A DNA stretch of 64,000 nt from Thermodesulfobacteriota bacterium. Its GTDB lineage: Bacteria; Desulfobacterota; Desulfobacteria; Desulfobacterales; SURF-7. Below are positions 1-64,000 of the stretch, one piece after another; within the stretch, counting starts at the first letter, position 1, and each line of letters opens with the position of its first letter. The stretch is taken from assembly GCA_049320885.1 (NCBI GenBank), contig JBMORA010000001.1, positions 1 to 64,000 of the forward strand, given 5' to 3'. Made by a program: the position numbers and the translations under genes. The notes beneath the pieces are model-generated. The model was not told the origin of the DNA. It was given only the letters and a program-made list of their open reading frames with translations, and did no database searches.

Positions 1-482
1 TCCTTTTCATAGGTCGTTACCATTCTGCGCCAGAGACCGTCGACATCGGTAAGCAGCGTCTGGAGACTCGCCGCCATGGTTTCCGCCTGTTTTTTCCCGG
101 CCGCCAGTCCATCCCGTTCCCCCTTGGCGAATCCTTCGGCATAGGCCTGCTGCTCGATCTTTTTCAGATCCGCGGCCGCCATCGCCTCCGACGCTTCCGA
201 CTCGTTTTTCTTCCGTTCCGGGGCGCTTTGGCCGGACCCGCTATCGGAAGACCCCTCGCCTTCCGGATTCATTCCGATGAGGGTCCGGTGAACCGGGCGG
301 AATTCGCCTTCGGTTTCACGCCGGGGGCCGCCCTCATACAACAACCGGAAATCCTCATCGGGCCTGCCGCCCGGCGATCCGTTTTCGATTTCCAGCGTCT
401 GGAATTTCTCCAGCTGGCGGATATCGAGGGGCCGCCATTCGCTTTGGGGCTCTTTCGCGCAACCCTGCTGAGCTTTAGACAA
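1..482 (-). CDS. fliH: Flagellar assembly protein FliH (5' part; runs off window start)
   Basis: Not in the ORF track. TTG start at 482 overlaps the fliG stop. Hand translation MSKAQQG...AAADLKKIEQQAYAEGFAKGERDG shows the FliH AxxxGxxxG repeat, and the gene order fliF-fliG-fliH fits. Confidence 0.85.
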   Translation of the reverse strand, partial: MSKAQQGCAKEPQSEWRPLDIRQLEKFQTLEIENGSPGGRPDEDFRLLYEGGPRRETEGEFRPVHRTLIGMNPEGEGSSDSGSGQSAPERKKNESEASEAMAAADLKKIEQQAYAEGFAKGERDGLAAGKKQAETMAASLQTLLTDVDGLWRRMVTTYEK

Positions 483-1491
483 GGATATCACCTCCCCCCT
501 TACCCAGCGTTATCGTCCCGTCCGCCTCCAGCTCCTTGGCGGCGCTGACAATGGCCTGTTGAGCCGCCTCCACATCCGAGAGCTTGGCCGGTCCCATGAC
601 CTCAAGGTCCTCCAACAACATTTCAGCGGCGCGACTGGAAAGATTGCCCAGGATTTTCTTCTTCATCTCCTCGCTGGCGGTTTTCATGGCCAGGGTCAGC
701 TGACCGCTCTCCACCTTTTTCAGGATTTCCCGCATACCCCGGTCGTCCACCGCAGTCAGATCCTCAAAGACAAACATCAGTTTCCGGATCTCATCCACCA
801 TGTCCGCCTGCTCTTCCTCGATCTTCTCCATAATCGCATCTTCCGTCGCCTTGTCGACGCCGTTCAGAATGTCGACCAGCGTCGGGACTCCGCCGGACTT
901 GGTGCTGCCGCTGCCGATATTGCCGATCTCGTTGCGCAAGGCCTCGTCCACATCCCGGACGACGTCGTCGGAAACCTGACCCAGTTTGGCGATCCGCAGG
1001 GCGATATCCCCTTTTTTTTCATCGGGCAGCGCCATGAGTATTTCAGCCGAATTTTCCGCCGGAAGATGGGTCAGAATCATGGCGATGGTCTGGGGGTGCT
1101 CGCTGGCCAGATACGAGGCCAGGATTGCGGGATTGACCTCCCGGCTCCAGTTGAACGGGACCTCGCGTTTGTTCTCTTCAATCTCCTTATAAATCCTTTC
1201 CGCCTTGTCCTTTGCGAGGGTCTTGCCGATCACGTTTTTGGCGAAATATTCCCCCCCCACCAGCAACCGGTTTTCATCCTCATACACGGAAGCGAACTCC
1301 TCCATAACCGCGGTCACCACATCCGGAGGGATCTGATCAATCTGGGCCATGACATTGGCGATGATCTTGATCTCTTCCTCGGACATGCTGCGGAAAATCT
1401 GGGTCGTATAGTTCTCCCCCATGGTCAGGAGAAAAACAGCGGTCTTTTGAATGCCGGTCAGGTTTTGCACGTCCAATTTGGCGTCCTTCAT
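475..1491 (-). CDS. fliG: Flagellar motor switch protein FliG
   Basis: EHPQTIA and MFVFEDL motifs, 338 aa, downstream of fliF. Confidence 0.97.
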   Translation of the reverse strand: MKDAKLDVQNLTGIQKTAVFLLTMGENYTTQIFRSMSEEEIKIIANVMAQIDQIPPDVVTAVMEEFASVYEDENRLLVGGEYFAKNVIGKTLAKDKAERIYKEIEENKREVPFNWSREVNPAILASYLASEHPQTIAMILTHLPAENSAEILMALPDEKKGDIALRIAKLGQVSDDVVRDVDEALRNEIGNIGSGSTKSGGVPTLVDILNGVDKATEDAIMEKIEEEQADMVDEIRKLMFVFEDLTAVDDRGMREILKKVESGQLTLAMKTASEEMKKKILGNLSSRAAEMLLEDLEVMGPAKLSDVEAAQQAIVSAAKELEADGTITLGKGGGDILV

Positions 1492-1493
1492 CG

Positions 1494-3104
1494 TCAGGTC
1501 TCCGCCATCCAGCCTTTCAATATATTGGCTGACTTATCGACATCATCCATGGCATAGTGCCTGGCCTTCTCTTTGGGTGTCATCTTGCTCGGGTCGGCGA
1601 GCGCTTGCTCCTTCGCTCCGGGAGGCAGCCCCATTCGTTCCTCCGGTGACGGCAGGGACGCCACCACCGTTGTCTTGATTTCCTTCATGGCCTTGATCAG
1701 CGGCAATACGATCAAAACGAACAGTAAAACAATCAGCGCGACGTTGATCAGGCTGCGACCATGCATGCGCCAGAAGTCCTTCCAGTCAATCCCGGCCGCC
1801 TCAAGCATCTCGTCGGTGGCGGAAAAAGGAAAGGAGTCCACCGTCACTTGGTCCTCCCGGTCTTCGCTGTACCCCATGGCATTCCGGACGATACCCTTGA
1901 ATTGTTCCAGTTCCTGGGGGGTCCGGGGTGTATACTTGCGCACGGGTTTCCCGCTCTCATCGTTTTCAACGCTGTAATTTCCGTCCAGCACCGCCGCCAC
2001 CGAGAGACGCTTCAGGATTCCCACTGGTTTGATGGTCCGTTTGACGGTCCGATTCAGTTCATAATTGACGGTTTCGTCCTGCTTGTTGTTTTTTTCGCTG
2101 CTGCTCCCCGGCATTTCCTGCCCGGGGGCGGTGATCCGGTTGACGCTCGAGACTTCACCCGGAGCGGATATTTTATCCTTGGTTTCCAACAAATTCTGAC
2201 GGCTGCGAACGACCTGGACATCCGGATCGTATTGTTCCTCGTTGATATCGACCTGATCGAAATCCATGTCCGCCGTTACCCGAACAATGGCCTTTCCGGT
2301 TCCCACGATACGCTCCAGCATGGTCTGAATCCGCGCGGTAAGGTTTTTCTCAAAGGACAACTTGTATTGCAATTGCGAGTCCGCCTGTTCGCCCAGCTTT
2401 TCTTCCTCGGCGGCACCCTTGAACAACACCCGGCCCTTGGTATCCACCACGGCCACCCGTTCCGGAGTCATCCCCTCCAGACTGCTCGCAACCAGGTGAA
2501 CCACCGCCCGGATTTTTTCCGGAGATAAATCCCTTCGTAATTTCAACAAAACCGAAACCGACGGCGGCTCGGTCTCCTCAATGAAAACAGATTCCTTCCG
2601 CAGGGCGATCATGACCCGGGCATCCTCGACTTCCTCAAATTCCCGGATGGTTCTGGCCAGCTCTCCCTGCAATGCCCGCTGGTAATTCATCTTCTGGACA
2701 AAGTCGGTGGTTCCGAAATCCGTCTCGTCAAAGAGTTCGTAACCCACCGTCCCCCCCTTGGGCAATCCTTCGGCGGCCATGGCAAGCCGCACATCGTAGA
2801 CCCGCTCTGCCGGGACCTTGATGGTGTTGCCGTCGCCCGATAATTCATAGGGGATATTCTGTTCTTTCAGCTTCTCCACGATCTTGGCGGCATCTTCCTG
2901 GGTCAGGCCGGAGTAGGCGGTCTGGAAATCAATCCGGTTGGCCCAGAAAAACATGGCGGCGAATGCGGCCAGCAGCAGAACCAGCATGGCGCCCATGCCG
3001 ATTTTTCTGGAAAGCGGCATACGCCGGTAGATGTTGAAAACCTGCTGAATCGCGGGATAGTTTCGCAATGTGCCAGGGGTGAGGTCTCTGTCTTCGTCGG
3101 CCAT
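1494..3104 (-). CDS. fliF: Flagellar M-ring protein FliF
   Basis: Two TM segments, GYELFD, RALQGELARTI and LSVAAVLDG motifs. Confidence 0.97.
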   Translation of the reverse strand: MADEDRDLTPGTLRNYPAIQQVFNIYRRMPLSRKIGMGAMLVLLLAAFAAMFFWANRIDFQTAYSGLTQEDAAKIVEKLKEQNIPYELSGDGNTIKVPAERVYDVRLAMAAEGLPKGGTVGYELFDETDFGTTDFVQKMNYQRALQGELARTIREFEEVEDARVMIALRKESVFIEETEPPSVSVLLKLRRDLSPEKIRAVVHLVASSLEGMTPERVAVVDTKGRVLFKGAAEEEKLGEQADSQLQYKLSFEKNLTARIQTMLERIVGTGKAIVRVTADMDFDQVDINEEQYDPDVQVVRSRQNLLETKDKISAPGEVSSVNRITAPGQEMPGSSSEKNNKQDETVNYELNRTVKRTIKPVGILKRLSVAAVLDGNYSVENDESGKPVRKYTPRTPQELEQFKGIVRNAMGYSEDREDQVTVDSFPFSATDEMLEAAGIDWKDFWRMHGRSLINVALIVLLFVLIVLPLIKAMKEIKTTVVASLPSPEERMGLPPGAKEQALADPSKMTPKEKARHYAMDDVDKSANILKGWMAET

Positions 3105-3157
3105 TTCCGGATCACCTCATATTTTCTGGATCATGTCGTGGGTCGGGGAGAACAGCA

Positions 3158-3442
3158 TCAGAACTGCAGACGCATGATTTCACGGTAGGCGTCTATGACC
3201 TTGGCGCGCACCTGGAGGAAAAACCGAAAAGAAAGATCGGCCTCCTGAACCCGCAACATTCCTTCATGGATCCCCAGTCTGCCCTCCACGACCTGATGGA
3301 CAGCCTGATCCGCGCTGATCTGCTCCTGATTGACCTCCTGAACGGCGTCCTTGAGACGCTGGGCAAACCCTTCTCCCTGACTGCGGGATTTGCCTGCCGG
3401 CTGCGATACCAGCCCGGTGTTTGAGGACTCGATTCGGTTCAT
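3158..3442 (-). CDS. fliE: Flagellar hook-basal body protein FliE
   Basis: C-terminal QVRAKVIDAYREIMRLQF. ATG 3442 preferred over GTG 3448 on RBS spacing. Confidence 0.95.
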   Translation of the reverse strand: MNRIESSNTGLVSQPAGKSRSQGEGFAQRLKDAVQEVNQEQISADQAVHQVVEGRLGIHEGMLRVQEADLSFRFFLQVRAKVIDAYREIMRLQF

Positions 3443-3480
3443 CCGCACCCCCCCGATCCTGTTCCATCACCCCTCATGGA

Positions 3481-3915
3481 TTATTTACCGATTTCCAGGG
3501 CTTTCAGAATCATGCTCTTCGTATTGGTCAATGCGGCCACATTGGCCTCATAAGACCGCCTGGCGACCATCATGTCGGCCATTTCGGTCAAATGGTTGAC
3601 ATTCGGCATGGCCACATAACCAGTCACCGGGTCGGCATCCGGATGGGAAGGATTGTACACCAGCCGGAAATCTTCCTGGGATTTCACGATTTCGGCCACC
3701 TCCACCCCCCGGGAATTGTTGCGTGCCTCTTCCAGCCGGTTCTCGAAGGAAGGCAGGGCTTTTGCCTGAAAAACCACCATCTGGCGCCGATAAGGTCCGC
3801 CTTCGGCTGTCCGGGTCGTCTCCGCGTTGGCGAGATTTTCCGCAATGACGTTCAGTTTCGTCCGGTTCGCGGTGAGACCACTGCTGCTGATGCGCAGCGC
3901 CTGTGAAAAATCCAT
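3481..3915 (-). CDS. flgC: Flagellar basal-body rod protein FlgC
   Basis: ENLANAETTR, GGPYRR, YNPSHPDAD, RSYEAN motifs. Confidence 0.97.
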   Translation of the reverse strand: MDFSQALRISSSGLTANRTKLNVIAENLANAETTRTAEGGPYRRQMVVFQAKALPSFENRLEEARNNSRGVEVAEIVKSQEDFRLVYNPSHPDADPVTGYVAMPNVNHLTEMADMMVARRSYEANVAALTNTKSMILKALEIGK

Positions 3916-4322
3916 CAGCGACCTCCTTCGGTGATGCTCTGCCGCAAAATGCCGATCCTGCGCAGCAGCAGCTCCACGCTGGTACGATATTGAATGTTGT
4001 TTTCAATCAGATGGGTCATTTCCGTATCGATATCGACGGAATCCAGATGGAAAGCATCCGCTTCTCCCCCGCGGACGGTTCCCGCCATGTCGATTTCAGC
4101 CTCCCGGAAGGGCAGATGCCGTGGATCCGTGCGCCGCATACCGGATCCGCCGGTTTCCATGGCCTGCTTCAGGGTGGCCTGGAAATCGATGTCCCTGGGT
4201 TGGTAGCCGATGGTGTCCACATTGGCGATATTGCCGGTGATCAGGCTGTTCCGCCGGGCGGCGACATCAAGGGACTTGCTCAGCAATGCATGGGTTTTAT
4301 CGAAAAGAAAGGAATCCGTCAT
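3915..4322 (-). CDS. flgB: Flagellar basal-body rod protein FlgB
   Basis: NIANVDTIGY and VDIDTEM motifs; precedes flgC. Confidence 0.96.
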   Translation of the reverse strand: MTDSFLFDKTHALLSKSLDVAARRNSLITGNIANVDTIGYQPRDIDFQATLKQAMETGGSGMRRTDPRHLPFREAEIDMAGTVRGGEADAFHLDSVDIDTEMTHLIENNIQYRTSVELLLRRIGILRQSITEGGR

Positions 4323-4430
4323 ATGTCACTCCCCGGACTGCCGTCCGCCTGCCTTGGAAAAAACGCGGTGATCCGATGTGCTCCCGGGCTGGTGGCCCTG
4401 ATTCTGCCGGTTCTCATACCGAAATAACGA

Positions 4431-4446
4431 AGCAATTAGCATGCCT
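4431..4446 (-). promoter_or_regulatory. sigma54 (-24/-12) promoter of the flgB operon
   Basis: Minus strand AGGCATGCTAATTGCT = GG-N10-GC with TTGC, about 110 nt upstream of flgB. Confidence 0.75.
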
Positions 4447-4477
4447 GATCCATAACCGCCGGACCGAAATCAGGCGA

Positions 4478-5857
4478 TCAGCTCTCATCGTCTTCCAAAC
4501 TGTCCAGACCTTCCCGGTATTCATTCAGTTTGTTGCGCAGGGTGCGCACGCTGATTCCCAGCATTTTTGCCGCATGTGTCCGATTTCCCTTTGTTTTATC
4601 TAACATATGGAAAATCATTTTCTTTTCCACCTCTTTCAGCGGAACACTCAGGAGACTTTCCGGCAGACCGATTTCCTTTTCCGCGGGGAACCCGCGGCGA
4701 TCATCGGTTTCCTCGTCCATGAAGAGATCCGCCTCGCCGATGGTCTCACTCTCCGTAAGCAGAATAGCCCGCCGGACAATGTTTTCCAGTTCCCGGACAT
4801 TGCCCTGGAAAGAATGGTTCATCAGCCGACGCCAGGCCTGTTCAGTCAAACTTTTGACATTGCGGCCGTCAATCTCGTTATACCGTTCGATAAAATGACG
4901 GGTCAAAAGGGGTATGTCTTCTTCCCTTTCCCCCAGGGAGGGAATCCGGATGGGAATGGTGTTCAGGCGGTAATAGAGATCCTCGCGGAATTCCCCCTTG
5001 CGCACGGCCTCCTTTATGTCCCGGTTGCTGGTGGCAATCACGCGGACATCGATCTTGATCGGCCGTATTCCTCCCACCCGATCGATTTCTTTTTCCTGAA
5101 GGATGCGAAGCAGTTTGGATTGAAGATGGAACTGCATTTCGGTGACCTCGTCCAGCAGCAGGGTTCCGCCTTCCGCTAGCTCGAATTTACCGGGCTTCCG
5201 GGAAATCGCACCGGTAAACGCGCCTTTTTCATGACCGAACAGCTCGCTTTCCAGCAATGATTCCGGCAGGGCGGCGCAGTTGACCGCCACGAACGGATTG
5301 TCGCGACGTCCGCTGTGGAAGTGAATATACCGGGCAAACAGCTCCTTTCCTGTTCCGCTCTCGCCCTGGATGAATACCGCTGCCTGGCTGCCGGCGACCC
5401 TGCGGGCAAGGTCCAGAAGTTTTCGGACAGCCGGATCATTGGTAATGATATTTACCTGGCCTGCAGCGGCGGAGGATGGGGTTGATCCCGCAGCACTCTG
5501 AAAAACCTTTTCCACCAGCAGCCGAAGATGCGTGGTCTCAATCGGTTTCAGCAGAAAATCCGTCGCCCCGGCTTTCATCAATTCCACCGCGCCCTCCACC
5601 GACGCATGCCGGGCCGTGAATACAACCCGCGCTGGTTCCCCCCTGGCGGCGTTTTGCTCCAGAATCGTCGCCCCATCCATGTTGGAAGCCTCCACGTCGG
5701 CGATGATGAGCCGGCAGGCGCCGTTTTTCAGTTTCCGGTCTGCTTCCATCCCGTCGGATGCGGTTGCGACAGGATATCCCCAATCCTCCAAAAGCTCACT
5801 CAACCGGTTTCGCTCCCGGTGATCGGCCTCGATCAGTAATATAGTCGATTTATCCAT
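4478..5857 (-). CDS. sigma54-dependent response regulator (REC-AAA+-HTH), FlgR/FleR/FlrC-like flagellar regulator
   Basis: N-terminal receiver, GESGTGKE, GAFTGA and Fis-type HTH (NRTHAAKMLGIS). Start at 5857 preferred; the track extends to TTG 5902. Confidence 0.9.
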   Translation of the reverse strand: MDKSTILLIEADHRERNRLSELLEDWGYPVATASDGMEADRKLKNGACRLIIADVEASNMDGATILEQNAARGEPARVVFTARHASVEGAVELMKAGATDFLLKPIETTHLRLLVEKVFQSAAGSTPSSAAAGQVNIITNDPAVRKLLDLARRVAGSQAAVFIQGESGTGKELFARYIHFHSGRRDNPFVAVNCAALPESLLESELFGHEKGAFTGAISRKPGKFELAEGGTLLLDEVTEMQFHLQSKLLRILQEKEIDRVGGIRPIKIDVRVIATSNRDIKEAVRKGEFREDLYYRLNTIPIRIPSLGEREEDIPLLTRHFIERYNEIDGRNVKSLTEQAWRRLMNHSFQGNVRELENIVRRAILLTESETIGEADLFMDEETDDRRGFPAEKEIGLPESLLSVPLKEVEKKMIFHMLDKTKGNRTHAAKMLGISVRTLRNKLNEYREGLDSLEDDES

Positions 5858-5946
5858 GTGTTCCGTTCTATGCCGGCCGGATGCGAGTTCAGGACCGTCC
5901 AAGTTGTTTTTCGGCTGAATTGATCAAGCGGCCCGAAGCCGCCTGT

Positions 5947-8448
5947 TCAGGTACGCTCCAGTCTGTTTCCAACAGCGATACTGCGCAATCTCTCTTCCGC
6001 CAGTTTTCCCCAGATCGGATCACCGGTGGCCGCAACCTCGCGATATATCGGAGTCGCCAGATCGGCAGCTTTGTTTTTGAAATAGGCTTCGGCAAGCAGA
6101 TAGCGGAGGCCCGCGAGACCTTCCTCCTGGCGGGTATATTGGATCGCCCTGGAAAAAGCATCCGCCGCTTTATCATAGGCTCCCATGGCGAGAAACGTCT
6201 CGCCCAGTTCGCGATAAGCCGATGCCACCGGTGCCGGCACCGTCTGTTCGCCGGTGCTGTAAAGAGCGATGGCGTTGAGGAGGCGCTCCGCTTTTTCCTC
6301 CTGCCTGCCGCTGCCCGCCGACACCCGGGCCAGCTGCAGCAATATTCCCGCTTTTTCCAAATCGCTTTTCGCCGACCTCAGGGAAAGTTGGAAGCTCTCT
6401 TCGGCCTTCTGATACTCTTTTTTCTCCAGCCAGCCGCGACCGATCAGCATGGTCGCTTCAGCCGCATGCTCACCCCCGGGGTCTTCCCGCAGGTACTGAT
6501 TCAATCTTCCCATACCGTCATCCAGCGCACCGGTTTCCAGGGAAGCCCTCCCCAGCAGGAAGAGCAGGTCTTTCGGTCTGTTGGAACCTTGGTAGAACCG
6601 GTACGCCTTGCCGAGATAGTCGGCCGCCTGGGGGTAAAGGTGCCCTAGAAAAAACGCTTTGCCGGAAAGATAGTATAATTCCGGATTTTCCATCCGATTG
6701 ATGATCTTGCTCTGCTTTTCGGCCATCTGCAAAATGTGGGGATAGTTGTTCTCGGACAGCATCTGCTGGAAATATTTTTGGAACGATTGTTCCTGAAGAT
6801 ATTCGGCCTCCCGCCGCAAGGCCCGCCCGCCACGCCGCAGAAGCTCATCGATCATGGCAATGCTTTCCCTGTATTGGCCTTCTTTTTGCTGCATTTCGGC
6901 AAGGCGCAAGCGGCTCAACTCCGCCATTGGATGAGCGGGGAAATCCTCCATGATCATCCGATAAATCTTCTCCCGTTCCTGGGAATTCTCCTCGAGATTG
7001 GCCAACCGCAGGGAACTGATGATGAAGCCGTCGGTCCCTGGATACTTCTCCCGCACCTGCTCATAAATTTTTTTCGCCTTGTCGACCCGTTTCTCATCCT
7101 CATAGGTATCGCCGATGCGCGTCAGGACGATATGGTTTTCCGCCATATCCGGGAAGATATTGTATGCCTTGGCAAGGACTTCTCTTGCCTCCGGATACTT
7201 GGCTGTCTGGTAATAGCAGTTTCCGATGGTGGTCAACAGATCGGAAGAGGCATAGATCATCCGGGGATCGGAATCCACCAGCGCCGTCAAGTGTTCCAGG
7301 GCCTTCGGGAAACGGTTGGTTTCGAAATACGCCTTCCCGATTTCAAGCCTGGTCTGTTTTTCAAACATGGAACCGGGATATTGACCAAGGACTTGTTCAA
7401 AAAACGAAATCGCCTGTGAAAATTTCCGCTCTTTGGCGGAAAGCCTTCCCATCTCGAACAGCACCTCCGGCATGCCGGAATATTTCTTGAAGGAGTCGAG
7501 GACAATCTTGAAATATCCCCTGGCTTCCGGTTCGTTGTTCAGTTCCAGATACATTTTGCCGAGCATGGTCAATGCAAACGGAGCATATTTCGATTGGGAA
7601 TAATAACTGATGGCGTCCTGCAAGTCCTTGACCGCCTCCAGCAACTGGAATTCGTCCGCGTCCTCACTCCATTTGTAAACGGCAAAACCCTTCAGGAAAA
7701 AGGCGGCTTCCCGGCACCCGTCGGGCGGGCTGGATTGTAAAAAAGAGCCGACGGTCTCAACGGCTTCCCGATACATCCCTTTTTGGCAAAAGCCGACCGC
7801 TTTTTCCAGTTCGGCGCCTGTATGGCATTCCGCGGTTGAAAAAACCGCCAGGAAATCGTCGATACCGCCTTTTAGCCCGTTTTTCATGGATGGAACGGCG
7901 CTTTCCCGAGCGGGTATTTCCGGATGAACCGGCGGCATCGTTTCGTCGGCAGGTCCGGAAGGTGGCGAAGAATTCACGGCCTCCTGGCCCTGATGGGCTG
8001 ATTTGGCTTTGATCCCGGCCATGCGCTTTTTATGCACCGGTTCCTTCCGGAACAACCCAATCCGGATCGTCAGCGTTTTGGCGTCGCCCGCCCATTGGGC
8101 ATTGATCGGTCCCATGACGGCGCCGGTAACGACCCGCAAGGAAACAACCTGATCCGGAAGTGACAAGAATCGCAGTTCCCTGACCCACGCTATTCCGGCC
8201 CTGACCGGTTCCAGACGCACCCCGAGGGCTGTATCGCGGAATGCGATGGACATGGAAGTGTCATCATCCAACCGTATGATTTTAAAATCGGTTTTCCCAC
8301 TGAGACGAATGACGAGCCGTTCGGGTCGATCCAGAACCTGAAGGTCTTCGATGACCCGGACGCTGTTTCCGGATACGTCTGCGACCTGGAGGATCGGCCA
8401 TACAGCCCAGACACTCAGCCAGAAATATAGGATTCTATATCGCTTCAC
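5947..8448 (-). CDS. Secreted TPR-repeat protein with N-terminal beta-rich (AMIN-like) domain
   Basis: Signal-like N-terminus, about 100 aa beta-rich segment, Pro/Ser linker, then many TPR-like repeats (e.g. VLFEMGRL...YPGS). Confidence 0.8.
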   Translation of the reverse strand: MKRYRILYFWLSVWAVWPILQVADVSGNSVRVIEDLQVLDRPERLVIRLSGKTDFKIIRLDDDTSMSIAFRDTALGVRLEPVRAGIAWVRELRFLSLPDQVVSLRVVTGAVMGPINAQWAGDAKTLTIRIGLFRKEPVHKKRMAGIKAKSAHQGQEAVNSSPPSGPADETMPPVHPEIPARESAVPSMKNGLKGGIDDFLAVFSTAECHTGAELEKAVGFCQKGMYREAVETVGSFLQSSPPDGCREAAFFLKGFAVYKWSEDADEFQLLEAVKDLQDAISYYSQSKYAPFALTMLGKMYLELNNEPEARGYFKIVLDSFKKYSGMPEVLFEMGRLSAKERKFSQAISFFEQVLGQYPGSMFEKQTRLEIGKAYFETNRFPKALEHLTALVDSDPRMIYASSDLLTTIGNCYYQTAKYPEAREVLAKAYNIFPDMAENHIVLTRIGDTYEDEKRVDKAKKIYEQVREKYPGTDGFIISSLRLANLEENSQEREKIYRMIMEDFPAHPMAELSRLRLAEMQQKEGQYRESIAMIDELLRRGGRALRREAEYLQEQSFQKYFQQMLSENNYPHILQMAEKQSKIINRMENPELYYLSGKAFFLGHLYPQAADYLGKAYRFYQGSNRPKDLLFLLGRASLETGALDDGMGRLNQYLREDPGGEHAAEATMLIGRGWLEKKEYQKAEESFQLSLRSAKSDLEKAGILLQLARVSAGSGRQEEKAERLLNAIALYSTGEQTVPAPVASAYRELGETFLAMGAYDKAADAFSRAIQYTRQEEGLAGLRYLLAEAYFKNKAADLATPIYREVAATGDPIWGKLAEERLRSIAVGNRLERT

Positions 8449-8553
8449 TTGGCAACGGTATTCTCTCAGGATGCACCGGCATTGCCTGCACCCATCGGTT
8501 GGAATCGCATTTTTCCGCCAACAATCATGAACGGAATCGCCACAAACGATATT

Positions 8554-8569
8554 AGCAAACTGTATGCCA
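8554..8569 (-). promoter_or_regulatory. sigma54 (-24/-12) promoter of the TPR gene
   Basis: Minus strand TGGCATACAGTTTGCT, near-perfect match to TGGCAC-N5-TTGCW, with AT-rich sequence upstream. Confidence 0.85.
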
Positions 8570-8791
8570 AATTAATTATTAATCGCCGGCCGCGTTCCAT
8601 CACCGGGAGCGATCCATGGCTGCCAATTAAATCATATGAATACCGGCTGTTATTTTTTCATTCGGTCATCGGAGAATTTTCGGGCGGTAGTTGCGACTGG
8701 CGGGTATCGATCCCGGCGGGCAGGGGATAAAGGGGGTTCCATCAGCGGGAAGAGTCAAGAATTTGGCGCACGACCAAACGCGCAAAGGTCT

Positions 8792-9808
8792 TCAGTGGAG
8801 TGCCGGGTCTTCTTCCGTGAGATGCTCGTCCTCGAGTTTCAGTTTTTTGATCTTCTCCACCAGCGTGGTTCGATTCATCTTCAACATTTCAGCGGCCTTG
8901 GCTTTTACCCAATTGGTCTGGCGCAAGGCCTCGAGAATGAGATCCTTCTGATATTCTTCCACTGCCTCGTTGAACCCAACGCCGGTCTCAAAGTACACCG
9001 TGGGCTGGGGCGCATGCAGAACCACTTCCCTGTGCAGGCATTCCGGAAGGTCCGAAACACCGATGACGTCATGATCGACCATCACATACAGTCTTTCCAT
9101 CAGATTTTCAAGCTCGCGGACATTTCCCGGCCAGGAATGTTTCAGCAGGGCTGTCATGGCTGCTTCCGTGAAAAGCTTCCGTCCCCGCCCTTTTTCGGCC
9201 GCCAGTTTTTCTTGGAAATGGTTCACCAGGATGGGTATATCCGACTTTCGGTTCCGCAGTGGTGCAATCTGGATGGGTATGACATTCAACCGATAATACA
9301 GATCCTCCCGGAAGCCCCCGTTGCGGATGGCCTCCTTGAGGTCCCTGTTGGTTGCCGCAAGAATGCGTGTATTTACCTGGATCGGTCTGGTGCCGCCCAC
9401 CCGTTCCAACGTCTGATCCTGAATCACGCGCAGTAATTTCACCTGCAGGCTGGGGCTCATTTCCCCGATTTCATCCAGAAATATCGTTCCATTGTGGGCG
9501 ATTTCAAATTTTCCGATCCGGGTTTGATGCGCTCCGGTGAAAGCCCCTTTTTCATGTCCGAACAGCTCGCTCTCCAGCAGCTCGGCCGGAATCGCTCCGC
9601 AATTGATCGTTATCATGGCATTGTCCCGCCGGTGGCTGCGGTCATGAATGGCCCGGGCGATCAATTCCTTGCCTGTCCCGCTTTCACCGGTGATCAGGAC
9701 GGTGCTGTTGGTCGGGGCGACTCTCTTCACCAGGTCGATGACATGGCGTATCTCCGGGCTTTCCCCGATGAGGTTCCCCTCTATTCCGTTTTGATGCACC
9801 TCATTCAT
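8792..9808 (-). CDS. sigma54-dependent activator lacking an N-terminal sensory domain (AAA+ and HTH), FlrA/FleQ-like candidate
   Basis: AAA+ begins about 10 aa from the start (LIGES); GESGTGKE, GAFTGA, C-terminal HTH. Confidence 0.88.
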   Translation of the reverse strand: MNEVHQNGIEGNLIGESPEIRHVIDLVKRVAPTNSTVLITGESGTGKELIARAIHDRSHRRDNAMITINCGAIPAELLESELFGHEKGAFTGAHQTRIGKFEIAHNGTIFLDEIGEMSPSLQVKLLRVIQDQTLERVGGTRPIQVNTRILAATNRDLKEAIRNGGFREDLYYRLNVIPIQIAPLRNRKSDIPILVNHFQEKLAAEKGRGRKLFTEAAMTALLKHSWPGNVRELENLMERLYVMVDHDVIGVSDLPECLHREVVLHAPQPTVYFETGVGFNEAVEEYQKDLILEALRQTNWVKAKAAEMLKMNRTTLVEKIKKLKLEDEHLTEEDPALH

Positions 9809-9813
9809 GCAAA

Positions 9814-10188
9814 TCAGCCCAAAATCTTCTTCAGTTTTTCCGAAATCTGATCGGCCGTGAATGGTTTGACCACATAATTGGATACACCCGCCTGAACCGC
9901 CTCGATGACATTCTGCTTCTGAGCTTCGGCCGTTACCATGAGGAAGGGTAGTGATTTGGTTTCGGGCATGGAACGTACTTTTTTCAGGAGTTCAAGGCCG
10001 GTCATTTTCGGCATATTCCAGTCGGATATAATCAAATCGAAACTGCCGGCTTTCAGAAGTTCAAGAGCCGTTGTGCCGTCATCCGCTTCCGTCACGTTGG
10101 TGAATCCGAGTTGTTTTAAAATATTTTTCATGATACGACGCATGGTCGCGAAATCATCAACGATCAATATTTTTATCGAAAAATCCAT
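9814..10188 (-). CDS. cheY: Chemotaxis response regulator CheY
   Basis: [23 protein letters not shown] and YVVKPF; 124 aa. Confidence 0.95.
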
Positions 10189-10281
10189 TCGGCAGGTCCT
10201 CCTTTTCTATCATTCTCTTCCCGGGGCAAACCGCTGTTTCTGCATCCAGACGAAATTGCACCGCAACGCCGCTTAGGCAAT

Positions 10282-10743
10282 TCATTTTTCCAAACAGACT
10301 TCAATGGTAAATTTTCCCCCCTCGGTGGTGAAGGGGATGGCGATCTTCGGTCCATCCGTATAGTGAGTGATCATGTGGTTTTTACCGGAAATTACCGAAG
10401 GAATCGCCGCCTCGAACACCCTCCCAGCCTCTTCCAGTTCCCGGCGGGCCTGACCGGAAATCATGTTGGTCAATTCGCCCACGGCATCGGCGACCTCGCT
10501 GTTCAGGACCGTCATGGTCTCACCGAACATGTTCGACACGATTTTCAAGATGCTTCCCTCTTCAAATGTCACGGCTATGGTTCCATTGGTTTCACCGGTA
10601 ATGCCGATAACCCCGGTGACATCCCCCTTGGCGACATCGTCTTTTTTCAGGTACGGTTTCTCGGCCTTGCATTTTACAAAGGCCATGGTCTCCAGGACAT
10701 TCATGGTCGCATTGATAAAGGGGTTTATCAGCTTCGCATCCAT
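10282..10743 (-). CDS. cheX: Chemotaxis phosphatase CheX
   Basis: LINPFI, DVTGVIGITG and DAVGELTNMISG (ExxN) motifs. Confidence 0.93.
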   Translation of the reverse strand: MDAKLINPFINATMNVLETMAFVKCKAEKPYLKKDDVAKGDVTGVIGITGETNGTIAVTFEEGSILKIVSNMFGETMTVLNSEVADAVGELTNMISGQARRELEEAGRVFEAAIPSVISGKNHMITHYTDGPKIAIPFTTEGGKFTIEVCLEK

Positions 10744-10852
10744 TTTTCACCCTCCTTCGGCCGCAGCCAACATCAAAAAGCGTCATCACTTCCGTCATTG
10801 GTACGGGCATTCAGCAATAAAAATTACCTTGAAAAGGCGTTATATTCACGGG

Positions 10853-11206
10853 TCAATATATGCTATCGGGATCAGTGGTATTGTACCGCACGATATTCTT
10901 CAGATGAGAGTAACTGTCGAGGTCCATGGATTCGAACAGCACCGCTATGCCGACCGGTTCCTTCCGGACCGTTGTCCCTTTCATTCGCAACAGCAGGGGC
11001 TCCACCATTCCAGAAAGCTGGATCTCCACCTGGCAAGCCGCATTCAGCGGGATATTGTCCGGGGTATTGATGAAAACGCCGTTCAAACTGAGATCTTTCG
11101 AACTGCCGGTAACATGGATTTCATTTCCATCCATTTTCAGGATAATGTTGGTGCTGAACTCGACGCGGCGTTTTTTCCGTCTTTCATCTTCCATTTCATT
11201 GGTCAT
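10853..11206 (-). CDS. PilZ domain c-di-GMP-binding protein
   Basis: RxxxR (RKKRR) and DxSxxG (DLSLNG). Confidence 0.9.
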   Translation of the reverse strand: MTNEMEDERRKKRRVEFSTNIILKMDGNEIHVTGSSKDLSLNGVFINTPDNIPLNAACQVEIQLSGMVEPLLLRMKGTTVRKEPVGIAVLFESMDLDSYSHLKNIVRYNTTDPDSIY

Positions 11207-11252
11207 GAGCTTCTTTCGCCTCCACGGATCGTGCCATCCGGCGTGCCCGGTT

Positions 11253-11825
11253 TCACTCCTCCGTCACCGGTGTTTCCTTGTTCCGCCGGATCATCTTGCG
11301 TTGCTGCCGGAATGCGCAGGCAATGAGCGCCTCGCGCTGTTCCAGAGCCATTTTGATGAATTTGACTCCCACTTCCCAATATCCGGATTCCGATCCCGGG
11401 TGAGGCCGGGTGTGTATGACCTCGCCGTAAACATCAAATCGCCCCATCGGAAACCCTGGGACAGCCAGCGAAATATCCAGTATCTGCCCTTTTTCAATTG
11501 GCCCCTGGAGTACGAGGCTGATACCGGAACCGCTGATATCGATGGTCTGCTTGACCAGCCGTTCCTTTTTCAGCCGTTCGCCGTCGACTACATCCAGGAT
11601 GCGTTCCAGTTTTTCATCCATTTTGTCCAGACAATCCAGCAAATAGCCTATGATCGGTTCGCGACTGTCCTCGATTCGATCCAGATATTCCGTCAGGCGG
11701 GATACCGCTTGATTCGAACCGCGACTCGCCATCATTTCCCGGGGATCGATCACCCGTACCCGGGCCCGGGCAGCTATCATTACACGAACGTCCTGACGTT
11801 TTTCGGAACCAGTGTTCTTCCGCAT
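11253..11825 (-). CDS. PilZ domain protein with helical insertion
   Basis: RQDVR near the N-terminus, coiled segment, DISGSG, GVKF strand. Confidence 0.85.
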   Translation of the reverse strand: MRKNTGSEKRQDVRVMIAARARVRVIDPREMMASRGSNQAVSRLTEYLDRIEDSREPIIGYLLDCLDKMDEKLERILDVVDGERLKKERLVKQTIDISGSGISLVLQGPIEKGQILDISLAVPGFPMGRFDVYGEVIHTRPHPGSESGYWEVGVKFIKMALEQREALIACAFRQQRKMIRRNKETPVTEE

Positions 11826-11905
11826 GGTATGTCACTCAACCGTAAAAAGCCCAGAAGATGATATAGACCGCCGAGGGGCTGTAATCAAAAGAGATGATAC
11901 CATAA

Positions 11906-11934
11906 AGTATAGCATTCGGAATTCGTCATTGCAA
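11906..11934 (-). promoter_or_regulatory. sigma70-type promoter of the PilZ-cheX-cheY block
   Basis: Minus strand TTGCAA-N17-TATACT. Confidence 0.65.
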
Positions 11935-11938
11935 TCCA

Positions 11939-13543
11939 TTAGGAATTATTCCGGTATTCGTCGTCTTCGAAATGGATCAACCCCTCATGGAAAATACGGA
12001 GAAACACGTCCACGCATCGGGGGTCGAACTGGCTTCCGGCCCCTTCCTTCAGAATCGCCAGCACCTTTTCAACGGGCATTTTCTTTCGATACGCCCTGTC
12101 GGAGGCCATGGCGTCATAGGCATCCGCCACGGACAGGATCCTTGCCAGAAAAGGGATCTCGTCCGCCTTCAAACCGTCCGGGTATCCGCTGCCGTCATAC
12201 CGTTCATGGTGATGCCGGATAATCCCCTGGTGTTCATCCCACATGCCCAATTGTCCGATGATACCGGCGCCAATATCGGGATGCTCTTTGATTTTCTCAA
12301 ACTCCTGTTCCGTCAGTCGGCCGGGTTTCAAAAGGATGTCGTCCCGGATACCGATTTTCCCGATATCATGCAAGGGTCCGGCGATATTAAGAATATCGAT
12401 CTCTTCTTCGCTGCATCCGATGGCTTTCCCGATTTTGACGGCGACTTCCGTCACCCTGTTGGAATGCTGTTCGGTATAGGGATCCCGGGCTTCGATGGCT
12501 TTCACGAATGCATTGAGAGTGGTGATGAGTCCGCTGTTGATATGTTCGTACAAGGCCAGATTTTCAATCGCATAGGCCGCCCGTTGGGTCATAAAAGACA
12601 GGTAATACAGCTCTTTGTCGGAAAAACGTTTTCCTCCTGACACCACCTTGGCGGTTAAGACCCCGAACACCTTTTCCTGGATTTTCATCGGCACAACCAT
12701 CAGGGAGGCGGTACGGGGGGAAAGGCCCCGCGTTCCCTGGTTGTTGGAGATCAGCAGGGGCAATTCGTCGCTGACGGCTTCCATAATCAACTGCTGGAAG
12801 GCCTCGTCCTTGATTGCATCGAGTCCCTCGCCCCCGCTTTCACCCGTTGCCGAATCCCGACGGAACGCCGCCACTTCAAAAGGTCTTTGTTCCGCGTCAT
12901 TGATTACATAAAATCTGGATATGTCGGCATGGGTCAATTCCACCGTCATTTCAACGATCCGTTTATACACATCCGCGCTGCGGCTGACTGCCGCCACATC
13001 GTTCATGATCCGGTTGAGCACATTCAGCTCTTCCACCTTGTACAACAGCTCCTGATTGATTTTTTCCAGCCGGGCTTTGCCCTCAACTTCTTTTTTTAAC
13101 AAGATATTTTCTACAAAAAGCTGCCGCTCCCGCAATACCCGGCGGACGCAGACCTCCATTTGGTTTAAATTCACGGGTTTGATCAGGAAGTCCACGACTC
13201 CGTTCTTAAGAGTCCGGATGGTGTTGTCCAGGGAAGGATATCCCGTCATGACGATGACCGGAATGGTGTTGTCCAGTTTTCGGATCCGTTCCGCCAGTTC
13301 CAGCCCATCCATTTCCGGCATGTTGATGTCCGTAAAGCAGCAGTCGATCCTGGATCGATTCAGAACCTCCATGGCTTCCAGTCCGTTTCGGGCGGAAATC
13401 ACCCGGTAACCTTTGTGCTTGAAAAACTCCACTGCGATCTCGAGGATGCTCTCTTCGTCATCAACGAAAAGGATGTTTTCCTTTTCCGCTTCCACGGGTT
13501 TCTGAAGGCTGGAACGATTCAACTTTTTTTCCTGTAATTCCAT
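11939..13543 (-). CDS. REC-GAF-HD-GYP cyclic-dinucleotide phosphodiesterase (response regulator)
   Basis: Receiver (VDDE, DINMP, KP), GAF-like middle, HDIGK and HHERYDGSGYP. ATG 13543 preferred over TTG 13654. Confidence 0.9.
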   Translation of the reverse strand: MELQEKKLNRSSLQKPVEAEKENILFVDDEESILEIAVEFFKHKGYRVISARNGLEAMEVLNRSRIDCCFTDINMPEMDGLELAERIRKLDNTIPVIVMTGYPSLDNTIRTLKNGVVDFLIKPVNLNQMEVCVRRVLRERQLFVENILLKKEVEGKARLEKINQELLYKVEELNVLNRIMNDVAAVSRSADVYKRIVEMTVELTHADISRFYVINDAEQRPFEVAAFRRDSATGESGGEGLDAIKDEAFQQLIMEAVSDELPLLISNNQGTRGLSPRTASLMVVPMKIQEKVFGVLTAKVVSGGKRFSDKELYYLSFMTQRAAYAIENLALYEHINSGLITTLNAFVKAIEARDPYTEQHSNRVTEVAVKIGKAIGCSEEEIDILNIAGPLHDIGKIGIRDDILLKPGRLTEQEFEKIKEHPDIGAGIIGQLGMWDEHQGIIRHHHERYDGSGYPDGLKADEIPFLARILSVADAYDAMASDRAYRKKMPVEKVLAILKEGAGSQFDPRCVDVFLRIFHEGLIHFEDDEYRNNS

Positions 13544-14017
13544 GTAGCGCGATATCTTTCGGATGTTGATGTTATCTGATTGACAGATCCTCTCGGAGCA
13601 GTTCCTTTCCGGGTGTTTGATCCAGTAAGCGATCGACGGAACAACAGCAGTCAAAGGGGAAAGGATGTAAACGGAACTATATGATTACTGATAATGGCCG
13701 CCTTTATTCAGCATCCATTAGAACGGTAAAACACGGAGTCTTTCTGGTATTGTATCGAATTGTCATTTCGGCGACAAGCTTCCAAAGATGCGTCTTTCGA
13801 GGATCGAAAACTCAACGCTGGGAAGTATGTTACCATAAAATTTATCTTTCAGCACGTTTTTTTTATCATGGCCTGAAATATTCTGGAGCCGGCAGAATCC
13901 TCCACGGAAACTTGTTGAGATTTTCCCGGAATTGTCCTATCCTGCGATACATCGTATTGATGAAGCAAATCCGATACCTTTCATGATTTCAACCGGTTCC
14001 CCTGAAAAGCACGGCAA

Positions 14018-14878
14018 ATGAAACGACGGACCGCCCTGAAAAACATCCTGCTGTCTCTGTTGGGAAGTTCAACCTTGTTTCCGTTTCTTACCGGCCCGGC
14101 TGCTGCCATGGCGGCCGAGGATGCGGCTCATCCGGACGAACACATCCGGGATTATCTGTTTAAAATGAAGCACTATGATCGCCCCCATGCATCGGATACC
14201 TATCTTGAGTCAAAGGATCATGGGGTTTTTCAAGATGTTCACGGCCGCTTCAACCGGCTTCAACAGACCATGGGGCATGGACATTTTTCCCTGGTGGATT
14301 TCGACCAGGCCGTGAAAATAGCGGGGGGATACGCATCCATCGGCGCCTTCAGCCGTCAAGAACTCGAATTTTGTGAAAAAATCTTTTATACGGATGGCGC
14401 ATTGTACGGTTTTCTAGGGGCCAAACCGCTGCTTAACCTCACTGACCAGATTCACACCGGATCGGTGACAAAGATTCCCCTCAGCGGTAATTATCTCTAC
14501 CAGGGACTCTCCCTGGAAACCTATTTAACCATCAAGAAGCACGTGGGACCGCCGCTCGTCCTGACGTCCGGAATTCGCGGCATCGCCAAGCAGTTTCTGC
14601 TTTTCCTCAATAAAATCAATCTCTGCAATGGTAACATCTCCCGCGCTTCCCGATCCATCGCCCCACCCGGATATTCCTATCATGGTCTTGGGGATTTCGA
14701 TGTCGGCCAGAACGATTTCGGCGCCGCCAATTTCACCGAACGATTCACCCGTTCCACCGTCTTTTGCCGGCTTCAGGGGCTCGGCTACATCGACCTCCGG
14801 TATCCGGAGCACAACCTGATGGGTGTCCGGTTTGAACCCTGGCATATCCGGGTGAAGGAAAACAGCGCCGGCGGATAG
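14018..14878 (+). CDS. Tat-exported M15B/VanY-like D-Ala-D-Ala carboxypeptidase
   Basis: Twin-Arg signal MKRRTALK; APPGYSYHGLGDFD and EPWH zinc-peptidase motifs. Confidence 0.85.
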   Translation: MKRRTALKNILLSLLGSSTLFPFLTGPAAAMAAEDAAHPDEHIRDYLFKMKHYDRPHASDTYLESKDHGVFQDVHGRFNRLQQTMGHGHFSLVDFDQAVKIAGGYASIGAFSRQELEFCEKIFYTDGALYGFLGAKPLLNLTDQIHTGSVTKIPLSGNYLYQGLSLETYLTIKKHVGPPLVLTSGIRGIAKQFLLFLNKINLCNGNISRASRSIAPPGYSYHGLGDFDVGQNDFGAANFTERFTRSTVFCRLQGLGYIDLRYPEHNLMGVRFEPWHIRVKENSAGG

Positions 14879-14894
14879 AAAAACCGGCCGCCGA

Positions 14895-16145
14895 TCAATG
14901 TTTGAAGCTTCTCTGGCCCGTGTACACCATCGTGACGCCGGCTTCATTGCAGGCCTCGATGACCTGGTGATCGTTCAGGGAACCGCCGGGTTGGACAACG
15001 GCGGAAATTTGCTCCCTCAGGCCGACATCCACCCCGTCACGAAAAGGGAAAAAGGCATCGCTTACCATGGCGGCCCCGACCAAACCGCCCTTTTCCGCGG
15101 CAACGCGGTCATCAATGCTCCGCTTTTTCTCCATGTCCCTTAATTCATTGTAAGCCGTTCCGTAACTTTCAAAACAATAGCGGTCGGCAAGTTTTTTATA
15201 CGCCTTGTCCCTGGCGATTTCCGCCACTCCGACCCGATCCTGCTCACCGGTGCCGATCCCCACGGTTACACCGTCCTTGACATAGATCACCGAGTTGGAG
15301 GTAATTCCGGATTCCACGAGCCAGCCGAACAGCATATCGTCGTATTCGCGGTCCGTTGGTTCCCGCCGGATGCGATAGACGGCGCCCTTGTATTCGCATT
15401 CGGCCGGACGCAGATCCTCCCGGGACCGGGCCGTGGGGACAAAGGACCACTGGGCGATGATTCCACCGTCGATCAAGCTCTTAAAATCCACAACGCGTTG
15501 CCCCACGAATGATTGCAGACGGGAAATGTTTCCAATCCGCATCACTCTCAGATTCGCCCGTTTCGCGAGAATCGCCAGCACTCCTTCCTCAAATTCAGGC
15601 GCCACCACCACTTCCGCATATTGGGCGGCGATGGCCTGGGCCGTGCTTTTGTCAACGGATCGATTCACGGCGATACAACCACCGAAAGCCGCCACACGGT
15701 CGGCCATATAAGCCTTGAGATAGGAACTCTCCAGGGTATCCGAGCGCGCCACCCCACAGGGATTGTTGTGCTTCACGATCACGGTGGTGGGCGTATCGCT
15801 GAAATATCTTATAATATTCAATGCGTTATCTGCATCTGTCAGGTTGGTTTTCCCGGGATGTTTGCCGGATTGCAGCAGTTCTACGTCCGAAGCCAAATAT
15901 TGGCCGGGCTTCAGGGTCGTCGTTTCCCCCAACGTCAGGTTCCCGTTGATCAGACGGTACAGGGCCGCTTCCTGACCTGGGTTTTCACCATAGCGCAGTC
16001 CTTTCTGCAGCCCGTCAATGGTCCAGACGGCTTTTTCATAAAAAAGCGTTTGCCGGCCGCTGCCATCGATGAAAGCGATTTCCATTTTCCCGGGGAAATG
16101 GTCGTCCATCACCGTGCGGTACATTTTTTTCAGATCTTCCCCCAT
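14895..16145 (-). CDS. purH: AICAR transformylase (PurH C-terminal domain as a separate protein)
   Basis: LRYGENPGQ, KHNNPCG, AAFGG, SDAFFPF, QPGGS and terminal RSFKH; own RBS AGGAGG. Confidence 0.92.
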   Translation of the reverse strand: MGEDLKKMYRTVMDDHFPGKMEIAFIDGSGRQTLFYEKAVWTIDGLQKGLRYGENPGQEAALYRLINGNLTLGETTTLKPGQYLASDVELLQSGKHPGKTNLTDADNALNIIRYFSDTPTTVIVKHNNPCGVARSDTLESSYLKAYMADRVAAFGGCIAVNRSVDKSTAQAIAAQYAEVVVAPEFEEGVLAILAKRANLRVMRIGNISRLQSFVGQRVVDFKSLIDGGIIAQWSFVPTARSREDLRPAECEYKGAVYRIRREPTDREYDDMLFGWLVESGITSNSVIYVKDGVTVGIGTGEQDRVGVAEIARDKAYKKLADRYCFESYGTAYNELRDMEKKRSIDDRVAAEKGGLVGAAMVSDAFFPFRDGVDVGLREQISAVVQPGGSLNDHQVIEACNEAGVTMVYTGQRSFKH

Positions 16146-16220
16146 TGAATTTCCTCCTTGTCGCGGGCCTTCCGGCCTTGCGGGGTGTTTATTCGGATAT
16201 CATCAGACCGTCTTTGTCAT

Positions 16221-16904
16221 CTATCGCAAGTTGTAACATACGGCCACATCCGTCTCATAGGCACACTTCGCCAGATGGGATGCTATGGCACCATCGTATT
16301 CAGCTGTTTTCGCAAAGGCTTTTTGGGCCAATCGATACCGCAGGGCCAAATTTGTCCTGCCGGAACCGGCTCGCATGGTCTCGATGATCGCCTCATAATC
16401 CCCCGGGTCCACCACAGGAGCCACCCGCAAAAAATTTTTCGCCGCTGCCCGGATCATGCACGGGCCACCTATATCGATATTGCCCCTGGCCTTTTCAAAA
16501 GTCACATCCTCACCGGCCACGGTTTCCTGGAAGGGATAGAGATTCACCACCACCATATCGATGGGGACGGCCCTCGTTCGTTCCAGATCCCGAAGGTGGG
16601 ATGGATTGTAGGTTTCCGTCAGGAGACCGAGATAAATTTTAAAATCGAGGGTTTTCACCAGCCCCCCCTGGGTTTCCGGCTGACCGGTATAGTCCGATAC
16701 CTGAATCAGATTCTGCGCGTATTCCTCCCCCGCTATTCTTTTGATAACGTCATACGTCCCGCCGGTTGATAAAATTCTGATACCGGAATTGATGGACAGC
16801 AAATGGGGAACAAAACGATCCAGTCCGCGCTTGTCGGAAACACTGATAAGAACATTTTTCACTTCAACCCATTGATCAGTTGTGTCAACCAAATGAATAC
16901 CCAT
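16221..16904 (-). CDS. IMP cyclohydrolase (PurH N-terminal MGS-like domain as a separate protein)
   Basis: LISVSDK, STGGT, GGLVKTL, VVVNLYPF, NIDIGGP and RAAAKN; start at ATG 16904. Confidence 0.92.
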   Translation of the reverse strand: MGIHLVDTTDQWVEVKNVLISVSDKRGLDRFVPHLLSINSGIRILSTGGTYDVIKRIAGEEYAQNLIQVSDYTGQPETQGGLVKTLDFKIYLGLLTETYNPSHLRDLERTRAVPIDMVVVNLYPFQETVAGEDVTFEKARGNIDIGGPCMIRAAAKNFLRVAPVVDPGDYEAIIETMRAGSGRTNLALRYRLAQKAFAKTAEYDGAIASHLAKCAYETDVAVCYNLR

Positions 16905-17077
16905 ATATTGATTCTCCTGCCGTTGCTGTTTTCTGTTGAATGAACACCGGAATTGGTTATCAAGATCATTGTTACGGAGCAATCGCTTTCAGAATATTTG
17001 CATCGCAAATGATCGTCAACCTTTAATTTCACGATCCAGGGGCGACCCGGAAATGCGGTTCCCAGCCTTTTTATCAA

Positions 17078-17106
17078 TTGACACGAAATCCGCCTTTCAC
17101 TATAGT
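17078..17106 (+). promoter_or_regulatory. sigma70-type promoter of pepA
   Basis: TTGACA-N17-TATAGT. Confidence 0.75.
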
Positions 17107-17198
17107 TCTGCCACGTTATTTCCAATGAACATTTCCAGACTTGATCTGTTGACATCCGGTCCGCCGGGAAAGGGCGGTCTTTATGGAAGGAGCGGAAT

Positions 17199-18686
17199 TT
17201 GTTACATCTCAAAGCAACCGATATTCTAAAAAAACCAATAGAAATCCTGGCGATTCCGGTCTGCGAGAACCTGGATATGTTCGAGCAGCCTGACCTGGCC
17301 GCCCTGGTGACGCAGGCCAAAAAACGGAAGGAATTTACGGGCAAACATCAGGAAGAACTCATCCTGTACGACCCTCCGGGCATACAGGCGGCAAGAGTCG
17401 TCTTTCTCGGGTTGGGAAAAGCGGAAAAAATGACCACGGAGACCCTGCGGCAGTTAGCGGGCGCGGCGGTGAAGACCGCCACCCGGAAACAGTTGTCGAT
17501 TCTGACGTTGGCCGTTCCCGAATCCGGCCGTCTGCCCCTTAAGCAGGCCGCCATGCTTCAAGCCATGGCCGAAGGCGCTTATCTCGCCAATCATCTGTTC
17601 GATTTCTATAAAAGTGACAAAAAAGATCGGCCCCTTGGACAGCTCCATCTTCTGACCTCCCCGGAGGCCCGGAAACAGTTCCGGGGCCTGATCCGGCAAA
17701 CGGAGATGGCTTGTGAGGGGACCTGCCTTGCCCGCGACTGGGTCTCGATGCCGCCCAACGATAAAAAACCAGCCCGGTTCGCCCAGCTTATCGCCACTCT
17801 GGCCCGAAAGGCCGATATCGCCGTAACCATTTTGAACGAAAAGGAACTCCATCAACTCGGCTTCGGCGCCATGTTGGCCGTTTCCGCCGGCAGCAGCAAT
17901 CCACCCCGCCTGGTCATTCTGGAATACCGCTCCGGAAAGACCGCCGAAACCATCGCACTTGTCGGCAAGGGCGTGACCTTCGATTCGGGCGGCATCAACC
18001 TGAAACCATCCGGTTCACTGGAAGACATGAAAATGGACATGGCCGGCGCCGCTGCCGTTGCCGCTGCCATGATCGCCATCGGCAAAATCAAGCCGCCCGG
18101 CCGGAACATCATCGCCGCCATTCCGATAGTGGAGAACATGCCGTCCGGAACCGCCACCCGGCCGGGAGACATTATCAAAAGTTATCTAGGGAAAACCGTT
18201 GAAATCGGCAATACGGACGCCGAAGGACGATTGATCCTGGTGGACACCATGGCCTATGTCATCCGCCAATATCGACCCGACGCCCTGGTGGATCTCGCAA
18301 CCCTGACCGGGGCCTGCGTCGTTGCTCTGGGCGAAAAGATCGCCGGTGTTTTCTCCACGGACCATGCCCTTGCCGAAATGATCGTCCAAACCGGTGAGGA
18401 AACCCATGAACGCTGCTGGCGCCTGCCCCTTCCGGAGGATTATAAGGAACTGCTGAAAAGCGACACGGCGGATCTGAAAAATGTTTCCGGCACACGCCAT
18501 GGCGGGGCGATCACAGCCGCCCTGTTTCTGTCCGATTTTATCGAAAAAACCAGATGGGCCCATATTGACATCGCCGGACCGGCCTTTGCGAAAAAAGCGT
18601 CCGCCTATTGCGGCGCCGGCGGTACTGGCTTCGGTGTACGACTGTTGTGCAGCCTGTTGACCAAGAGTGAGCGGATCGCTGGATGA
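17199..18686 (+). CDS. pepA: Leucyl aminopeptidase (M17)
   Basis: VGKGVTFDSGG, MKMDMAGAA, NTDAEGRL, ATLTG and WAHIDIAG. Confidence 0.96.
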   Translation: MLHLKATDILKKPIEILAIPVCENLDMFEQPDLAALVTQAKKRKEFTGKHQEELILYDPPGIQAARVVFLGLGKAEKMTTETLRQLAGAAVKTATRKQLSILTLAVPESGRLPLKQAAMLQAMAEGAYLANHLFDFYKSDKKDRPLGQLHLLTSPEARKQFRGLIRQTEMACEGTCLARDWVSMPPNDKKPARFAQLIATLARKADIAVTILNEKELHQLGFGAMLAVSAGSSNPPRLVILEYRSGKTAETIALVGKGVTFDSGGINLKPSGSLEDMKMDMAGAAAVAAAMIAIGKIKPPGRNIIAAIPIVENMPSGTATRPGDIIKSYLGKTVEIGNTDAEGRLILVDTMAYVIRQYRPDALVDLATLTGACVVALGEKIAGVFSTDHALAEMIVQTGEETHERCWRLPLPEDYKELLKSDTADLKNVSGTRHGGAITAALFLSDFIEKTRWAHIDIAGPAFAKKASAYCGAGGTGFGVRLLCSLLTKSERIAG

Positions 18687-20638
18687 TGGCTGACCGCCGA
18701 CGGTATTACATCATGTTTCATCCGGCGATTTACAACCTGATGGAGCTGTCGGGGACAGCCTGCACGTCGCCGTATGCCATCCTTTCGTATCTCACCGGCC
18801 GGAATGCAACGTCTGCGATCCATGAGGATAATTACCTCGATTTTTTGCATTTCGATGCAAAAAAACTGCGCGGGGAAATCCTCGAATATTTCGGCATGGA
18901 GAACTATGCCTCCTATTACATCGCCAATCAGTTGGCCCTGGCGGATCCAGGGGCCGCCATTATACTGGCCGACAGCCGCAGAAGACAACCAGACGAAATC
19001 ATACGTCTATTCGGCAGAAAGCCGGATGGGGTCTTCATCTCCACCATCAGTTCCAGCTTCCCGACGGCGGTTGCCGCCACCCTGCCGCTCAATCATGCCC
19101 GCATACCGGTAATCCTGGGGGGGATCCACGTTTCCACCAGTAGCCGTGACGTCGATACCTTCCTGCGGAATCAAGCTCCTTTTCCCCGCCTGATCACCCA
19201 TGTAAAAGGCGCTGGCGATGCCGCGGTCATCGCCCGGATCGTCGGCGACATCCGCGCCGGAGCGCTTCAGCCCGAATATATCGGCACCCGAACCATCGAA
19301 AACGGTATCTGGGGGCACCCCAATGTATCCGCACTTCCGCCGATGCCCCTCCGTTTTTTCAGAAAGCTGCCCGTGGCCGGCGCTTTCCTGGGGGACCTGC
19401 TGCGGATCAAGGTCACGACGCCTTACCTCGGATGCCCCTACTCCTGCCGCTTTTGCTCGATTTCCACATTGCCCCGTAACCAGCGCATTTTTTCCTACCG
19501 CCATGCGGAAGATTTCGTGAACGAACTGGAGCATTTTCAGAAAGAAAAACATTCTTTTACAAATCGGCTCTTCTTTTTCCTGCCGGACAATTTGCTGCTG
19601 GCGAGAAACAAACTCGAAGCCATCCTCGACCTCATCATCCAGCGGAATTTGAAACTGAACTACGCGGCCCAGATATCCATCAACGTCGCGGAAGACGAAG
19701 CACTGCTGAAAAAATTGCGACTGTCGGGCGCCTCCCATTTTTTTATCGGTTTTGAATCCCTGAACATCCGCAATCTGGAGTATATCGGGAAAGAAGCGGT
19801 CAGGCGGATCCGCAGGAGCGGCATGGGGGTTTCCGAATATTACGCCGCCTGCATCCGGAACATCATCCGCCATGGAATTTCCATCCATGGGGCCTTTATT
19901 ATCGGGCTTCCATATGATTATTTCCATTCCTTGAGCGATCATACCGGCCGCGAAATCGCAAGGTTCTGCATCCAAAACAGAATCGGCCTCCAACCGGCAT
20001 CCCTTACAGCCCTGCCCGGCTCCATCACGTTCATGGAACAGCAAGAAGCTGGAACCCTGCTGTATGGAACCCCCGGTTCCATGGACTATTTGATCTCCCT
20101 GTGCCTGACCGATCTGTCGGAAATGAATCAAATCGTGCCAGCCGAATTGAAAAGCAGCCCGCTGGTGGTGGCTTATATGGTTTACGACGCCGTCCGCCGG
20201 GTCGGTTCCAGCCGCACCGCGCTTTTCAATGCGGCGTATATGGCCACGCAAGCATGGCTTCATCCAACGAAAGCCGGAAAACGAATACCGCTGGAACGGT
20301 TCTGGGGTCTCTGCGCCGCAGCGGTTTTCCAACTGGGCGCCAGCGCCTATAAGGAATTGGGGGAGTCGCTGGTCAGGTCCGGAAACGGCATCCGGGGGAC
20401 TTTTGAACGATTATACGACCAGGAAAAAAACCCGGAAGTGAAACATCTGTTTCGCCATTTTATTCAAGCTTTCAGGGGAAAAGGAGGTCCGCCCGTAACT
20501 GCGTCCCCCGTCAACGGCAATTCCGGGGAGCCTCTTTCCCCGGCTGTTTCCAGCTTCTTGTCGCATCCAGCAGCTTGTAGTAATGATCATGAAAAGCATG
20601 GCTGTTCAGCAGACGGTCGGCGAAACGCAGATATTTGA
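18683..20638 (+). CDS. Radical SAM protein with N-terminal B12-binding-like domain
   Basis: CPYSCRFC (CxxxCxxC), ILGGIHVS, FIGFES and GAFIIGL; ATGA overlap with pepA. Confidence 0.85.
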   Translation: MMADRRRYYIMFHPAIYNLMELSGTACTSPYAILSYLTGRNATSAIHEDNYLDFLHFDAKKLRGEILEYFGMENYASYYIANQLALADPGAAIILADSRRRQPDEIIRLFGRKPDGVFISTISSSFPTAVAATLPLNHARIPVILGGIHVSTSSRDVDTFLRNQAPFPRLITHVKGAGDAAVIARIVGDIRAGALQPEYIGTRTIENGIWGHPNVSALPPMPLRFFRKLPVAGAFLGDLLRIKVTTPYLGCPYSCRFCSISTLPRNQRIFSYRHAEDFVNELEHFQKEKHSFTNRLFFFLPDNLLLARNKLEAILDLIIQRNLKLNYAAQISINVAEDEALLKKLRLSGASHFFIGFESLNIRNLEYIGKEAVRRIRRSGMGVSEYYAACIRNIIRHGISIHGAFIIGLPYDYFHSLSDHTGREIARFCIQNRIGLQPASLTALPGSITFMEQQEAGTLLYGTPGSMDYLISLCLTDLSEMNQIVPAELKSSPLVVAYMVYDAVRRVGSSRTALFNAAYMATQAWLHPTKAGKRIPLERFWGLCAAAVFQLGASAYKELGESLVRSGNGIRGTFERLYDQEKNPEVKHLFRHFIQAFRGKGGPPVTASPVNGNSGEPLSPAVSSFLSHPAACSNDHEKHGCSADGRRNADI

Positions 20639-21017
20639 AGGCGATGGAGCGAACCGCCAGCTGCAGGGCGTGAGCCCGGATTGGTTTTTCCAAGAGGTGA
20701 TGGATACCGGCCGCCACGCACATATCCACGATATCGTCATTGGAATGGCCGGTTACGATGATGGTGTCCTCATACAGGGCCTCATATTTCCCGGCGATGG
20801 AGTCCAGGAACATGAACCCGCTCTTGTCTTTCAGAAACACGTCGACCACGAAGATCGCAATACCAGTGTTCCGGTTCAGACAATAAACTCCGGCTTCTTC
20901 ATCATCCGTAAAGACATATACATTGCCCCATGAATAAAATCTTCCAATGATCTCGGCAAGCGATTCACAAGCCGCCTCATCATCATCGACAATGATAACA
21001 TCCAGTCCCTCCGACAT
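20511..21017 (-). CDS. Single-domain response regulator
   Basis: IIVDDD, VVDV phosphoacceptor, VTG and EKP; 3' end overlaps the convergent radical SAM gene. Confidence 0.8.
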   Translation of the reverse strand: MSEGLDVIIVDDDEAACESLAEIIGRFYSWGNVYVFTDDEEAGVYCLNRNTGIAIFVVDVFLKDKSGFMFLDSIAGKYEALYEDTIIVTGHSNDDIVDMCVAAGIHHLLEKPIRAHALQLAVRSIAFKYLRFADRLLNSHAFHDHYYKLLDATRSWKQPGKEAPRNCR

Positions 21018-21535
21018 GGGCACCTCGTATTGGTTTTTTTAGCAGGTTGCGGCGGTTCATCCGGATACAACGGGAGAGCAGCAGGAGCGATTCATGCGGT
21101 TGCGGCTGAGAACCCATTCTCCTTCCTTTACTTCACAGATGCCATAACCGCCTGGAAAGATCAATATCTTTCTGGCCCGGCTGGGCTGCCCAACCGATTT
21201 GAATCCTAACCAAACCCGAACGAATTCCTTACAAACAGGGGGTATACTGAAAACCATCCGACATGAAATCCCTGTACAAAAACCGATCATATTTGGCATT
21301 GACTTTGAGACCCGATCATATTAATAACCAAACATTCCTTCAGAATGGCGCGAAGGGGAACCGACTCCTTCCGGATAAACGCCGGTTATCCCAATTGGAA
21401 CATAACGAATCGTAGCAGCACAGTCAGAATATGCCCTGATGCAGTACCCGAAAGAATTTTTTCGGGAGACGAATGCTTTATATTTTCAGTAGCACACCGC
21501 AACCGTCAAAAAGCCCGACGGGAAAGGAGGATTGT

Positions 21536-21895
21536 TTGGATACCACAGCCATTGCCAGAGAATTCATTCATTATCAGAAAGTCCTCATCGACAATGCGTT
21601 CGATGTTGTCGGTCTTTTCCAGGAACAAACGGAACGGATATCCAACGCCTTAATCAAACGGAATGCCGAGCTGACGGCCGAAAACCGGAAATCGATCCAG
21701 CAGTGGGCCAAGTGGTTCAGCAAAGGTAGTCTGAATTTGAAAAATATCATGACCGGCCAGGTGAACCAGTTTGAAAACCTGCTTATGAAACCCGTATCCC
21801 CAAAGCCTGTGAAAAATATGAAATCAGAACCCCGGGAAACAAATGAAGCAGAAGTCAAAAAACAACCGGCCGCCAAAAAACAGCCGGCAGCGTGA
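21536..21895 (+). CDS. Phasin-like protein with Lys/Ala/Pro-rich tail
   Basis: RBS AGGAGG before TTG 21536. Amphipathic helical domain paralogous to the next gene (FQEQTERI / VQDQAERM); tail KKQPAAKKQPAA. Confidence 0.65.
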   Translation: MDTTAIAREFIHYQKVLIDNAFDVVGLFQEQTERISNALIKRNAELTAENRKSIQQWAKWFSKGSLNLKNIMTGQVNQFENLLMKPVSPKPVKNMKSEPRETNEAEVKKQPAAKKQPAA

Positions 21896-21939
21896 TATGC
21901 CTTGACCATCAACCCCATTCTTCTTAAGGAGAAACGACA

Positions 21940-22203
21940 ATGGATCAAAATCAAATATTGAAACAGATGCTGGATTTCAATCGCGCCTCTTTCAACAATA
22001 CCTATGATATGCTGGTCATGGTTCAGGATCAGGCGGAAAGAATGACGAATTCTTTCCTTAGCCAGGCCAGCTGGTTTCCGGAAGAAGGCCGGAACATGCT
22101 CGCCGAATGGATCAAGGCCTGCAAAAAGGGGCAGGAGGATTTGAAAAAAAACGTCGATTCCAACATGAAAAAAGCGGAAGAACTGTTTGCAGCCCAGGCA
22201 TGA
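21940..22203 (+). CDS. Phasin-like small helical protein
   Basis: 87 aa, RBS AAGGAG, amphipathic helices, adjacent to the PhaC-like gene. Confidence 0.7.
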   Translation: MDQNQILKQMLDFNRASFNNTYDMLVMVQDQAERMTNSFLSQASWFPEEGRNMLAEWIKACKKGQEDLKKNVDSNMKKAEELFAAQA

Positions 22204-22310
22204 GAAATATCCCGGTTTGCCCGATCATGGCGGCCATGCAACCCAAGCGGTCATAAACCGGCGGGTCGACATCCGCATCATCGCGACCCGATATGCCGTT
22301 TCACCATTGG

Positions 22311-22353
22311 AGCCCCGATGCCAGTACCCGGTTTAGCTGGAAGGGGCTTTTTT
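22311..22353 (+). terminator. Rho-independent terminator-like hairpin between the phasin-like and PhaC-like genes
   Basis: AGCCCC...CCAG...CTGG...GGGGCT followed by a T run. Confidence 0.5.
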
Positions 22354-22370
22354 ATCGTTAACGAACCCAT

Positions 22371-23933
22371 ATGAAAAATAAACCCGCACCGTTCCCGGAA
22401 CCGGACACCATCCCGCGGATGATGGCCAAAAACATCAACTCCCTCTCGGCGGGGCTTTTGGCCGGACAGTTTTTTTTAAAAGGCGCGATGAAATACATCA
22501 ACGAGTTCAACGTACCTTTTTGGACTTCCCTGGAGGCCTTCCTCTCTCTGGAAAAAACCAAAACACTTCGGTTCTCGCCTTTTAAAAACGGCTTTGATTA
22601 TTTTAAATTACTGCAATTCAACCAGCAGATCGCCGAGAAAGGTTTTTTCAGCTCGTTTTCATCCATGAATTCCTACCATAGCCGCCAATGGTCCGACGGT
22701 TTTGCCGCTTTGCTTCGAACCCTCTTTCTGGAGGAGGGGTGCGCCCTGCCTGAATACCTCGATCGTCTTGCGGAAACATTTTCCACTGTCATCGATAAAT
22801 ACCCCCGCGCCATCGCCGACATCAAATCCGAGTATGGATTTCACTTTGAAAATGGAAATTATACCCTCGCCGCCGAAACGGAAAGATTCCTGCTCTACCA
22901 GGTCCTGCCAACTGCCAGGGGCGTCGCCGTTCGCGGCGACGGTAAGCCGATACTGATTGTTCCGCCATATGTCCTGGGCCCCAGTATCCTCGCCTTTCTG
23001 CCGGGTGAAAACAAAAGTTATGTCCATGCGTTCGCCAACCAGGGGATTCCCACTTATATCCGCATCATGAAAGACATCCACGCTACAGCCGCGGTTCAAG
23101 TCATGACCGGTGAGGACGATGCCGCGGATACCGGTCATTTCTGCAGTATAATAATGAAAAAGCACCATAAAAAGGTTACCCTGAACGGGTTTTGCCAGGG
23201 CGGGTTCATCGCCGTTGTCGACTATCTCACCGGGGAATTGGACCATTCGGTGGATGCCCTGATCACCTGTGTCGCCCCCATGGACGGAACCCGCAGCAAA
23301 TCCCTGGTGGAATATCTGCAGCATCTGCCCCGGCGGTATCGTGATCTGGGGTATGCCGTCAAAAGCCTGCCGGGCGGCAACCAGGTCGTGGATGGCCAGG
23401 TCATGAGCTGGGTCTATAAACTGAAAAGCATGGAGCGGGAAGCCCCCCTGTTTACCTTCTATCGCGATCTCACCATGTTCGAAGAATTGGCGGATCGTAA
23501 TGCGGAAATCAACAAAACCTGGGCGGCATTGAGTCATTGGCTTATATACGACCGGACGGATCTGCCGGTGGCCATCACCCAAATGAGTTTTGATTCCTAT
23601 ACGATACCGGTATCACCCGACGGCGAACTGCCCTTCCGTCTTTTCAACCGCCCGCTGAATTTCAAACGGATTCAGGAAAACAACATCCCCTATTTGATCT
23701 GTTACGCGGAAAAGGACGATCTGGTGGACAAAGCCGCCGCCCTGGCGCCGACGGATTTTGTCCAGGCCCAGGTCACCGTGTTTCCAAAAGGACACGGCGC
23801 CATCGCCACATCCTGGAGCGACCCGAAATCGGAGTGTGCTCTGCATACCCGTTTCGGTGACCATTACAGCGGTCCGGTTCGATTTCAGCTGGATTTGGAG
23901 GAAAACGCCGCCCTTTCCGGTAAAAAGAGTTGA
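22371..23933 (+). CDS. PHA synthase-like alpha/beta hydrolase (Cys nucleophile)
   Basis: PILIVPP, modified lipase box GFCQGG, Asp in AEKDDLV and His in KGHGAI, matching the Cys-Asp-His triad of PhaC. Confidence 0.72.
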   Translation: MKNKPAPFPEPDTIPRMMAKNINSLSAGLLAGQFFLKGAMKYINEFNVPFWTSLEAFLSLEKTKTLRFSPFKNGFDYFKLLQFNQQIAEKGFFSSFSSMNSYHSRQWSDGFAALLRTLFLEEGCALPEYLDRLAETFSTVIDKYPRAIADIKSEYGFHFENGNYTLAAETERFLLYQVLPTARGVAVRGDGKPILIVPPYVLGPSILAFLPGENKSYVHAFANQGIPTYIRIMKDIHATAAVQVMTGEDDAADTGHFCSIIMKKHHKKVTLNGFCQGGFIAVVDYLTGELDHSVDALITCVAPMDGTRSKSLVEYLQHLPRRYRDLGYAVKSLPGGNQVVDGQVMSWVYKLKSMEREAPLFTFYRDLTMFEELADRNAEINKTWAALSHWLIYDRTDLPVAITQMSFDSYTIPVSPDGELPFRLFNRPLNFKRIQENNIPYLICYAEKDDLVDKAAALAPTDFVQAQVTVFPKGHGAIATSWSDPKSECALHTRFGDHYSGPVRFQLDLEENAALSGKKS

Positions 23934-24179
23934 CAGCGGTTTCGTCTTCTTTTAGACTGAACCATATCTCATCATCAGCGCCGCAAGCGGAACAGCAATA
24001 ATTCCGGTATTCCTCACCTGCCCAAGTGCCAAGAGCCGCGGTGATCCTCAGAATTGATCCTGTCAGTGTTGTTGAAACGGGAAAAACGGTTTTTCGAAAC
24101 CGACATCGCCTCTGTTTTCGATGATGGAGGGATGTCTCCAACGGCCGACTGGAGGGCCATTCACCGGGAGGAGTTGGTC

Positions 24180-24635
24180 ATGACCACTTATCATGGCAGG
24201 GCATTTCATCGGGAAGAAACCTCAGCATCCCTATTATGGTCCGATTTGAAAATGGGAAATTGTCACAAAGCCCGCTTGCGGAACAAGAGTCCGGCCGGCA
24301 TTTATTTCGAATCCGCCCGGGACTGCCCTCCGGGAGCCATCATCCGCATTCAGCGCACGAATCGGGACAGGGATTTATCAACAAAAGACCCAATCCAGGG
24401 GAGCCATGCCCGGGTATTGTGGAAAAAGGAAATCCATACGCCCCTTCGGTACGGAATGGGGGCCCGGTACCTGTTGTGGAAATGTTCCCTGTGTGGCAAG
24501 CTCCTGGATCCGGATAATCACTGGGATACGGAAGGTATTCACCTCTGTTCCAGGTGTGGACAAAAAATCAATGGCCTGACCGACGGGGCCTTGAAAAAAG
24601 GAATTGAGCAGTTTTTATCCGGCAACGTAATTTAA
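24180..24635 (+). CDS. PilZ-like domain fused to a C-terminal CxxC...CxxC zinc ribbon
   Basis: RAFHR, NKSPAG, YGMGARY, then CSLC...CSRC; RBS GGAGGAG. Confidence 0.7.
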   Translation: MTTYHGRAFHREETSASLLWSDLKMGNCHKARLRNKSPAGIYFESARDCPPGAIIRIQRTNRDRDLSTKDPIQGSHARVLWKKEIHTPLRYGMGARYLLWKCSLCGKLLDPDNHWDTEGIHLCSRCGQKINGLTDGALKKGIEQFLSGNVI

Positions 24636-25957
24636 CCGGGATATCGCACCAGAAGCCGATGGACCGCTTCCATGCCAAACTCCAGGGCGGAAACCGGGAT
24701 GCGCTCATCCGCGGCATGAATGAGGCTAAAAAAAGGAAAATCCTTCGGCAGCTTCATGGGGAGGAAACCATAGGTCTGAATACCGAGTTTTGAAAAATGC
24801 CTGCCGTCCGTTGTTCCCGGCAGCAGCATGGGGGCCGGCACGGCAAGGGGGTCCATTTCCTCCAATATACCCGCAAGTAACGGAAATAGTGTCATATCCG
24901 GCCGGTCCGGACAGGCGTCGTATCGTTCCAATTCCAATGCGACATCATTTCCGAGGCGTTTTTTCAACTCCGCCAGCATGTCTTCCGGACGGAAACCGGG
25001 TAACAGGCGCCCGTCCAGCCGCACGGAAATTTCACTCGGGATCACATTGATTGTCTCCCCCCCTCTCAACACAGTGGCATTGACCGTGTTATGCAACAGG
25101 GGATCAAATGAACGCCCCTTATCTCCGAGTAATTCCAGAACCAGGTCGGTCAGGGCCGGCCTCAACAGCAATTTCATCAACAGGCGTTTGAGCGGCGGCA
25201 ACATGCCGGCCATGACGCCCACCATGTCCCTGACCAGCGGGATAATGTGAACCGGAAGCCTGGCTTTGTCCAGTTGTCGGAGCATCCTGCCGAGCCTGGC
25301 CACAGCGCCTCCGCGCATGGGCAGGGAGCCGTGACCGGCCGGACCGCGGATCACCGCCCGCATCCAGCAGATTTGTTTTTCCGCCACCATGATCGGATAC
25401 AACCGCTTGGTTTCCACCGGCAGGGAACACCCACCGAATTCTCCCACGGCGAACCGAATACCGGCGAAATGCTCCGGATGGCGCTCCACCAGGAATCTGG
25501 CACCCTGGTTTCCTCCGGCCTCCTCATCGCTTACGAGGGCCAGCACGATATCGCCGGCGGCGCGTTGTCGTTGCCGGATCAGACGCAGCAAGGCGCCGAC
25601 CATCATGACAATGCCGCCCTTCATGTCCAAAGCCCCCCGACCCCAGACGCATTCATCGGCGCAAACACCTTCAAAAGGCGGGAATCGCCATTGCTGGCCG
25701 GACGTCGTAACCACATCCAAATGGCCGTACATCAGCAACGGCGCCGCCCTTCCCTCCCCTTTCAAACGGGCGATCAGGTTCGGCCGTTCCGGTTCCCTGG
25801 CCAGCAAGGTGGTATCGAATCCGGTCCGGGAAAGCATTCGTTCCAGAAACAGGATGCTTTCCTTCTCGTTCCCCGGAGGATTGGTGGTATCGAAGCGGAT
25901 GAGCTGCCGCAGCAGCTCCATCGGATGGGGATAATGATCCTGGGAATTCATTTTCAA
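24632..25957 (-). CDS. M20/M25/M40 family metallopeptidase / amidohydrolase
   Basis: GHLDVV, GRGALDMKG, DEEAGG, GTTDGRHF and IHAADE. Confidence 0.93.
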   Translation of the reverse strand: MKMNSQDHYPHPMELLRQLIRFDTTNPPGNEKESILFLERMLSRTGFDTTLLAREPERPNLIARLKGEGRAAPLLMYGHLDVVTTSGQQWRFPPFEGVCADECVWGRGALDMKGGIVMMVGALLRLIRQRQRAAGDIVLALVSDEEAGGNQGARFLVERHPEHFAGIRFAVGEFGGCSLPVETKRLYPIMVAEKQICWMRAVIRGPAGHGSLPMRGGAVARLGRMLRQLDKARLPVHIIPLVRDMVGVMAGMLPPLKRLLMKLLLRPALTDLVLELLGDKGRSFDPLLHNTVNATVLRGGETINVIPSEISVRLDGRLLPGFRPEDMLAELKKRLGNDVALELERYDACPDRPDMTLFPLLAGILEEMDPLAVPAPMLLPGTTDGRHFSKLGIQTYGFLPMKLPKDFPFFSLIHAADERIPVSALEFGMEAVHRLLVRYPG

Positions 25958-26751
25958 TAATAGCTTTTTTTCCGGGAAATCCTGCCCATGATGAGACCTG
26001 CCAACAGAACGATGCTGCCGGCGACGAACCAGCGGATCACCCCGAAACGAAACAGGCGTTGATTTTCTTTCACCAGGTCCCCATTGCGCCTGGACAATTG
26101 CCGGTTCTCCTGTTCCAGTCTGCCGATGGTATCGCCCGCGGTTTTGCTCTGCCGAACCAGATCGGCGGTCTGGCCCGAATGGGATAACAGCGACCGGTAT
26201 TCCTCCCTGGCCCCTTCCAACTCGATTTTCAATTTCTGGATTTCCTCTTTCTGGCCGCGGATAATCTCTTCCATTTCCGCTGTGGTTTCCGATGGTTCCC
26301 GCCGGACATCGGTCCTCCCGTTTCCGGGATCGCCTTGTTGCAACCTGGACTTCTCGAGTTCGGCCTTCAGTCTTTCAACCTCCGCTTCCAGCCCGGCGTT
26401 GACCGCCGCAACCGGAGGAGTCGATATGAAATACCGCTTCCGCACCCAGCCCACCTCCCCTTCCCGGGTTTTCACTTTCATGAATTCGCCATTTTCTTCA
26501 ATGACTTCAACCGGGGTGCCCGATCTGAGCGACCGCAGCATCGGATGTTCATCGCCTTTTCCGGCCCTCATGGTGACGACGAGAACATCGGAAACATACC
26601 GAACATCAAGCGCCACGGCAGCGCCAGTCCAAAACAGCAGCAGCCCCGCAGCCACGCCGATCCTCCCCCATTCATCCAACATCCGCCTGCTTCCCATGGC
26701 CATCCATTCCTTTCCAGCTGAGGTGACATTATCCCGATGCTTGTTCTCCAT
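25954..26751 (-). CDS. SH3 domain protein (YgiM/TIGR04211-like)
   Basis: Signal peptide, YVSD..V.MR.G and GWV SH3 motifs, coiled coil, C-terminal TM anchor (WFVAG). Confidence 0.9.
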   Translation of the reverse strand: MENKHRDNVTSAGKEWMAMGSRRMLDEWGRIGVAAGLLLFWTGAAVALDVRYVSDVLVVTMRAGKGDEHPMLRSLRSGTPVEVIEENGEFMKVKTREGEVGWVRKRYFISTPPVAAVNAGLEAEVERLKAELEKSRLQQGDPGNGRTDVRREPSETTAEMEEIIRGQKEEIQKLKIELEGAREEYRSLLSHSGQTADLVRQSKTAGDTIGRLEQENRQLSRRNGDLVKENQRLFRFGVIRWFVAGSIVLLAGLIMGRISRKKSYY

Positions 26752-26918
26752 ATCATTCCCATTAATTGCACATGCCTGTCAAGTTGGCCGGTCGCGGCCC
26801 CGGCCCCAAACGCCTTGTCAACAATTTGACGCCGCCTTGGTCGTTCCGCATGATCCCGAAGCCCTAATTTTCTTTATTTTTAATTATAATTCTATATGTT
26901 ATGCCTTTTCGATTTTTT

Positions 26919-26934
26919 TGGCACACAAATCGCA
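26919..26934 (+). promoter_or_regulatory. sigma54 (-24/-12) promoter
   Basis: TGGCACACAAATCGCA = GG-N10-GC; AT-rich tract and GTCAACAATTTGAC palindrome upstream. Confidence 0.7.
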
Positions 26935-27001
26935 TTTCCCGTGACAGACGCGCTATGGATCACATGAACAAGAACCGGTGTCAAAATTGCGATGGTGAAA
27001 C

Positions 27002-27157
27002 ATGAAACAACAGACCAATCGGCTTATCTGGGAAAAAATCGCTCAGGAATTGGTGGAACGGAATCGGGAAAGAGAGTCAACCCGGTTGCATCGAAATTCC
27101 GTCTTCGATGTGCGCCATCTGCTTCATAGAGTGAAAAAAAATATCCCGAATCCGTAA
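27002..27157 (+). CDS. Small hypothetical protein (51 aa)
   Basis: Hand translation MKQQTNRLIWEKIAQELVERNRERESTRLHRNSVFDVRHLLHRVKKNIPNP*; GGTGA RBS; downstream of the sigma54 promoter. Confidence 0.55.
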   Translation: MKQQTNRLIWEKIAQELVERNRERESTRLHRNSVFDVRHLLHRVKKNIPNP

Positions 27158-27232
27158 CCGGGGCCCGTCATCCGATTCGGGCCGTCCCGGTCTGGTTTCC
27201 ATGACCCCGCCGACGTCTTGAAAGTCGCCTTT

Positions 27233-28345
27233 TCAATGACCGCTCGGACTGGCATTAACAGCCGGCAGTTCCCCGGCCTCGCACACCACCATATGCGAAT
27301 CGAAGACCTGAGAAACATACAACTTGTTCCCGTAAATACAAGCAGTGGAAGCCGCGCTGATCTGGGTCCCGTTGTCTACATAGATGGCATCCATGGACTT
27401 TCCCGGCTCCCGGTCAGACGGGTCGATCAGAAATACCACCGAAGGGGCCTTGGTCTTTTTGTCGCCGCTGTGGGTTAAAAATGCAAAATCATTGAAATGG
27501 GCGGCAACCAGAAGATATTTCCCGTAGGCCATGATGTTGTCGGGACCTTTCAATTTCAGCAATTCCCTGCCGTTGCCCAGCCTGCCATCGTCGAATCGCG
27601 GAAACTCCAGGATGCAATCCCCCCTGGTGGCGGCCACAAAAACTTTATCCTTCCCCGCCAGTATCCCGTTGGCAAAGGCGATATCGGATGCCACCACGCT
27701 CCATTCCCGCTCGGTCGGGCGATAATGGACAATATCCGAGGTCCTCATGCTCAGATAGACGGCCATGATGTTTTGATAGTCATTGGTGACATATATCTCG
27801 CCATTCTCCATTACGGACAGGTCATTGGGCGACCATAGATGTTCCGGCGCCTCCAGGAGTTCCACGAACTCCAGGGATTCCGCCGTTACCCGGTATATAC
27901 CGATGGCATTTTCCTCCCTGGCTCCATGCAGACAGGGATCATGGATAATGATATATAAAAACGTATCACTGCCCACCCGCCGTATGTCCATTCCATGGGG
28001 CTTAAAGCCCACCAGCTTCGAAGGCTCCCCCGTCCGCTCCATGCGCCGGACATAGCCGGTTTTGATATCAAAGGAATAAATGTCGCCCCTGGCGGGTCCG
28101 GTCCTCCGGTCATAGGAGGACACCAGCAGTCGCGGCGGCCTGTTCCAATGGTCCAGGACGAAATCCTCCGGACCGACGGCGACCTCAACGGCGTAACAGT
28201 TCTGGTCGTATCGATATATCGGAAGCGGCTCCCTGAATCCGCAGGCGCCGATGCAAATGCAACCCAGCGCGACAACCCAACAGGGATACAACCTGATGTG
28301 TCGTGCTGAAAAAATCGTTTCAACCATTCTGCCTGTTCTGCCCAT
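27233..28345 (-). CDS. Paraoxonase/arylesterase-like six-bladed beta-propeller (SMP-30/strictosidine synthase clan), probable lipoprotein
   Basis: GPEDF, PHGMD, SPNDL, ANGI and GPDNI; lipobox-like IGAC; RBS GGAGGA before ATG 28345. Confidence 0.8.
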   Translation of the reverse strand: MGRTGRMVETIFSARHIRLYPCWVVALGCICIGACGFREPLPIYRYDQNCYAVEVAVGPEDFVLDHWNRPPRLLVSSYDRRTGPARGDIYSFDIKTGYVRRMERTGEPSKLVGFKPHGMDIRRVGSDTFLYIIIHDPCLHGAREENAIGIYRVTAESLEFVELLEAPEHLWSPNDLSVMENGEIYVTNDYQNIMAVYLSMRTSDIVHYRPTEREWSVVASDIAFANGILAGKDKVFVAATRGDCILEFPRFDDGRLGNGRELLKLKGPDNIMAYGKYLLVAAHFNDFAFLTHSGDKKTKAPSVVFLIDPSDREPGKSMDAIYVDNGTQISAASTACIYGNKLYVSQVFDSHMVVCEAGELPAVNASPSGH

Positions 28346-28595
28346 TCTACGCTTCCTCCACGATTGTCGCTTTCTGTCACGCAGCCAACGCCGTCTGGAA
28401 AATATACCGCCCCGGGGCTTGATGGCAATCACTTTTTAAATTCAGATGCATTCCCCCACCGGATTATCTCATTTTTATTGCATATTTTTTTCGCATGGTG
28501 TCAAATGCCCCTGCTTGGCCCGGTTCGGACGGACACTAGACCCGGCCGGGCATTTTCATACGGTATTCCACCTTGACAGGCAAAAGGAAGGAACA

Positions 28596-29315
28596 TTGGT
28601 GTTGCGGCTGGCAATGATGATCTGGTGCTCCCTGATGGCATTGACGATATCCGTGAGGGCCACCGAAGCGACGGAAAATTGGCGTCTTTCCAAAAAACAG
28701 GATGGAATCTGGGTGTACACCCGACCCTCCGCGACCTGCAGTTTCAATGAATTTAAAGGGATCATTATCATTGACGCCGGAATCGAGGTGGTGGGGATGG
28801 TGTTGAAGGATATTCCGTCCTTCCCGCTGTGGATGAGCGACTGCCAGCAATCCCCGATTATCGAAAAAAATGGCCGGAATGATTATATTTTTTATTTTGT
28901 CCAACATATGCCGTGGCCGGTGGAAAACCGGGACACAGTGCTTCAGGCCCGCACGACCATTGACTGGAATGCGGGTTATTTCCAGGTGGATTTTCATTCC
29001 ATTCAGGATGACCGTATCCCCCCGCAACCGGACTGCATCCGGATGAAAGTGGTCGGTCGGTTTTTACTGGAATACATCGAGCGACGGAAAACGCAGGTAA
29101 CCTATTGGATTCAAGCTGATCCATACGGTTCCATGCCCGCCGTTATCGCCAACATGATCAGCCGGAAAATTCCCTTGGAAACCTTGCAGGGCATGCGGAA
29201 AATGGTCATGGATCACCGCTATGAACAACGGGCGGCTCAATCCCCGGAGAAACTGGACCTCGAAATCGCTCTCCGCAACAACTCGGTAAAACGGCGGAAA
29301 CCGGCGATCCGGTAA
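28596..29315 (+). CDS. Secreted START-domain (lipid-binding) protein
   Basis: Signal peptide, W.L.K..DGI.VY.R, MPWPVENRD and ADPYGSMP; start moved to TTG 28596 on RBS. Confidence 0.85.
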   Translation: MVLRLAMMIWCSLMALTISVRATEATENWRLSKKQDGIWVYTRPSATCSFNEFKGIIIIDAGIEVVGMVLKDIPSFPLWMSDCQQSPIIEKNGRNDYIFYFVQHMPWPVENRDTVLQARTTIDWNAGYFQVDFHSIQDDRIPPQPDCIRMKVVGRFLLEYIERRKTQVTYWIQADPYGSMPAVIANMISRKIPLETLQGMRKMVMDHRYEQRAAQSPEKLDLEIALRNNSVKRRKPAIR

Positions 29316-29359
29316 CCGCCGCGGCGTCGGGTTGCCTCCCCAACCACCCGGAAATCCGG

Positions 29360-30178
29360 TCAGCGCGCAAAATGATTCATGCTGCCCGAAACATAACCGG
29401 TCAGATCGCAGACGACATAAGCAAAACCCAGTTTTTTCAGTTCAGCCACGATTCTCAGGCGGTTCTCTCCGTCCAGCAGCCTTCCGATCTCCTCCGCCGG
29501 GACTTCAATCCTGGCGATCTCGCCGTGATGACGAACCCGGCACATGCTGAACCCCTGATCCAGGAGGATACGTTCAGCCAGTCCGATGCTGCGCAATGTC
29601 TCTTCCGTGATCGGTGTTCCATAGGGAACCCGCGTTGCAAGGCAGGCCATGGCGGGTCGATTCCAGGTGGGCAGGCTCATTTCCCTGGATAAGCGCCGGA
29701 CTTCCGCCTTGGTCAGCCCCGCTTCCACCAACGGGGCCGCAATCCCCAGCTCCGCTGCAGCCATCAATCCGGGCCGGTAGTCGTTCAAGTCATCCATGGT
29801 AACGCCATGGGCTACGGCGGCCAGCCCCATATTCCGGGCCACCTGGCGGAAAGCGGCAAACAGGTATTGTTTACAGATATAGCAACGATTCTTCGGATTG
29901 GCGGCAAATTCCGGTATGGTCAGCTCACTGGTTTCATGGAGGATATGGCGGGCACCCAATCGAAAGGCCGTTTCAACGGCGTGGTTCCGCTCCTCCATGG
30001 GATGTATCGCCGAAACCGCCGTTATGGCCACAACCCGATCCTGAAGCACTTCCCTGGCCGCCGCCAGTAATAACGTGCTGTCGGCACCGCCGGAAAACGC
30101 CACCAGCAGGGAATCGAAACGGCGGATCATGGCATACAGCAAGTCCTTTTTCTCGTATACCGTTCCATACTCCACCAT
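29360..30178 (-). CDS. larE: ATP-dependent sulfur transferase LarE family (PP-loop)
   Basis: AFSGGADS, NRCYICK, DDLNDYRPG, ACLATR, RVRHHG and GYVSGSMN. Confidence 0.9.
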   Translation of the reverse strand: MVEYGTVYEKKDLLYAMIRRFDSLLVAFSGGADSTLLLAAAREVLQDRVVAITAVSAIHPMEERNHAVETAFRLGARHILHETSELTIPEFAANPKNRCYICKQYLFAAFRQVARNMGLAAVAHGVTMDDLNDYRPGLMAAAELGIAAPLVEAGLTKAEVRRLSREMSLPTWNRPAMACLATRVPYGTPITEETLRSIGLAERILLDQGFSMCRVRHHGEIARIEVPAEEIGRLLDGENRLRIVAELKKLGFAYVVCDLTGYVSGSMNHFAR

Positions 30179-30212
30179 GCATCCTCCCATTATCCGGCAG
30201 CCGCTCCGGGTT

Positions 30213-31175
30213 TCAGCAGGCGGCGAAGCGTTTTGCGATTTGACCGGCTTCGCTCATAATCCGGTCGAAGAGGGTTCGAACAGTGGGAATATCATGGTTC
30301 AATCCCACGCCCTGGCCCACGGAAATGATGCCACAGTCCAGATCACCCTCCCCGTACATCCGTCGGGCGTTTTCTCCTGAAACGATTTTCAATATCTCAC
30401 CGAGATCCGCCCCCCTGGATTCCACCTCCGCGCATTTCTTCGCCGCGGCGTTGACCCAGACCCGATGGGTGGCGCCGATGGAACGCATGACCAACATGGT
30501 ATCCTGCTCACTGGCCTGAACCAGGGCCTGTTTCAGATTGTCATGAATCGGGCATTCCCGGGTCATCAACAGCCGTGTGCCGATGATCACGCCATCGGCC
30601 CCCAGGGATAGAAGCGCCATGAGACCACGGCCGTCCGATACACCACCGCCGCCGATAACCGGAACCCGAACGGCGTCCTTCACCGCCGGCACCAGCACCA
30701 GTGTGCCGATGTCCAGTTTACCCGTGGCGCCGCCGTTTTCATATCCCACCACGGTTATCATGTCCGCGCCCATCTGTTCCACCTTGCGAGCGTAACGGAC
30801 GCCGACGCATTTATGAATCCAGGTCAGACCGGCGGACTTGAATCTTGCACACAGATCTTCCGGTGCCGAATGTCCGGAAGTCTCCACGATGCCGACCCCT
30901 TTTTCGATCAGGATATCCAGGTAATCATTGTTGTCGATGGGCCGCATGGAGGGAAACAGGTTGATGTTCACCGCAAACGGTTTGTCCGTGGCGGCTTTGA
31001 CCTGATCGATGGCCAAGGCGAATTCCTCCCGGGTCGGATAAATCGCGGAAGCCAGGATTCCCAACCCCCCGGCGTTGGAAATCGCCGCAACGAATTCGGA
31101 GGTGGAAATCCACATCATGGTACCGCCGATGATCGGATACTGAATGCCGAGTTTTTCCGTCAATCGCGTCTTCAA
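30213..31175 (-). CDS. Nitronate monooxygenase / FabK-like flavoprotein
   Basis: YPIIGG, AGGLGI, KPFAVN, PVIGGGGVSDG and GQGVG. Confidence 0.9.
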   Translation of the reverse strand: MKTRLTEKLGIQYPIIGGTMMWISTSEFVAAISNAGGLGILASAIYPTREEFALAIDQVKAATDKPFAVNINLFPSMRPIDNNDYLDILIEKGVGIVETSGHSAPEDLCARFKSAGLTWIHKCVGVRYARKVEQMGADMITVVGYENGGATGKLDIGTLVLVPAVKDAVRVPVIGGGGVSDGRGLMALLSLGADGVIIGTRLLMTRECPIHDNLKQALVQASEQDTMLVMRSIGATHRVWVNAAAKKCAEVESRGADLGEILKIVSGENARRMYGEGDLDCGIISVGQGVGLNHDIPTVRTLFDRIMSEAGQIAKRFAAC

Positions 31176-31504
31176 CAGTTACCTCCCTGTCTGCCGCCCC
31201 CTGTCGTGGGACAACGGTTTACGGTTGCTATTCTCCGGCACATTCACCGCCGGGATGAATTATCCCCCCTTATGATTCTTTTCGAACCATTTTTCAATCC
31301 CGAATTTTCGGACGAAACGATTGCTGAAAGCAACACGGGCTGGCTGGCGCCCCGTTGCTCCCGGTCCGCACGCCCCGACTTCATGCTTGCCAATTCCGAT
31401 CCGTTCCTGTATGACACACGGAAAACCTGCCGAAAATCGAAGCATCGTCATCCATCAAGAGGCTCCGGGCCACCTGGGCCCTGTTGAAACGGGAGAACAA
31501 CACC

Positions 31505-33460
31505 ATGACGCAACCGCTCTGGAATCCGCCTGAAGAGAGAATCCTGAAATCAAACATGTACCGCTTCATGGGAGTGGTCAATCAGAAATTCGGACAGAAT
31601 TGCAACGACTACCGGCAGCTTTACCAATGGTCCATCGATCATATCGCCGATTTCTGGGATACCATGTGGAGTTTTGCCGGAATCCTCACCAGTGCGCCAT
31701 ATCACCAGGTAGTCGACGACATCCGAAAAATGTCGGGAGCTGCTTGGTTTTCCGGAGCCCGGCTCAATTTCGCCGAAAACCTGTTGCGATACCGGGATGA
31801 CCGCACCGCCTTGATCGCGGTGGGAGAGGACCGCAATGCCACCTGCCTGAGCTATGCCGGACTGTATCAGGAGGTCGCCCGCCTGGCCAAATCCCTTCGC
31901 GATGCTGGCCTCCGGCCGGGAGACCGGGTGGCTGGCTTCATGCCCAATATCCCGCAGACCACCATTGCAATGCTGGCGGCCACCAGCATCGGCGCTGTCT
32001 GGTCGTCCTGTTCACCGGATTTCGGTATTAAGGGAGTTCTAGACCGGTTTGGGCAGATACAGCCCAAAATTTTATTCACGGCCGACGGGTATTCTTTTAA
32101 AGGCAAGAAAATCGACTCCCTGACCCCCATGGCCGACATCGTCGGCCGGCTGCCATCGATTGAAAAAGTGGTTGTCGTACCCTATATAAAGAAGTGCCCG
32201 GAAATCGCCCGCGTCCCGCATTCAGTCCACTACGGGGAATTCATTTCCCCGGATACCAACATGGAAATTCTGTTCGAACAGCTTCCCGCGGCCCATCCGC
32301 TCTACATCATGTATTCAAGCGGCACAACGGGATTACCCAAATGCATGGTCCAAAGCGCCGGGGGCATTCTCGTGCACCATCTGAAGGAATTGTTGCTGCA
32401 CACGGATGTAAAAAGGGACGACACGATTTTCTACTACACGACCTGCGGATGGATGATGTGGAACTGGCTGACCAGCTCACTGGCGACAGGCGCCACCCTG
32501 GTTCTGTATGACGGGAATCCTTTCCACCCGGAACCGGGGGTTCTCTGGCGCATGGCCCAGGATCAAAAAATAACGATTTTCGGAACCAGCGCGGGCTATA
32601 TCGCCGCACTTCAGAATACGGGGGTAAAACCGGGGAAAGGCTATGACCTGTCGAGTCTGCGGACCCTGCTTTCGACTGGTTCGCCCCTTTCCATCGAGGG
32701 CTTTCATTTCATCTACCGGGAGGTCAAACAGGACCTGCAACTCTCATCCATCTCCGGCGGCACTGATTTGAACGGCTGTTTTGCCCTGGGAAATCCCATG
32801 GGACCGGTTTACGCGGGAGAACTGCAATGCCGGGGCCTGGCCATGCGCGTTGAATCCTTCGATGATCAAGGAAATTCCGTCACCGGGCAGCAGGGGGAAC
32901 TGGTTTGCACGGCCCCGTTTCCTTCCATGCCGATCTATTTCTGGGACGACCCGGACGGGAAAAAATATCATGCCGCTTATTTCAACATCTATCCGAATAT
33001 CTGGCGGCATGGGGATTTCATTGAAATCAACGACCGGGGCGGAGTGATCATTTACGGCCGGTCCGACGCCACCTTGAACCCCGGAGGCGTCCGCATCGGG
33101 ACAGCGGAAATATACCGACAGGTGGAACAGATACCGGAAATTGAAGACAGTGTTGTCATCGGCCAGAACTGGAAAAACGATATCCGCGTGATTCTCTTTG
33201 TCAAACTGGGCCCCGGAGCGGATTTAAACGAAGCGTTGATCACCAGGATCAAAACAACCATCCGCGACAACGCTTCCCCCCGCCATGTGCCGGCAAAAAT
33301 CATCGCCGTTCCCGGGATCCCGTATACCCTGAACATGAAGAAAGTCGAACTCGCCGTGAAAAAGACGATCGAAAACAAGCCGGTATTGAACAAGGAAGCC
33401 CTGCTCAATCCGGAAGTTCTGGATTTCTATTCGAATTTGACGGCTTTACAGGAGGATTGA
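31505..33460 (+). CDS. Acetoacetate--CoA ligase (acetoacetyl-CoA synthetase)
   Basis: LNFAENLL, WSSCSPDFG, YSSGTTGLPK, GWMMWNW, GRSDATLNPGGVRIGTAE and KKVELAVK. Confidence 0.94.
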   Translation: MTQPLWNPPEERILKSNMYRFMGVVNQKFGQNCNDYRQLYQWSIDHIADFWDTMWSFAGILTSAPYHQVVDDIRKMSGAAWFSGARLNFAENLLRYRDDRTALIAVGEDRNATCLSYAGLYQEVARLAKSLRDAGLRPGDRVAGFMPNIPQTTIAMLAATSIGAVWSSCSPDFGIKGVLDRFGQIQPKILFTADGYSFKGKKIDSLTPMADIVGRLPSIEKVVVVPYIKKCPEIARVPHSVHYGEFISPDTNMEILFEQLPAAHPLYIMYSSGTTGLPKCMVQSAGGILVHHLKELLLHTDVKRDDTIFYYTTCGWMMWNWLTSSLATGATLVLYDGNPFHPEPGVLWRMAQDQKITIFGTSAGYIAALQNTGVKPGKGYDLSSLRTLLSTGSPLSIEGFHFIYREVKQDLQLSSISGGTDLNGCFALGNPMGPVYAGELQCRGLAMRVESFDDQGNSVTGQQGELVCTAPFPSMPIYFWDDPDGKKYHAAYFNIYPNIWRHGDFIEINDRGGVIIYGRSDATLNPGGVRIGTAEIYRQVEQIPEIEDSVVIGQNWKNDIRVILFVKLGPGADLNEALITRIKTTIRDNASPRHVPAKIIAVPGIPYTLNMKKVELAVKKTIENKPVLNKEALLNPEVLDFYSNLTALQED

Positions 33461-33500
33461 ACCTCGTGGAATCACTACATCTTTGCCTTGGGGGAAATGG

Positions 33501-34079
33501 TTATTCTTCAACCAGATAGTCCTGGAACAACCGATGGACCGTCTGCGCATGCCACTGCCCTCTTCCGGAGAAAGTCTGAAATTGCTCCTTTTCCAGGTAG
33601 AGGGCGATATTATCGAAGGTTTCTCCTTTATTCCGCATTTTTTCAATGACTTGCAGAATCTTTTTGCGATTCTGATCCAGGGGCTTCCGGGCGCGGGTCC
33701 TTTTTTTTCGCGTGTCCCTGGCGAGCAGGGCGCCTTCCAGACCGGAGGATTTCACATATTCAAAGACGGTTTTCATGATTTCCGTTTTCTCGGATTCCGC
33801 TTTGGCTTTCAATTCCTCGAGCTCGACGGCGCGCTTCTGACATTGGACGGCATTCTCCAGAAATGTCGTGACCGCCGGCATCATGGTTTTCACTAGTTCC
33901 ACCAGGGTCTCTTCGAAAGGCGTCATTTTAACCCTGCGCCGATCCTGACCGTTGCGTTTTTCATTGCCGAAATACTGTTGCTGGCTCTCGTAATGATATT
34001 GATGCCGGTCATAATTTGTTCTGCTTTGCGGCTGTTTATCTTTTCCACTTCTGATATTCTTTAAAAAATCATTGCTCAT
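33501..34079 (-). CDS. Hypothetical coiled-coil protein with C-terminal recombinase-like HTH
   Basis: RBS AGGAGG; C-terminal GETFDNIALYLEK...TFSGRGQWHAQTVHRL. Confidence 0.7.
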   Translation of the reverse strand: MSNDFLKNIRSGKDKQPQSRTNYDRHQYHYESQQQYFGNEKRNGQDRRRVKMTPFEETLVELVKTMMPAVTTFLENAVQCQKRAVELEELKAKAESEKTEIMKTVFEYVKSSGLEGALLARDTRKKRTRARKPLDQNRKKILQVIEKMRNKGETFDNIALYLEKEQFQTFSGRGQWHAQTVHRLFQDYLVEE

Positions 34080-34251
34080 TCCGACCTCCTTGACAATGTT
34101 GACCTGACAATTGAATGAACTTTCGTTTTCTCGCTTGCTGACGTACGAAAATCAATGGGAGTGAGCGACCGACTAGAAACTACAGCTGGTTGATGAGGAA
34201 GATACTCTGAAAGAAAGCGGACCCTGTCATTGAGTTTAATTCGTCTTTGCT

Positions 34252-34280
34252 TTTATACTACAGCCCGGGTGAAAAATCAA
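34252..34280 (-). promoter_or_regulatory. sigma70-type promoter for the 33501-34079 gene
   Basis: Minus strand TTGATT-N17-TATAAA. Confidence 0.5.
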
Positions 34281-34310
34281 GCCGGAAATTCCCATCGTCC
34301 CTGCTGCATT

Positions 34311-34352
34311 CTTGACAGCTCCCTTGACAGCTCCCAGGGGTTTTCGTATAGT
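34311..34352 (+). promoter_or_regulatory. sigma70-type promoter of the debranching-enzyme gene with duplicated -35
   Basis: CTTGACAGCTCC x2; second copy TTGACA-N17-TATAGT. Confidence 0.7.
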
Positions 34353-34487
34353 TTCGGGCAGTCGGTTGTTTTATCATACGCCTTCCCGTACCCGGTCATT
34401 CCGATTGATTCCTCGAATACAACCGTATGGAAACGGCGGCCTGCCTTCGGAAGGGTAATAACCTACAGCAAAACGGAACTGTCCACC

Positions 34488-37400
34488 ATGTCCCCATCGA
34501 GCATTGTTACCGATTGGCTTCACCAGGAACCCAGGCCCGGAGACCATCACCTCATGTTCCGGGGTGATGTCCGGACTTTCCGGCTGTTCATTCACCGGGA
34601 CATTCCGGGAAAGGCCTGGATCCGGACCAATATCGGCCGCGCGGGGATCATCCGCGGGGAAATCATCGAAGAAATCCGTCATGAAACACCACGGCTCGGA
34701 CGCGCCTGGTTTGATATTCCCATGCGTGAAACCGAACATGGTTGTTTCGAAATCACCCTTCCCCTCGGCGAAACAGGTCATTTCGAGGCCAAATGCTTTT
34801 TCCTGCCAGAGGGGGAAAAGGCGCCGCTGTGGCCCGAAGGCGGCAATACCGTCATCAATGTGGAACCCGCGGACACCTGCTGCGGGAATATCGTGTACAA
34901 CACGTTCGTCAGACAATTCGGGCCGAATAAGAACGGCCGGAATCCGCTCCCCTGGGATAAAGACGACATCGTTCGCAAATTTGACGAATCCGGATACACC
35001 GTCATCCCCCCTTCCGGCACCTTCCGCGACCTGATCAGGGAATTGGATTTCATCATCCATGACCTGGGTTGTCGTTTTCTCCAGCTGCTTCCCATCCATC
35101 CCACCCCTACGACCTTCGCGCGGATGGGACGCTTCGGCAGTCCCTATGCTTCCCTGAGTTTCACCGCTGTGGACCCCGCTTTGGCGGAATTCGATCCCAA
35201 AGCCACTCCCCTGGAACAATTCATCGAATTGGTGGATGCCGTCCATGCCCGCAACGCCAAGATAATCCTGGATATCGCCATTAATCATACGGGCTGGGCC
35301 GCCAGCCTCCATGAAACCCATCCGGAATGGCTGGTACGCGATCCGGAAGGCCGGATCGAGGCACCCGGCGCCTGGGGAGTCATCTGGGCGGATCTCACCA
35401 AACTCGATTACAGCAAAACCGACCTGTGGGAATATATGGCCGAGGTGTTTCTGATCTGGTGCCATCGCGGCGTCGACGGTTTCCGGTGTGACGCCGGCTA
35501 CATGATTCCGGTGCCGGCCTGGACCTATATCGTGGCGACGGTCCGGAACCAATATCCGGACACTATTTTTCTGCTGGAAGGTCTCGGCGGGAAAATCTCC
35601 GACACCCGGGCGATTTTAAACGAAGCCAATTTCAATTGGGCCTACTCGGAACTGTTCCAGAATTATGATCGCGGCCAGATCGAACACTATCTACCAGAAG
35701 TATTTGAAATTTCATTAAAAGATGGCATCATGGTGCATTTCGCGGAGACCCATGACAACAATCGCCTGGCTGCCAGGTCTCCCAACTACGCCCGCATGCG
35801 CACCGCCTTGTGCGCCCTCTGCGCCCCCTTCGGCGCATATGGATACGCGGGAGGGGTGGAATGGTATGCCACGGAAAAAATCGACGTCCATGAAGCCAAT
35901 TCGCTCAACTGGGGCGCCTCTCATAACCAGATCGGACATTTGCGGAGGCTCAGCGACATCCTGAAGAATCATCCCTGTTTTCATGATCAGACAGACCTGA
36001 AACCGATGCCGGTGGAGGGGGACAACCAGATCGTTCTGATGCGGCACCATCGTCCTTCCGGAAAAACGGTTTTCGTCGTCGTCAACCTGGACGAACACCA
36101 GGAAGGCATCATCAGCTGGAACCTGCCGGAGGACATCCAGATGCCGTCAAGACCCGTTGATCTCGTCACCGGCCGGGAAATCGACGTTTCGGTTTCCGGG
36201 CAGCGCGTTTCCTGCCGCCTGGCGGCGGGAGAAGTTCTTTGCCTGTCCATGGCCCCAGGCGACCTGGAAATATGCCGAACGGCGGGGGGAAATTCCCGCG
36301 GCCTGCCGGAACGGATCAAACAGCAGAGAATTCGTGCCAAAGCCCTCGACATTCATACCTTCTATAACGGAATCGGCGACCTTGCCGGATTCGATCCGGA
36401 CCAGGCGGCCGGACAACTGGTGGCGGATCCGCTGGAATTCTGCCGGCTGCAAAACCGGTTCAGTCAGGAAACCCGGGTCATCCACTGGCAGTATCCGGAA
36501 GATCGGATGCGCGAAGTCATGATCCCCCCGAATCATTTCCTGTTTGTTCGAGCTCCCTTGCCCTTTCAGGCCAGGATCATCAACGACCGGCAGATCGTCA
36601 CGGGCGTCGAGACCAGCCTGGAAGACAGGTCCGGGGGCCATTTCTGTTTGTTCCAACCAGCGGTCCCGCCGCAATCCCATACCTCTCACAGACTGAAAAT
36701 CCGCCTTTTTGCTTCCGAGAAGGCAATTCATTGCGAAGCACCGCTGCTCTTGTTATCCTCCCACGAAAATTGCCGGATTCAGACAAGTTTCACCCGCCAT
36801 GACCTGTTAAACCGGCCCCTCTGTTTCAGCGTTTCCAACGGTCGCGGCGCATGTCTCCGGGCCCGCCTGGCCTGGGGCAGGCTGGAAAGTCGTTACGATG
36901 CGCTGCTGGCGGCCAACTTCGATTCATCCGGCCCGAACGACCGCTGCATCCTGTTCAGTCGATGCCGGGCCTGGCTCGTCTACCAGGGGTATTCCCAGGA
37001 GGTCTGCCTGGCGGCCCTGGACAGGTTTATCCTGGAAGGGTATTCCCGCGGAGTCTGGCAGTTCCGTATTCCATCCGGTCAGGGGGAATATACCCTGCTG
37101 TCCATCGCACTGGAAATGCCCAACGGGAAAAACACGGTCCGCATGATGTTCCATCGTCACGGCACCAATGGAGATGCGGACCGGCTGGCCGACCACAAAG
37201 AGGTCCTGTTAATTCTCCGGCCGGATATCGAATGCCGTAATTTTCATGAAACCACCAAGGCATATGTGGGACCGGAAACCGCTTGGCGGGAAGCGGTCCA
37301 TTCCCGGGAAGATCATTTTGTCTTTTCCCCGGCGCACGACCGACATCTGTCCATGCGCCTTTCGGACGGACGGTTTTTCGAGGACGTTGAATGGCATTAT

Positions 37401-38801
37401 ATGGTCCACCGCGCCCTGGACGGGGAACGCGGCCTGGATCCGCTGTCCGATCTGTTCAGTCCCGGCTATTTTCAAGTCGGCATGAAGGGCGGTGACAGCG
37501 CGGTCTTGTCGGCGGAAGCCCTTGAGACGCCGAAGGAAAAAAAGGCCCTGGCCAAAAAAGCCGTCTGGAAAACCAGCGCCTTCCGCGGGCCGTCCAGCCT
37601 GGATCCGGTGGAAGCGCTTACATCGGCCATGGACCATTTTCTGGTTTCCCGGGATGGCCTGAAATCCGTCATCGCCGGCTATCCCTGGTTTCTGGACTGG
37701 GGCCGGGACTCGTTGATCTTCACCCGCGGGTTGATCGCCGCCGGCAAGACGGACGAAGCCAGAGCCGTGCTGCTGCAATTCGGCCGGTTTGAACAAAGCG
37801 GAACACTACCCAATATGATCCGCGGCCGGGATGCCGGAAACCGGGAAACCGCCGATGCCCCCCTGTGGTTCTTCATCGCCTGTGAGGATCTTCTCCGGAC
37901 GGAGGGCGACAGGGAATTTCTGGATACGGGCTGTGGCGCGAAAACCCTGCGCGAGGCCCTGATCTCCATCGGACGCGGCTATGTCTCCGGCACCCCCAAC
38001 GGCGTCAAAATGGATCCGGAAACCGGTCTGATTTTCTGCCCGGCGCATTATACCTGGATGGATACCAATTATCCCGCCGGCACGCCGCGGGAGGGATATC
38101 CCATCGAAATACAGGCCATGTGGTACCGGGCATTGCGGTTTCTTGCCACCATCGATCCAACGGCCGACCGCTCCCTGTGGAAGGAAAAAGCGACGCAAGT
38201 CCGGGATGCCATCTCCCGGCTGTATGTTCTCGATCATGGGAACGGTCTTTCCGATTGCCGGCACTGCCCGGCCGGCGTTTCCGCAACGAAGGCCGAACCC
38301 GATGACGCCATCAGGCCCAATCAGTTGCTGGCCGTGACTCTCGGCGCCCTGAACGATATCGATCTGATCAAGAATATCGTCGCTGCCTGCAGCCGACTGC
38401 TGGTGCCGGGAGCCATCCGCAGCCTGGCTGACGCGCCCCTCCAGCGCAGGCCCCTGGAAGTGCGCTGGCAGAACCGGTTGCTGGTGGATCCGCTTCGTCC
38501 CTACCAGGGACGATACAGCGGCGACGAAGATACCGCCAGGAAAGCGGCTTACCACAATGGAACCGCCTGGACCTGGCTTTTTCCCAGTTTCTGCGAGGCC
38601 TGGATCATGGCCTACGGACCACCCGGGAAACAAACCGCCCTGGACTGGCTGGGAAGCAGCATCCGGGTGATCAATACCGGAACCGTCGGACAAGTCCCTG
38701 AAATACTGGACGGGGATTTTCCCCACCGCCAGAAAGGATGCGACGCCCAGGCCTGGGGGGTCAGCGAACTTCTGCGGGTATGGAAATTCGCGTTGAAATG
38801 A
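34488..38801 (+). CDS. Bifunctional glycogen debranching enzyme (GH13 alpha-amylase/glucanotransferase domain plus amylo-alpha-1,6-glucosidase domain)
   Basis: LQLLPIHP, SPYA, INHT, DGFRCDAG and ETHDN (GH13); IAGYPWFLDWGRD, TWMD, RPNQ, AYHNGTAW and QAW (GDE C-terminal). Start at ATG 34488, downstream of the promoter. Confidence 0.9.
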   Translation: MSPSSIVTDWLHQEPRPGDHHLMFRGDVRTFRLFIHRDIPGKAWIRTNIGRAGIIRGEIIEEIRHETPRLGRAWFDIPMRETEHGCFEITLPLGETGHFEAKCFFLPEGEKAPLWPEGGNTVINVEPADTCCGNIVYNTFVRQFGPNKNGRNPLPWDKDDIVRKFDESGYTVIPPSGTFRDLIRELDFIIHDLGCRFLQLLPIHPTPTTFARMGRFGSPYASLSFTAVDPALAEFDPKATPLEQFIELVDAVHARNAKIILDIAINHTGWAASLHETHPEWLVRDPEGRIEAPGAWGVIWADLTKLDYSKTDLWEYMAEVFLIWCHRGVDGFRCDAGYMIPVPAWTYIVATVRNQYPDTIFLLEGLGGKISDTRAILNEANFNWAYSELFQNYDRGQIEHYLPEVFEISLKDGIMVHFAETHDNNRLAARSPNYARMRTALCALCAPFGAYGYAGGVEWYATEKIDVHEANSLNWGASHNQIGHLRRLSDILKNHPCFHDQTDLKPMPVEGDNQIVLMRHHRPSGKTVFVVVNLDEHQEGIISWNLPEDIQMPSRPVDLVTGREIDVSVSGQRVSCRLAAGEVLCLSMAPGDLEICRTAGGNSRGLPERIKQQRIRAKALDIHTFYNGIGDLAGFDPDQAAGQLVADPLEFCRLQNRFSQETRVIHWQYPEDRMREVMIPPNHFLFVRAPLPFQARIINDRQIVTGVETSLEDRSGGHFCLFQPAVPPQSHTSHRLKIRLFASEKAIHCEAPLLLLSSHENCRIQTSFTRHDLLNRPLCFSVSNGRGACLRARLAWGRLESRYDALLAANFDSSGPNDRCILFSRCRAWLVYQGYSQEVCLAALDRFILEGYSRGVWQFRIPSGQGEYTLLSIALEMPNGKNTVRMMFHRHGTNGDADRLADHKEVLLILRPDIECRNFHETTKAYVGPETAWREAVHSREDHFVFSPAHDRHLSMRLSDGRFFEDVEWHYMVHRALDGERGLDPLSDLFSPGYFQVGMKGGDSAVLSAEALETPKEKKALAKKAVWKTSAFRGPSSLDPVEALTSAMDHFLVSRDGLKSVIAGYPWFLDWGRDSLIFTRGLIAAGKTDEARAVLLQFGRFEQSGTLPNMIRGRDAGNRETADAPLWFFIACEDLLRTEGDREFLDTGCGAKTLREALISIGRGYVSGTPNGVKMDPETGLIFCPAHYTWMDTNYPAGTPREGYPIEIQAMWYRALRFLATIDPTADRSLWKEKATQVRDAISRLYVLDHGNGLSDCRHCPAGVSATKAEPDDAIRPNQLLAVTLGALNDIDLIKNIVAACSRLLVPGAIRSLADAPLQRRPLEVRWQNRLLVDPLRPYQGRYSGDEDTARKAAYHNGTAWTWLFPSFCEAWIMAYGPPGKQTALDWLGSSIRVINTGTVGQVPEILDGDFPHRQKGCDAQAWGVSELLRVWKFALK

Positions 38802-38874
38802 TATATACTGCGACCGTCAATCATCCCGCTCGTGGAGACAACATCATCCGAACATATCGAAGGAGACAACCGAC

Positions 38875-39330
38875 ATGGAACGCATTGACTTTGAAAAACT
38901 GATCAACTTCGCGATTAAAAACGAAATCAGCGCCCAGGAATTTTATCGCCGGGTATCTGAAAAAGTGACCGTACCCTTCCTGAAGAAGTTATTCGCCCAG
39001 TTTGTGGAGGAGGAAAGAAATCATCAACAGATCCTGGAAGGATTCCGTAACCTGGGGCCTTCCGAATTCCGTTTCACGGAAACCCCGGATTACCATTTGT
39101 CCGAAGAGGAAAAGTCTCCGGCGGTTTCGTCCGACATGAAGCCGGTTGAGGCCTTTGGCCTGGCGATGAAAAAAGAGGAGGCCGCCGTACGGCTCTATCT
39201 GTCCTTTGCCAACGTCACCAACGACCCGGAAAAAAAACGGATTTTTCAAGAATTGGCGAAGATGGAGCGCGAACACAAGCACAAGATGGAAAAAGCCTTC
39301 ATCGATGTCGGCTATCCGGAGGTGTGGTAG
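38875..39330 (+). CDS. Ferritin-like / rubrerythrin-family diiron protein
   Basis: Two E...ExxH halves (AIKNE...EERNH; AMKKE...MEREH). Confidence 0.9.
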   Translation: MERIDFEKLINFAIKNEISAQEFYRRVSEKVTVPFLKKLFAQFVEEERNHQQILEGFRNLGPSEFRFTETPDYHLSEEEKSPAVSSDMKPVEAFGLAMKKEEAAVRLYLSFANVTNDPEKKRIFQELAKMEREHKHKMEKAFIDVGYPEVW

Positions 39331-39436
39331 GAAAGTCCTATTGCATTTTGCCCGGCGCCATGGTATCAGGTTTTAACTTATAGATTTCATTGTTAAATAA
39401 TCGGAGAAAAATCATCATCCCCTTACCGGACCGGAT

Positions 39437-41677
39437 GTGCTCTTGAAAAATCGACCGCTGGACAACCCGCTCCTCGCCCCGGCCATCAACGAGCTCAACA
39501 TTGCCCGTAAAAACGCGCTCATCTATCCTTTGGAACATGCCCAAGTCAAGGCCAGCATGGGCCGTCTCATGAAATCCATGGAGCTGATCCTGGAAGCTGC
39601 GCCGGAAATCACCCTGGCCGTTGTCAACGATATGATCCTGTTCAAAGGGGAGTGCCTGGATAAACGGAATATCGGCTTTCAGGAACTGGCTGTCGCATTG
39701 AAATCCAGTGGAATTGCCGCGATGACATTGCACCGGGGACTCCGGGAAGAGGAAATCCTGTCCTTTTTCCAGCAGATCGCCGGCGGCCCGGAAAAAAGGA
39801 AACCGTCCGGGCAAACCGGGACCGCCGAGTCCCGGCATCCCCGCTGGCCGCATATCGACCTGCAGTACATCGATTACTCCAAGTTGCATGTCACCGAGGA
39901 GGCGGTTATCCACCGCGACGACGATACGGGCAGGCAGAACGACAGGCCGACCATCTGGAAGGATTTTGTAACCCGGCTGGTGGCCGATTCCCTGTCCAGC
40001 TCGGAAGACGCGGTCCCGTTCGCGGAATTCCCGGACCATGATCCGGCAAACCTGGCCCTTCTGCTGAACCGGAACCAGATCGATATCGAGCAGGCGCTCC
40101 GATCCTATGGCCGCATCATCGACAGAATCCTGGAGGAAGAAGGGGCCACGGAAGACCGGGAGGAATCCGAAGCAGGGATCAGGGGAATCGGTCTGTTATT
40201 GCAGGAATTGAAACCGGAATTGCGGCAGCAGTTTCTGGCCGTCACCTTTGACCGGATAGCATCCCGACCGGACGCTTCCAGCTGCATCGGGTTCCTTCAC
40301 GGCATCCCCGCGCGGTTCGCCGTCGATATGCTCCGGCAGGCCAACAATGACGGCCGGGAGATCTCCCCGTCCCTGATCCATCTGATCCGGAAAATGACCG
40401 GCATTGACGGGAAGGTCACGGATGAATCCGGGGATGCCGGAGGGGGGCAGTCCCGGGAGGCCATCGCCGAAACCCTCCGGACATTGTTCAACCGGGAAAA
40501 TTACGAGGATTTCGTCTCCTCCCCCTATGACCTGACCCTGAAGCGGATTTCCATCTCAGCCTCGGAGGGAAACCGGGATGAAACTGGATTCCCCATTGAG
40601 GAGCATCTTCCCTCTCTGGATGAAGCCCATCTCAACCGGCAAATCTCCCGGATGCTGCTGGCCTTCATCAGTGATGACCTTCACGCCACCGAATACCGGG
40701 CCTATATCGACAAACTGCTTGAAATCGCGGACGGCCTTCTGGATTGCGGCGATTTCCAGTTGATCACCCAAATCTTCGAGGCCCTGGACCAGCATGCCAA
40801 TTACAAACGGCATCATGAAATCCGCAGCATCGCGGAAAAGGCCCTGGCCGTATTGCGCAAACCGCCGTTTGTCTCCAAAGCCGTCCATTCGGTATGCCGC
40901 CATCCGGAGCAGGCGAACCGTCAGGGGGGCCATCTGCTGCACCTGATGGGTCCCGGGGTCATCCCGGATGCCTTGAATCTGTATGCCGGCCATCCGGAGC
41001 AGGAATCGAATCCGATTCTCCTGGAATTGTTGCAGCGGTATCCGGATGAAACCGTTACGGAAGCACAAAAACGCCTGCGGGACACCCGCACGGATTATAT
41101 CAAACGCCTCGTGATCCTGATCCGGGAAACCGGCGGGAAAAACGCCGCCGACGCCCTCCGGCCTTTATGGGGACACAGCGACAGGGATGTACAGCTGGAA
41201 GCCCTGGAAGGACTTCTGAAGTTCAATGACAAATGGGGGTTGCTGTTCCTGCGCAAGGCCTTGAAGGCGAATGTCCCCGGAATTTCGGATCAGGCGATCT
41301 CGCTGGCCGCGAAATACAAGGTCTTCGAGGTAGCCGATGATCTGGCGGCCATGCTCAAACGTAAAATCCTCTTCAAATCGGATTATGAAAAAAACGCCGT
41401 CCTGATCAAGGCCATGGGGGAAATCGGCAATCCCAGCGTTCTGCCGGTGTTGAAAAAACTGGCGGGGATGACATTGTCCTTCCATCCGAAAAAACTGGCC
41501 GGGATGAAACGGCTGCTGTATCGCTCCCTGATCGGATACCCGCCCCATGCCGTTCAGGCCCTGCTCCGCAGGGGATTGAAATCGAGCGACGAGAAAATTC
41601 GCAAAATCTGCCGGCAGGGGTTGCAGTCTCCTGCCCCGGCCCTCCGGAATCAACTAACCCGCGCCGATAACGGATGA
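39437..41677 (+). CDS. HEAT-repeat protein
   Basis: N-terminal YPLEH segment and C-terminal HEAT-like repeats (DVQLEALEGL, AMGEIGNPSVLPVL). Confidence 0.75.
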   Translation: MLLKNRPLDNPLLAPAINELNIARKNALIYPLEHAQVKASMGRLMKSMELILEAAPEITLAVVNDMILFKGECLDKRNIGFQELAVALKSSGIAAMTLHRGLREEEILSFFQQIAGGPEKRKPSGQTGTAESRHPRWPHIDLQYIDYSKLHVTEEAVIHRDDDTGRQNDRPTIWKDFVTRLVADSLSSSEDAVPFAEFPDHDPANLALLLNRNQIDIEQALRSYGRIIDRILEEEGATEDREESEAGIRGIGLLLQELKPELRQQFLAVTFDRIASRPDASSCIGFLHGIPARFAVDMLRQANNDGREISPSLIHLIRKMTGIDGKVTDESGDAGGGQSREAIAETLRTLFNRENYEDFVSSPYDLTLKRISISASEGNRDETGFPIEEHLPSLDEAHLNRQISRMLLAFISDDLHATEYRAYIDKLLEIADGLLDCGDFQLITQIFEALDQHANYKRHHEIRSIAEKALAVLRKPPFVSKAVHSVCRHPEQANRQGGHLLHLMGPGVIPDALNLYAGHPEQESNPILLELLQRYPDETVTEAQKRLRDTRTDYIKRLVILIRETGGKNAADALRPLWGHSDRDVQLEALEGLLKFNDKWGLLFLRKALKANVPGISDQAISLAAKYKVFEVADDLAAMLKRKILFKSDYEKNAVLIKAMGEIGNPSVLPVLKKLAGMTLSFHPKKLAGMKRLLYRSLIGYPPHAVQALLRRGLKSSDEKIRKICRQGLQSPAPALRNQLTRADNG

Positions 41678-41680
41678 AAT

Positions 41681-42823
41681 ATGGCATCTGTAAATGACCA
41701 TTCGGAAATCAACCGGTTCATTTCCCACCTCACCGCCGCGGTGAACAATATCCGGCTCTATTCCGCCGGCCATCCGCAGGCCAGCCGGTACATCCAGACG
41801 GCCCATACGGGCATCTGCGATCTGCTGCGGGAAAAAGGCGATATCACCCTGCTGCTGGTCGACCAGGACATCATACTGGACAATCAGCCCCTGGATGCCG
41901 ACCGCTCCAACACCGCCTCATTTATTCGCATCCTGCGTGAAAACGGCATTGAACGCATCACTTTTTCAAACGAACCTCCGGAGAAGGAATTTTCCGATTT
42001 CATCCTCTGCCTGGCCTCACCGGAAGCCAAGACCATTTCCAGCACCCCCGCCATCAAACTCGGCAAGGTGGAAATACGGGTCGAAAAGGAAACCATCGCC
42101 CCGGGGCAACCGCTTTCCCAAGAACAAATCGAAATTGTTGCAAATCTGACAGCGGTGCGCGACACCCATTACGCCGAACTTCAGCAACTGTATGGCAACG
42201 CCAAAAAACGCGGCAAAATCGACGTCCGTGGTCTTGACGGCATGATCCACGCCTTTATCAGCGGGTTTTCCCGGGGATTGCCGCCTTTGGAGCTTCTGGC
42301 GGCCCTGAAATCGGCCGATGAATATACCTTCACCCATGTGGTCAATGTCTGCATCCTCACCATGAGTCAGGCCGAGTCCCTGGGATTCAAGGGAGATCAT
42401 TTATACAATATCGGCGTCGCTTCCGTCCTGCACGATGTGGGCAAACTGTTCATTCCGGACGAAATCATCAACAAGCCGGATCAACTGACCCGGGAGGAAC
42501 GGGGTATTATCGAAACCCATGCCGTCAAGGGCGCCCAGTATATCCTGAAGCTGGACAACATCCCCAAGCTGGCCGTTCTTGGAGCCATGGAACACCATAT
42601 CAAATTCGACGGCTCCGGCTATCCGGCCATGAAAGGAGGCTGGCGGCCCAATATCGTCAGCCAGATGATCGCCATTTCCGATGTATTTGACGCCCTGCGC
42701 AGCCGGCGCTCCTATTCGGAGCCCAAACCCCAGGAGGTCATCAAGAAAATCCTGCTACAAGACAAAGGAACGGCCTTCAACCCGTATCTGGTGGATCATT
42801 TTATCCGTCTGATCGAGCGTTGA
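41681..42823 (+). CDS. HD-GYP phosphodiesterase
   Basis: YTFTHVVNV, HDVGK, HHIKFDGSGYP and DVFDAL. Confidence 0.9.
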   Translation: MASVNDHSEINRFISHLTAAVNNIRLYSAGHPQASRYIQTAHTGICDLLREKGDITLLLVDQDIILDNQPLDADRSNTASFIRILRENGIERITFSNEPPEKEFSDFILCLASPEAKTISSTPAIKLGKVEIRVEKETIAPGQPLSQEQIEIVANLTAVRDTHYAELQQLYGNAKKRGKIDVRGLDGMIHAFISGFSRGLPPLELLAALKSADEYTFTHVVNVCILTMSQAESLGFKGDHLYNIGVASVLHDVGKLFIPDEIINKPDQLTREERGIIETHAVKGAQYILKLDNIPKLAVLGAMEHHIKFDGSGYPAMKGGWRPNIVSQMIAISDVFDALRSRRSYSEPKPQEVIKKILLQDKGTAFNPYLVDHFIRLIER

Positions 42824-42895
42824 ACCCGGCAACCGTGCCGCCGCCTGGCCAGCCGTTTGGACGGCATGCGCTGCCAGGTCGTCCCGCAACCGTCT

Positions 42896-45181
42896 TCAGC
42901 CGCATTTGGAATACCCGCAGGCCCGGCAGGTTGCGCAACCTTCCTCGAAACAGATGGGCTGGCCGCATTCCGGGCAGCTGTCCCCCCTCAGGGAATGACC
43001 CGCCGGCTGCAGGGATCGCTTTTCGTTTCCCCGCAGGTAGCGTTCCTCCAGGACACGGCCGATGGCATCCGGTATGGAGAGAACCAGTTCCCCGTTATGG
43101 AACACCGCATGCTCCCCCCGGATCCCCTTGACCTGCTCCACGATATGCTCCACGCGCACACCGGACCGGAGAGCCAGGGAAATGAGCCGACCGATGGCTT
43201 CGGTTTTCGCCGTGGTGGACTTCCCGGACTTGCCGATGGTGGCGAAGACCTCGAAGGGGCGGCCTTCATACTCGGTCACCGTGACATACAGATGACCCAT
43301 CCCGGTCCGGATTTTGGTGGTGAATCCATTCAAGGTCTCAGGCCTGTCTTTCACCATGGAAAGAAACGGATCCTCCTGCCTCCCCGCCCCCGTGAAGGAA
43401 AGGACCTGATTTTCCTTGCTGCCGTCCCGGTATATGGTAACCCCCTTGCAACCCAGGGTAAAGGCCAGGTCATAGATCCCGCGGACATCTTCCACCGTCG
43501 CGTCCCTGGGGAGATTGACGGTTTTGGAAACGGCGTTGTCCGTATATTTCTGGAAGGCGGCCTGCATGCGCACGTGCCATTCCGCGGGCACATCGTGGGC
43601 GGTGATGAAAACATTGCGGACATCTTCCGGGATTTCCTCCATGGCCTGGATCCCGCCGTTCTCCGCGATGCGGCTCATCAGCTCCGGGCTGTAAAAACCT
43701 CGCTCCCTGGCCACCGTTTCAAAATAGGGGTTGACTTCCGGGAGTTCGTCGTTGTCCATCACCCGCCGGGTGAAACTGAGGGCAAACAGGGGTTCGATGC
43801 CGCTGGAACATCCCGCGATGATACTCAGCGTGCCGGTGGGAGCGATGGTGGTCACCGTGGCATTGCGGTAAGCCATGCCCTTGCGGCCCTTGAAAATACT
43901 CCGGTCGAAATTCCGAAACACGCCCCGACGGGATCCGAGATGGGCCGATGCGGCATGGGCTTCCTGCTGTATGAACTGCATGAGCGATTCCGCCACGGTT
44001 AATGCGGCTTCGGAATGATAGGAGATCCCCAGTTGAAAGAGAAGATCCGCGAAGCCCATCACCCCGAGACCGATCTTGCGATTGCCGTGAACCATTTCTT
44101 CGATCTCCGGCAACGGATACCGGGACATATCGATGGTGTTGTCCAGAAAGCGGACCGCCTGCCATACAATGGTTTTCAGACGCTCGAAATCGATGGCGGG
44201 GGGTTCTTCCGGATTGTTTCCCCGGCGATTCACGAATCTGGCGAGATTGATGGAGCCCAGATTGCAGGCTTCCATGGGCAGCAGGGGCTGCTCGCCGCAA
44301 GGGTTGGTACTCTCGATCGCCCCCAGGGCCGGAGTCGGGTTGTCGCGATTGATCCTGTCCAGAAAGATGATCCCGGGATCTCCGTTCTTCCAGGCCTGAT
44401 GGATCATTTTTTCAAAAACCGTAACGGCATCCAACTCCCCGACTTTTTCCCCGGAAGCAGGGTCCACAAGATCATAGGGCTGCCGCTGGCCCACCGCTTC
44501 CATGAAACGATCCGTAACCGCAACGGAAATATTGAAATTGTTCAGGGCGTTTTCATCCTGCTTGCAGCAGATGAATTGCAGGATATCGGGATGGTCCACC
44601 CGCAGGATGCCCATGTTGGCGCCCCGGCGGGTCCCGCCCTGTTTGACCTGTTCGGTGGCGGTATTGAAAACCTTCATGAAGGAAACCGGTCCCGAAGCCA
44701 CGCCGCCGGTTGTTCCGACCCGGCTGTTGGCCGGTCGCAATCGGGAAAAGGAAAAACCCGTTCCCCCGCCGGATTTGTGGATCAGGGCCGCGTGTTTGAT
44801 GGAATTGAAAATGTCATCCATGCTGTCTTCAATGGGCAGCACGAAACAGGCTGCCAGCTGCCCCAGCCTGCGTCCGGCGTTCATCAGGGTCGGTGAATTG
44901 GGCAGGAAATCGAAATCCGTCATCATGCGGTAAAAAACATCTTCCATCCGCCCGGCTGCGGCTTCCCCATCGTACCGGTTTTCCGCCTTGGCGATATGAC
45001 GGGCCACCCGCCGGAACATTTTCTCCGGTGTTTCAATTACCCGGCCCTTGCTGTCTTTTTTTAAATATCGTTTCTGCAGAACGACCCGGGCGTTCTCCGA
45101 CAGCAACAGTCCCTGCCCGGCCGATACGGATGTTTCCATCCGTCCGTCTTCCGATATCTCCAATTTGTTCCTGCGCGCCAT
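42896..45181 (-). CDS. nrdJ: Vitamin B12-dependent (class II) ribonucleotide reductase
   Basis: PNSPTLMNAG, SGGGTG, TNPCGEQ, TIAPTGT and KGVTIYRDGS; C-terminal TSCPD-like domain and Zn ribbon; start at ATG 45181. Confidence 0.96.
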   Translation of the reverse strand: MARRNKLEISEDGRMETSVSAGQGLLLSENARVVLQKRYLKKDSKGRVIETPEKMFRRVARHIAKAENRYDGEAAAGRMEDVFYRMMTDFDFLPNSPTLMNAGRRLGQLAACFVLPIEDSMDDIFNSIKHAALIHKSGGGTGFSFSRLRPANSRVGTTGGVASGPVSFMKVFNTATEQVKQGGTRRGANMGILRVDHPDILQFICCKQDENALNNFNISVAVTDRFMEAVGQRQPYDLVDPASGEKVGELDAVTVFEKMIHQAWKNGDPGIIFLDRINRDNPTPALGAIESTNPCGEQPLLPMEACNLGSINLARFVNRRGNNPEEPPAIDFERLKTIVWQAVRFLDNTIDMSRYPLPEIEEMVHGNRKIGLGVMGFADLLFQLGISYHSEAALTVAESLMQFIQQEAHAASAHLGSRRGVFRNFDRSIFKGRKGMAYRNATVTTIAPTGTLSIIAGCSSGIEPLFALSFTRRVMDNDELPEVNPYFETVARERGFYSPELMSRIAENGGIQAMEEIPEDVRNVFITAHDVPAEWHVRMQAAFQKYTDNAVSKTVNLPRDATVEDVRGIYDLAFTLGCKGVTIYRDGSKENQVLSFTGAGRQEDPFLSMVKDRPETLNGFTTKIRTGMGHLYVTVTEYEGRPFEVFATIGKSGKSTTAKTEAIGRLISLALRSGVRVEHIVEQVKGIRGEHAVFHNGELVLSIPDAIGRVLEERYLRGNEKRSLQPAGHSLRGDSCPECGQPICFEEGCATCRACGYSKCG

Positions 45182-45263
45182 GGCTTCCCCCGCAATTTGC
45201 CTTTTCCGGCATGTTCCGCCGGCTGATCTCCGACAGTGGTGGCTCTGACATAGACTCCTCGTT

Positions 45264-45283
45264 ACATACCACATATGGTATGT
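45264..45283. promoter_or_regulatory. NrdR box upstream of nrdJ
   Basis: Imperfect palindrome ACATACCACATATGGTATGT; core ATACCATATGTGGTAT matches acaCwAtATaTwGtg. Confidence 0.75.
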
Positions 45284-45612
45284 CAAGTCCAATCTGCCAC
45301 AACCGGACAGGGGCTTCAGCGGTAACTCCACCCCGGTGTTACCGCAACACGCGGCTCTTGAATTAGCCGACCGGTGATGATAAGATCAGTAAATATTCTC
45401 GGTAATGGATACGACAGGAACGCACCGCTTCCATGGTGCCCCTGCCACGGGATACTCCCTATCCGGTTTTCCAGCATTGTCTCGAGCAGTCGGATCAGGC
45501 CACGGTATTTCCAGAATGGAAAATCTTGATTCACCGCAGGAAGGTGCGTGACCATGCGTGATGGAACAGGCCCGGTCGGATCAGAACGCAGAGGTACACT
45601 TGGGAGGCGCTT

Positions 45613-47103
45613 ATGACGACGGAAGCAGAGAACAAAAGGAATCAACGGCGGAAAAAAATCCTGATATTCAATTCGATTCTGGTCCTGATCGGTTACGGCA
45701 TCACCCAAGTGGCCAGCCTGCTGGCCAAGGCGGCCGGCCTGACCAGCATCACCTACACCCAGATCCTGTTCCTGCTGTTATTATCTTCCGGCAGCATCAT
45801 CATCTATGTAACCGTCATCCGTTACCTGCAGGATGTCACCAAGGCAAAAGCCAATTTCATTTTTTTCTCCCAGTACGTTTTCTGGATTGTCCTCTATTTT
45901 TTCTGGGTGATCTGGCTCAATGAAGCCAGGGTCATGGGGCTGTTTTTCGCCATCATGGGACTCTGTTTTCTGATCTTCAGCTCCAATCTGTTCTGGTCCC
46001 TGATCATTTCCTTTGCCGTGGCGGTTTTGCACCTTGCCGGGGCGTACATCGGTCTGGAATATTATCAGCAGGGCGGCAGTTTGAAGCTCGAAATTTTTTA
46101 TACCCTGTGCTATCTGCCCTCCGCCGTACTGATTTCCTACCTTTCGGAAAGCTTCGGGAAACAAAAGCGGGAAATCCTTCAGGCCAAAAAATCAGCGGAA
46201 GAATCCCGGGATTCGCTGGAAAGACTGGTCAAAAGTATCGGGAAAAAATGTGAGACCCTGAATACCGCCTCCGCAATCCTGCTCGGACTGGCGAACAACA
46301 TGTCGTCCGCCACCGGCGAAATCGCCACCCGCTCCGCGGAGGTGACCTCCTCCTCCGGGGAAATGAGCACCAACATCAATTCAGTGGCTTCGGCGATGAA
46401 TGAAACCTCCGACCGAGTCAGGCTCATCGCCACTTCCATCGAGGAGATGACCTCGACCATCAATGAGATTTCCCAGCACGCCGGAAAAGCCCAGGACATT
46501 TCCAACAAGGCCGTCAACCAGTCCATCGTGGTTTCCCAGAAAGTGGAGACCCTGGGAAACGTCGCCCAGGAAATCGGACATATCACCGAGGTGATCTCGG
46601 ATATCTCCGCCCAGACCAATCTGCTGGCGCTGAACGCCACCATCGAAGCCGCCCGGGCCGGAGAGTCCGGCAAAGGATTCGCCGTGGTGGCCAACGAAAT
46701 CAAGGAACTCGCCCGGCAGACAGCGGACGCGACATTGAAAATCAAGGAACAGATCATCAATATCCAGAACACCACCACCACCACGGCGGACGTCATTTCC
46801 GGAATCATGGTGATCATCAACGAAGTCAACGACATCGTATCCTCCATCACCATGGCCATCGGCGAGCAATCCACCACCACCAGGGAAATCGCCGACAACG
46901 TCGCCCAGACGTCGGTGGGGATATCCGAGGTGAATCAGGTCGCCATCGACAGCTCGAATTACGCCCTTGAAATCACCAAGGCCATTTCCGATGTGAATGA
47001 GGATGTCGGGCGGATATCCGACAGCAGCAGTCAGGTTAACCAGAGCGCACTGGACCTTTCAAATCTGGCGAAGGATTTGAGCGATCTGACCAAAAACTTT
47101 TAG
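45613..47103 (+). CDS. Methyl-accepting chemotaxis protein with polytopic membrane sensor
   Basis: About 6 N-terminal TM helices; [37 protein letters not shown] signalling tip. Confidence 0.95.
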
Positions 47104-47156
47104 GTTTCCGGCGGGATGCGCTCCGGCTCTGCCCAGCCGGCGCACACCGGAACGGG

Positions 47157-48251
47157 ATGACGGGGAAGTTGTTGGAAAAAAAGGAACGGCTGAGACTTCA
47201 ACGGGAACTGGCGGACTGGTATCGGACTGCTCACCGGAGGCTCCCCTGGCGGGAAAATACCGACCCCTACCGGGTTTGGGTCTCCGAAGTCATGTTGCAG
47301 CAGACCCGGGTGGAAACCGTGATCCCCTACTATCAGCGGTTCATGGAGCGCTTTCCCACCTTGAAATCGCTGGCGGACGCGGACGGGGAAACCCTGATGA
47401 AACTCTGGGAAGGCCTTGGATATTACTCCCGGGCGCGGAATCTGTGGCAGTCGGCCCGAATCCTCTGCCGGGATTACGGCGGCCGGCTGCCCGGCACCCG
47501 GGAGGAATTGATCCGGCTTCCGGGAATCGGCGACTATATCGCGGCGGCTGTTCTCAGTATCGCTTTTCAACAACCGGCGGCAGTGGTCGACGGGAATGTC
47601 AAACGGATTCTGGCCCGGCTCTTCATGGAAAAAGCGGCTGTCAACGACCCCGGCGCCAAGCAAACATTTACCGCTCTCGCCGAAGGGCTCCTCGATGAAC
47701 GGAATCCCGGCCAATTCAACCAGGCGATGATGGAACTGGGGCAACGCATCTGCACTCCCGGAGTCCCGGATTGCCCGGTATGTCCCATCCGCTCCGGTTG
47801 CCGGGCCTTTCGCAATCAAATGACGGACGACTACCCCCGCAGGCTTCGGAAAAAATCGACGCCCCTGAAAAAAATGATATTCGCCGTGGTGATGCGGGGT
47901 GAGTGTCTGCTGATTCTGCGGCGGCCGGACCAGGGTCTGCTGGGCGGACTTTGGGAATTCCCCGGAAACGAGCCTGAGGGAAACGGGGCCGGTGAAGAAA
48001 TGGCGCGGGCTATCATCCACCGACAGACGGGAATCCGGGCCGATGTACTCCGCCTTCTGGGAACTGTCCGCCATGCCTATACCCATTTCCGTATATCCGC
48101 CGATGTCTATCTCTGCGGCCACCTATCAGGTGAAGTCGGTCTGAACGGTCATACGGCCCATCTATGGGTTCGGCCGGAAAAACTGCGGGAATACGCTCTG
48201 CACAAAATGATCCATAAAATGCTGCCCCTGTTGCCGCCGCATCCGCCATGA
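47157..48251 (+). CDS. mutY: A/G-specific adenine glycosylase
   Basis: VSEVMLQQT, WEGLGYYSRA, LPGIG, VDGNV and the C-x6-C-x2-C-x5-C Fe-S motif; NUDIX-like C-terminus. Confidence 0.96.
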   Translation: MTGKLLEKKERLRLQRELADWYRTAHRRLPWRENTDPYRVWVSEVMLQQTRVETVIPYYQRFMERFPTLKSLADADGETLMKLWEGLGYYSRARNLWQSARILCRDYGGRLPGTREELIRLPGIGDYIAAAVLSIAFQQPAAVVDGNVKRILARLFMEKAAVNDPGAKQTFTALAEGLLDERNPGQFNQAMMELGQRICTPGVPDCPVCPIRSGCRAFRNQMTDDYPRRLRKKSTPLKKMIFAVVMRGECLLILRRPDQGLLGGLWEFPGNEPEGNGAGEEMARAIIHRQTGIRADVLRLLGTVRHAYTHFRISADVYLCGHLSGEVGLNGHTAHLWVRPEKLREYALHKMIHKMLPLLPPHPP

Positions 48252-48916
48252 CCCCAGGAACAACCGGAAAACGCATCCGGGAATGCGTGGTATTGCTCCA
48301 CGGCCTGGCCCGATCCCGGCGCTCCATGGCCGGAATGGAGCGGGCGGTTACCGCGGACGGATACGCCGCCTGCAACATCGGTTATCCCTCCACCCGCCAT
48401 CCCCTTGATGAACTGGCGGAGCGGTTCGTGCTGCCGGAAATTCATTCCCGCATCGGCCGCGGGGTCGGTCCCATCCATTTCGTCACCCATTCCATGGGCG
48501 GCATCCTTGTCCGGGTCCTAACGGAACGACAGCCCGGTTTCCCCATCGGACGGGTGGTGATGCTGAGCCCACCCAACAAGGGCAGTGAAATCGTCGACCG
48601 GCTAGGGGGCCTGAGGCTGTTTGCCGCTCTGTACGGACCGGCTGGCCGGCAGCTCGGAACCGGCCGGGAGAGCGTACCCAACCGGCTGGGGCCGGCGAAA
48701 TTCGAACTAGGCGTCATCACCGGCGACCGTGCCCTGGACCCGCTGTTATCCTTACTTGTTCCCGGCCCCAACGACGGCAGGGTCTCCGTGGAAAGCGCCA
48801 AACTTGCCGGCATGCGGGATTTCCGGGTCCTGCATGCACCCCATCCCTTCATCATGCGAAACCGTGAGGCCCTTCGCCAGACCCTTCATTTTCTGCGGCA
48901 CGGGTTGTTCTCATGA
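48248..48916 (+). CDS. Alpha/beta hydrolase (lipase/esterase-like)
   Basis: LLHGL, THSMGG, NDGRV and H; ATGA overlap with mutY. Confidence 0.88.
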   Translation: MTPGTTGKRIRECVVLLHGLARSRRSMAGMERAVTADGYAACNIGYPSTRHPLDELAERFVLPEIHSRIGRGVGPIHFVTHSMGGILVRVLTERQPGFPIGRVVMLSPPNKGSEIVDRLGGLRLFAALYGPAGRQLGTGRESVPNRLGPAKFELGVITGDRALDPLLSLLVPGPNDGRVSVESAKLAGMRDFRVLHAPHPFIMRNREALRQTLHFLRHGLFS

Positions 48917-51268
48917 ATCCAGTTCGCGACGGATGGCCAGGCCGATTTTTTCCAGCAGATAGGGTTTGCGCAGATAGGCCCCGGCGCCGAGCCGGAGGAT
49001 CTCGTTGACCCGCTCGCTTTCGGTGAAACCGCTGGTCACGATGGCCTTTTGACCGGGACGGAGTTCAAGAATGCGGCGGTAGGTTTCCAGCCCGTCCATC
49101 CCGGGGTCCATGATCATGTCCAGCACTACCAGGTCCACCGGCTGCCGCTCGATATAGGCAACAGCCGCTTCCCCACTGGACACGGAATCCACCCGGTACC
49201 CCAGCCGGGTGATCATGTGCGAGGCCACTTCCCGCTGCAGTTCCACGTCGTCCACCACCAGGATCGTCTCCCCGTTTCCCCGGTAGGTCTCCGGCGGGGC
49301 AGGAGTCTCCCTTCCGGGAAGGCATTCCCGGGTGACGGGGAGGTAAACCTCGAAACGGGCCCCCGCGCCCTCCCGGCTGTGGAGATGGATGAAACCCCGG
49401 TGTTCCTGCACCACCCCCCATACCACCGAAAGCCCCAGGCCTGTTCCGCTGCGGCCCAGCACCTTGCGGGTGTAGAACGGTTCGAAAATCCGGGCATGAT
49501 CTGCTTCGGGAACCCCCCTGCCATTGTCGGCCACCGTCAGGCGGACGTAATCCCCCTCGGTCACGTCACTGGTGCCTTTCAGGCGTCGGTCCACGTAGCA
49601 GTTCTCCGTGGCAATGCTCAACCTTCCTTCCGTCCCCTGCATGGACTCAAAGGCGTTGATCACCAGGTTCATCAAGGTCTTTGTCAGGGAGACCGCCACG
49701 CCTTTGATGGGCAGCAGTTCCTTCTGCAGCGCGGTCTCGACCTTGATTCCTGGGTGTTCCAGCATCAGGCGGCCGTGCTCCGGACTGGTCAGGTATTCGC
49801 CGATGATCCGATTCAGTTCCAGCACTTCCATGGAAGCATGGCCCCGCCGTGAGAGCGCCAGCAGGTCCTGAACAATGGCCGCAGCCCGCTCCCCCGACCG
49901 CAGGATGGTTTCCATCGGATTTCGCAACGGGCTGTCGGGCTCCAGGGTCATGAGCAGCAATTCGGGGTAACTCACCAGGCCGGCCAGGATATTATTGAGA
50001 TCGTGGGCCACTCCTCCGGCCAGGGTCCCGATGGCATCCATTTTCTGGGCCTGCATCAACTGCTCGTTGAGTCGGCGCCTCTCCTTTTCAGCCTGCTTCT
50101 GCGGGGTGACATCCCGGCTGATCCCCACCAGGCCGGTGATGTGTCCTTCGGCGTCAAACAGCGGCGCCTTGTAAGTGTCGAAATAAACCGTATCACCCGA
50201 TCGCCCGGCCACCTGTTCCTCGAATCGGCAGGGGATACGGCGCATCAGGCTCTCTGCATCGCTCCGCCGGCAGGTCTCGGCCAGATCGATAGGGAATAGT
50301 TCGCCGTCGGTAAGGCCCAGGATTTTTTCCATCGGCAGGCCGGCAAGCTCGGCGAAGGCCCTGTTGACCACCAGGTTCCGGCCCTGAATATCCTTGAAAT
50401 AAATGGGGTCCGGAATGGCCTCGATCAGGGCGTTGAGCCGCCGGTTGATTTCCTGCAGATCGTTTTCGGTTCGCCGGCGCTTTTCGATCTCCCGCCGAAG
50501 GTCTTCCACCGACAAAGCCAGTTCCGCATGGCTGCAGCGCAGCCGTGCATCCATCTGCCTGCGCCGAAACATGCTCCACAGGGCCAGGCCGGTCATGCAG
50601 AACCCCAGCAGGGAGGCCGCGCTCATGACCGTCAGGATGAAGCGGGTCTGACGCCGGGCTCCGGTGGCCTCCAGAATCTCCGAAAGTGGAGTGGACAGCC
50701 CGATGGTCCAGACATGGGGACCGAAACGCACCGGTGTCCAGGCTGCGATTTCAGGACCTTTTTCCGGTAACCAGACATACCAGCCGACCCCTTCGGCCGC
50801 ATCGGTCACGTTCCGGCACATCTCTTCATAATGGCGGGCGCCGTTACGAGCCTGGAAGGCGAAAATCTCCGCCATGCTCTTGCCGCGGTATTCTTCCGGA
50901 AAATCGGAGCTGAGATCGAAAACCACATGGTCCGGCGCGTAAATCCAGGCATCCCCGTTTGCAAGGAGGCGCACCGGTTCGACAAAACGACGGAAAATCT
51001 CCTGCTCGATCTTTTCGATGGACCGGCCGCGTTCCAGTTCATACCGGACGTAGGAAGCCACGCTGCGGGACACCGCCCGGACGATTTCGAGCTGGGTTTC
51101 CTGGTAGGCGCGGGTGACGGCCTGCCGCACCGTCACCTGGTACCGAATGGCGACGAACCATCCCAGGGCCAGAACCAGGACCACCAGAAAAACCAGGGTC
51201 GGCTCGAAAATTCGCAGCAGGTAAGCGGGGCGGGGTTCATCTTGTCCGGGAATCGCGGGCGTCGGCAT
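48911..51268 (-). CDS. Hybrid sensor histidine kinase (Cache-like, PAS, HisKA, HATPase, REC)
   Basis: Two TMs, PAS (IYFKD...GISRD), AHDLNN, NAFES, GTGLGL and C-terminal receiver. Confidence 0.93.
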   Translation of the reverse strand: MPTPAIPGQDEPRPAYLLRIFEPTLVFLVVLVLALGWFVAIRYQVTVRQAVTRAYQETQLEIVRAVSRSVASYVRYELERGRSIEKIEQEIFRRFVEPVRLLANGDAWIYAPDHVVFDLSSDFPEEYRGKSMAEIFAFQARNGARHYEEMCRNVTDAAEGVGWYVWLPEKGPEIAAWTPVRFGPHVWTIGLSTPLSEILEATGARRQTRFILTVMSAASLLGFCMTGLALWSMFRRRQMDARLRCSHAELALSVEDLRREIEKRRRTENDLQEINRRLNALIEAIPDPIYFKDIQGRNLVVNRAFAELAGLPMEKILGLTDGELFPIDLAETCRRSDAESLMRRIPCRFEEQVAGRSGDTVYFDTYKAPLFDAEGHITGLVGISRDVTPQKQAEKERRRLNEQLMQAQKMDAIGTLAGGVAHDLNNILAGLVSYPELLLMTLEPDSPLRNPMETILRSGERAAAIVQDLLALSRRGHASMEVLELNRIIGEYLTSPEHGRLMLEHPGIKVETALQKELLPIKGVAVSLTKTLMNLVINAFESMQGTEGRLSIATENCYVDRRLKGTSDVTEGDYVRLTVADNGRGVPEADHARIFEPFYTRKVLGRSGTGLGLSVVWGVVQEHRGFIHLHSREGAGARFEVYLPVTRECLPGRETPAPPETYRGNGETILVVDDVELQREVASHMITRLGYRVDSVSSGEAAVAYIERQPVDLVVLDMIMDPGMDGLETYRRILELRPGQKAIVTSGFTESERVNEILRLGAGAYLRKPYLLEKIGLAIRRELDS

Positions 51269-51409
51269 GAGGGATGGTCACAGCTCCTTTTCCGTTCCGG
51301 CCGCCGCTGCCGCGGCAACCGGGCTGGGCGAGACATCTGGATCTCCGTTCGGGCGGCATGCGCCGCCAGAATACCGGAATTAATACGAATTTCCTAATAA
51401 TGCCATGGA

Positions 51410-51438
51410 AGTATATGCAATGGGTATCCGGGTGTCAA
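51410..51438 (-). promoter_or_regulatory. sigma70-type promoter of the hybrid kinase
   Basis: Minus strand TTGACA-N17-TATACT. Confidence 0.75.
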
Positions 51439-51439
51439 G

Positions 51440-51469
51440 ATGATTGCCCATGCCATGATTGCCCATGCC
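51440..51469. repeat. Perfect 15-bp tandem repeat
   Basis: ATGATTGCCCATGCC x2. Confidence 0.9.
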
Positions 51470-51680
51470 CGTTATCATTGTCCGGCATATTCCACCGAGC
51501 CGGATCTGCCCCTGCGGCCATCGGCCTCGGCGGCGGATCAACCCTTTTTCCGCCCACGGACGACGCGGATTTTCCCGGATGAGAAAAAATACCGCAAAAA
51601 AATGAAACTTTTTGCCACCTACCGGGTTTAACTGTCTAAACGGCAACCATGTTTAATTTACCCGAAAAGGAGACTGAAAA

Positions 51681-52241
51681 ATGAAAAGATCGATGATGAT
51701 GGTATTGGCGATAACCCTGCTGATGACCCTGGGCCTTGGCGGCAACTCGTTTGCCGGTAACGGCAATATGCGCTCCGATGGAACTGCCGCCGCTATCCAA
51801 AACGGTAACGCGGACAATCCCCGGGGTGTTCTCAAAGAACAATTCCGCCATTGCGCCCGATGGCATCACCGGCCGGTTCTGAACCGGTTGTTCCACTGCA
51901 TGCAGGACCTGAATTTGTCCGACGAAACCCGACAGGCCGTCCGGGATTTGCTGGCGGCGTATAAAGAATCCGCTGCGGCCCGCAGGGAAGCATACAACCA
52001 GGCGCGGATCGCCTACTGGGAAGCGCTCACCGCCCCGGTGCTGGATGAAGCCGCCCTGGCTGCCGCTGAAGACGCCATGCTGGCTCTCATCAACGAGGGG
52101 ATGAATGCCAAATTCGATCTGGCCTATGCCATCCGGGGTCTGCTGACGGATGAACAGATCGCCCAACTGTCAACCTGTTTCGATTTTTCGGTTGATGACG
52201 ATCAGGACGATGAGCCTGCGGGCGATCTGGAAAACGACTGA
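51681..52241 (+). CDS. Periplasmic Spy/CpxP-family (LTxxQ) protein
   Basis: Signal peptide, LNLSDET and LLTDEQ motifs, acidic tail. Confidence 0.8.
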   Translation: MKRSMMMVLAITLLMTLGLGGNSFAGNGNMRSDGTAAAIQNGNADNPRGVLKEQFRHCARWHHRPVLNRLFHCMQDLNLSDETRQAVRDLLAAYKESAAARREAYNQARIAYWEALTAPVLDEAALAAAEDAMLALINEGMNAKFDLAYAIRGLLTDEQIAQLSTCFDFSVDDDQDDEPAGDLEND

Positions 52242-52288
52242 GTCATCTCTTCCACATCTCCTCCAACCCCAACCAGAGGTAACCGAGT

Positions 52289-52313
52289 AAGGGAGGGCAG
52301 GTCCCTCCCTTTC
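52289..52313 (+). terminator. Terminator-like hairpin
   Basis: AAGGGAGGG-CAGGT-CCCTCCCTT followed by TC. Confidence 0.55.
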
Positions 52314-52474
52314 ATATTTGCGGGAAATGCAGAAATCCCTCGAACTGTACGCCAGCTTATTTTGCTATAACTGGCTTTAAATACTTGACATAAAAAATTT
52401 CATCAAGTATTCACAGTAATTATGATACGCCTTTGCATGACCATACCCCGTCAACCCCTGTTTTTTTTCTTCAA

Positions 52475-52487
52475 TATCAACATATTG
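52475..52487 (+). promoter_or_regulatory. IHF-binding consensus upstream of ihfB
   Basis: TATCAACATATTG = WATCAA-N4-TTR with upstream T tract; TTGACA-N17-TATTCA at 52385-52413. Confidence 0.55.
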
Positions 52488-52521
52488 GCCATAAAATATT
52501 CCATAATAACAGGTAAAAACA

Positions 52522-52797
52522 ATGAACAAGCTTGAATTGATCGAAAAATTTCGCTCCGAGGCGAAAATTTCAAAAGCGGAAGCAGCTACAATTGTAGACC
52601 TCTTCTTCAATTCCATGTCGGATGCCCTGGCAAAGAGCGGCCGCGTGGAAATCCGCGGGCTGTTCAGCTTTTACGTGAAACAATACAAATCCTACATCGG
52701 CCGCAACCCGAAGACCGGTGAAAAGGTACCCATCAAACCCAAGAAGCTGCCATTTTTCAAATGCGGCAAGGAACTGAAAGCGCGAGTGGATTACTGA
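52522..52797 (+). CDS. ihfB: Integration host factor beta subunit / HU family
   Basis: MNKLELI, RVEIRG and GRNPKTGEKV...PFFKCGKELK. Confidence 0.9.
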   Translation: MNKLELIEKFRSEAKISKAEAATIVDLFFNSMSDALAKSGRVEIRGLFSFYVKQYKSYIGRNPKTGEKVPIKPKKLPFFKCGKELKARVDY

Positions 52798-52872
52798 TAC
52801 CGGAAAAATCGTTTTCGGTGACGATCACGCCAGTCGATGCTGGCAATCAACCCTGAATGAAAGGAGCATCCC

Positions 52873-53097
52873 ATGGCCAATCAGATTGAAAAAGGAATCA
52901 AATCGATCAGAAAAGAGATTGACAAGGTGTTGGACCGGCTGGAAAAATTTATGGTAGAGATTTCCAAAATGGGACAATCAAAACCGGAAAAGAAATCGGC
53001 CTCCAAAAAAGCCCCTGCAAAAAAAGCAGCTGCAAGTAAAAAGAAAGCGGCGCCGGCAAAAAAGAAAACCGAGAAAAGCGACACGCTGAAGGATTGA
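52873..53097 (+). CDS. Small basic protein with histone H1-like Lys/Ala/Pro tail
   Basis: RBS AAGGAG; N-terminal coiled coil, then KKSASKKAPAKKAAASKKKAAPAKKK. Confidence 0.75.
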   Translation: MANQIEKGIKSIRKEIDKVLDRLEKFMVEISKMGQSKPEKKSASKKAPAKKAAASKKKAAPAKKKTEKSDTLKD

Positions 53098-53163
53098 TCG
53101 CGGGTAAGCTGGGGAGCAACCGCTCAAGGGATAGCCGGATTTGGGGGGCTTGAAAAAGCCCTG

Positions 53164-53201
53164 GAGGGAAGCGAATGCACAATTCGTTTCCCTCTTTTTT
53201 T
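53164..53201 (+). terminator. Rho-independent terminator
   Basis: 13-bp stem GAGGGAAGCGAAT/ATTCGTTTCCCTC followed by 7 T. Confidence 0.85.
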
Positions 53202-53272
53202 CAAGGCAGACCTGGCAGCGGTGGCGTAAGCATGGAAATATGTAAATTTTTTAAGTCATATTAAAGGATTGC

Positions 53273-53301
53273 TTGACACACTGGCAACCGATACATATAC
53301 T
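53273..53301 (+). promoter_or_regulatory. sigma70-type promoter of the biosynthetic operon
   Basis: TTGACA-N17-TATACT, 52 nt before ATG 53354. Confidence 0.8.
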
Positions 53302-53353
53302 CGGCAGCGACTTGGCACTCCCGACCCTAATTTCTGACTGAATACAATTTTGC

Positions 53354-54754
53354 ATGAATATCTTATTGATTTTTCCAGCGCCGGAACGATTCCCCATCAG
53401 TGTATACCAGTACCGCAACGTATCCATCCCCGCTTTTCTGACCCACATGGCAGCGCTCACTCCCAAGGAACACCAGGTTCGCCTGGTCGATATGATGATG
53501 GGCGACACCGTTCCCTACCACGACCGTTTTGACCTGGTTGGCATTACCGTCCGCACGCCCATGGCGCCGGTCTCCTATGCAATTGCCGACCGTTTCCGAT
53601 CCATGGGAACGAAGGTCGTTCTGGGCGGGGCCCATGCCTCGGCGCTGCCCATGGAGGCCAAAGGCCACGCCGACGCGGTTGTCATCGGCGAAGCGGAACA
53701 AACCTGGGAAATGGTTCTGGAAGATGTCCATACCAACAGCTTGCGCGACTTTTATGTCTGCGGGCCCTTTCCATTGGACACGCTCAGCGGCGATTTCCGC
53801 CACGTGCCCCATCGGCCGGACCTGAAAGATCTGCCGGCACCACGATATGATCGGCTGGATTGCAGTCGCTATATCATGGGAACCTTCTTCACCACCCGCG
53901 GATGTACCTATGGATGCAAATTCTGCAACGTGCAGCCGTTGTTCGGCGCCCGGACAAGGCACCGCCCCGTCGACCAGGTCATTGGCGAACTGTCAAAGGC
54001 CCCCAGACTCCTGCTGTCGGTGGACGACAATATTTTCGGCGCCCCGGGGGATGTCGATTACTATATGGAACTTTACGGCCGAATGAAAAAGCTCGGGAAA
54101 TACTGGGCGGGCCAGGGTTCCCTGGCGGTAACGACCTATCCCCGTGCGGATGGGTTGCTGCAAACAGCAGCGAAAAGCGGTTTATCCCTGCTAACCGCCG
54201 GCATCGAGGCGCTGGACAGCGACGGTCTTGAAGAAAGCGGCGCCTTTCGGAAGCTCGGTCTTTCCGCGCCCGCTAACATCACCACGGACCAGGCCAGGGA
54301 AAGCATCCATAAAATTCAACGTTACGGCATCAACCTGCTGGGCTATTTTATCATCGGTTTCCGTCGACAGACCCCGGCGACCTTCCAGGCGATTCTTGAT
54401 TTCTGCGACCGTTTCGCCATCATACCGGTACCGATTCTCCTGCACCCATTGCCCGGCACGCCCCTGTATGAGGAGTACCGGGCGGAAGGCCTGCTGCACG
54501 CTCCGCATGGCTGGGAAGCCTTCGACGGCGCGCATATGGTGGTCCGCCACCCGGAATTCGATGTCGCGGATACCGAACAAAAATATATCCAGACAGTGAT
54601 GGCCGCCAACAGCAACGGCCGAAGAGTCTCCCGGACATTCCAGCGCTTTATCCGGAATCCCCGGATCGACAGCTTGATCAATTTTCACAAAACCCAGGGG
54701 GTCATGCAGAAGGGGATCCGGGAATATTTAAAGGAGCGGCGATCGTCTCCATGA
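53354..54754 (+). CDS. B12-binding domain radical SAM enzyme
   Basis: AALTP, DLVGIT, VVLGGAHAS, VIGEAE, TRGCTYGCKFC, VDDN and PLPGTPLY. Confidence 0.92.
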   Translation: MNILLIFPAPERFPISVYQYRNVSIPAFLTHMAALTPKEHQVRLVDMMMGDTVPYHDRFDLVGITVRTPMAPVSYAIADRFRSMGTKVVLGGAHASALPMEAKGHADAVVIGEAEQTWEMVLEDVHTNSLRDFYVCGPFPLDTLSGDFRHVPHRPDLKDLPAPRYDRLDCSRYIMGTFFTTRGCTYGCKFCNVQPLFGARTRHRPVDQVIGELSKAPRLLLSVDDNIFGAPGDVDYYMELYGRMKKLGKYWAGQGSLAVTTYPRADGLLQTAAKSGLSLLTAGIEALDSDGLEESGAFRKLGLSAPANITTDQARESIHKIQRYGINLLGYFIIGFRRQTPATFQAILDFCDRFAIIPVPILLHPLPGTPLYEEYRAEGLLHAPHGWEAFDGAHMVVRHPEFDVADTEQKYIQTVMAANSNGRRVSRTFQRFIRNPRIDSLINFHKTQGVMQKGIREYLKERRSSP

Positions 54755-56289
54755 AACCAGCCATATTATTGACCGGTGCCACCGGACTCGTGGGCGCCAG
54801 CCTGTTGCGTGCCCTGATAGAAGAAGATTATCCGGTCATCTGCCTGGCCCGCCCCAGGAACGGCCATTCCCCGGCAATGCGGATACAACATACCCTGGCG
54901 GCGCTGTCCCCTGATCTGACGTCTCCCCGGAAGATCAAAACCCACGTCGAGACCTATTGCGGGGACATCACCCAGCCGCAACTGGGCCTGTCCCTGACGG
55001 ACTACCGCCATCTTGCCCGGACCGTCACCCATGTCTTTCACAGCGCCGCCGCCATCCGTTTTGCGGCGGCCGACACTCACAAGGTTCGCCTGACCAACAT
55101 CGGCGGCACGGACAATCTCCTGGCCTTCTTGCAGGACGCCCCTGCCGTTGAAGGCCTGCATTATATCGGCACAGCCTATATCGCTGGCGACCGGGAAGAT
55201 CGGGTTTACGAAGACGATACGGATAAAGGCCAGACATTCAACAACGCCTACGAGGAAAGCAAATTCGTCGCTGAACTCCGCATCCGGGAATTTCAGCGCC
55301 GGGCGCTTTCGAAAGTGACCATCTACCGGCCGGGCATCATTGTGGGGGATTACCTTACCGGCACCACCATCCGGTTCAATACCATGTATCAGTTTCTCAA
55401 GGTCCTGCACGTCCTGAAATCCTCCTACCGCCCCGACAGCAGCGGGAGAACCCACATGCCCATCCGGGTTCTCGCCGATCCCCGGACCACCAAAAACTTT
55501 GTCCCCATTGATTATGTGGTGAAACTGGTCATGAAAATCTTTTCCGAACCGCGGCTCCATGGCAAAACCTATCATCTGGTCAACCACCAGCCGCCCACCA
55601 TGGCCCTGATCCGGGAAGTCATGCTGGACGTGCTGCAGATCAGCGGCCCCACCTTCGTCCCCCCCAAATCCTTCCAGGAAAATCCGCCGGATGAAATCGA
55701 ACGGGTTTTCATCGATGAAACCAAGATCTACACGCCCTACCTGTTGAAGGAACCCGCATTCGACAACACCCATGTCCGCGACATCGCCCCGGGATCCGAA
55801 TATCTGTGCCCGCCCATGGACCGGGAGGCCCTGCTCCGGCTTTTCGAATTTGCCGTCCACTCCGGCTGGGGTCGCAACATTTGGAAGCGGGTGCTCAAAC
55901 CCGCCGAGAATGCGCAGGGAAGGACCCAACTGATTCGCAGCTATTTCAACGACTTTTTGCCATCTGTCATGGGCCGGTCGATTTTTGCCGACCTCGACAA
56001 CCTGAATGCCTGCATCGGTTTCCTGTTCACCGACAGCCGGGAAAAGTGGACGATTGAAATCAAAAACGGCAAGTTGCAACAAATACGACCACTCCTGCCG
56101 GATCGCAGCCAGGTGAACTATGAACTGGGGGATGACACCTTCGCCCACATCATATCCGGAACGCTGACCCCCCAGGAGGCTTTTTTCACCAATAAATCGA
56201 AAATCAAGGGAGATGCACTGAAAGGTTTGAAGCTTGCAGCCATTTTCGACCGGTTCATCAAGCAATACCCGTATCAAGGCCATGATTGA
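54751..56289 (+). CDS. Extended SDR (thioester / acyl-CoA reductase-like) fused to C-terminal SCP2 lipid-binding domain
   Basis: TGATGLVG, GDIT, HSAA, YEESK and RPGIIVG; C-terminal PQEAFFTNKSKIKGD. Confidence 0.85.
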   Translation: MKPAILLTGATGLVGASLLRALIEEDYPVICLARPRNGHSPAMRIQHTLAALSPDLTSPRKIKTHVETYCGDITQPQLGLSLTDYRHLARTVTHVFHSAAAIRFAAADTHKVRLTNIGGTDNLLAFLQDAPAVEGLHYIGTAYIAGDREDRVYEDDTDKGQTFNNAYEESKFVAELRIREFQRRALSKVTIYRPGIIVGDYLTGTTIRFNTMYQFLKVLHVLKSSYRPDSSGRTHMPIRVLADPRTTKNFVPIDYVVKLVMKIFSEPRLHGKTYHLVNHQPPTMALIREVMLDVLQISGPTFVPPKSFQENPPDEIERVFIDETKIYTPYLLKEPAFDNTHVRDIAPGSEYLCPPMDREALLRLFEFAVHSGWGRNIWKRVLKPAENAQGRTQLIRSYFNDFLPSVMGRSIFADLDNLNACIGFLFTDSREKWTIEIKNGKLQQIRPLLPDRSQVNYELGDDTFAHIISGTLTPQEAFFTNKSKIKGDALKGLKLAAIFDRFIKQYPYQGHD

Positions 56290-56971
56290 AGAATCTGTTT
56301 TTTTCCGCTCGGATCGCTTGAACCTTCACGGCGTTCTGTCATACGCAGAAGATCTCTTCCTCGCGCCGGCGGTCCTGTTGTGCCCGCCCCACCCTCAGCT
56401 GGGCGGCAACATGGACAACAACGTCATCCGCGCGATCCACAATCTCCTGGCGGCGAACGATTTTGTCAGCTTTCGATTTGACTACCGCGGTGTCGGCAGG
56501 AGCGAAGGTGATGCTGAAATGGAAGTGGACAGCCTCAAGGCCTTTTGGGAAGATTCCCACAGTCCCTTGGACCTGCCCCGCCAGCAGGATGCCATGGCCG
56601 CCTTCGATTATTTGCGGCGGATGCCGGGAATCAACCAGCGGGAACTATCCCTCGTGGGGTATTCCTTCGGAGCCCATGCGGCCCTGCAGATCGCCGCCGA
56701 CGCGCCGTGGCTCGCGGCCATGGTCCTGGTCGCCCCAACACTTCATTTCCACGATTTCGACCGGCTTGATTCCCTGACCATTCCCAAACTGATCGTCTGG
56801 AGCGACAATGACTTCTCGTGCCCCCAGGATCATTACACCAAACGTTTCCGGGACTTCGCCGCCCCCAAGGAACACTTGGTTTTCCCGGGGGCGGACCATT
56901 TTTTCATCGGCCATGAAGCGGCCCTGAGCCACCGCGTTCTCCAATTTTTGAAAGGCAGGTTGAATGCATAA
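56282..56971 (+). CDS. Alpha/beta hydrolase
   Basis: PHPQLGGNM, RFDYRGVGRSEG, GYSFG, ND and ADHFF; ATG 56282 overlaps the upstream stop. Confidence 0.88.
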   Translation: MIEESVFFRSDRLNLHGVLSYAEDLFLAPAVLLCPPHPQLGGNMDNNVIRAIHNLLAANDFVSFRFDYRGVGRSEGDAEMEVDSLKAFWEDSHSPLDLPRQQDAMAAFDYLRRMPGINQRELSLVGYSFGAHAALQIAADAPWLAAMVLVAPTLHFHDFDRLDSLTIPKLIVWSDNDFSCPQDHYTKRFRDFAAPKEHLVFPGADHFFIGHEAALSHRVLQFLKGRLNA

Positions 56972-58046
56972 CGTCCCCTGGTTTCATCAATCCGCCGATA
57001 TCTGGTTGCGTCACGTGCTGTCGATCCATTTTGATCCGCAAACCGGAACCCCTTACTGGCTGGAACAGGCCCGAAAAATGGGAGTCGATGTATTGCAGCA
57101 GATCCGGTCCACCGACGACCTCGGCATCCTGGGCCCCATGAACCCAAAGGCCCTCGCCACCCGGCCGGTGGAGGATTTCATTCCCCGCCGCTATCACCTG
57201 GAGAAGGAGTCCTTCACGCTGGGAGATACCGCCGGCACCACCGGCACCCCCAAGGTGACGGCCTATCGCAATGACGAGTTCCATGCCGCCTTTGTGGAAT
57301 ACTTCGGTTTCGTCGCCGAGAAGCTGGGCTTTCCCAAGAGCTTGAACTGGTTGTGGATCGGTCCAGGAGGGCCCCATATCATTGGCAAAGCCGCACGGAT
57401 GGTGGCCAGGAGGATGGGCAGCCTGGATCCGTTCGCCATCGATTTCGACGCCCGCTGGATCAAGAAACTGGTTCCCGGTTCCATGGGCTGGGAGCGCTAT
57501 TTCCAGCACATTGAAGACCAGGCCCTGCACATTCTCAGGACCCAAGACATCGGCGTCCTGTTTTCAACCCCGCCGGTTCTGAAAAGGCTGGCGGATAAAA
57601 TGAACCCCGCGCTACGGCGCCGAATCAAGGGGGTCCACTACGGCGGCATGGCGCTTTCCCCGGAGCTGTATCTGCGCCTGCGGAACGACTGTTTTCCCGA
57701 AGCCGTTCACATTTCCGGATACGGCAACACCCTTTTCGGGGTTTGTCTGGAGGTCGAGTCCAACCCGGACGGGCGCCTTCATTACTTTCCCCCCGGTGTG
57801 CGCCTGCTCATCGACATCATCGGCCCGGACAACCGGAAAGTGGATTATGGCCAACGAGGCCGGGTGGTTTTCAGTCGTCTGGATGAAAGTTTTTTAATTC
57901 TCAACATGCTGGAACGCGACCAGGCCACCCGTATTCCGGCCGGGGCGGCCGCCCGCGCCTTCGGCCTGACCCTGGACGGCTTGGCTGATCCCGGTCCGGA
58001 CCCAACGCCGGACACAGCGAAAAAGATGGCCCTGGGGCTGTATTAA
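56964..58046 (+). CDS. EhpF-like / phenylacetate-CoA-ligase-like adenylating enzyme (truncated ANL fold)
   Basis: HFDPQTGTPYW, P-loop TAGTTGTPK, GPGGPH, GYGNT and VDYGQRGRV...ERD; 360 aa. Confidence 0.72.
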   Translation: MHNVPWFHQSADIWLRHVLSIHFDPQTGTPYWLEQARKMGVDVLQQIRSTDDLGILGPMNPKALATRPVEDFIPRRYHLEKESFTLGDTAGTTGTPKVTAYRNDEFHAAFVEYFGFVAEKLGFPKSLNWLWIGPGGPHIIGKAARMVARRMGSLDPFAIDFDARWIKKLVPGSMGWERYFQHIEDQALHILRTQDIGVLFSTPPVLKRLADKMNPALRRRIKGVHYGGMALSPELYLRLRNDCFPEAVHISGYGNTLFGVCLEVESNPDGRLHYFPPGVRLLIDIIGPDNRKVDYGQRGRVVFSRLDESFLILNMLERDQATRIPAGAAARAFGLTLDGLADPGPDPTPDTAKKMALGLY

Positions 58047-58065
58047 CCGTAGGGAGGAATGCCTC

Positions 58066-60069
58066 ATGAAAGCGTCCATTTCTTCACCGAAATCCATGGA
58101 ACTCCTGGCGCCGGTCGGCCGGTTTAAGGGGCTTGAACCGATCCTGGAAAGCGGTGCCGACGCGGTTTACCTGGCGGGCAAGGATTACAACATGCGCCGC
58201 CACCGTTCGGATTTCAATTTCGATAGAGACCAGATCGCCCAGACGGCCGTGAAAGTTCATGACGCCGGCGCCAAACTGTATGTGGCGGTGAACAGCCTCT
58301 TGAGCGACCAAGAACTGGAAGGTGTCGGCGACTACCTCCGGTTTCTGCAGTCCGTGGGCGCCGACGCCATCATCGTGCAGGACCTGGGCCTCATCCGGCT
58401 GGTGAAGGAAAGGGAAATCCATCTACCCCTTCACGCCAGCACCATGATGAATATCCACAGCGCCGAGGGCGCCATCGCCGCCGCCGGACTTGGTATTGGC
58501 CGCATCATCTGCTCCCGGGACATTACCCTGGCTCAAGTCGAGGAGATGGGCCGGAAGAGCGGTCTGGAGATGGAATATTTCGTCCATGGCGATATGTGCT
58601 TTGTCCAAAGCGGCCAGTGCTATGCCAGCGGCCTGATTTTCGGAAACAGCAGCAATCGGGGCAAATGCATGAAACCCTGCCGATGGCCCTATGAATTGAT
58701 CGATCTGGCCGATGGTTCACGTCTGCCGGCCAGAATGGAAGGCAACTATCTTCTGGCCGTCAAGGACATGTGCCTGCTGCAGCGCATCCCCGAATTGGTG
58801 CAGGCCGGAATCGTTTCTCTCAAAATCGAGGGGCGCATGCGGCCACCGGAATTCATGTCCCAAATCGTCAACATCTACAGAAGGGCCATCGACAGGTACC
58901 ACACCGACCCCTTGGGCTATTCGGACAATTTTGACTTGTTCGAGGAACTCTATCGGGAACGGGTAAGGGAGTTTTCAACCAGCGTCGCCTTCCGTAGACC
59001 CGGTGCCGAATTCATCGGTTCCACCGGAGAACGGGAACCCCTCTTCCTGAGCACCGGGGCTGTATTACCCGAGATCGACCTGCTGGACGATCCGGAAGGA
59101 TTCCCCACGGCCCCAAGGGCACTCCAGAGCCCCCGGCCGGAACTGGCCGTGCATGTGGCCACGCCGCAAGCGGCCGCCCGGGCGCTGGCCGGCGGCGCTG
59201 ACTGGATCTATGTCGGTGGCGAAGTCCCCAGCCGGCATGATCATGGGTGGAACCAAGCCGCATTGGAATGCATTATCCGGGATACCCGGGCAAGCGGCAA
59301 AAAGGTCGGCCTGCTGACCCCCCGGGTCACCGTCGCCCATCAACTGCAGGGACTCGCCCGGTTGCTGGACGGCCGTCTGGCGGAACCACCGGACGCCGTG
59401 CTGGTCCACAATCTGGGCAGTCTGCAACTGCTCAAGGCAACCACCGACATCCCCATCCACGCTGATTTTTCCTTGAATGTCATCAATGTCAAGGCTCTGG
59501 AGCTGCTGCACAGCCTCGGGGCTGCCCGGGCGACCGTTTCCCTCGAAGCCGCCTTTGATACCGTGGCCGCCCTCGCCGCCGCCCCCCCCATGCCCCTTGA
59601 ATGCCTGGTCCATGGCCCCTTGCCCGGCATGTACGCGGAACATTGCCTGATCAGCCTGGCCCTGCGCGGAACCTCGGCCGACGAGCCTTGCCGCGGCACC
59701 TGCCGCCATCTTCGCTGTGGCCTGAAAAACCGGTACGCCGATATCTTCCCCGTGGAAACGGACCAGTATTGCCGCAGCCATATTCTCCTGTCGAAAGATC
59801 TGGCCTGCCTGCGGGTTATCGGCGCATTCTTTCACCCGGGTATAAAAAGCCTCCGCATCGAAGGGCAGTACTATGACCCGTCGCTGGTGGGGTATCTGAC
59901 GGAGCTGTATGCCAGGACCATCCAGACCCCCGACGAACCCATCGGGGAAAAGGCCCTGCAACGCCTTGTGTCGCAAAGTCCCAGGGGATTCAGCCTCGGT
60001 GCCTATCCCAAAGGGATCTTTGCCGAAAGAGCGGAAGACTACAAAACCGTCAAAAAGGATATGAAATGA
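58066..60069 (+). CDS. Peptidase U32 family Fe-S protein with two tandem U32 domains (O2-independent hydroxylase family)
   Basis: ELLAP, GADAVY, HAST, HGDMC-x6-C-x15-C-x3-C and KIEGR; second domain GADWIY, VHGPLP, C-x14-C-x3-C and LRIEG. Confidence 0.88.
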   Translation: MKASISSPKSMELLAPVGRFKGLEPILESGADAVYLAGKDYNMRRHRSDFNFDRDQIAQTAVKVHDAGAKLYVAVNSLLSDQELEGVGDYLRFLQSVGADAIIVQDLGLIRLVKEREIHLPLHASTMMNIHSAEGAIAAAGLGIGRIICSRDITLAQVEEMGRKSGLEMEYFVHGDMCFVQSGQCYASGLIFGNSSNRGKCMKPCRWPYELIDLADGSRLPARMEGNYLLAVKDMCLLQRIPELVQAGIVSLKIEGRMRPPEFMSQIVNIYRRAIDRYHTDPLGYSDNFDLFEELYRERVREFSTSVAFRRPGAEFIGSTGEREPLFLSTGAVLPEIDLLDDPEGFPTAPRALQSPRPELAVHVATPQAAARALAGGADWIYVGGEVPSRHDHGWNQAALECIIRDTRASGKKVGLLTPRVTVAHQLQGLARLLDGRLAEPPDAVLVHNLGSLQLLKATTDIPIHADFSLNVINVKALELLHSLGAARATVSLEAAFDTVAALAAAPPMPLECLVHGPLPGMYAEHCLISLALRGTSADEPCRGTCRHLRCGLKNRYADIFPVETDQYCRSHILLSKDLACLRVIGAFFHPGIKSLRIEGQYYDPSLVGYLTELYARTIQTPDEPIGEKALQRLVSQSPRGFSLGAYPKGIFAERAEDYKTVKKDMK

Positions 60070-61352
60070 AACCCATTGGTCCGGAGGCCATACGCCAGAA
60101 AAAAAAAAGCTATCTGCTCCCCTGTCTGTTTCATTTTTATCAGCATCCACCCCAGATCGTGAAGGGCGAAAGGCAGTATCTGATCGATCATGAAGGGAGA
60201 CCATATCTCGATTTTTATGCCGGCGTCGCGGTGGTCAACGCCGGCCATTGCCACCCGGAGATCACGGAAAAAACCTGCGCCCAGATCAGGACCCTCCAGC
60301 ACACCACCACCATTTATCTCACCCAGCCGATAGTGGATATGGCGGAAAAAGTGGCAGCGATCGCCCCGGCGGGACTGGATAAATGTTTTTTCTGCAACAG
60401 CGGTTCAGAGGCCAATGACGGTGCCCTGATACTGGCCCGTCTGGCGACAGGGCGTCACGGCACCATCAGCCTGACCCATGGTCTCCACGGAAGAACCTAT
60501 CTGACCCTGAGCGTCACGGGGATCCCCATGTGGCGGACCGACAATGCCCCTTACAAGGAGGCCATGCTCATCCCCGGCCCCAACTGCTATCGCTGTCATT
60601 TTCAAATGCGCTATCCGACCTGTGACGTTCATTGTGCCCGCAACCTTGAAAAAGCGATCACGCCGGATACGGCGGCCTTCATCGCGGAACCTGTCGCCGG
60701 CAACGGCGGCATCATCGTTCCGCCGCCCGAATATTTCCCCATCATTCGGGAGATCACCCGTAAAGCAGGCATCCTCTTTATTTGTGATGAAGTTCAAACC
60801 GGCATCAATCGCACCGGGAAGATGTTCGCCATCGAACACTGGGGAGTGACCCCGGATATCCTGACCATGGCCAAAGCCCTTGGCAACGGGGTCCCCGTAG
60901 GCGCTTACGTCACAACGGCAGCCATCGCGGCCGCCCATGTCAAACCCGGCGCGTCGACCCTGGGAGGAAATCCGGTGACAGCGGCGACTGTGATGGCCAC
61001 CCTGGAGGTCCATGAAAAAGAAAGACTCCAAACGCGGGCCCACTCCCTCGGCCTCTATTTCAAGGAGCAATTGAAGGCCTTGCAGGAGAAGTATCCGATC
61101 ATCGGGGATGTCCGCGGCATCGGTCTGATGCTCGGCGCCGAACTGGTGAAAACAGACGGAAGCGCCGACGCGGAAACCTGCGATCGGATCCTGGAATCGA
61201 TGAAGGATGACGGCGTCCTGATCGGCAAGACCGGTATCGGCAGAAACGTGCTGACGTTCCAGCCGCCGTTGATCGTGACAAAAGACAATATCGACGAGGT
61301 GCTGGGCAAACTGGACAGCGCGCTCATGCGCAACCACCCGCATGCTTCCTGA
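60066..61352 (+). CDS. Class III (omega-type) PLP aminotransferase
   Basis: [25 protein letters not shown] and TMAKALGNG (PLP Lys). Confidence 0.93.
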
Positions 61353-61436
61353 CAAGCAGAAGATTCGTCGCCCGCCCGTTTTGGGTTTTCCTGGCGGGCG
61401 GCCTGCTTTCGGCGGCCTGCGATGATCTGACAGCAG

Positions 61437-63650
61437 ATGAGGTTTATCGTGGCGGAAATCTTTCTCCTTTGGATCCTGCGGAATTCTGGCAAAGTCTGGA
61501 TTGTCCTGATGGCGCTTGCCGTGGTGTTCGGCTACAACGCATCCAAAGTGCGCATGGACAACTCCATGGAAGTATGGATCCCCCTTAAAAGCCCGATCAA
61601 AACCCAATATGAACGTTTCCTCCAGGAGTTCGGTTCCGAGGAATACATGCTGGTCGCCTTTCAACTCCCTGGGGGACTGAGCCGGGACCATCTTGTGATG
61701 ACCGGCCGATTGAGCCGCGCGCTGAAAAAGGAATCCGGAATCCGCAGCGTCTGGTCCCTGACGGAAATTTTCGATCGACCAAGCGAATACATCGATCTTT
61801 TCAAGATAATGATCCTGTCGTCGGGTTTTGCAAAGCATCTGCTCATCGCGCCGGATGGCAAGGCCGCCGGCATCATTGTCCTGCTTTCCGAAGGAGGCCT
61901 TCGCGACAGAGGCGGTGTGCTGAAGCGAATCAAGGAAACCGTGGCGGCAACACTGCCCCATGGCCCCGAGGCCTTTATCGCCGGCCCATCCGTCATCAAC
62001 GCCGAACTGGACCATATCTCCCAGCGGAATGCGATGATCTATTACCCGATCCTGTTTGCCGCCTGTCTGTTTATGCTGCTGATGATTTTCAAGTCCTTGA
62101 CCGGCGTCGTTGTGCCTGCGCTGATGGCGGGCTTCGCTCTCATGCTGACGGTGGGCTGGATGGGAATTCTGGAAGCCGAACTGAATGTCATCACCATCGC
62201 TGTGCTGCCACTGGTCATGGTCACATCGCTGGCCTATTCCATTTATTTTTACAACGATTATGAAGGGCATGGGGAGCACCGTCCTCCTGCCGCCGTTGGA
62301 AGCCATGAGTCCGCTGTGATGAAGGCCTATAACAATATCCACCTGCCCTTGTTCCTCAGCGCCCTGACAACCGTGATCGGCTTTTTATCCCTCATGGCCA
62401 GCGATATCGGGCCTGTCAGCGACCTGGGGCTTTTCGTCGCCCTGGGGATCGGGTCGACCTTTCTCTTGGCCATTTCATTTCTGCCCCTGCTCCTGATGCG
62501 ATTTCCCCGGCCGCATCCAAAACCGCGGCCGTCGGAGCCCCTTCATGGGCCGGCCGGTTTTTTCCCACGCACAGGACGTTTCGTCCTCCAATCCAAAAGA
62601 TGGGTCATCGCTATCTTCAGCCTCGGCATGATCCTGGCCGGCATCGGCATGAGCAACCTCAGCATCGAAACCGACGCCTTGATGTTCTTCCCGGATGACT
62701 CGCCCATCGTGGCCGCCTATCATTTCATCGAGAGCCGTTTCACCGCCTTGGCGCCGGTGGAAGTCGTCATCACGGCCCAGGATGCGCCATGGGAAAACCA
62801 CCTGCCGGATTACGACACCCGAATGAAAATAAAAAGCTTCCAGGAAGACATTCTGCAAAATCCGGAAATCGTCACCTCCAAATCCATCGTGGACATTTGG
62901 GAAGATACCATCAGTGCCGAACTCATGGAAACCAGCGCCATCCCGAATCAGCGCCTGCTGCAGAGTCTCGAGACGGCAAGCCGCTATTTCATCAACGACC
63001 GTGGAACAACTACCCGCATTTCCGTCCGCGTCAAGAGCCTGGCTTCCAACCAGTTCCAAACCATCGTCACCTATATCGAAGCAAAAGCCCGGGAGCATTT
63101 CAACGGCTGGCGGGATGTTTATATAACCGGAATCGTTCCTATTATCGTCGACATGCAGAACCAGCTGCTGCAGAGCCTGATGAAAAGTTTCCTGATCGCG
63201 TTCGGCATCATATTCGGGGTCTTCCTCCTCCTGTTGAAATCGATGAAAAAGGCAGCCATCTGCATGTTCGTGAATCTGCTCCCGATCGTCGTCATTTTCG
63301 GATTTATGGGCTGGATGGACATCAAGCTGAGTGTGGCCACCGTGATGATCGGGAGCATCGCCATCGGGATCTGCGTGGATGACACTGTCCATTTCATCAC
63401 GCGCCTGAAACAGGAAAGCTACGGTACCGCCGACCTGCATGGGCCGCTCCTGATAACCCTCGCCGCCACCGGCAAATCGATCGCATCTACATCGCTGGCC
63501 AATCTATCCGGATTCATCGTGCTCTGCTTTTCCGGTTTTGTTCCCATGCAGCAGTTCGGTATGTTGACCGGCATCACCATTGTCATCGCCATGCTGGCGG
63601 ATCTGCTGCTCCTGCCAGCCTTGCTGGCGTTTTTCCGGATCAGACTTTAA
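61437..63650 (+). CDS. MMPL / RND-family lipid exporter
   Basis: Two repeats of TM1-periplasmic loop-5 TM; SALTTVIGFLSL and GICVDDTVH. Confidence 0.92.
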   Translation: MRFIVAEIFLLWILRNSGKVWIVLMALAVVFGYNASKVRMDNSMEVWIPLKSPIKTQYERFLQEFGSEEYMLVAFQLPGGLSRDHLVMTGRLSRALKKESGIRSVWSLTEIFDRPSEYIDLFKIMILSSGFAKHLLIAPDGKAAGIIVLLSEGGLRDRGGVLKRIKETVAATLPHGPEAFIAGPSVINAELDHISQRNAMIYYPILFAACLFMLLMIFKSLTGVVVPALMAGFALMLTVGWMGILEAELNVITIAVLPLVMVTSLAYSIYFYNDYEGHGEHRPPAAVGSHESAVMKAYNNIHLPLFLSALTTVIGFLSLMASDIGPVSDLGLFVALGIGSTFLLAISFLPLLLMRFPRPHPKPRPSEPLHGPAGFFPRTGRFVLQSKRWVIAIFSLGMILAGIGMSNLSIETDALMFFPDDSPIVAAYHFIESRFTALAPVEVVITAQDAPWENHLPDYDTRMKIKSFQEDILQNPEIVTSKSIVDIWEDTISAELMETSAIPNQRLLQSLETASRYFINDRGTTTRISVRVKSLASNQFQTIVTYIEAKAREHFNGWRDVYITGIVPIIVDMQNQLLQSLMKSFLIAFGIIFGVFLLLLKSMKKAAICMFVNLLPIVVIFGFMGWMDIKLSVATVMIGSIAIGICVDDTVHFITRLKQESYGTADLHGPLLITLAATGKSIASTSLANLSGFIVLCFSGFVPMQQFGMLTGITIVIAMLADLLLLPALLAFFRIRL

Positions 63651-64000
63651 CAGCACCCGCAGCTTTCTGGTGATTCCAAGCAGGTACGCATGCTTCCACA
63701 CCGGACGGAATCGAAGCCTCCGGGCCAATTGTTGCAGCAGTACATTAGCGGGCCAATACCAGTCTTCGGCGCTGCTCCAGGTCAGCTCGGGATAACAAAA
63801 CCGGTCGACGTCCGTTACATGCTGGATGCCCATGGCCTTGGACAGATAGCAGACCGGCCGTAAAAGCCCTGCCTCATCGGACAGGAGGCCCTCTTTTCTG
63901 GCAACGGCCTCCAGTTCGGTCCCTGGATAAATTCGCATGCCCAGATTGAACAAAACCTGGTTGGGTTTTTTGATCGTTTTGAGGAAAGCGACGGTTTCCC
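63504..64000 (-). CDS. Radical SAM protein, C-terminal part (runs off window end)
   Basis: Frame open to the window edge: ETVAFLKTIKKPNQVLFNLGMRIYPGTELEAVARKEG resembles the C-terminus of B12/radical SAM proteins; CxxxCxxC not visible. Confidence 0.65.
   Translation of the reverse strand, partial: ETVAFLKTIKKPNQVLFNLGMRIYPGTELEAVARKEGLLSDEAGLLRPVCYLSKAMGIQHVTDVDRFCYPELTWSSAEDWYWPANVLLQQLARRLRFRPVWKHAYLLGITRKLRVLLKSDPEKRQQGWQEQQIRQHGDDNGDAGQHTELLHGNKTGKAEHDESG

Follow-up and report, generated by a model that had tools for sequence, protein, structure and literature searches.

What might seven tightly packed genes – encoding a radical SAM protein (g1), a reductase with a lipid-binding domain (g2), a hydrolase (g3), a short adenylase (g4), a double U32 protein (g5), a PLP enzyme (g6) and a transporter (g7) – make together, and do they belong together at all? 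They lie in what we call the window, the whole analysed stretch of 64,000 nucleotides from a Thermodesulfobacteriota bacterium (contig JBMORA010000001.1), a host that bears sulfite reductase and is presumably largely anaerobic. We give about even weight to the reading that they represent a rare version, probably gained by horizontal transfer, of a module whose enzymes would make an amine from a membrane-bound carboxylic acid with no need for oxygen, and whose transporter would export the product.

Layout of the locus

The seven genes are co-oriented on the forward strand (53354-63650) and, by their ORF coordinates, meet at junctions of -4, -8, -8, +19, -4 and +84 nt from g1 to g7, exactly as an earlier note on this DNA had read them, with four of the junctions overlapping by 4 or 8 nt. 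A sigma-70-type promoter-like site (TTGACA-N17-TATACT; 53273..53301, + strand) is located 52 nt upstream of the g1 start codon, has 11 of 12 consensus matches, and ranks best among 14 sites in 52200-64000 (shuffles, 5.8 +/- 2.2). The terminator said to precede it is found as a hairpin with a T run (53163..53195, + strand; 14 pairs, 6 of them G-C), which appears to close the upstream unit and lies downstream of a small ORF for a Lys/Ala-rich protein of 74 aa (52873-53097). Overlapping junctions, promoter-like site and terminator-like hairpin together support the prediction that g1-g7 form one compact operon-like unit.

A further B12/radical SAM gene, g8 (63504-65084, - strand; 526 aa, with B12-binding and Radical_SAM domains), converges on the operon as previously described, overlapping the final 147 nt of g7 and continuing past the window end at 64000; a divergent MarR gene follows beyond the window (65267-65731). 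Position is the only tie of g8 to the operon, and with the MarR gene it makes up a separate convergent unit that is present in no related locus. Domain searches bear out all of the earlier family assignments, including the EhpF-like one, and find no PP-binding, ketosynthase, condensation or cyclase domain in the nine genes, in agreement with the reported lack of PKS, NRPS, ACP and cyclase.

Conservation of the gene set in other genomes

With the adenylase as marker gene for the module, the reductase, SCP2, MMPL, adenylase, double U32 and PLP enzyme are found clustered together in anammox Planctomycetota. All 11 anammox loci examined (L010 and 10 others) have MMPL, the adenylase and the double U32; the PLP enzyme occurs in each of the 10 that extend that far, and the reductase lies within 10 kb in nine. 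SCP2 is a standalone gene in these loci and elsewhere is fused to the reductase. In one of the genomes, an encoded protein is identical to a protein listed under Ca. Kuenenia sp. Of 132 genomes in the anammox class 59 carry the adenylase, as do 108 of the 401 Planctomycetota sampled, and other Planctomycetota have a U32-less form of the module, often by a pentaheme cytochrome and sometimes by futalosine genes. A g3 homologue adjoins the adenylase in 10/10 non-anammox module loci and in 4/11 anammox loci, and the orders MMPL-adenylase-U32 and adenylase-U32-PLP enzyme recur on metagenome contigs nearer to the window. In contrast, 21 of 21 control loci around a paralogous adenylase have none of the module families nearby, and in a tree that took in one plasmid EhpF/GriC-type homologue the module adenylases group in a clade of their own, distinct from the paralogues and from that homologue, which is named 'arylcarboxylate reductase'. 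The gene set is not a chance neighbourhood, and the conserved co-occurrence on which the candidate cluster had been staked is found in anammox bacteria, in other Planctomycetota and on metagenome contigs. As a conserved unit the pathway is nonetheless weakened by metagenome contig L147 (8.5 kb) and locus L134, both of which carry the adenylase without most other module genes.

A radical SAM gene had also been counted as a member, but neither g1 nor g8 has a counterpart in any of the 21 related module loci, and g1 is therefore an accessory gene of the window variant, outside the conserved core. Literature searches, like the earlier note, found no published description of this gene combination, and the apparently unpublished pathway means that its product merits identification; the cluster is not unique, however, as what the window carries is a rare form, distinguished by its radical SAM genes and by having no cytochrome, of a module widespread in anammox and other Planctomycetota. 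Of 401 genomes sampled in the window's phylum, the window's own is the only one with the adenylase; both same-genus genomes lack it, and horizontal gain of the module by the host is thus likely.

Predicted route from acid to amine

What we observe is how the genes are ordered, which families and catalytic motifs they have, and how far the set is conserved and distributed; every chemical step, the nature of the substrate and the transport direction are inferred. The alpha/beta-fold hydrolase g3 (56282..56971, + strand; 229 aa, with the nucleophile elbow GYSFG; start taken as the ATG at 56282, the longer alternative being a TTG at 56234) may free or load the acid, and g4 (56964..58046, + strand; 360 aa), an EhpF/GriC-type short adenylate-forming enzyme, would convert it to the acyl-AMP. 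The pathway is supported by the full-length match of g4 to EhpF (PDB 3l2k; E 3.5e-31, residues 15-340), with the P-loop TAGTTGTPK kept and the ANL C-terminal subdomain absent. EhpF/EhpG (from the phenazine D-alanylgriseoluteic acid pathway) and GriC/GriD (from grixazone) are two-protein carboxylic acid reductases, and the available part of PMC10179220 describes how GriC forms an acyl-AMP and GriD then reduces this to an aldehyde, the same chemistry as is predicted for g4 and g2. Like EhpF, g4 is a short form that adjoins a reductase in a biosynthetic cluster, and its homologues on Streptomyces plasmids carry the name arylcarboxylate reductase. The differences are that in ehp-type phenazine clusters an aldehyde-dehydrogenase gene comes directly behind the g4 homologue, whereas the partner here is an SDR fused to SCP2 – which weakens the pathway, since the known partners of EhpF and GriC are aldehyde-dehydrogenase-type reductases – that the module adenylases stand in a clade apart from the EhpF/GriC homologue, and that g4 lies in a membrane export module rather than in a phenazine or aminophenol pathway.

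The reduction of acyl-AMP to aldehyde would fall to g2 (54751..56289, + strand), a single-copy gene in the host genome for an SDR of the thioester-reductase/fatty-acyl-reductase type (NAD_binding_4, residues 5-290) fused to an SCP2 lipid-binding domain (residues 414-500), which may hold a hydrophobic substrate as has been proposed for UbiT. A reductase role is supported by the NAD_binding_4 score of 158 bits, the Rossmann motif TGATGLVG, Y167xxxK171, and the MxaA reductase domain as best solved relative. However, the score against TIGR01746 (146) is below the cut-off of 213, and thioester reductases normally require a thioester, although neither a carrier protein nor a CoA-ligase C-terminal subdomain is in view; both points count against the pathway.

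The aldehyde would then yield a primary amine by transamination through g6 (60066..61352, + strand; 428 aa, Aminotran_3), a class-III (omega-type) PLP enzyme that is 57-62% identical to the anammox copies. The PLP lysine K270 and D241 are invariant across 19 module homologues, and the conserved lysine supports a PLP role; but g6 reaches no equivalog model and, among solved structures, comes closest to a phospho-lyase, which leaves room for an activity other than transamination. A thioester reductase followed by a class-III aminotransferase is reportedly used by MxcG/MxcL of myxochelin and by PigE of prodigiosin, with the same passage from reductase aldehyde to amine. In NCBIfam models g2 shows a weak likeness to the reductase region of MxcG and g6 to the aminotransferase region of PigE, both far under the cut-offs, and, unlike those systems, the window has no NRPS, PKS or carrier protein and would activate its acid by a stand-alone short adenylase.

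Hydroxylation is the part predicted for g5 (58066..60069, + strand; 667 aa), in which two U32 stretches are fused, the N half like UbiU/TrhP and the C half like UbiV. Each has a conserved Cys cluster (C178, C185, C201, C205 and C236; C527, C542, C546 and C569; all in 12 of 12 sequences), and this likeness to UbiU and UbiV supports a hydroxylase role, although the scores are far under the equivalog cut-offs (UbiU 171/440, UbiV 77/275, TrhP 228/534), a shortfall that weakens the pathway as those of g2 and g6 do. UbiU and UbiV each bind a 4Fe-4S cluster, and with the SCP2 protein UbiT they serve O2-independent ubiquinone hydroxylation (PMC6747719). The window similarly pairs SCP2 with two different U32 units, in a host presumed largely anaerobic and with a hydrophobic substrate implied, but its U32 units are fused in one protein, its SCP2 is fused to the reductase, g5 is additional to three other U32 genes in the host genome, and no ubiquinone genes lie near the operon, the host having futalosine (menaquinone) genes. 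The hydroxyl would probably be added to an aromatic ring and probably come from prephenate, the oxygen donor in UbiT/UbiU/UbiV-type hydroxylation according to the available text of PMC10990095.

A methyl addition or other radical change may be due to g1 (53354..54754, + strand; 466 aa), a class-B radical SAM protein with B12-binding and Radical_SAM domains and CxxxCxxC at residue 184, which reaches no equivalog model and has only four close relatives (65-68% identity) in a large protein library. The product would be delivered to the envelope by g7 (61437..63650, + strand; 737 aa), an MMPL/HAE3-type RND transporter. The O2-independent route from acid through aldehyde to amine put forward in the earlier note thus fits the GriC/GriD and UbiT/UbiU/UbiV precedents and stands as a prediction.

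Substrate and alternative readings

If this logic holds, we lean tentatively, at somewhat under an even chance, to a lipophilic acid with an aromatic ring, of the kind that serves as a quinone precursor (e.g. a futalosine-pathway naphthoate), as the substrate. An aromatic, redox-linked compound is favoured by relatives of the window, in which MqnA/D-family genes lie within 10 kb in 4/10 non-anammox module loci (0/11 anammox loci, 0/21 controls) and multiheme cytochromes accompany 14/21 module loci compared with 2/21 controls, and by the MqnA/D gene pair of the host. The pentaheme cytochrome is homologous between the anammox and non-anammox groups. An aromatic substrate is also suggested by the U32 substrates named in the available text of PMC10990095, every one of them an aromatic or heteroaromatic ring. 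Futalosine and cytochrome neighbours occur only in relatives, which weakens this reading: the window itself has none, and no pentaheme homologue is found across the whole genome G000.

A fatty acid is a less probable substrate for the same logic. The corresponding route, which we consider rather unlikely overall, would start from an acyl-ACP, acyl-CoA or fatty acyl-AMP, which the reductase would bring to the level of a fatty aldehyde before the PLP enzyme makes a long-chain fatty amine, with radical SAM enzymes methylating the chain, MMPL exporting the aminolipid to the envelope, and U32 hydroxylating a non-aromatic carbon or doing some other job. The g2 domain belongs to PF07993, the fatty-acyl reductase family, and lipids are the cargo of MMPL and SCP2. 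Further points in favour are that the nearest reductase domains to g2 (41-46% identity) have no SCP2 and one of them sits in a FASII-like cluster, L013, with ketosynthases, ACP, FabZ, MMPL and a B12/radical SAM gene; that g8 barely attains the 'lipid biosynthesis' model TIGR04072 (365.4 bits, cut-off 360); and that the adjacent MarR is weakly FabT-like (67 bits, cut-off 200). However, g8 and MarR belong to the separate convergent unit, the EhpF/GriC-type adenylases with named substrates act on aryl acids in the sources as available, the named U32 substrates are rings, and the relatives' futalosine and cytochrome neighbours suggest redox chemistry. Nor are ACP or FAS genes present in the island or in the 21 module loci, with the window's nine proteins as queries. 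FASII-type 'ladderane candidate' clusters are known in Kuenenia and Desulfotalea and, in the available text of Rattray 2009 (PMC2649909), contain a B12/radical SAM gene, a gene resembling acyl-CoA ligases and a new membrane protein that has a lipid-transport domain, while the words aminotransferase, U32 and thioester reductase are absent from that text. L013 is such a cluster, and TIGR04072 is the further likeness; the window differs in having no ketosynthase, ACP or dehydratase, and the anammox module is a separate locus without FAS genes.

More doubtful than the fatty-acyl route is an amide-ligase logic, in which a thioester from elsewhere would pass through the reductase and PLP enzyme to an amine, and the short adenylase would join a second acid to it, giving an N-acylated or N-aroylated lipid. 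This would account for a g4 without the C-terminal subdomain that serves thioester formation, for the absent carrier protein and for the thioester normally required by the g2 family, but the precedents for this adenylase type, as described in the sources available, pass the acyl-AMP to a reductase, and the reductase and adenylase are conserved neighbours across phyla. That the genes are a chance row with no common function is very improbable, in view of the four overlaps, the empty paralogue loci, and the same five or six families together in two Planctomycetota groups and on unrelated metagenome contigs. Least probable, and close to refuted, is the earlier alternative of hopanoid tailoring and export by an HpnJ/HpnP-like radical SAM protein, an HpnO-like aminotransferase and an HpnN-like transporter, as a squalene-hopene cyclase is missing from the genome, which is 98% complete (best 22 bits, cut-off 431), and the weak matches that speak for it stay far under their cut-offs (HpnJ 62 bits against 578, HpnA 50 against 368, HpnN 92 against 752).

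Predicted operon organization and gene products

The island consists of seven genes on the + strand: g1 (53354-54754), encoding a B12/radical SAM protein; g2 (54751-56289), a reductase with an SCP2 domain; g3 (56282-56971), a hydrolase whose start is taken as the ATG at 56282; g4 (56964-58046), an EhpF-type adenylase; g5 (58066-60069), a double U32 protein; g6 (60066-61352), a PLP enzyme; and g7 (61437-63650), an MMPL transporter. With this g3 start the junctions are -4, -8, -8, +19, -4 and +84 nt, and the ORF coordinates thus bear out both the seven co-oriented genes and the six junction values of the earlier note. That note also placed a terminator and then a TTGACA-N17-TATACT promoter ahead of the operon, and both are found on the + strand as predicted signals – a strong hairpin with a T run (53163-53195), followed by a promoter-like site (53273-53301; 11/12 matches) that is the best of 14 in the region (5.8 +/- 2.2 in shuffles). 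The second, convergent radical SAM gene that it saw leaving the window is g8 (63504-65084, - strand, 526 aa), from which a MarR gene identified by ORF and domain search (65267-65731, beyond the window) is divergent. Domain models detected neither a carrier protein nor a ketosynthase, NRPS or cyclase domain in the nine genes examined, in keeping with the earlier statement that no PKS, NRPS, ACP or cyclase is in view. No RNA family was matched in Rfam between 51000 and 64000 at E <= 0.1, and thus no riboswitch was seen there.

Several other features of the layout are worth recording. The 3′ ends of g7 and g8 overlap by 147 nt (63504-63650), and the g8 product extends into a tail of ~55 aa not present in its 469-aa relatives. 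The hairpin at 53163-53195 closes a 74-aa ORF (52873-53097, + strand) with a lysine/alanine-rich, histone-H1-like tail, on the other side of which lies an HU/IHF-type gene (52522-52797); the DNA between 52.0 and 53.3 kb is AT-rich throughout (GC 0.47).

The g1 product has a B12-binding domain (PF02310; 36.9 bits, cut-off 32.1), a radical SAM domain (PF04055; 42.3 bits, cut-off 29.5) and a CxxxCxxC motif (CTYGCKFC at residue 184), and by these domains and this motif is predicted to be a class-B (B12-dependent) radical SAM protein; it reaches none of the equivalog models (best score 73.9 against a cut-off of 251). The g8 product marginally reaches TIGR04072, ‘lipid biosynthesis B12-binding/radical SAM protein’ (365.4, cut-off 360), and neither the contig at 63-83 kb nor the examined part of the window yielded FAS genes. 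The source genome, G000, has ten or more B12/radical SAM paralogues (nine by tblastn with g1, 10 and 14 matches otherwise), and B12-binding radical SAM paralogues are unusually abundant across it and 40 relatives, with up to 23 matches per genome using g8 as the query.

The reductase part of g2 matches NAD_binding_4 (PF07993; 158.5 bits, cut-off 20.1) and scores below the cut-off for TIGR01746 (146.3 against 213.35); its Rossmann motif (TGATGLVG, residues 8-15) and catalytic Y167xxxK171 are invariant in 20 homologues, the SCP2 domain fused to it spans residues 414-500, and the nearest solved structure is the MxaA reductase domain. A source of thioesters for this enzyme is not apparent in the cluster, as neither a PP-binding domain nor a CoA-forming subdomain was found in the nine genes. 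The g3 product is an alpha/beta hydrolase with a GYSFG motif. We predict that g4 encodes a short ANL adenylase of the EhpF/GriC type, from its full-length homology to EhpF (PDB 3l2k/3hgu; E 3.5e-31, query residues 15-340 on chain residues 24-347), its P-loop (TAGTTGTPK, residues 89-97, with G91, G94 and P96 invariant in 22 sequences) and its missing ANL C-terminal subdomain, the AMP-binding match of this 360-aa protein stopping at profile position 374 of 384.

The two U32 units of g5 differ in their nearest relatives, which are TrhP/UbiU for the N half and UbiV for the C half, and all equivalog scores are far below cut-off (UbiU, 171.4 against 440; UbiV, 77.3 against 275; TrhP, 228.1 against 534). 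The N half has five cysteines conserved in 12/12 sequences and the C half has four such residues, and these clusters are putative 4Fe-4S sites reminiscent of the UbiU-UbiV pair. The g6 product is a class-III aminotransferase family member (PF00202; 349 bits, cut-off 30.5) with K270 and D241 invariant in 19 sequences; of the 25 best among 69 NCBIfam matches none attains an equivalog cut-off (highest score 371.7 against 574), and the closest solved structure is that of ethanolamine-phosphate phospho-lyase, with racemases and omega-transaminases ranking next. The g7 product matches MMPL (PF03176; 148.7 bits, cut-off 20.5) and is below the cut-off for the HAE3 model TIGR00921 (201.1 against 351.9).

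A conserved module in anammox and other Planctomycetota

A scan of genome contigs with g2 as the sole query gave no match, and a profile built from an 8-row alignment of reductase::SCP2 relatives identified 80 loci in genome contigs, only two of which (L010 and L075) have the adenylase together with further module genes. g4 is a better marker of the module than reductase::SCP2. Homologues of g4 with 49-56% identity are present in a protein library under the names Ca. Brocadia, Kuenenia, Scalindua, Anammoxibacter and Loosdrechtia, and one was found in 108/401 sampled Planctomycetota and in 59 of the 132 genomes of one class in that phylum; the protein from one locus of that class is identical to a Ca. 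Kuenenia sp. protein. Twenty of the 108 g4-positive loci, at 20 kb each, were searched with the nine proteins of the window, and the loci compared form an anammox-type set of 11 (ten fetched loci plus L010) and a set of ten from other Planctomycetota.

MMPL, adenylase and double U32 genes are each present in 11/11 anammox-type loci, the PLP enzyme (57-62% identical) in all ten that extend far enough, a reductase within 10 kb in nine of 11, and the hydrolase in four. The usual order is reductase, a separate SCP2 gene, a few small genes, MMPL, adenylase, double U32 and PLP enzyme. At the other loci, where the adenylases are 38-50% identical, the hydrolase is found in 10/10, reductase::SCP2 and the PLP enzyme each in 8/10, MMPL in 6/10, and U32 in none of the ten. 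Twenty-one control loci with adenylases 30-34% identical lack every other module gene, indicating that these paralogues are a different subfamily. Two metagenome contigs are nearer to the window, one (L144) with MMPL-adenylase-U32 at 52%, 63% and 58% identity, and the other (L146) with adenylase-U32-PLP enzyme. There are two exceptions – L147, an 8.5-kb contig with the adenylase and no other module genes, and L134, with reductase and hydrolase alone beside the adenylase. Conserved co-occurrence, which the earlier note had proposed as a check, is therefore observed in anammox bacteria, other Planctomycetota and metagenome contigs. Apparent adenylase-MMPL fusions were not borne out, the long open frames being stop-free stretches of GC-rich genomes. 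Locus L010 (CAXMPV010000079.1) comes from a MAG labelled Thermodesulfobacteriota; the public label is probably wrong, because the adenylase branches as sister of a Ca. Scalindua japonica protein and the genome is assigned to the class that contains the anammox genomes.

The radical SAM genes are not part of this common set, and homologues of g1 and g8 are present in 0/11 anammox-type loci. Only four close relatives of g1, at 65-68% identity, were found in the protein library, and one of these, like relatives of g2 and g4, comes from contigs of 25,423 bases with equal sources, which suggests that g1 belongs to the window's sub-clade of the module.

Multiheme cytochrome ORFs are present at 14/21 module loci, compared with 2/21 control loci. 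A pentaheme cytochrome of ~325-350 aa has homologues in both the anammox and the other Planctomycetota loci, with 34-41% identity between the two groups (E 1e-55 to 1e-64). This c-type protein, probably a lipoprotein, is encoded beside the module in L127-L133, L135-L140 and L075, and its gene often has a neighbour coding for a cytochrome b or for a cytochrome with 10 to 22 hemes; cytochrome b genes are downstream of the module in L125 and L075. Genes of the MqnA/MqnD family are within 10 kb at 4/10 non-anammox loci, compared with 0/11 anammox-type and 0/21 control loci, and one locus (L141) has an unbroken same-strand row of genes for the PLP enzyme, a PNP_UDP_1 protein and an MqnA/D-like protein. 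None of these cytochrome or futalosine neighbours is present in the window; no homologue of the pentaheme cytochrome was found in G000, and its MqnA/D pair is on a contig other than the island's.

The literature collection searched, on ladderane, anammox/Kuenenia, futalosine and U32 topics, yielded no published description of this gene set, which agrees with the earlier view that no described cluster of this combination is known. We conclude that the window carries a rare variant of an undescribed and widespread anaerobic module; the variant includes radical SAM genes, is devoid of the cytochrome and has probably been acquired by transfer.

Proposed chemistry and substrate

A class-III PLP enzyme beside a reductase leads to an amine in the myxochelin and prodigiosin pathways. 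For the preceding steps there is a precedent in GriC, which makes an acyl-AMP that is reduced to the aldehyde by GriD (PMC10179220), and an ehp-type plasmid locus has an EhpF homologue followed by an aldehyde-dehydrogenase gene. The adenylases of EhpF/EhpG and GriC/GriD are like g4, but their partners are of the ALDH type and here it is a thioester-reductase-type SDR; no ALDH domain was found in the island, and the SDR is the candidate partner. Given the GriC/GriD precedent and the conserved SDR neighbour, we read g4 and g2 as a new acid-to-aldehyde pairing, in which g4 would form an acyl-AMP, g2 would reduce it to the aldehyde, and the SCP2 domain of g2 may hold the hydrophobic substrate. The g6 enzyme could then turn the aldehyde into an amine, and g7 would export the product.

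UbiU and UbiV have two 4Fe-4S sites bound by cysteines (PMC6747719), and the combination of SCP2 with two U32 units is common to UbiT/U/V and the island, with SCP2 here fused to the reductase part of g2. The oxygen donor in the O2-independent hydroxylation of the UbiT/U/V pathway is prephenate, which is proposed to be common to U32 proteins, a family of twelve subfamilies that are mostly uncharacterised (PMC10990095). On the UbiT/U/V pattern, g5 together with SCP2 may perform an O2-independent hydroxylation.

We prefer an aromatic, quinone-precursor-type acid as the candidate substrate, by analogy, because the named adenylase and U32 substrates are rings and because in relatives the module has futalosine genes and cytochromes as neighbours. 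A serious rival is a fatty-acyl substrate, since the nearest reductase domains to g2 sit in a FASII-like cluster (L013) and g8 belongs to a lipid-type radical SAM family. In the L013 cluster (CAZUMW010000027.1), three ketosynthases, FabG, ACP, a PPTase and FabZ-type dehydratases are joined to MMPL, a hydrolase, a TPR-containing B12/radical SAM protein and a thioester reductase with 41% identity to g2. This cluster is similar to the candidate ladderane clusters of a 2009 comparative-genomics study (PMC2649909), which are of the FAS type and include radical SAM genes together with genes for a membrane protein and a ligase-like protein; the words aminotransferase, U32 and thioester reductase are absent from that paper. 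Hopanoid tailoring, the alternative offered in the earlier note and examined here as an HpnJ/HpnO/HpnN set, is rejected, as HpnJ and HpnN scores are far below cut-off (61.9 against 577.6, and 91.8 against 751.85) and the best match to squalene-hopene cyclase in G000 is 22.2 against 431.1. The main reading proposed there, a new O2-independent route from acid to aldehyde to amine, is partly supported: the gene set is borne out as a conserved unit, and the chemistry is throughout what we infer.

In a more novel reading, a futalosine-type naphthoate would be the starting point from which the conserved module makes a hitherto undescribed redox lipid or shuttle, quinone-like and bearing an amine, used by anammox and other Planctomycetota with the dedicated pentaheme cytochrome; the window would contain a cytochrome-free offshoot in a sulfite-reductase-bearing Thermodesulfobacteriota genome, in which a B12/radical SAM enzyme adds a further carbon modification, giving a fully O2-independent route to a new membrane cofactor. 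We regard this as speculative and rather unlikely. Were the proposed chemistry true, it would provide a new substrate class for U32 O2-independent hydroxylases, a new carboxylic acid reductase in which an adenylase of the EhpF/GriC type is paired with an SDR, and an undescribed lipophilic amine of anammox bacteria, whose membrane chemistry has long attracted interest; a new redox lipid could then be put to the test, given the links to cytochromes and futalosine genes seen in relatives. The seven compact genes of the window's island could be expressed together as a single piece and would add radical SAM chemistry to the module.

Host genome and origin of the island

The source genome is 98% complete, contains DsrA/DsrB and has one COX1-family gene. 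It is the only one of 401 sampled genomes in the host phylum in which g4 was found, and 0/5 close relatives, both same-genus genomes among them, gave a g4 match; no g2 orthologue was found in 40 relatives, and g1 and g8 are represented in related genomes only by paralogues 35-41% identical. Synteny with a same-genus genome ends on the left at ~48.9 kb and on the right, at 69.29 kb, at a tRNA-Arg(TCT) gene (69292-69368 of the contig, 6292-6368 of L001, the same contig from 63 kb on; - strand), and the two breaks define a variable region of ~20 kb that includes the operon. No att-like repeat of this tRNA-Arg of at least 12 nt was found in 20-69.2 kb, and no integrase domain in the ORFs scanned on either side, a scan that took in only a minor part of the window before 48.9 kb. 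The GC content of the island (0.572) is close to that of the genome (0.558), and no skew in composition was found. With no att repeat, integrase or GC skew seen, it is the distribution that argues for transfer, and the island was likely gained horizontally.

In a quick maximum-likelihood tree of adenylases, g4 groups with six metagenome sequences, and the resulting clade of seven is well supported. This clade and the anammox clade are sisters with moderate support (SH-aLRT 87), and the paralogues and the plasmid EhpF-type sequence fall elsewhere in the tree.

Within the variable region, a 277-aa ORF (66568-67401 of the contig, 3568-4401 of L001) aligns with no more than the central part of the CocE/NonD hydrolase model (278-376 of 550), and is possibly a gene remnant. 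No contigs bridging the island edges were found in two sediment metagenomes of one other study, X2 and X3. Both contain short, near-identical contigs over 50000-64000, with 0-1 differences per piece, and the X2 pieces span the whole of this stretch (30/30 bins), indicating that a strain identical or very close to this one, with the island, lives elsewhere.
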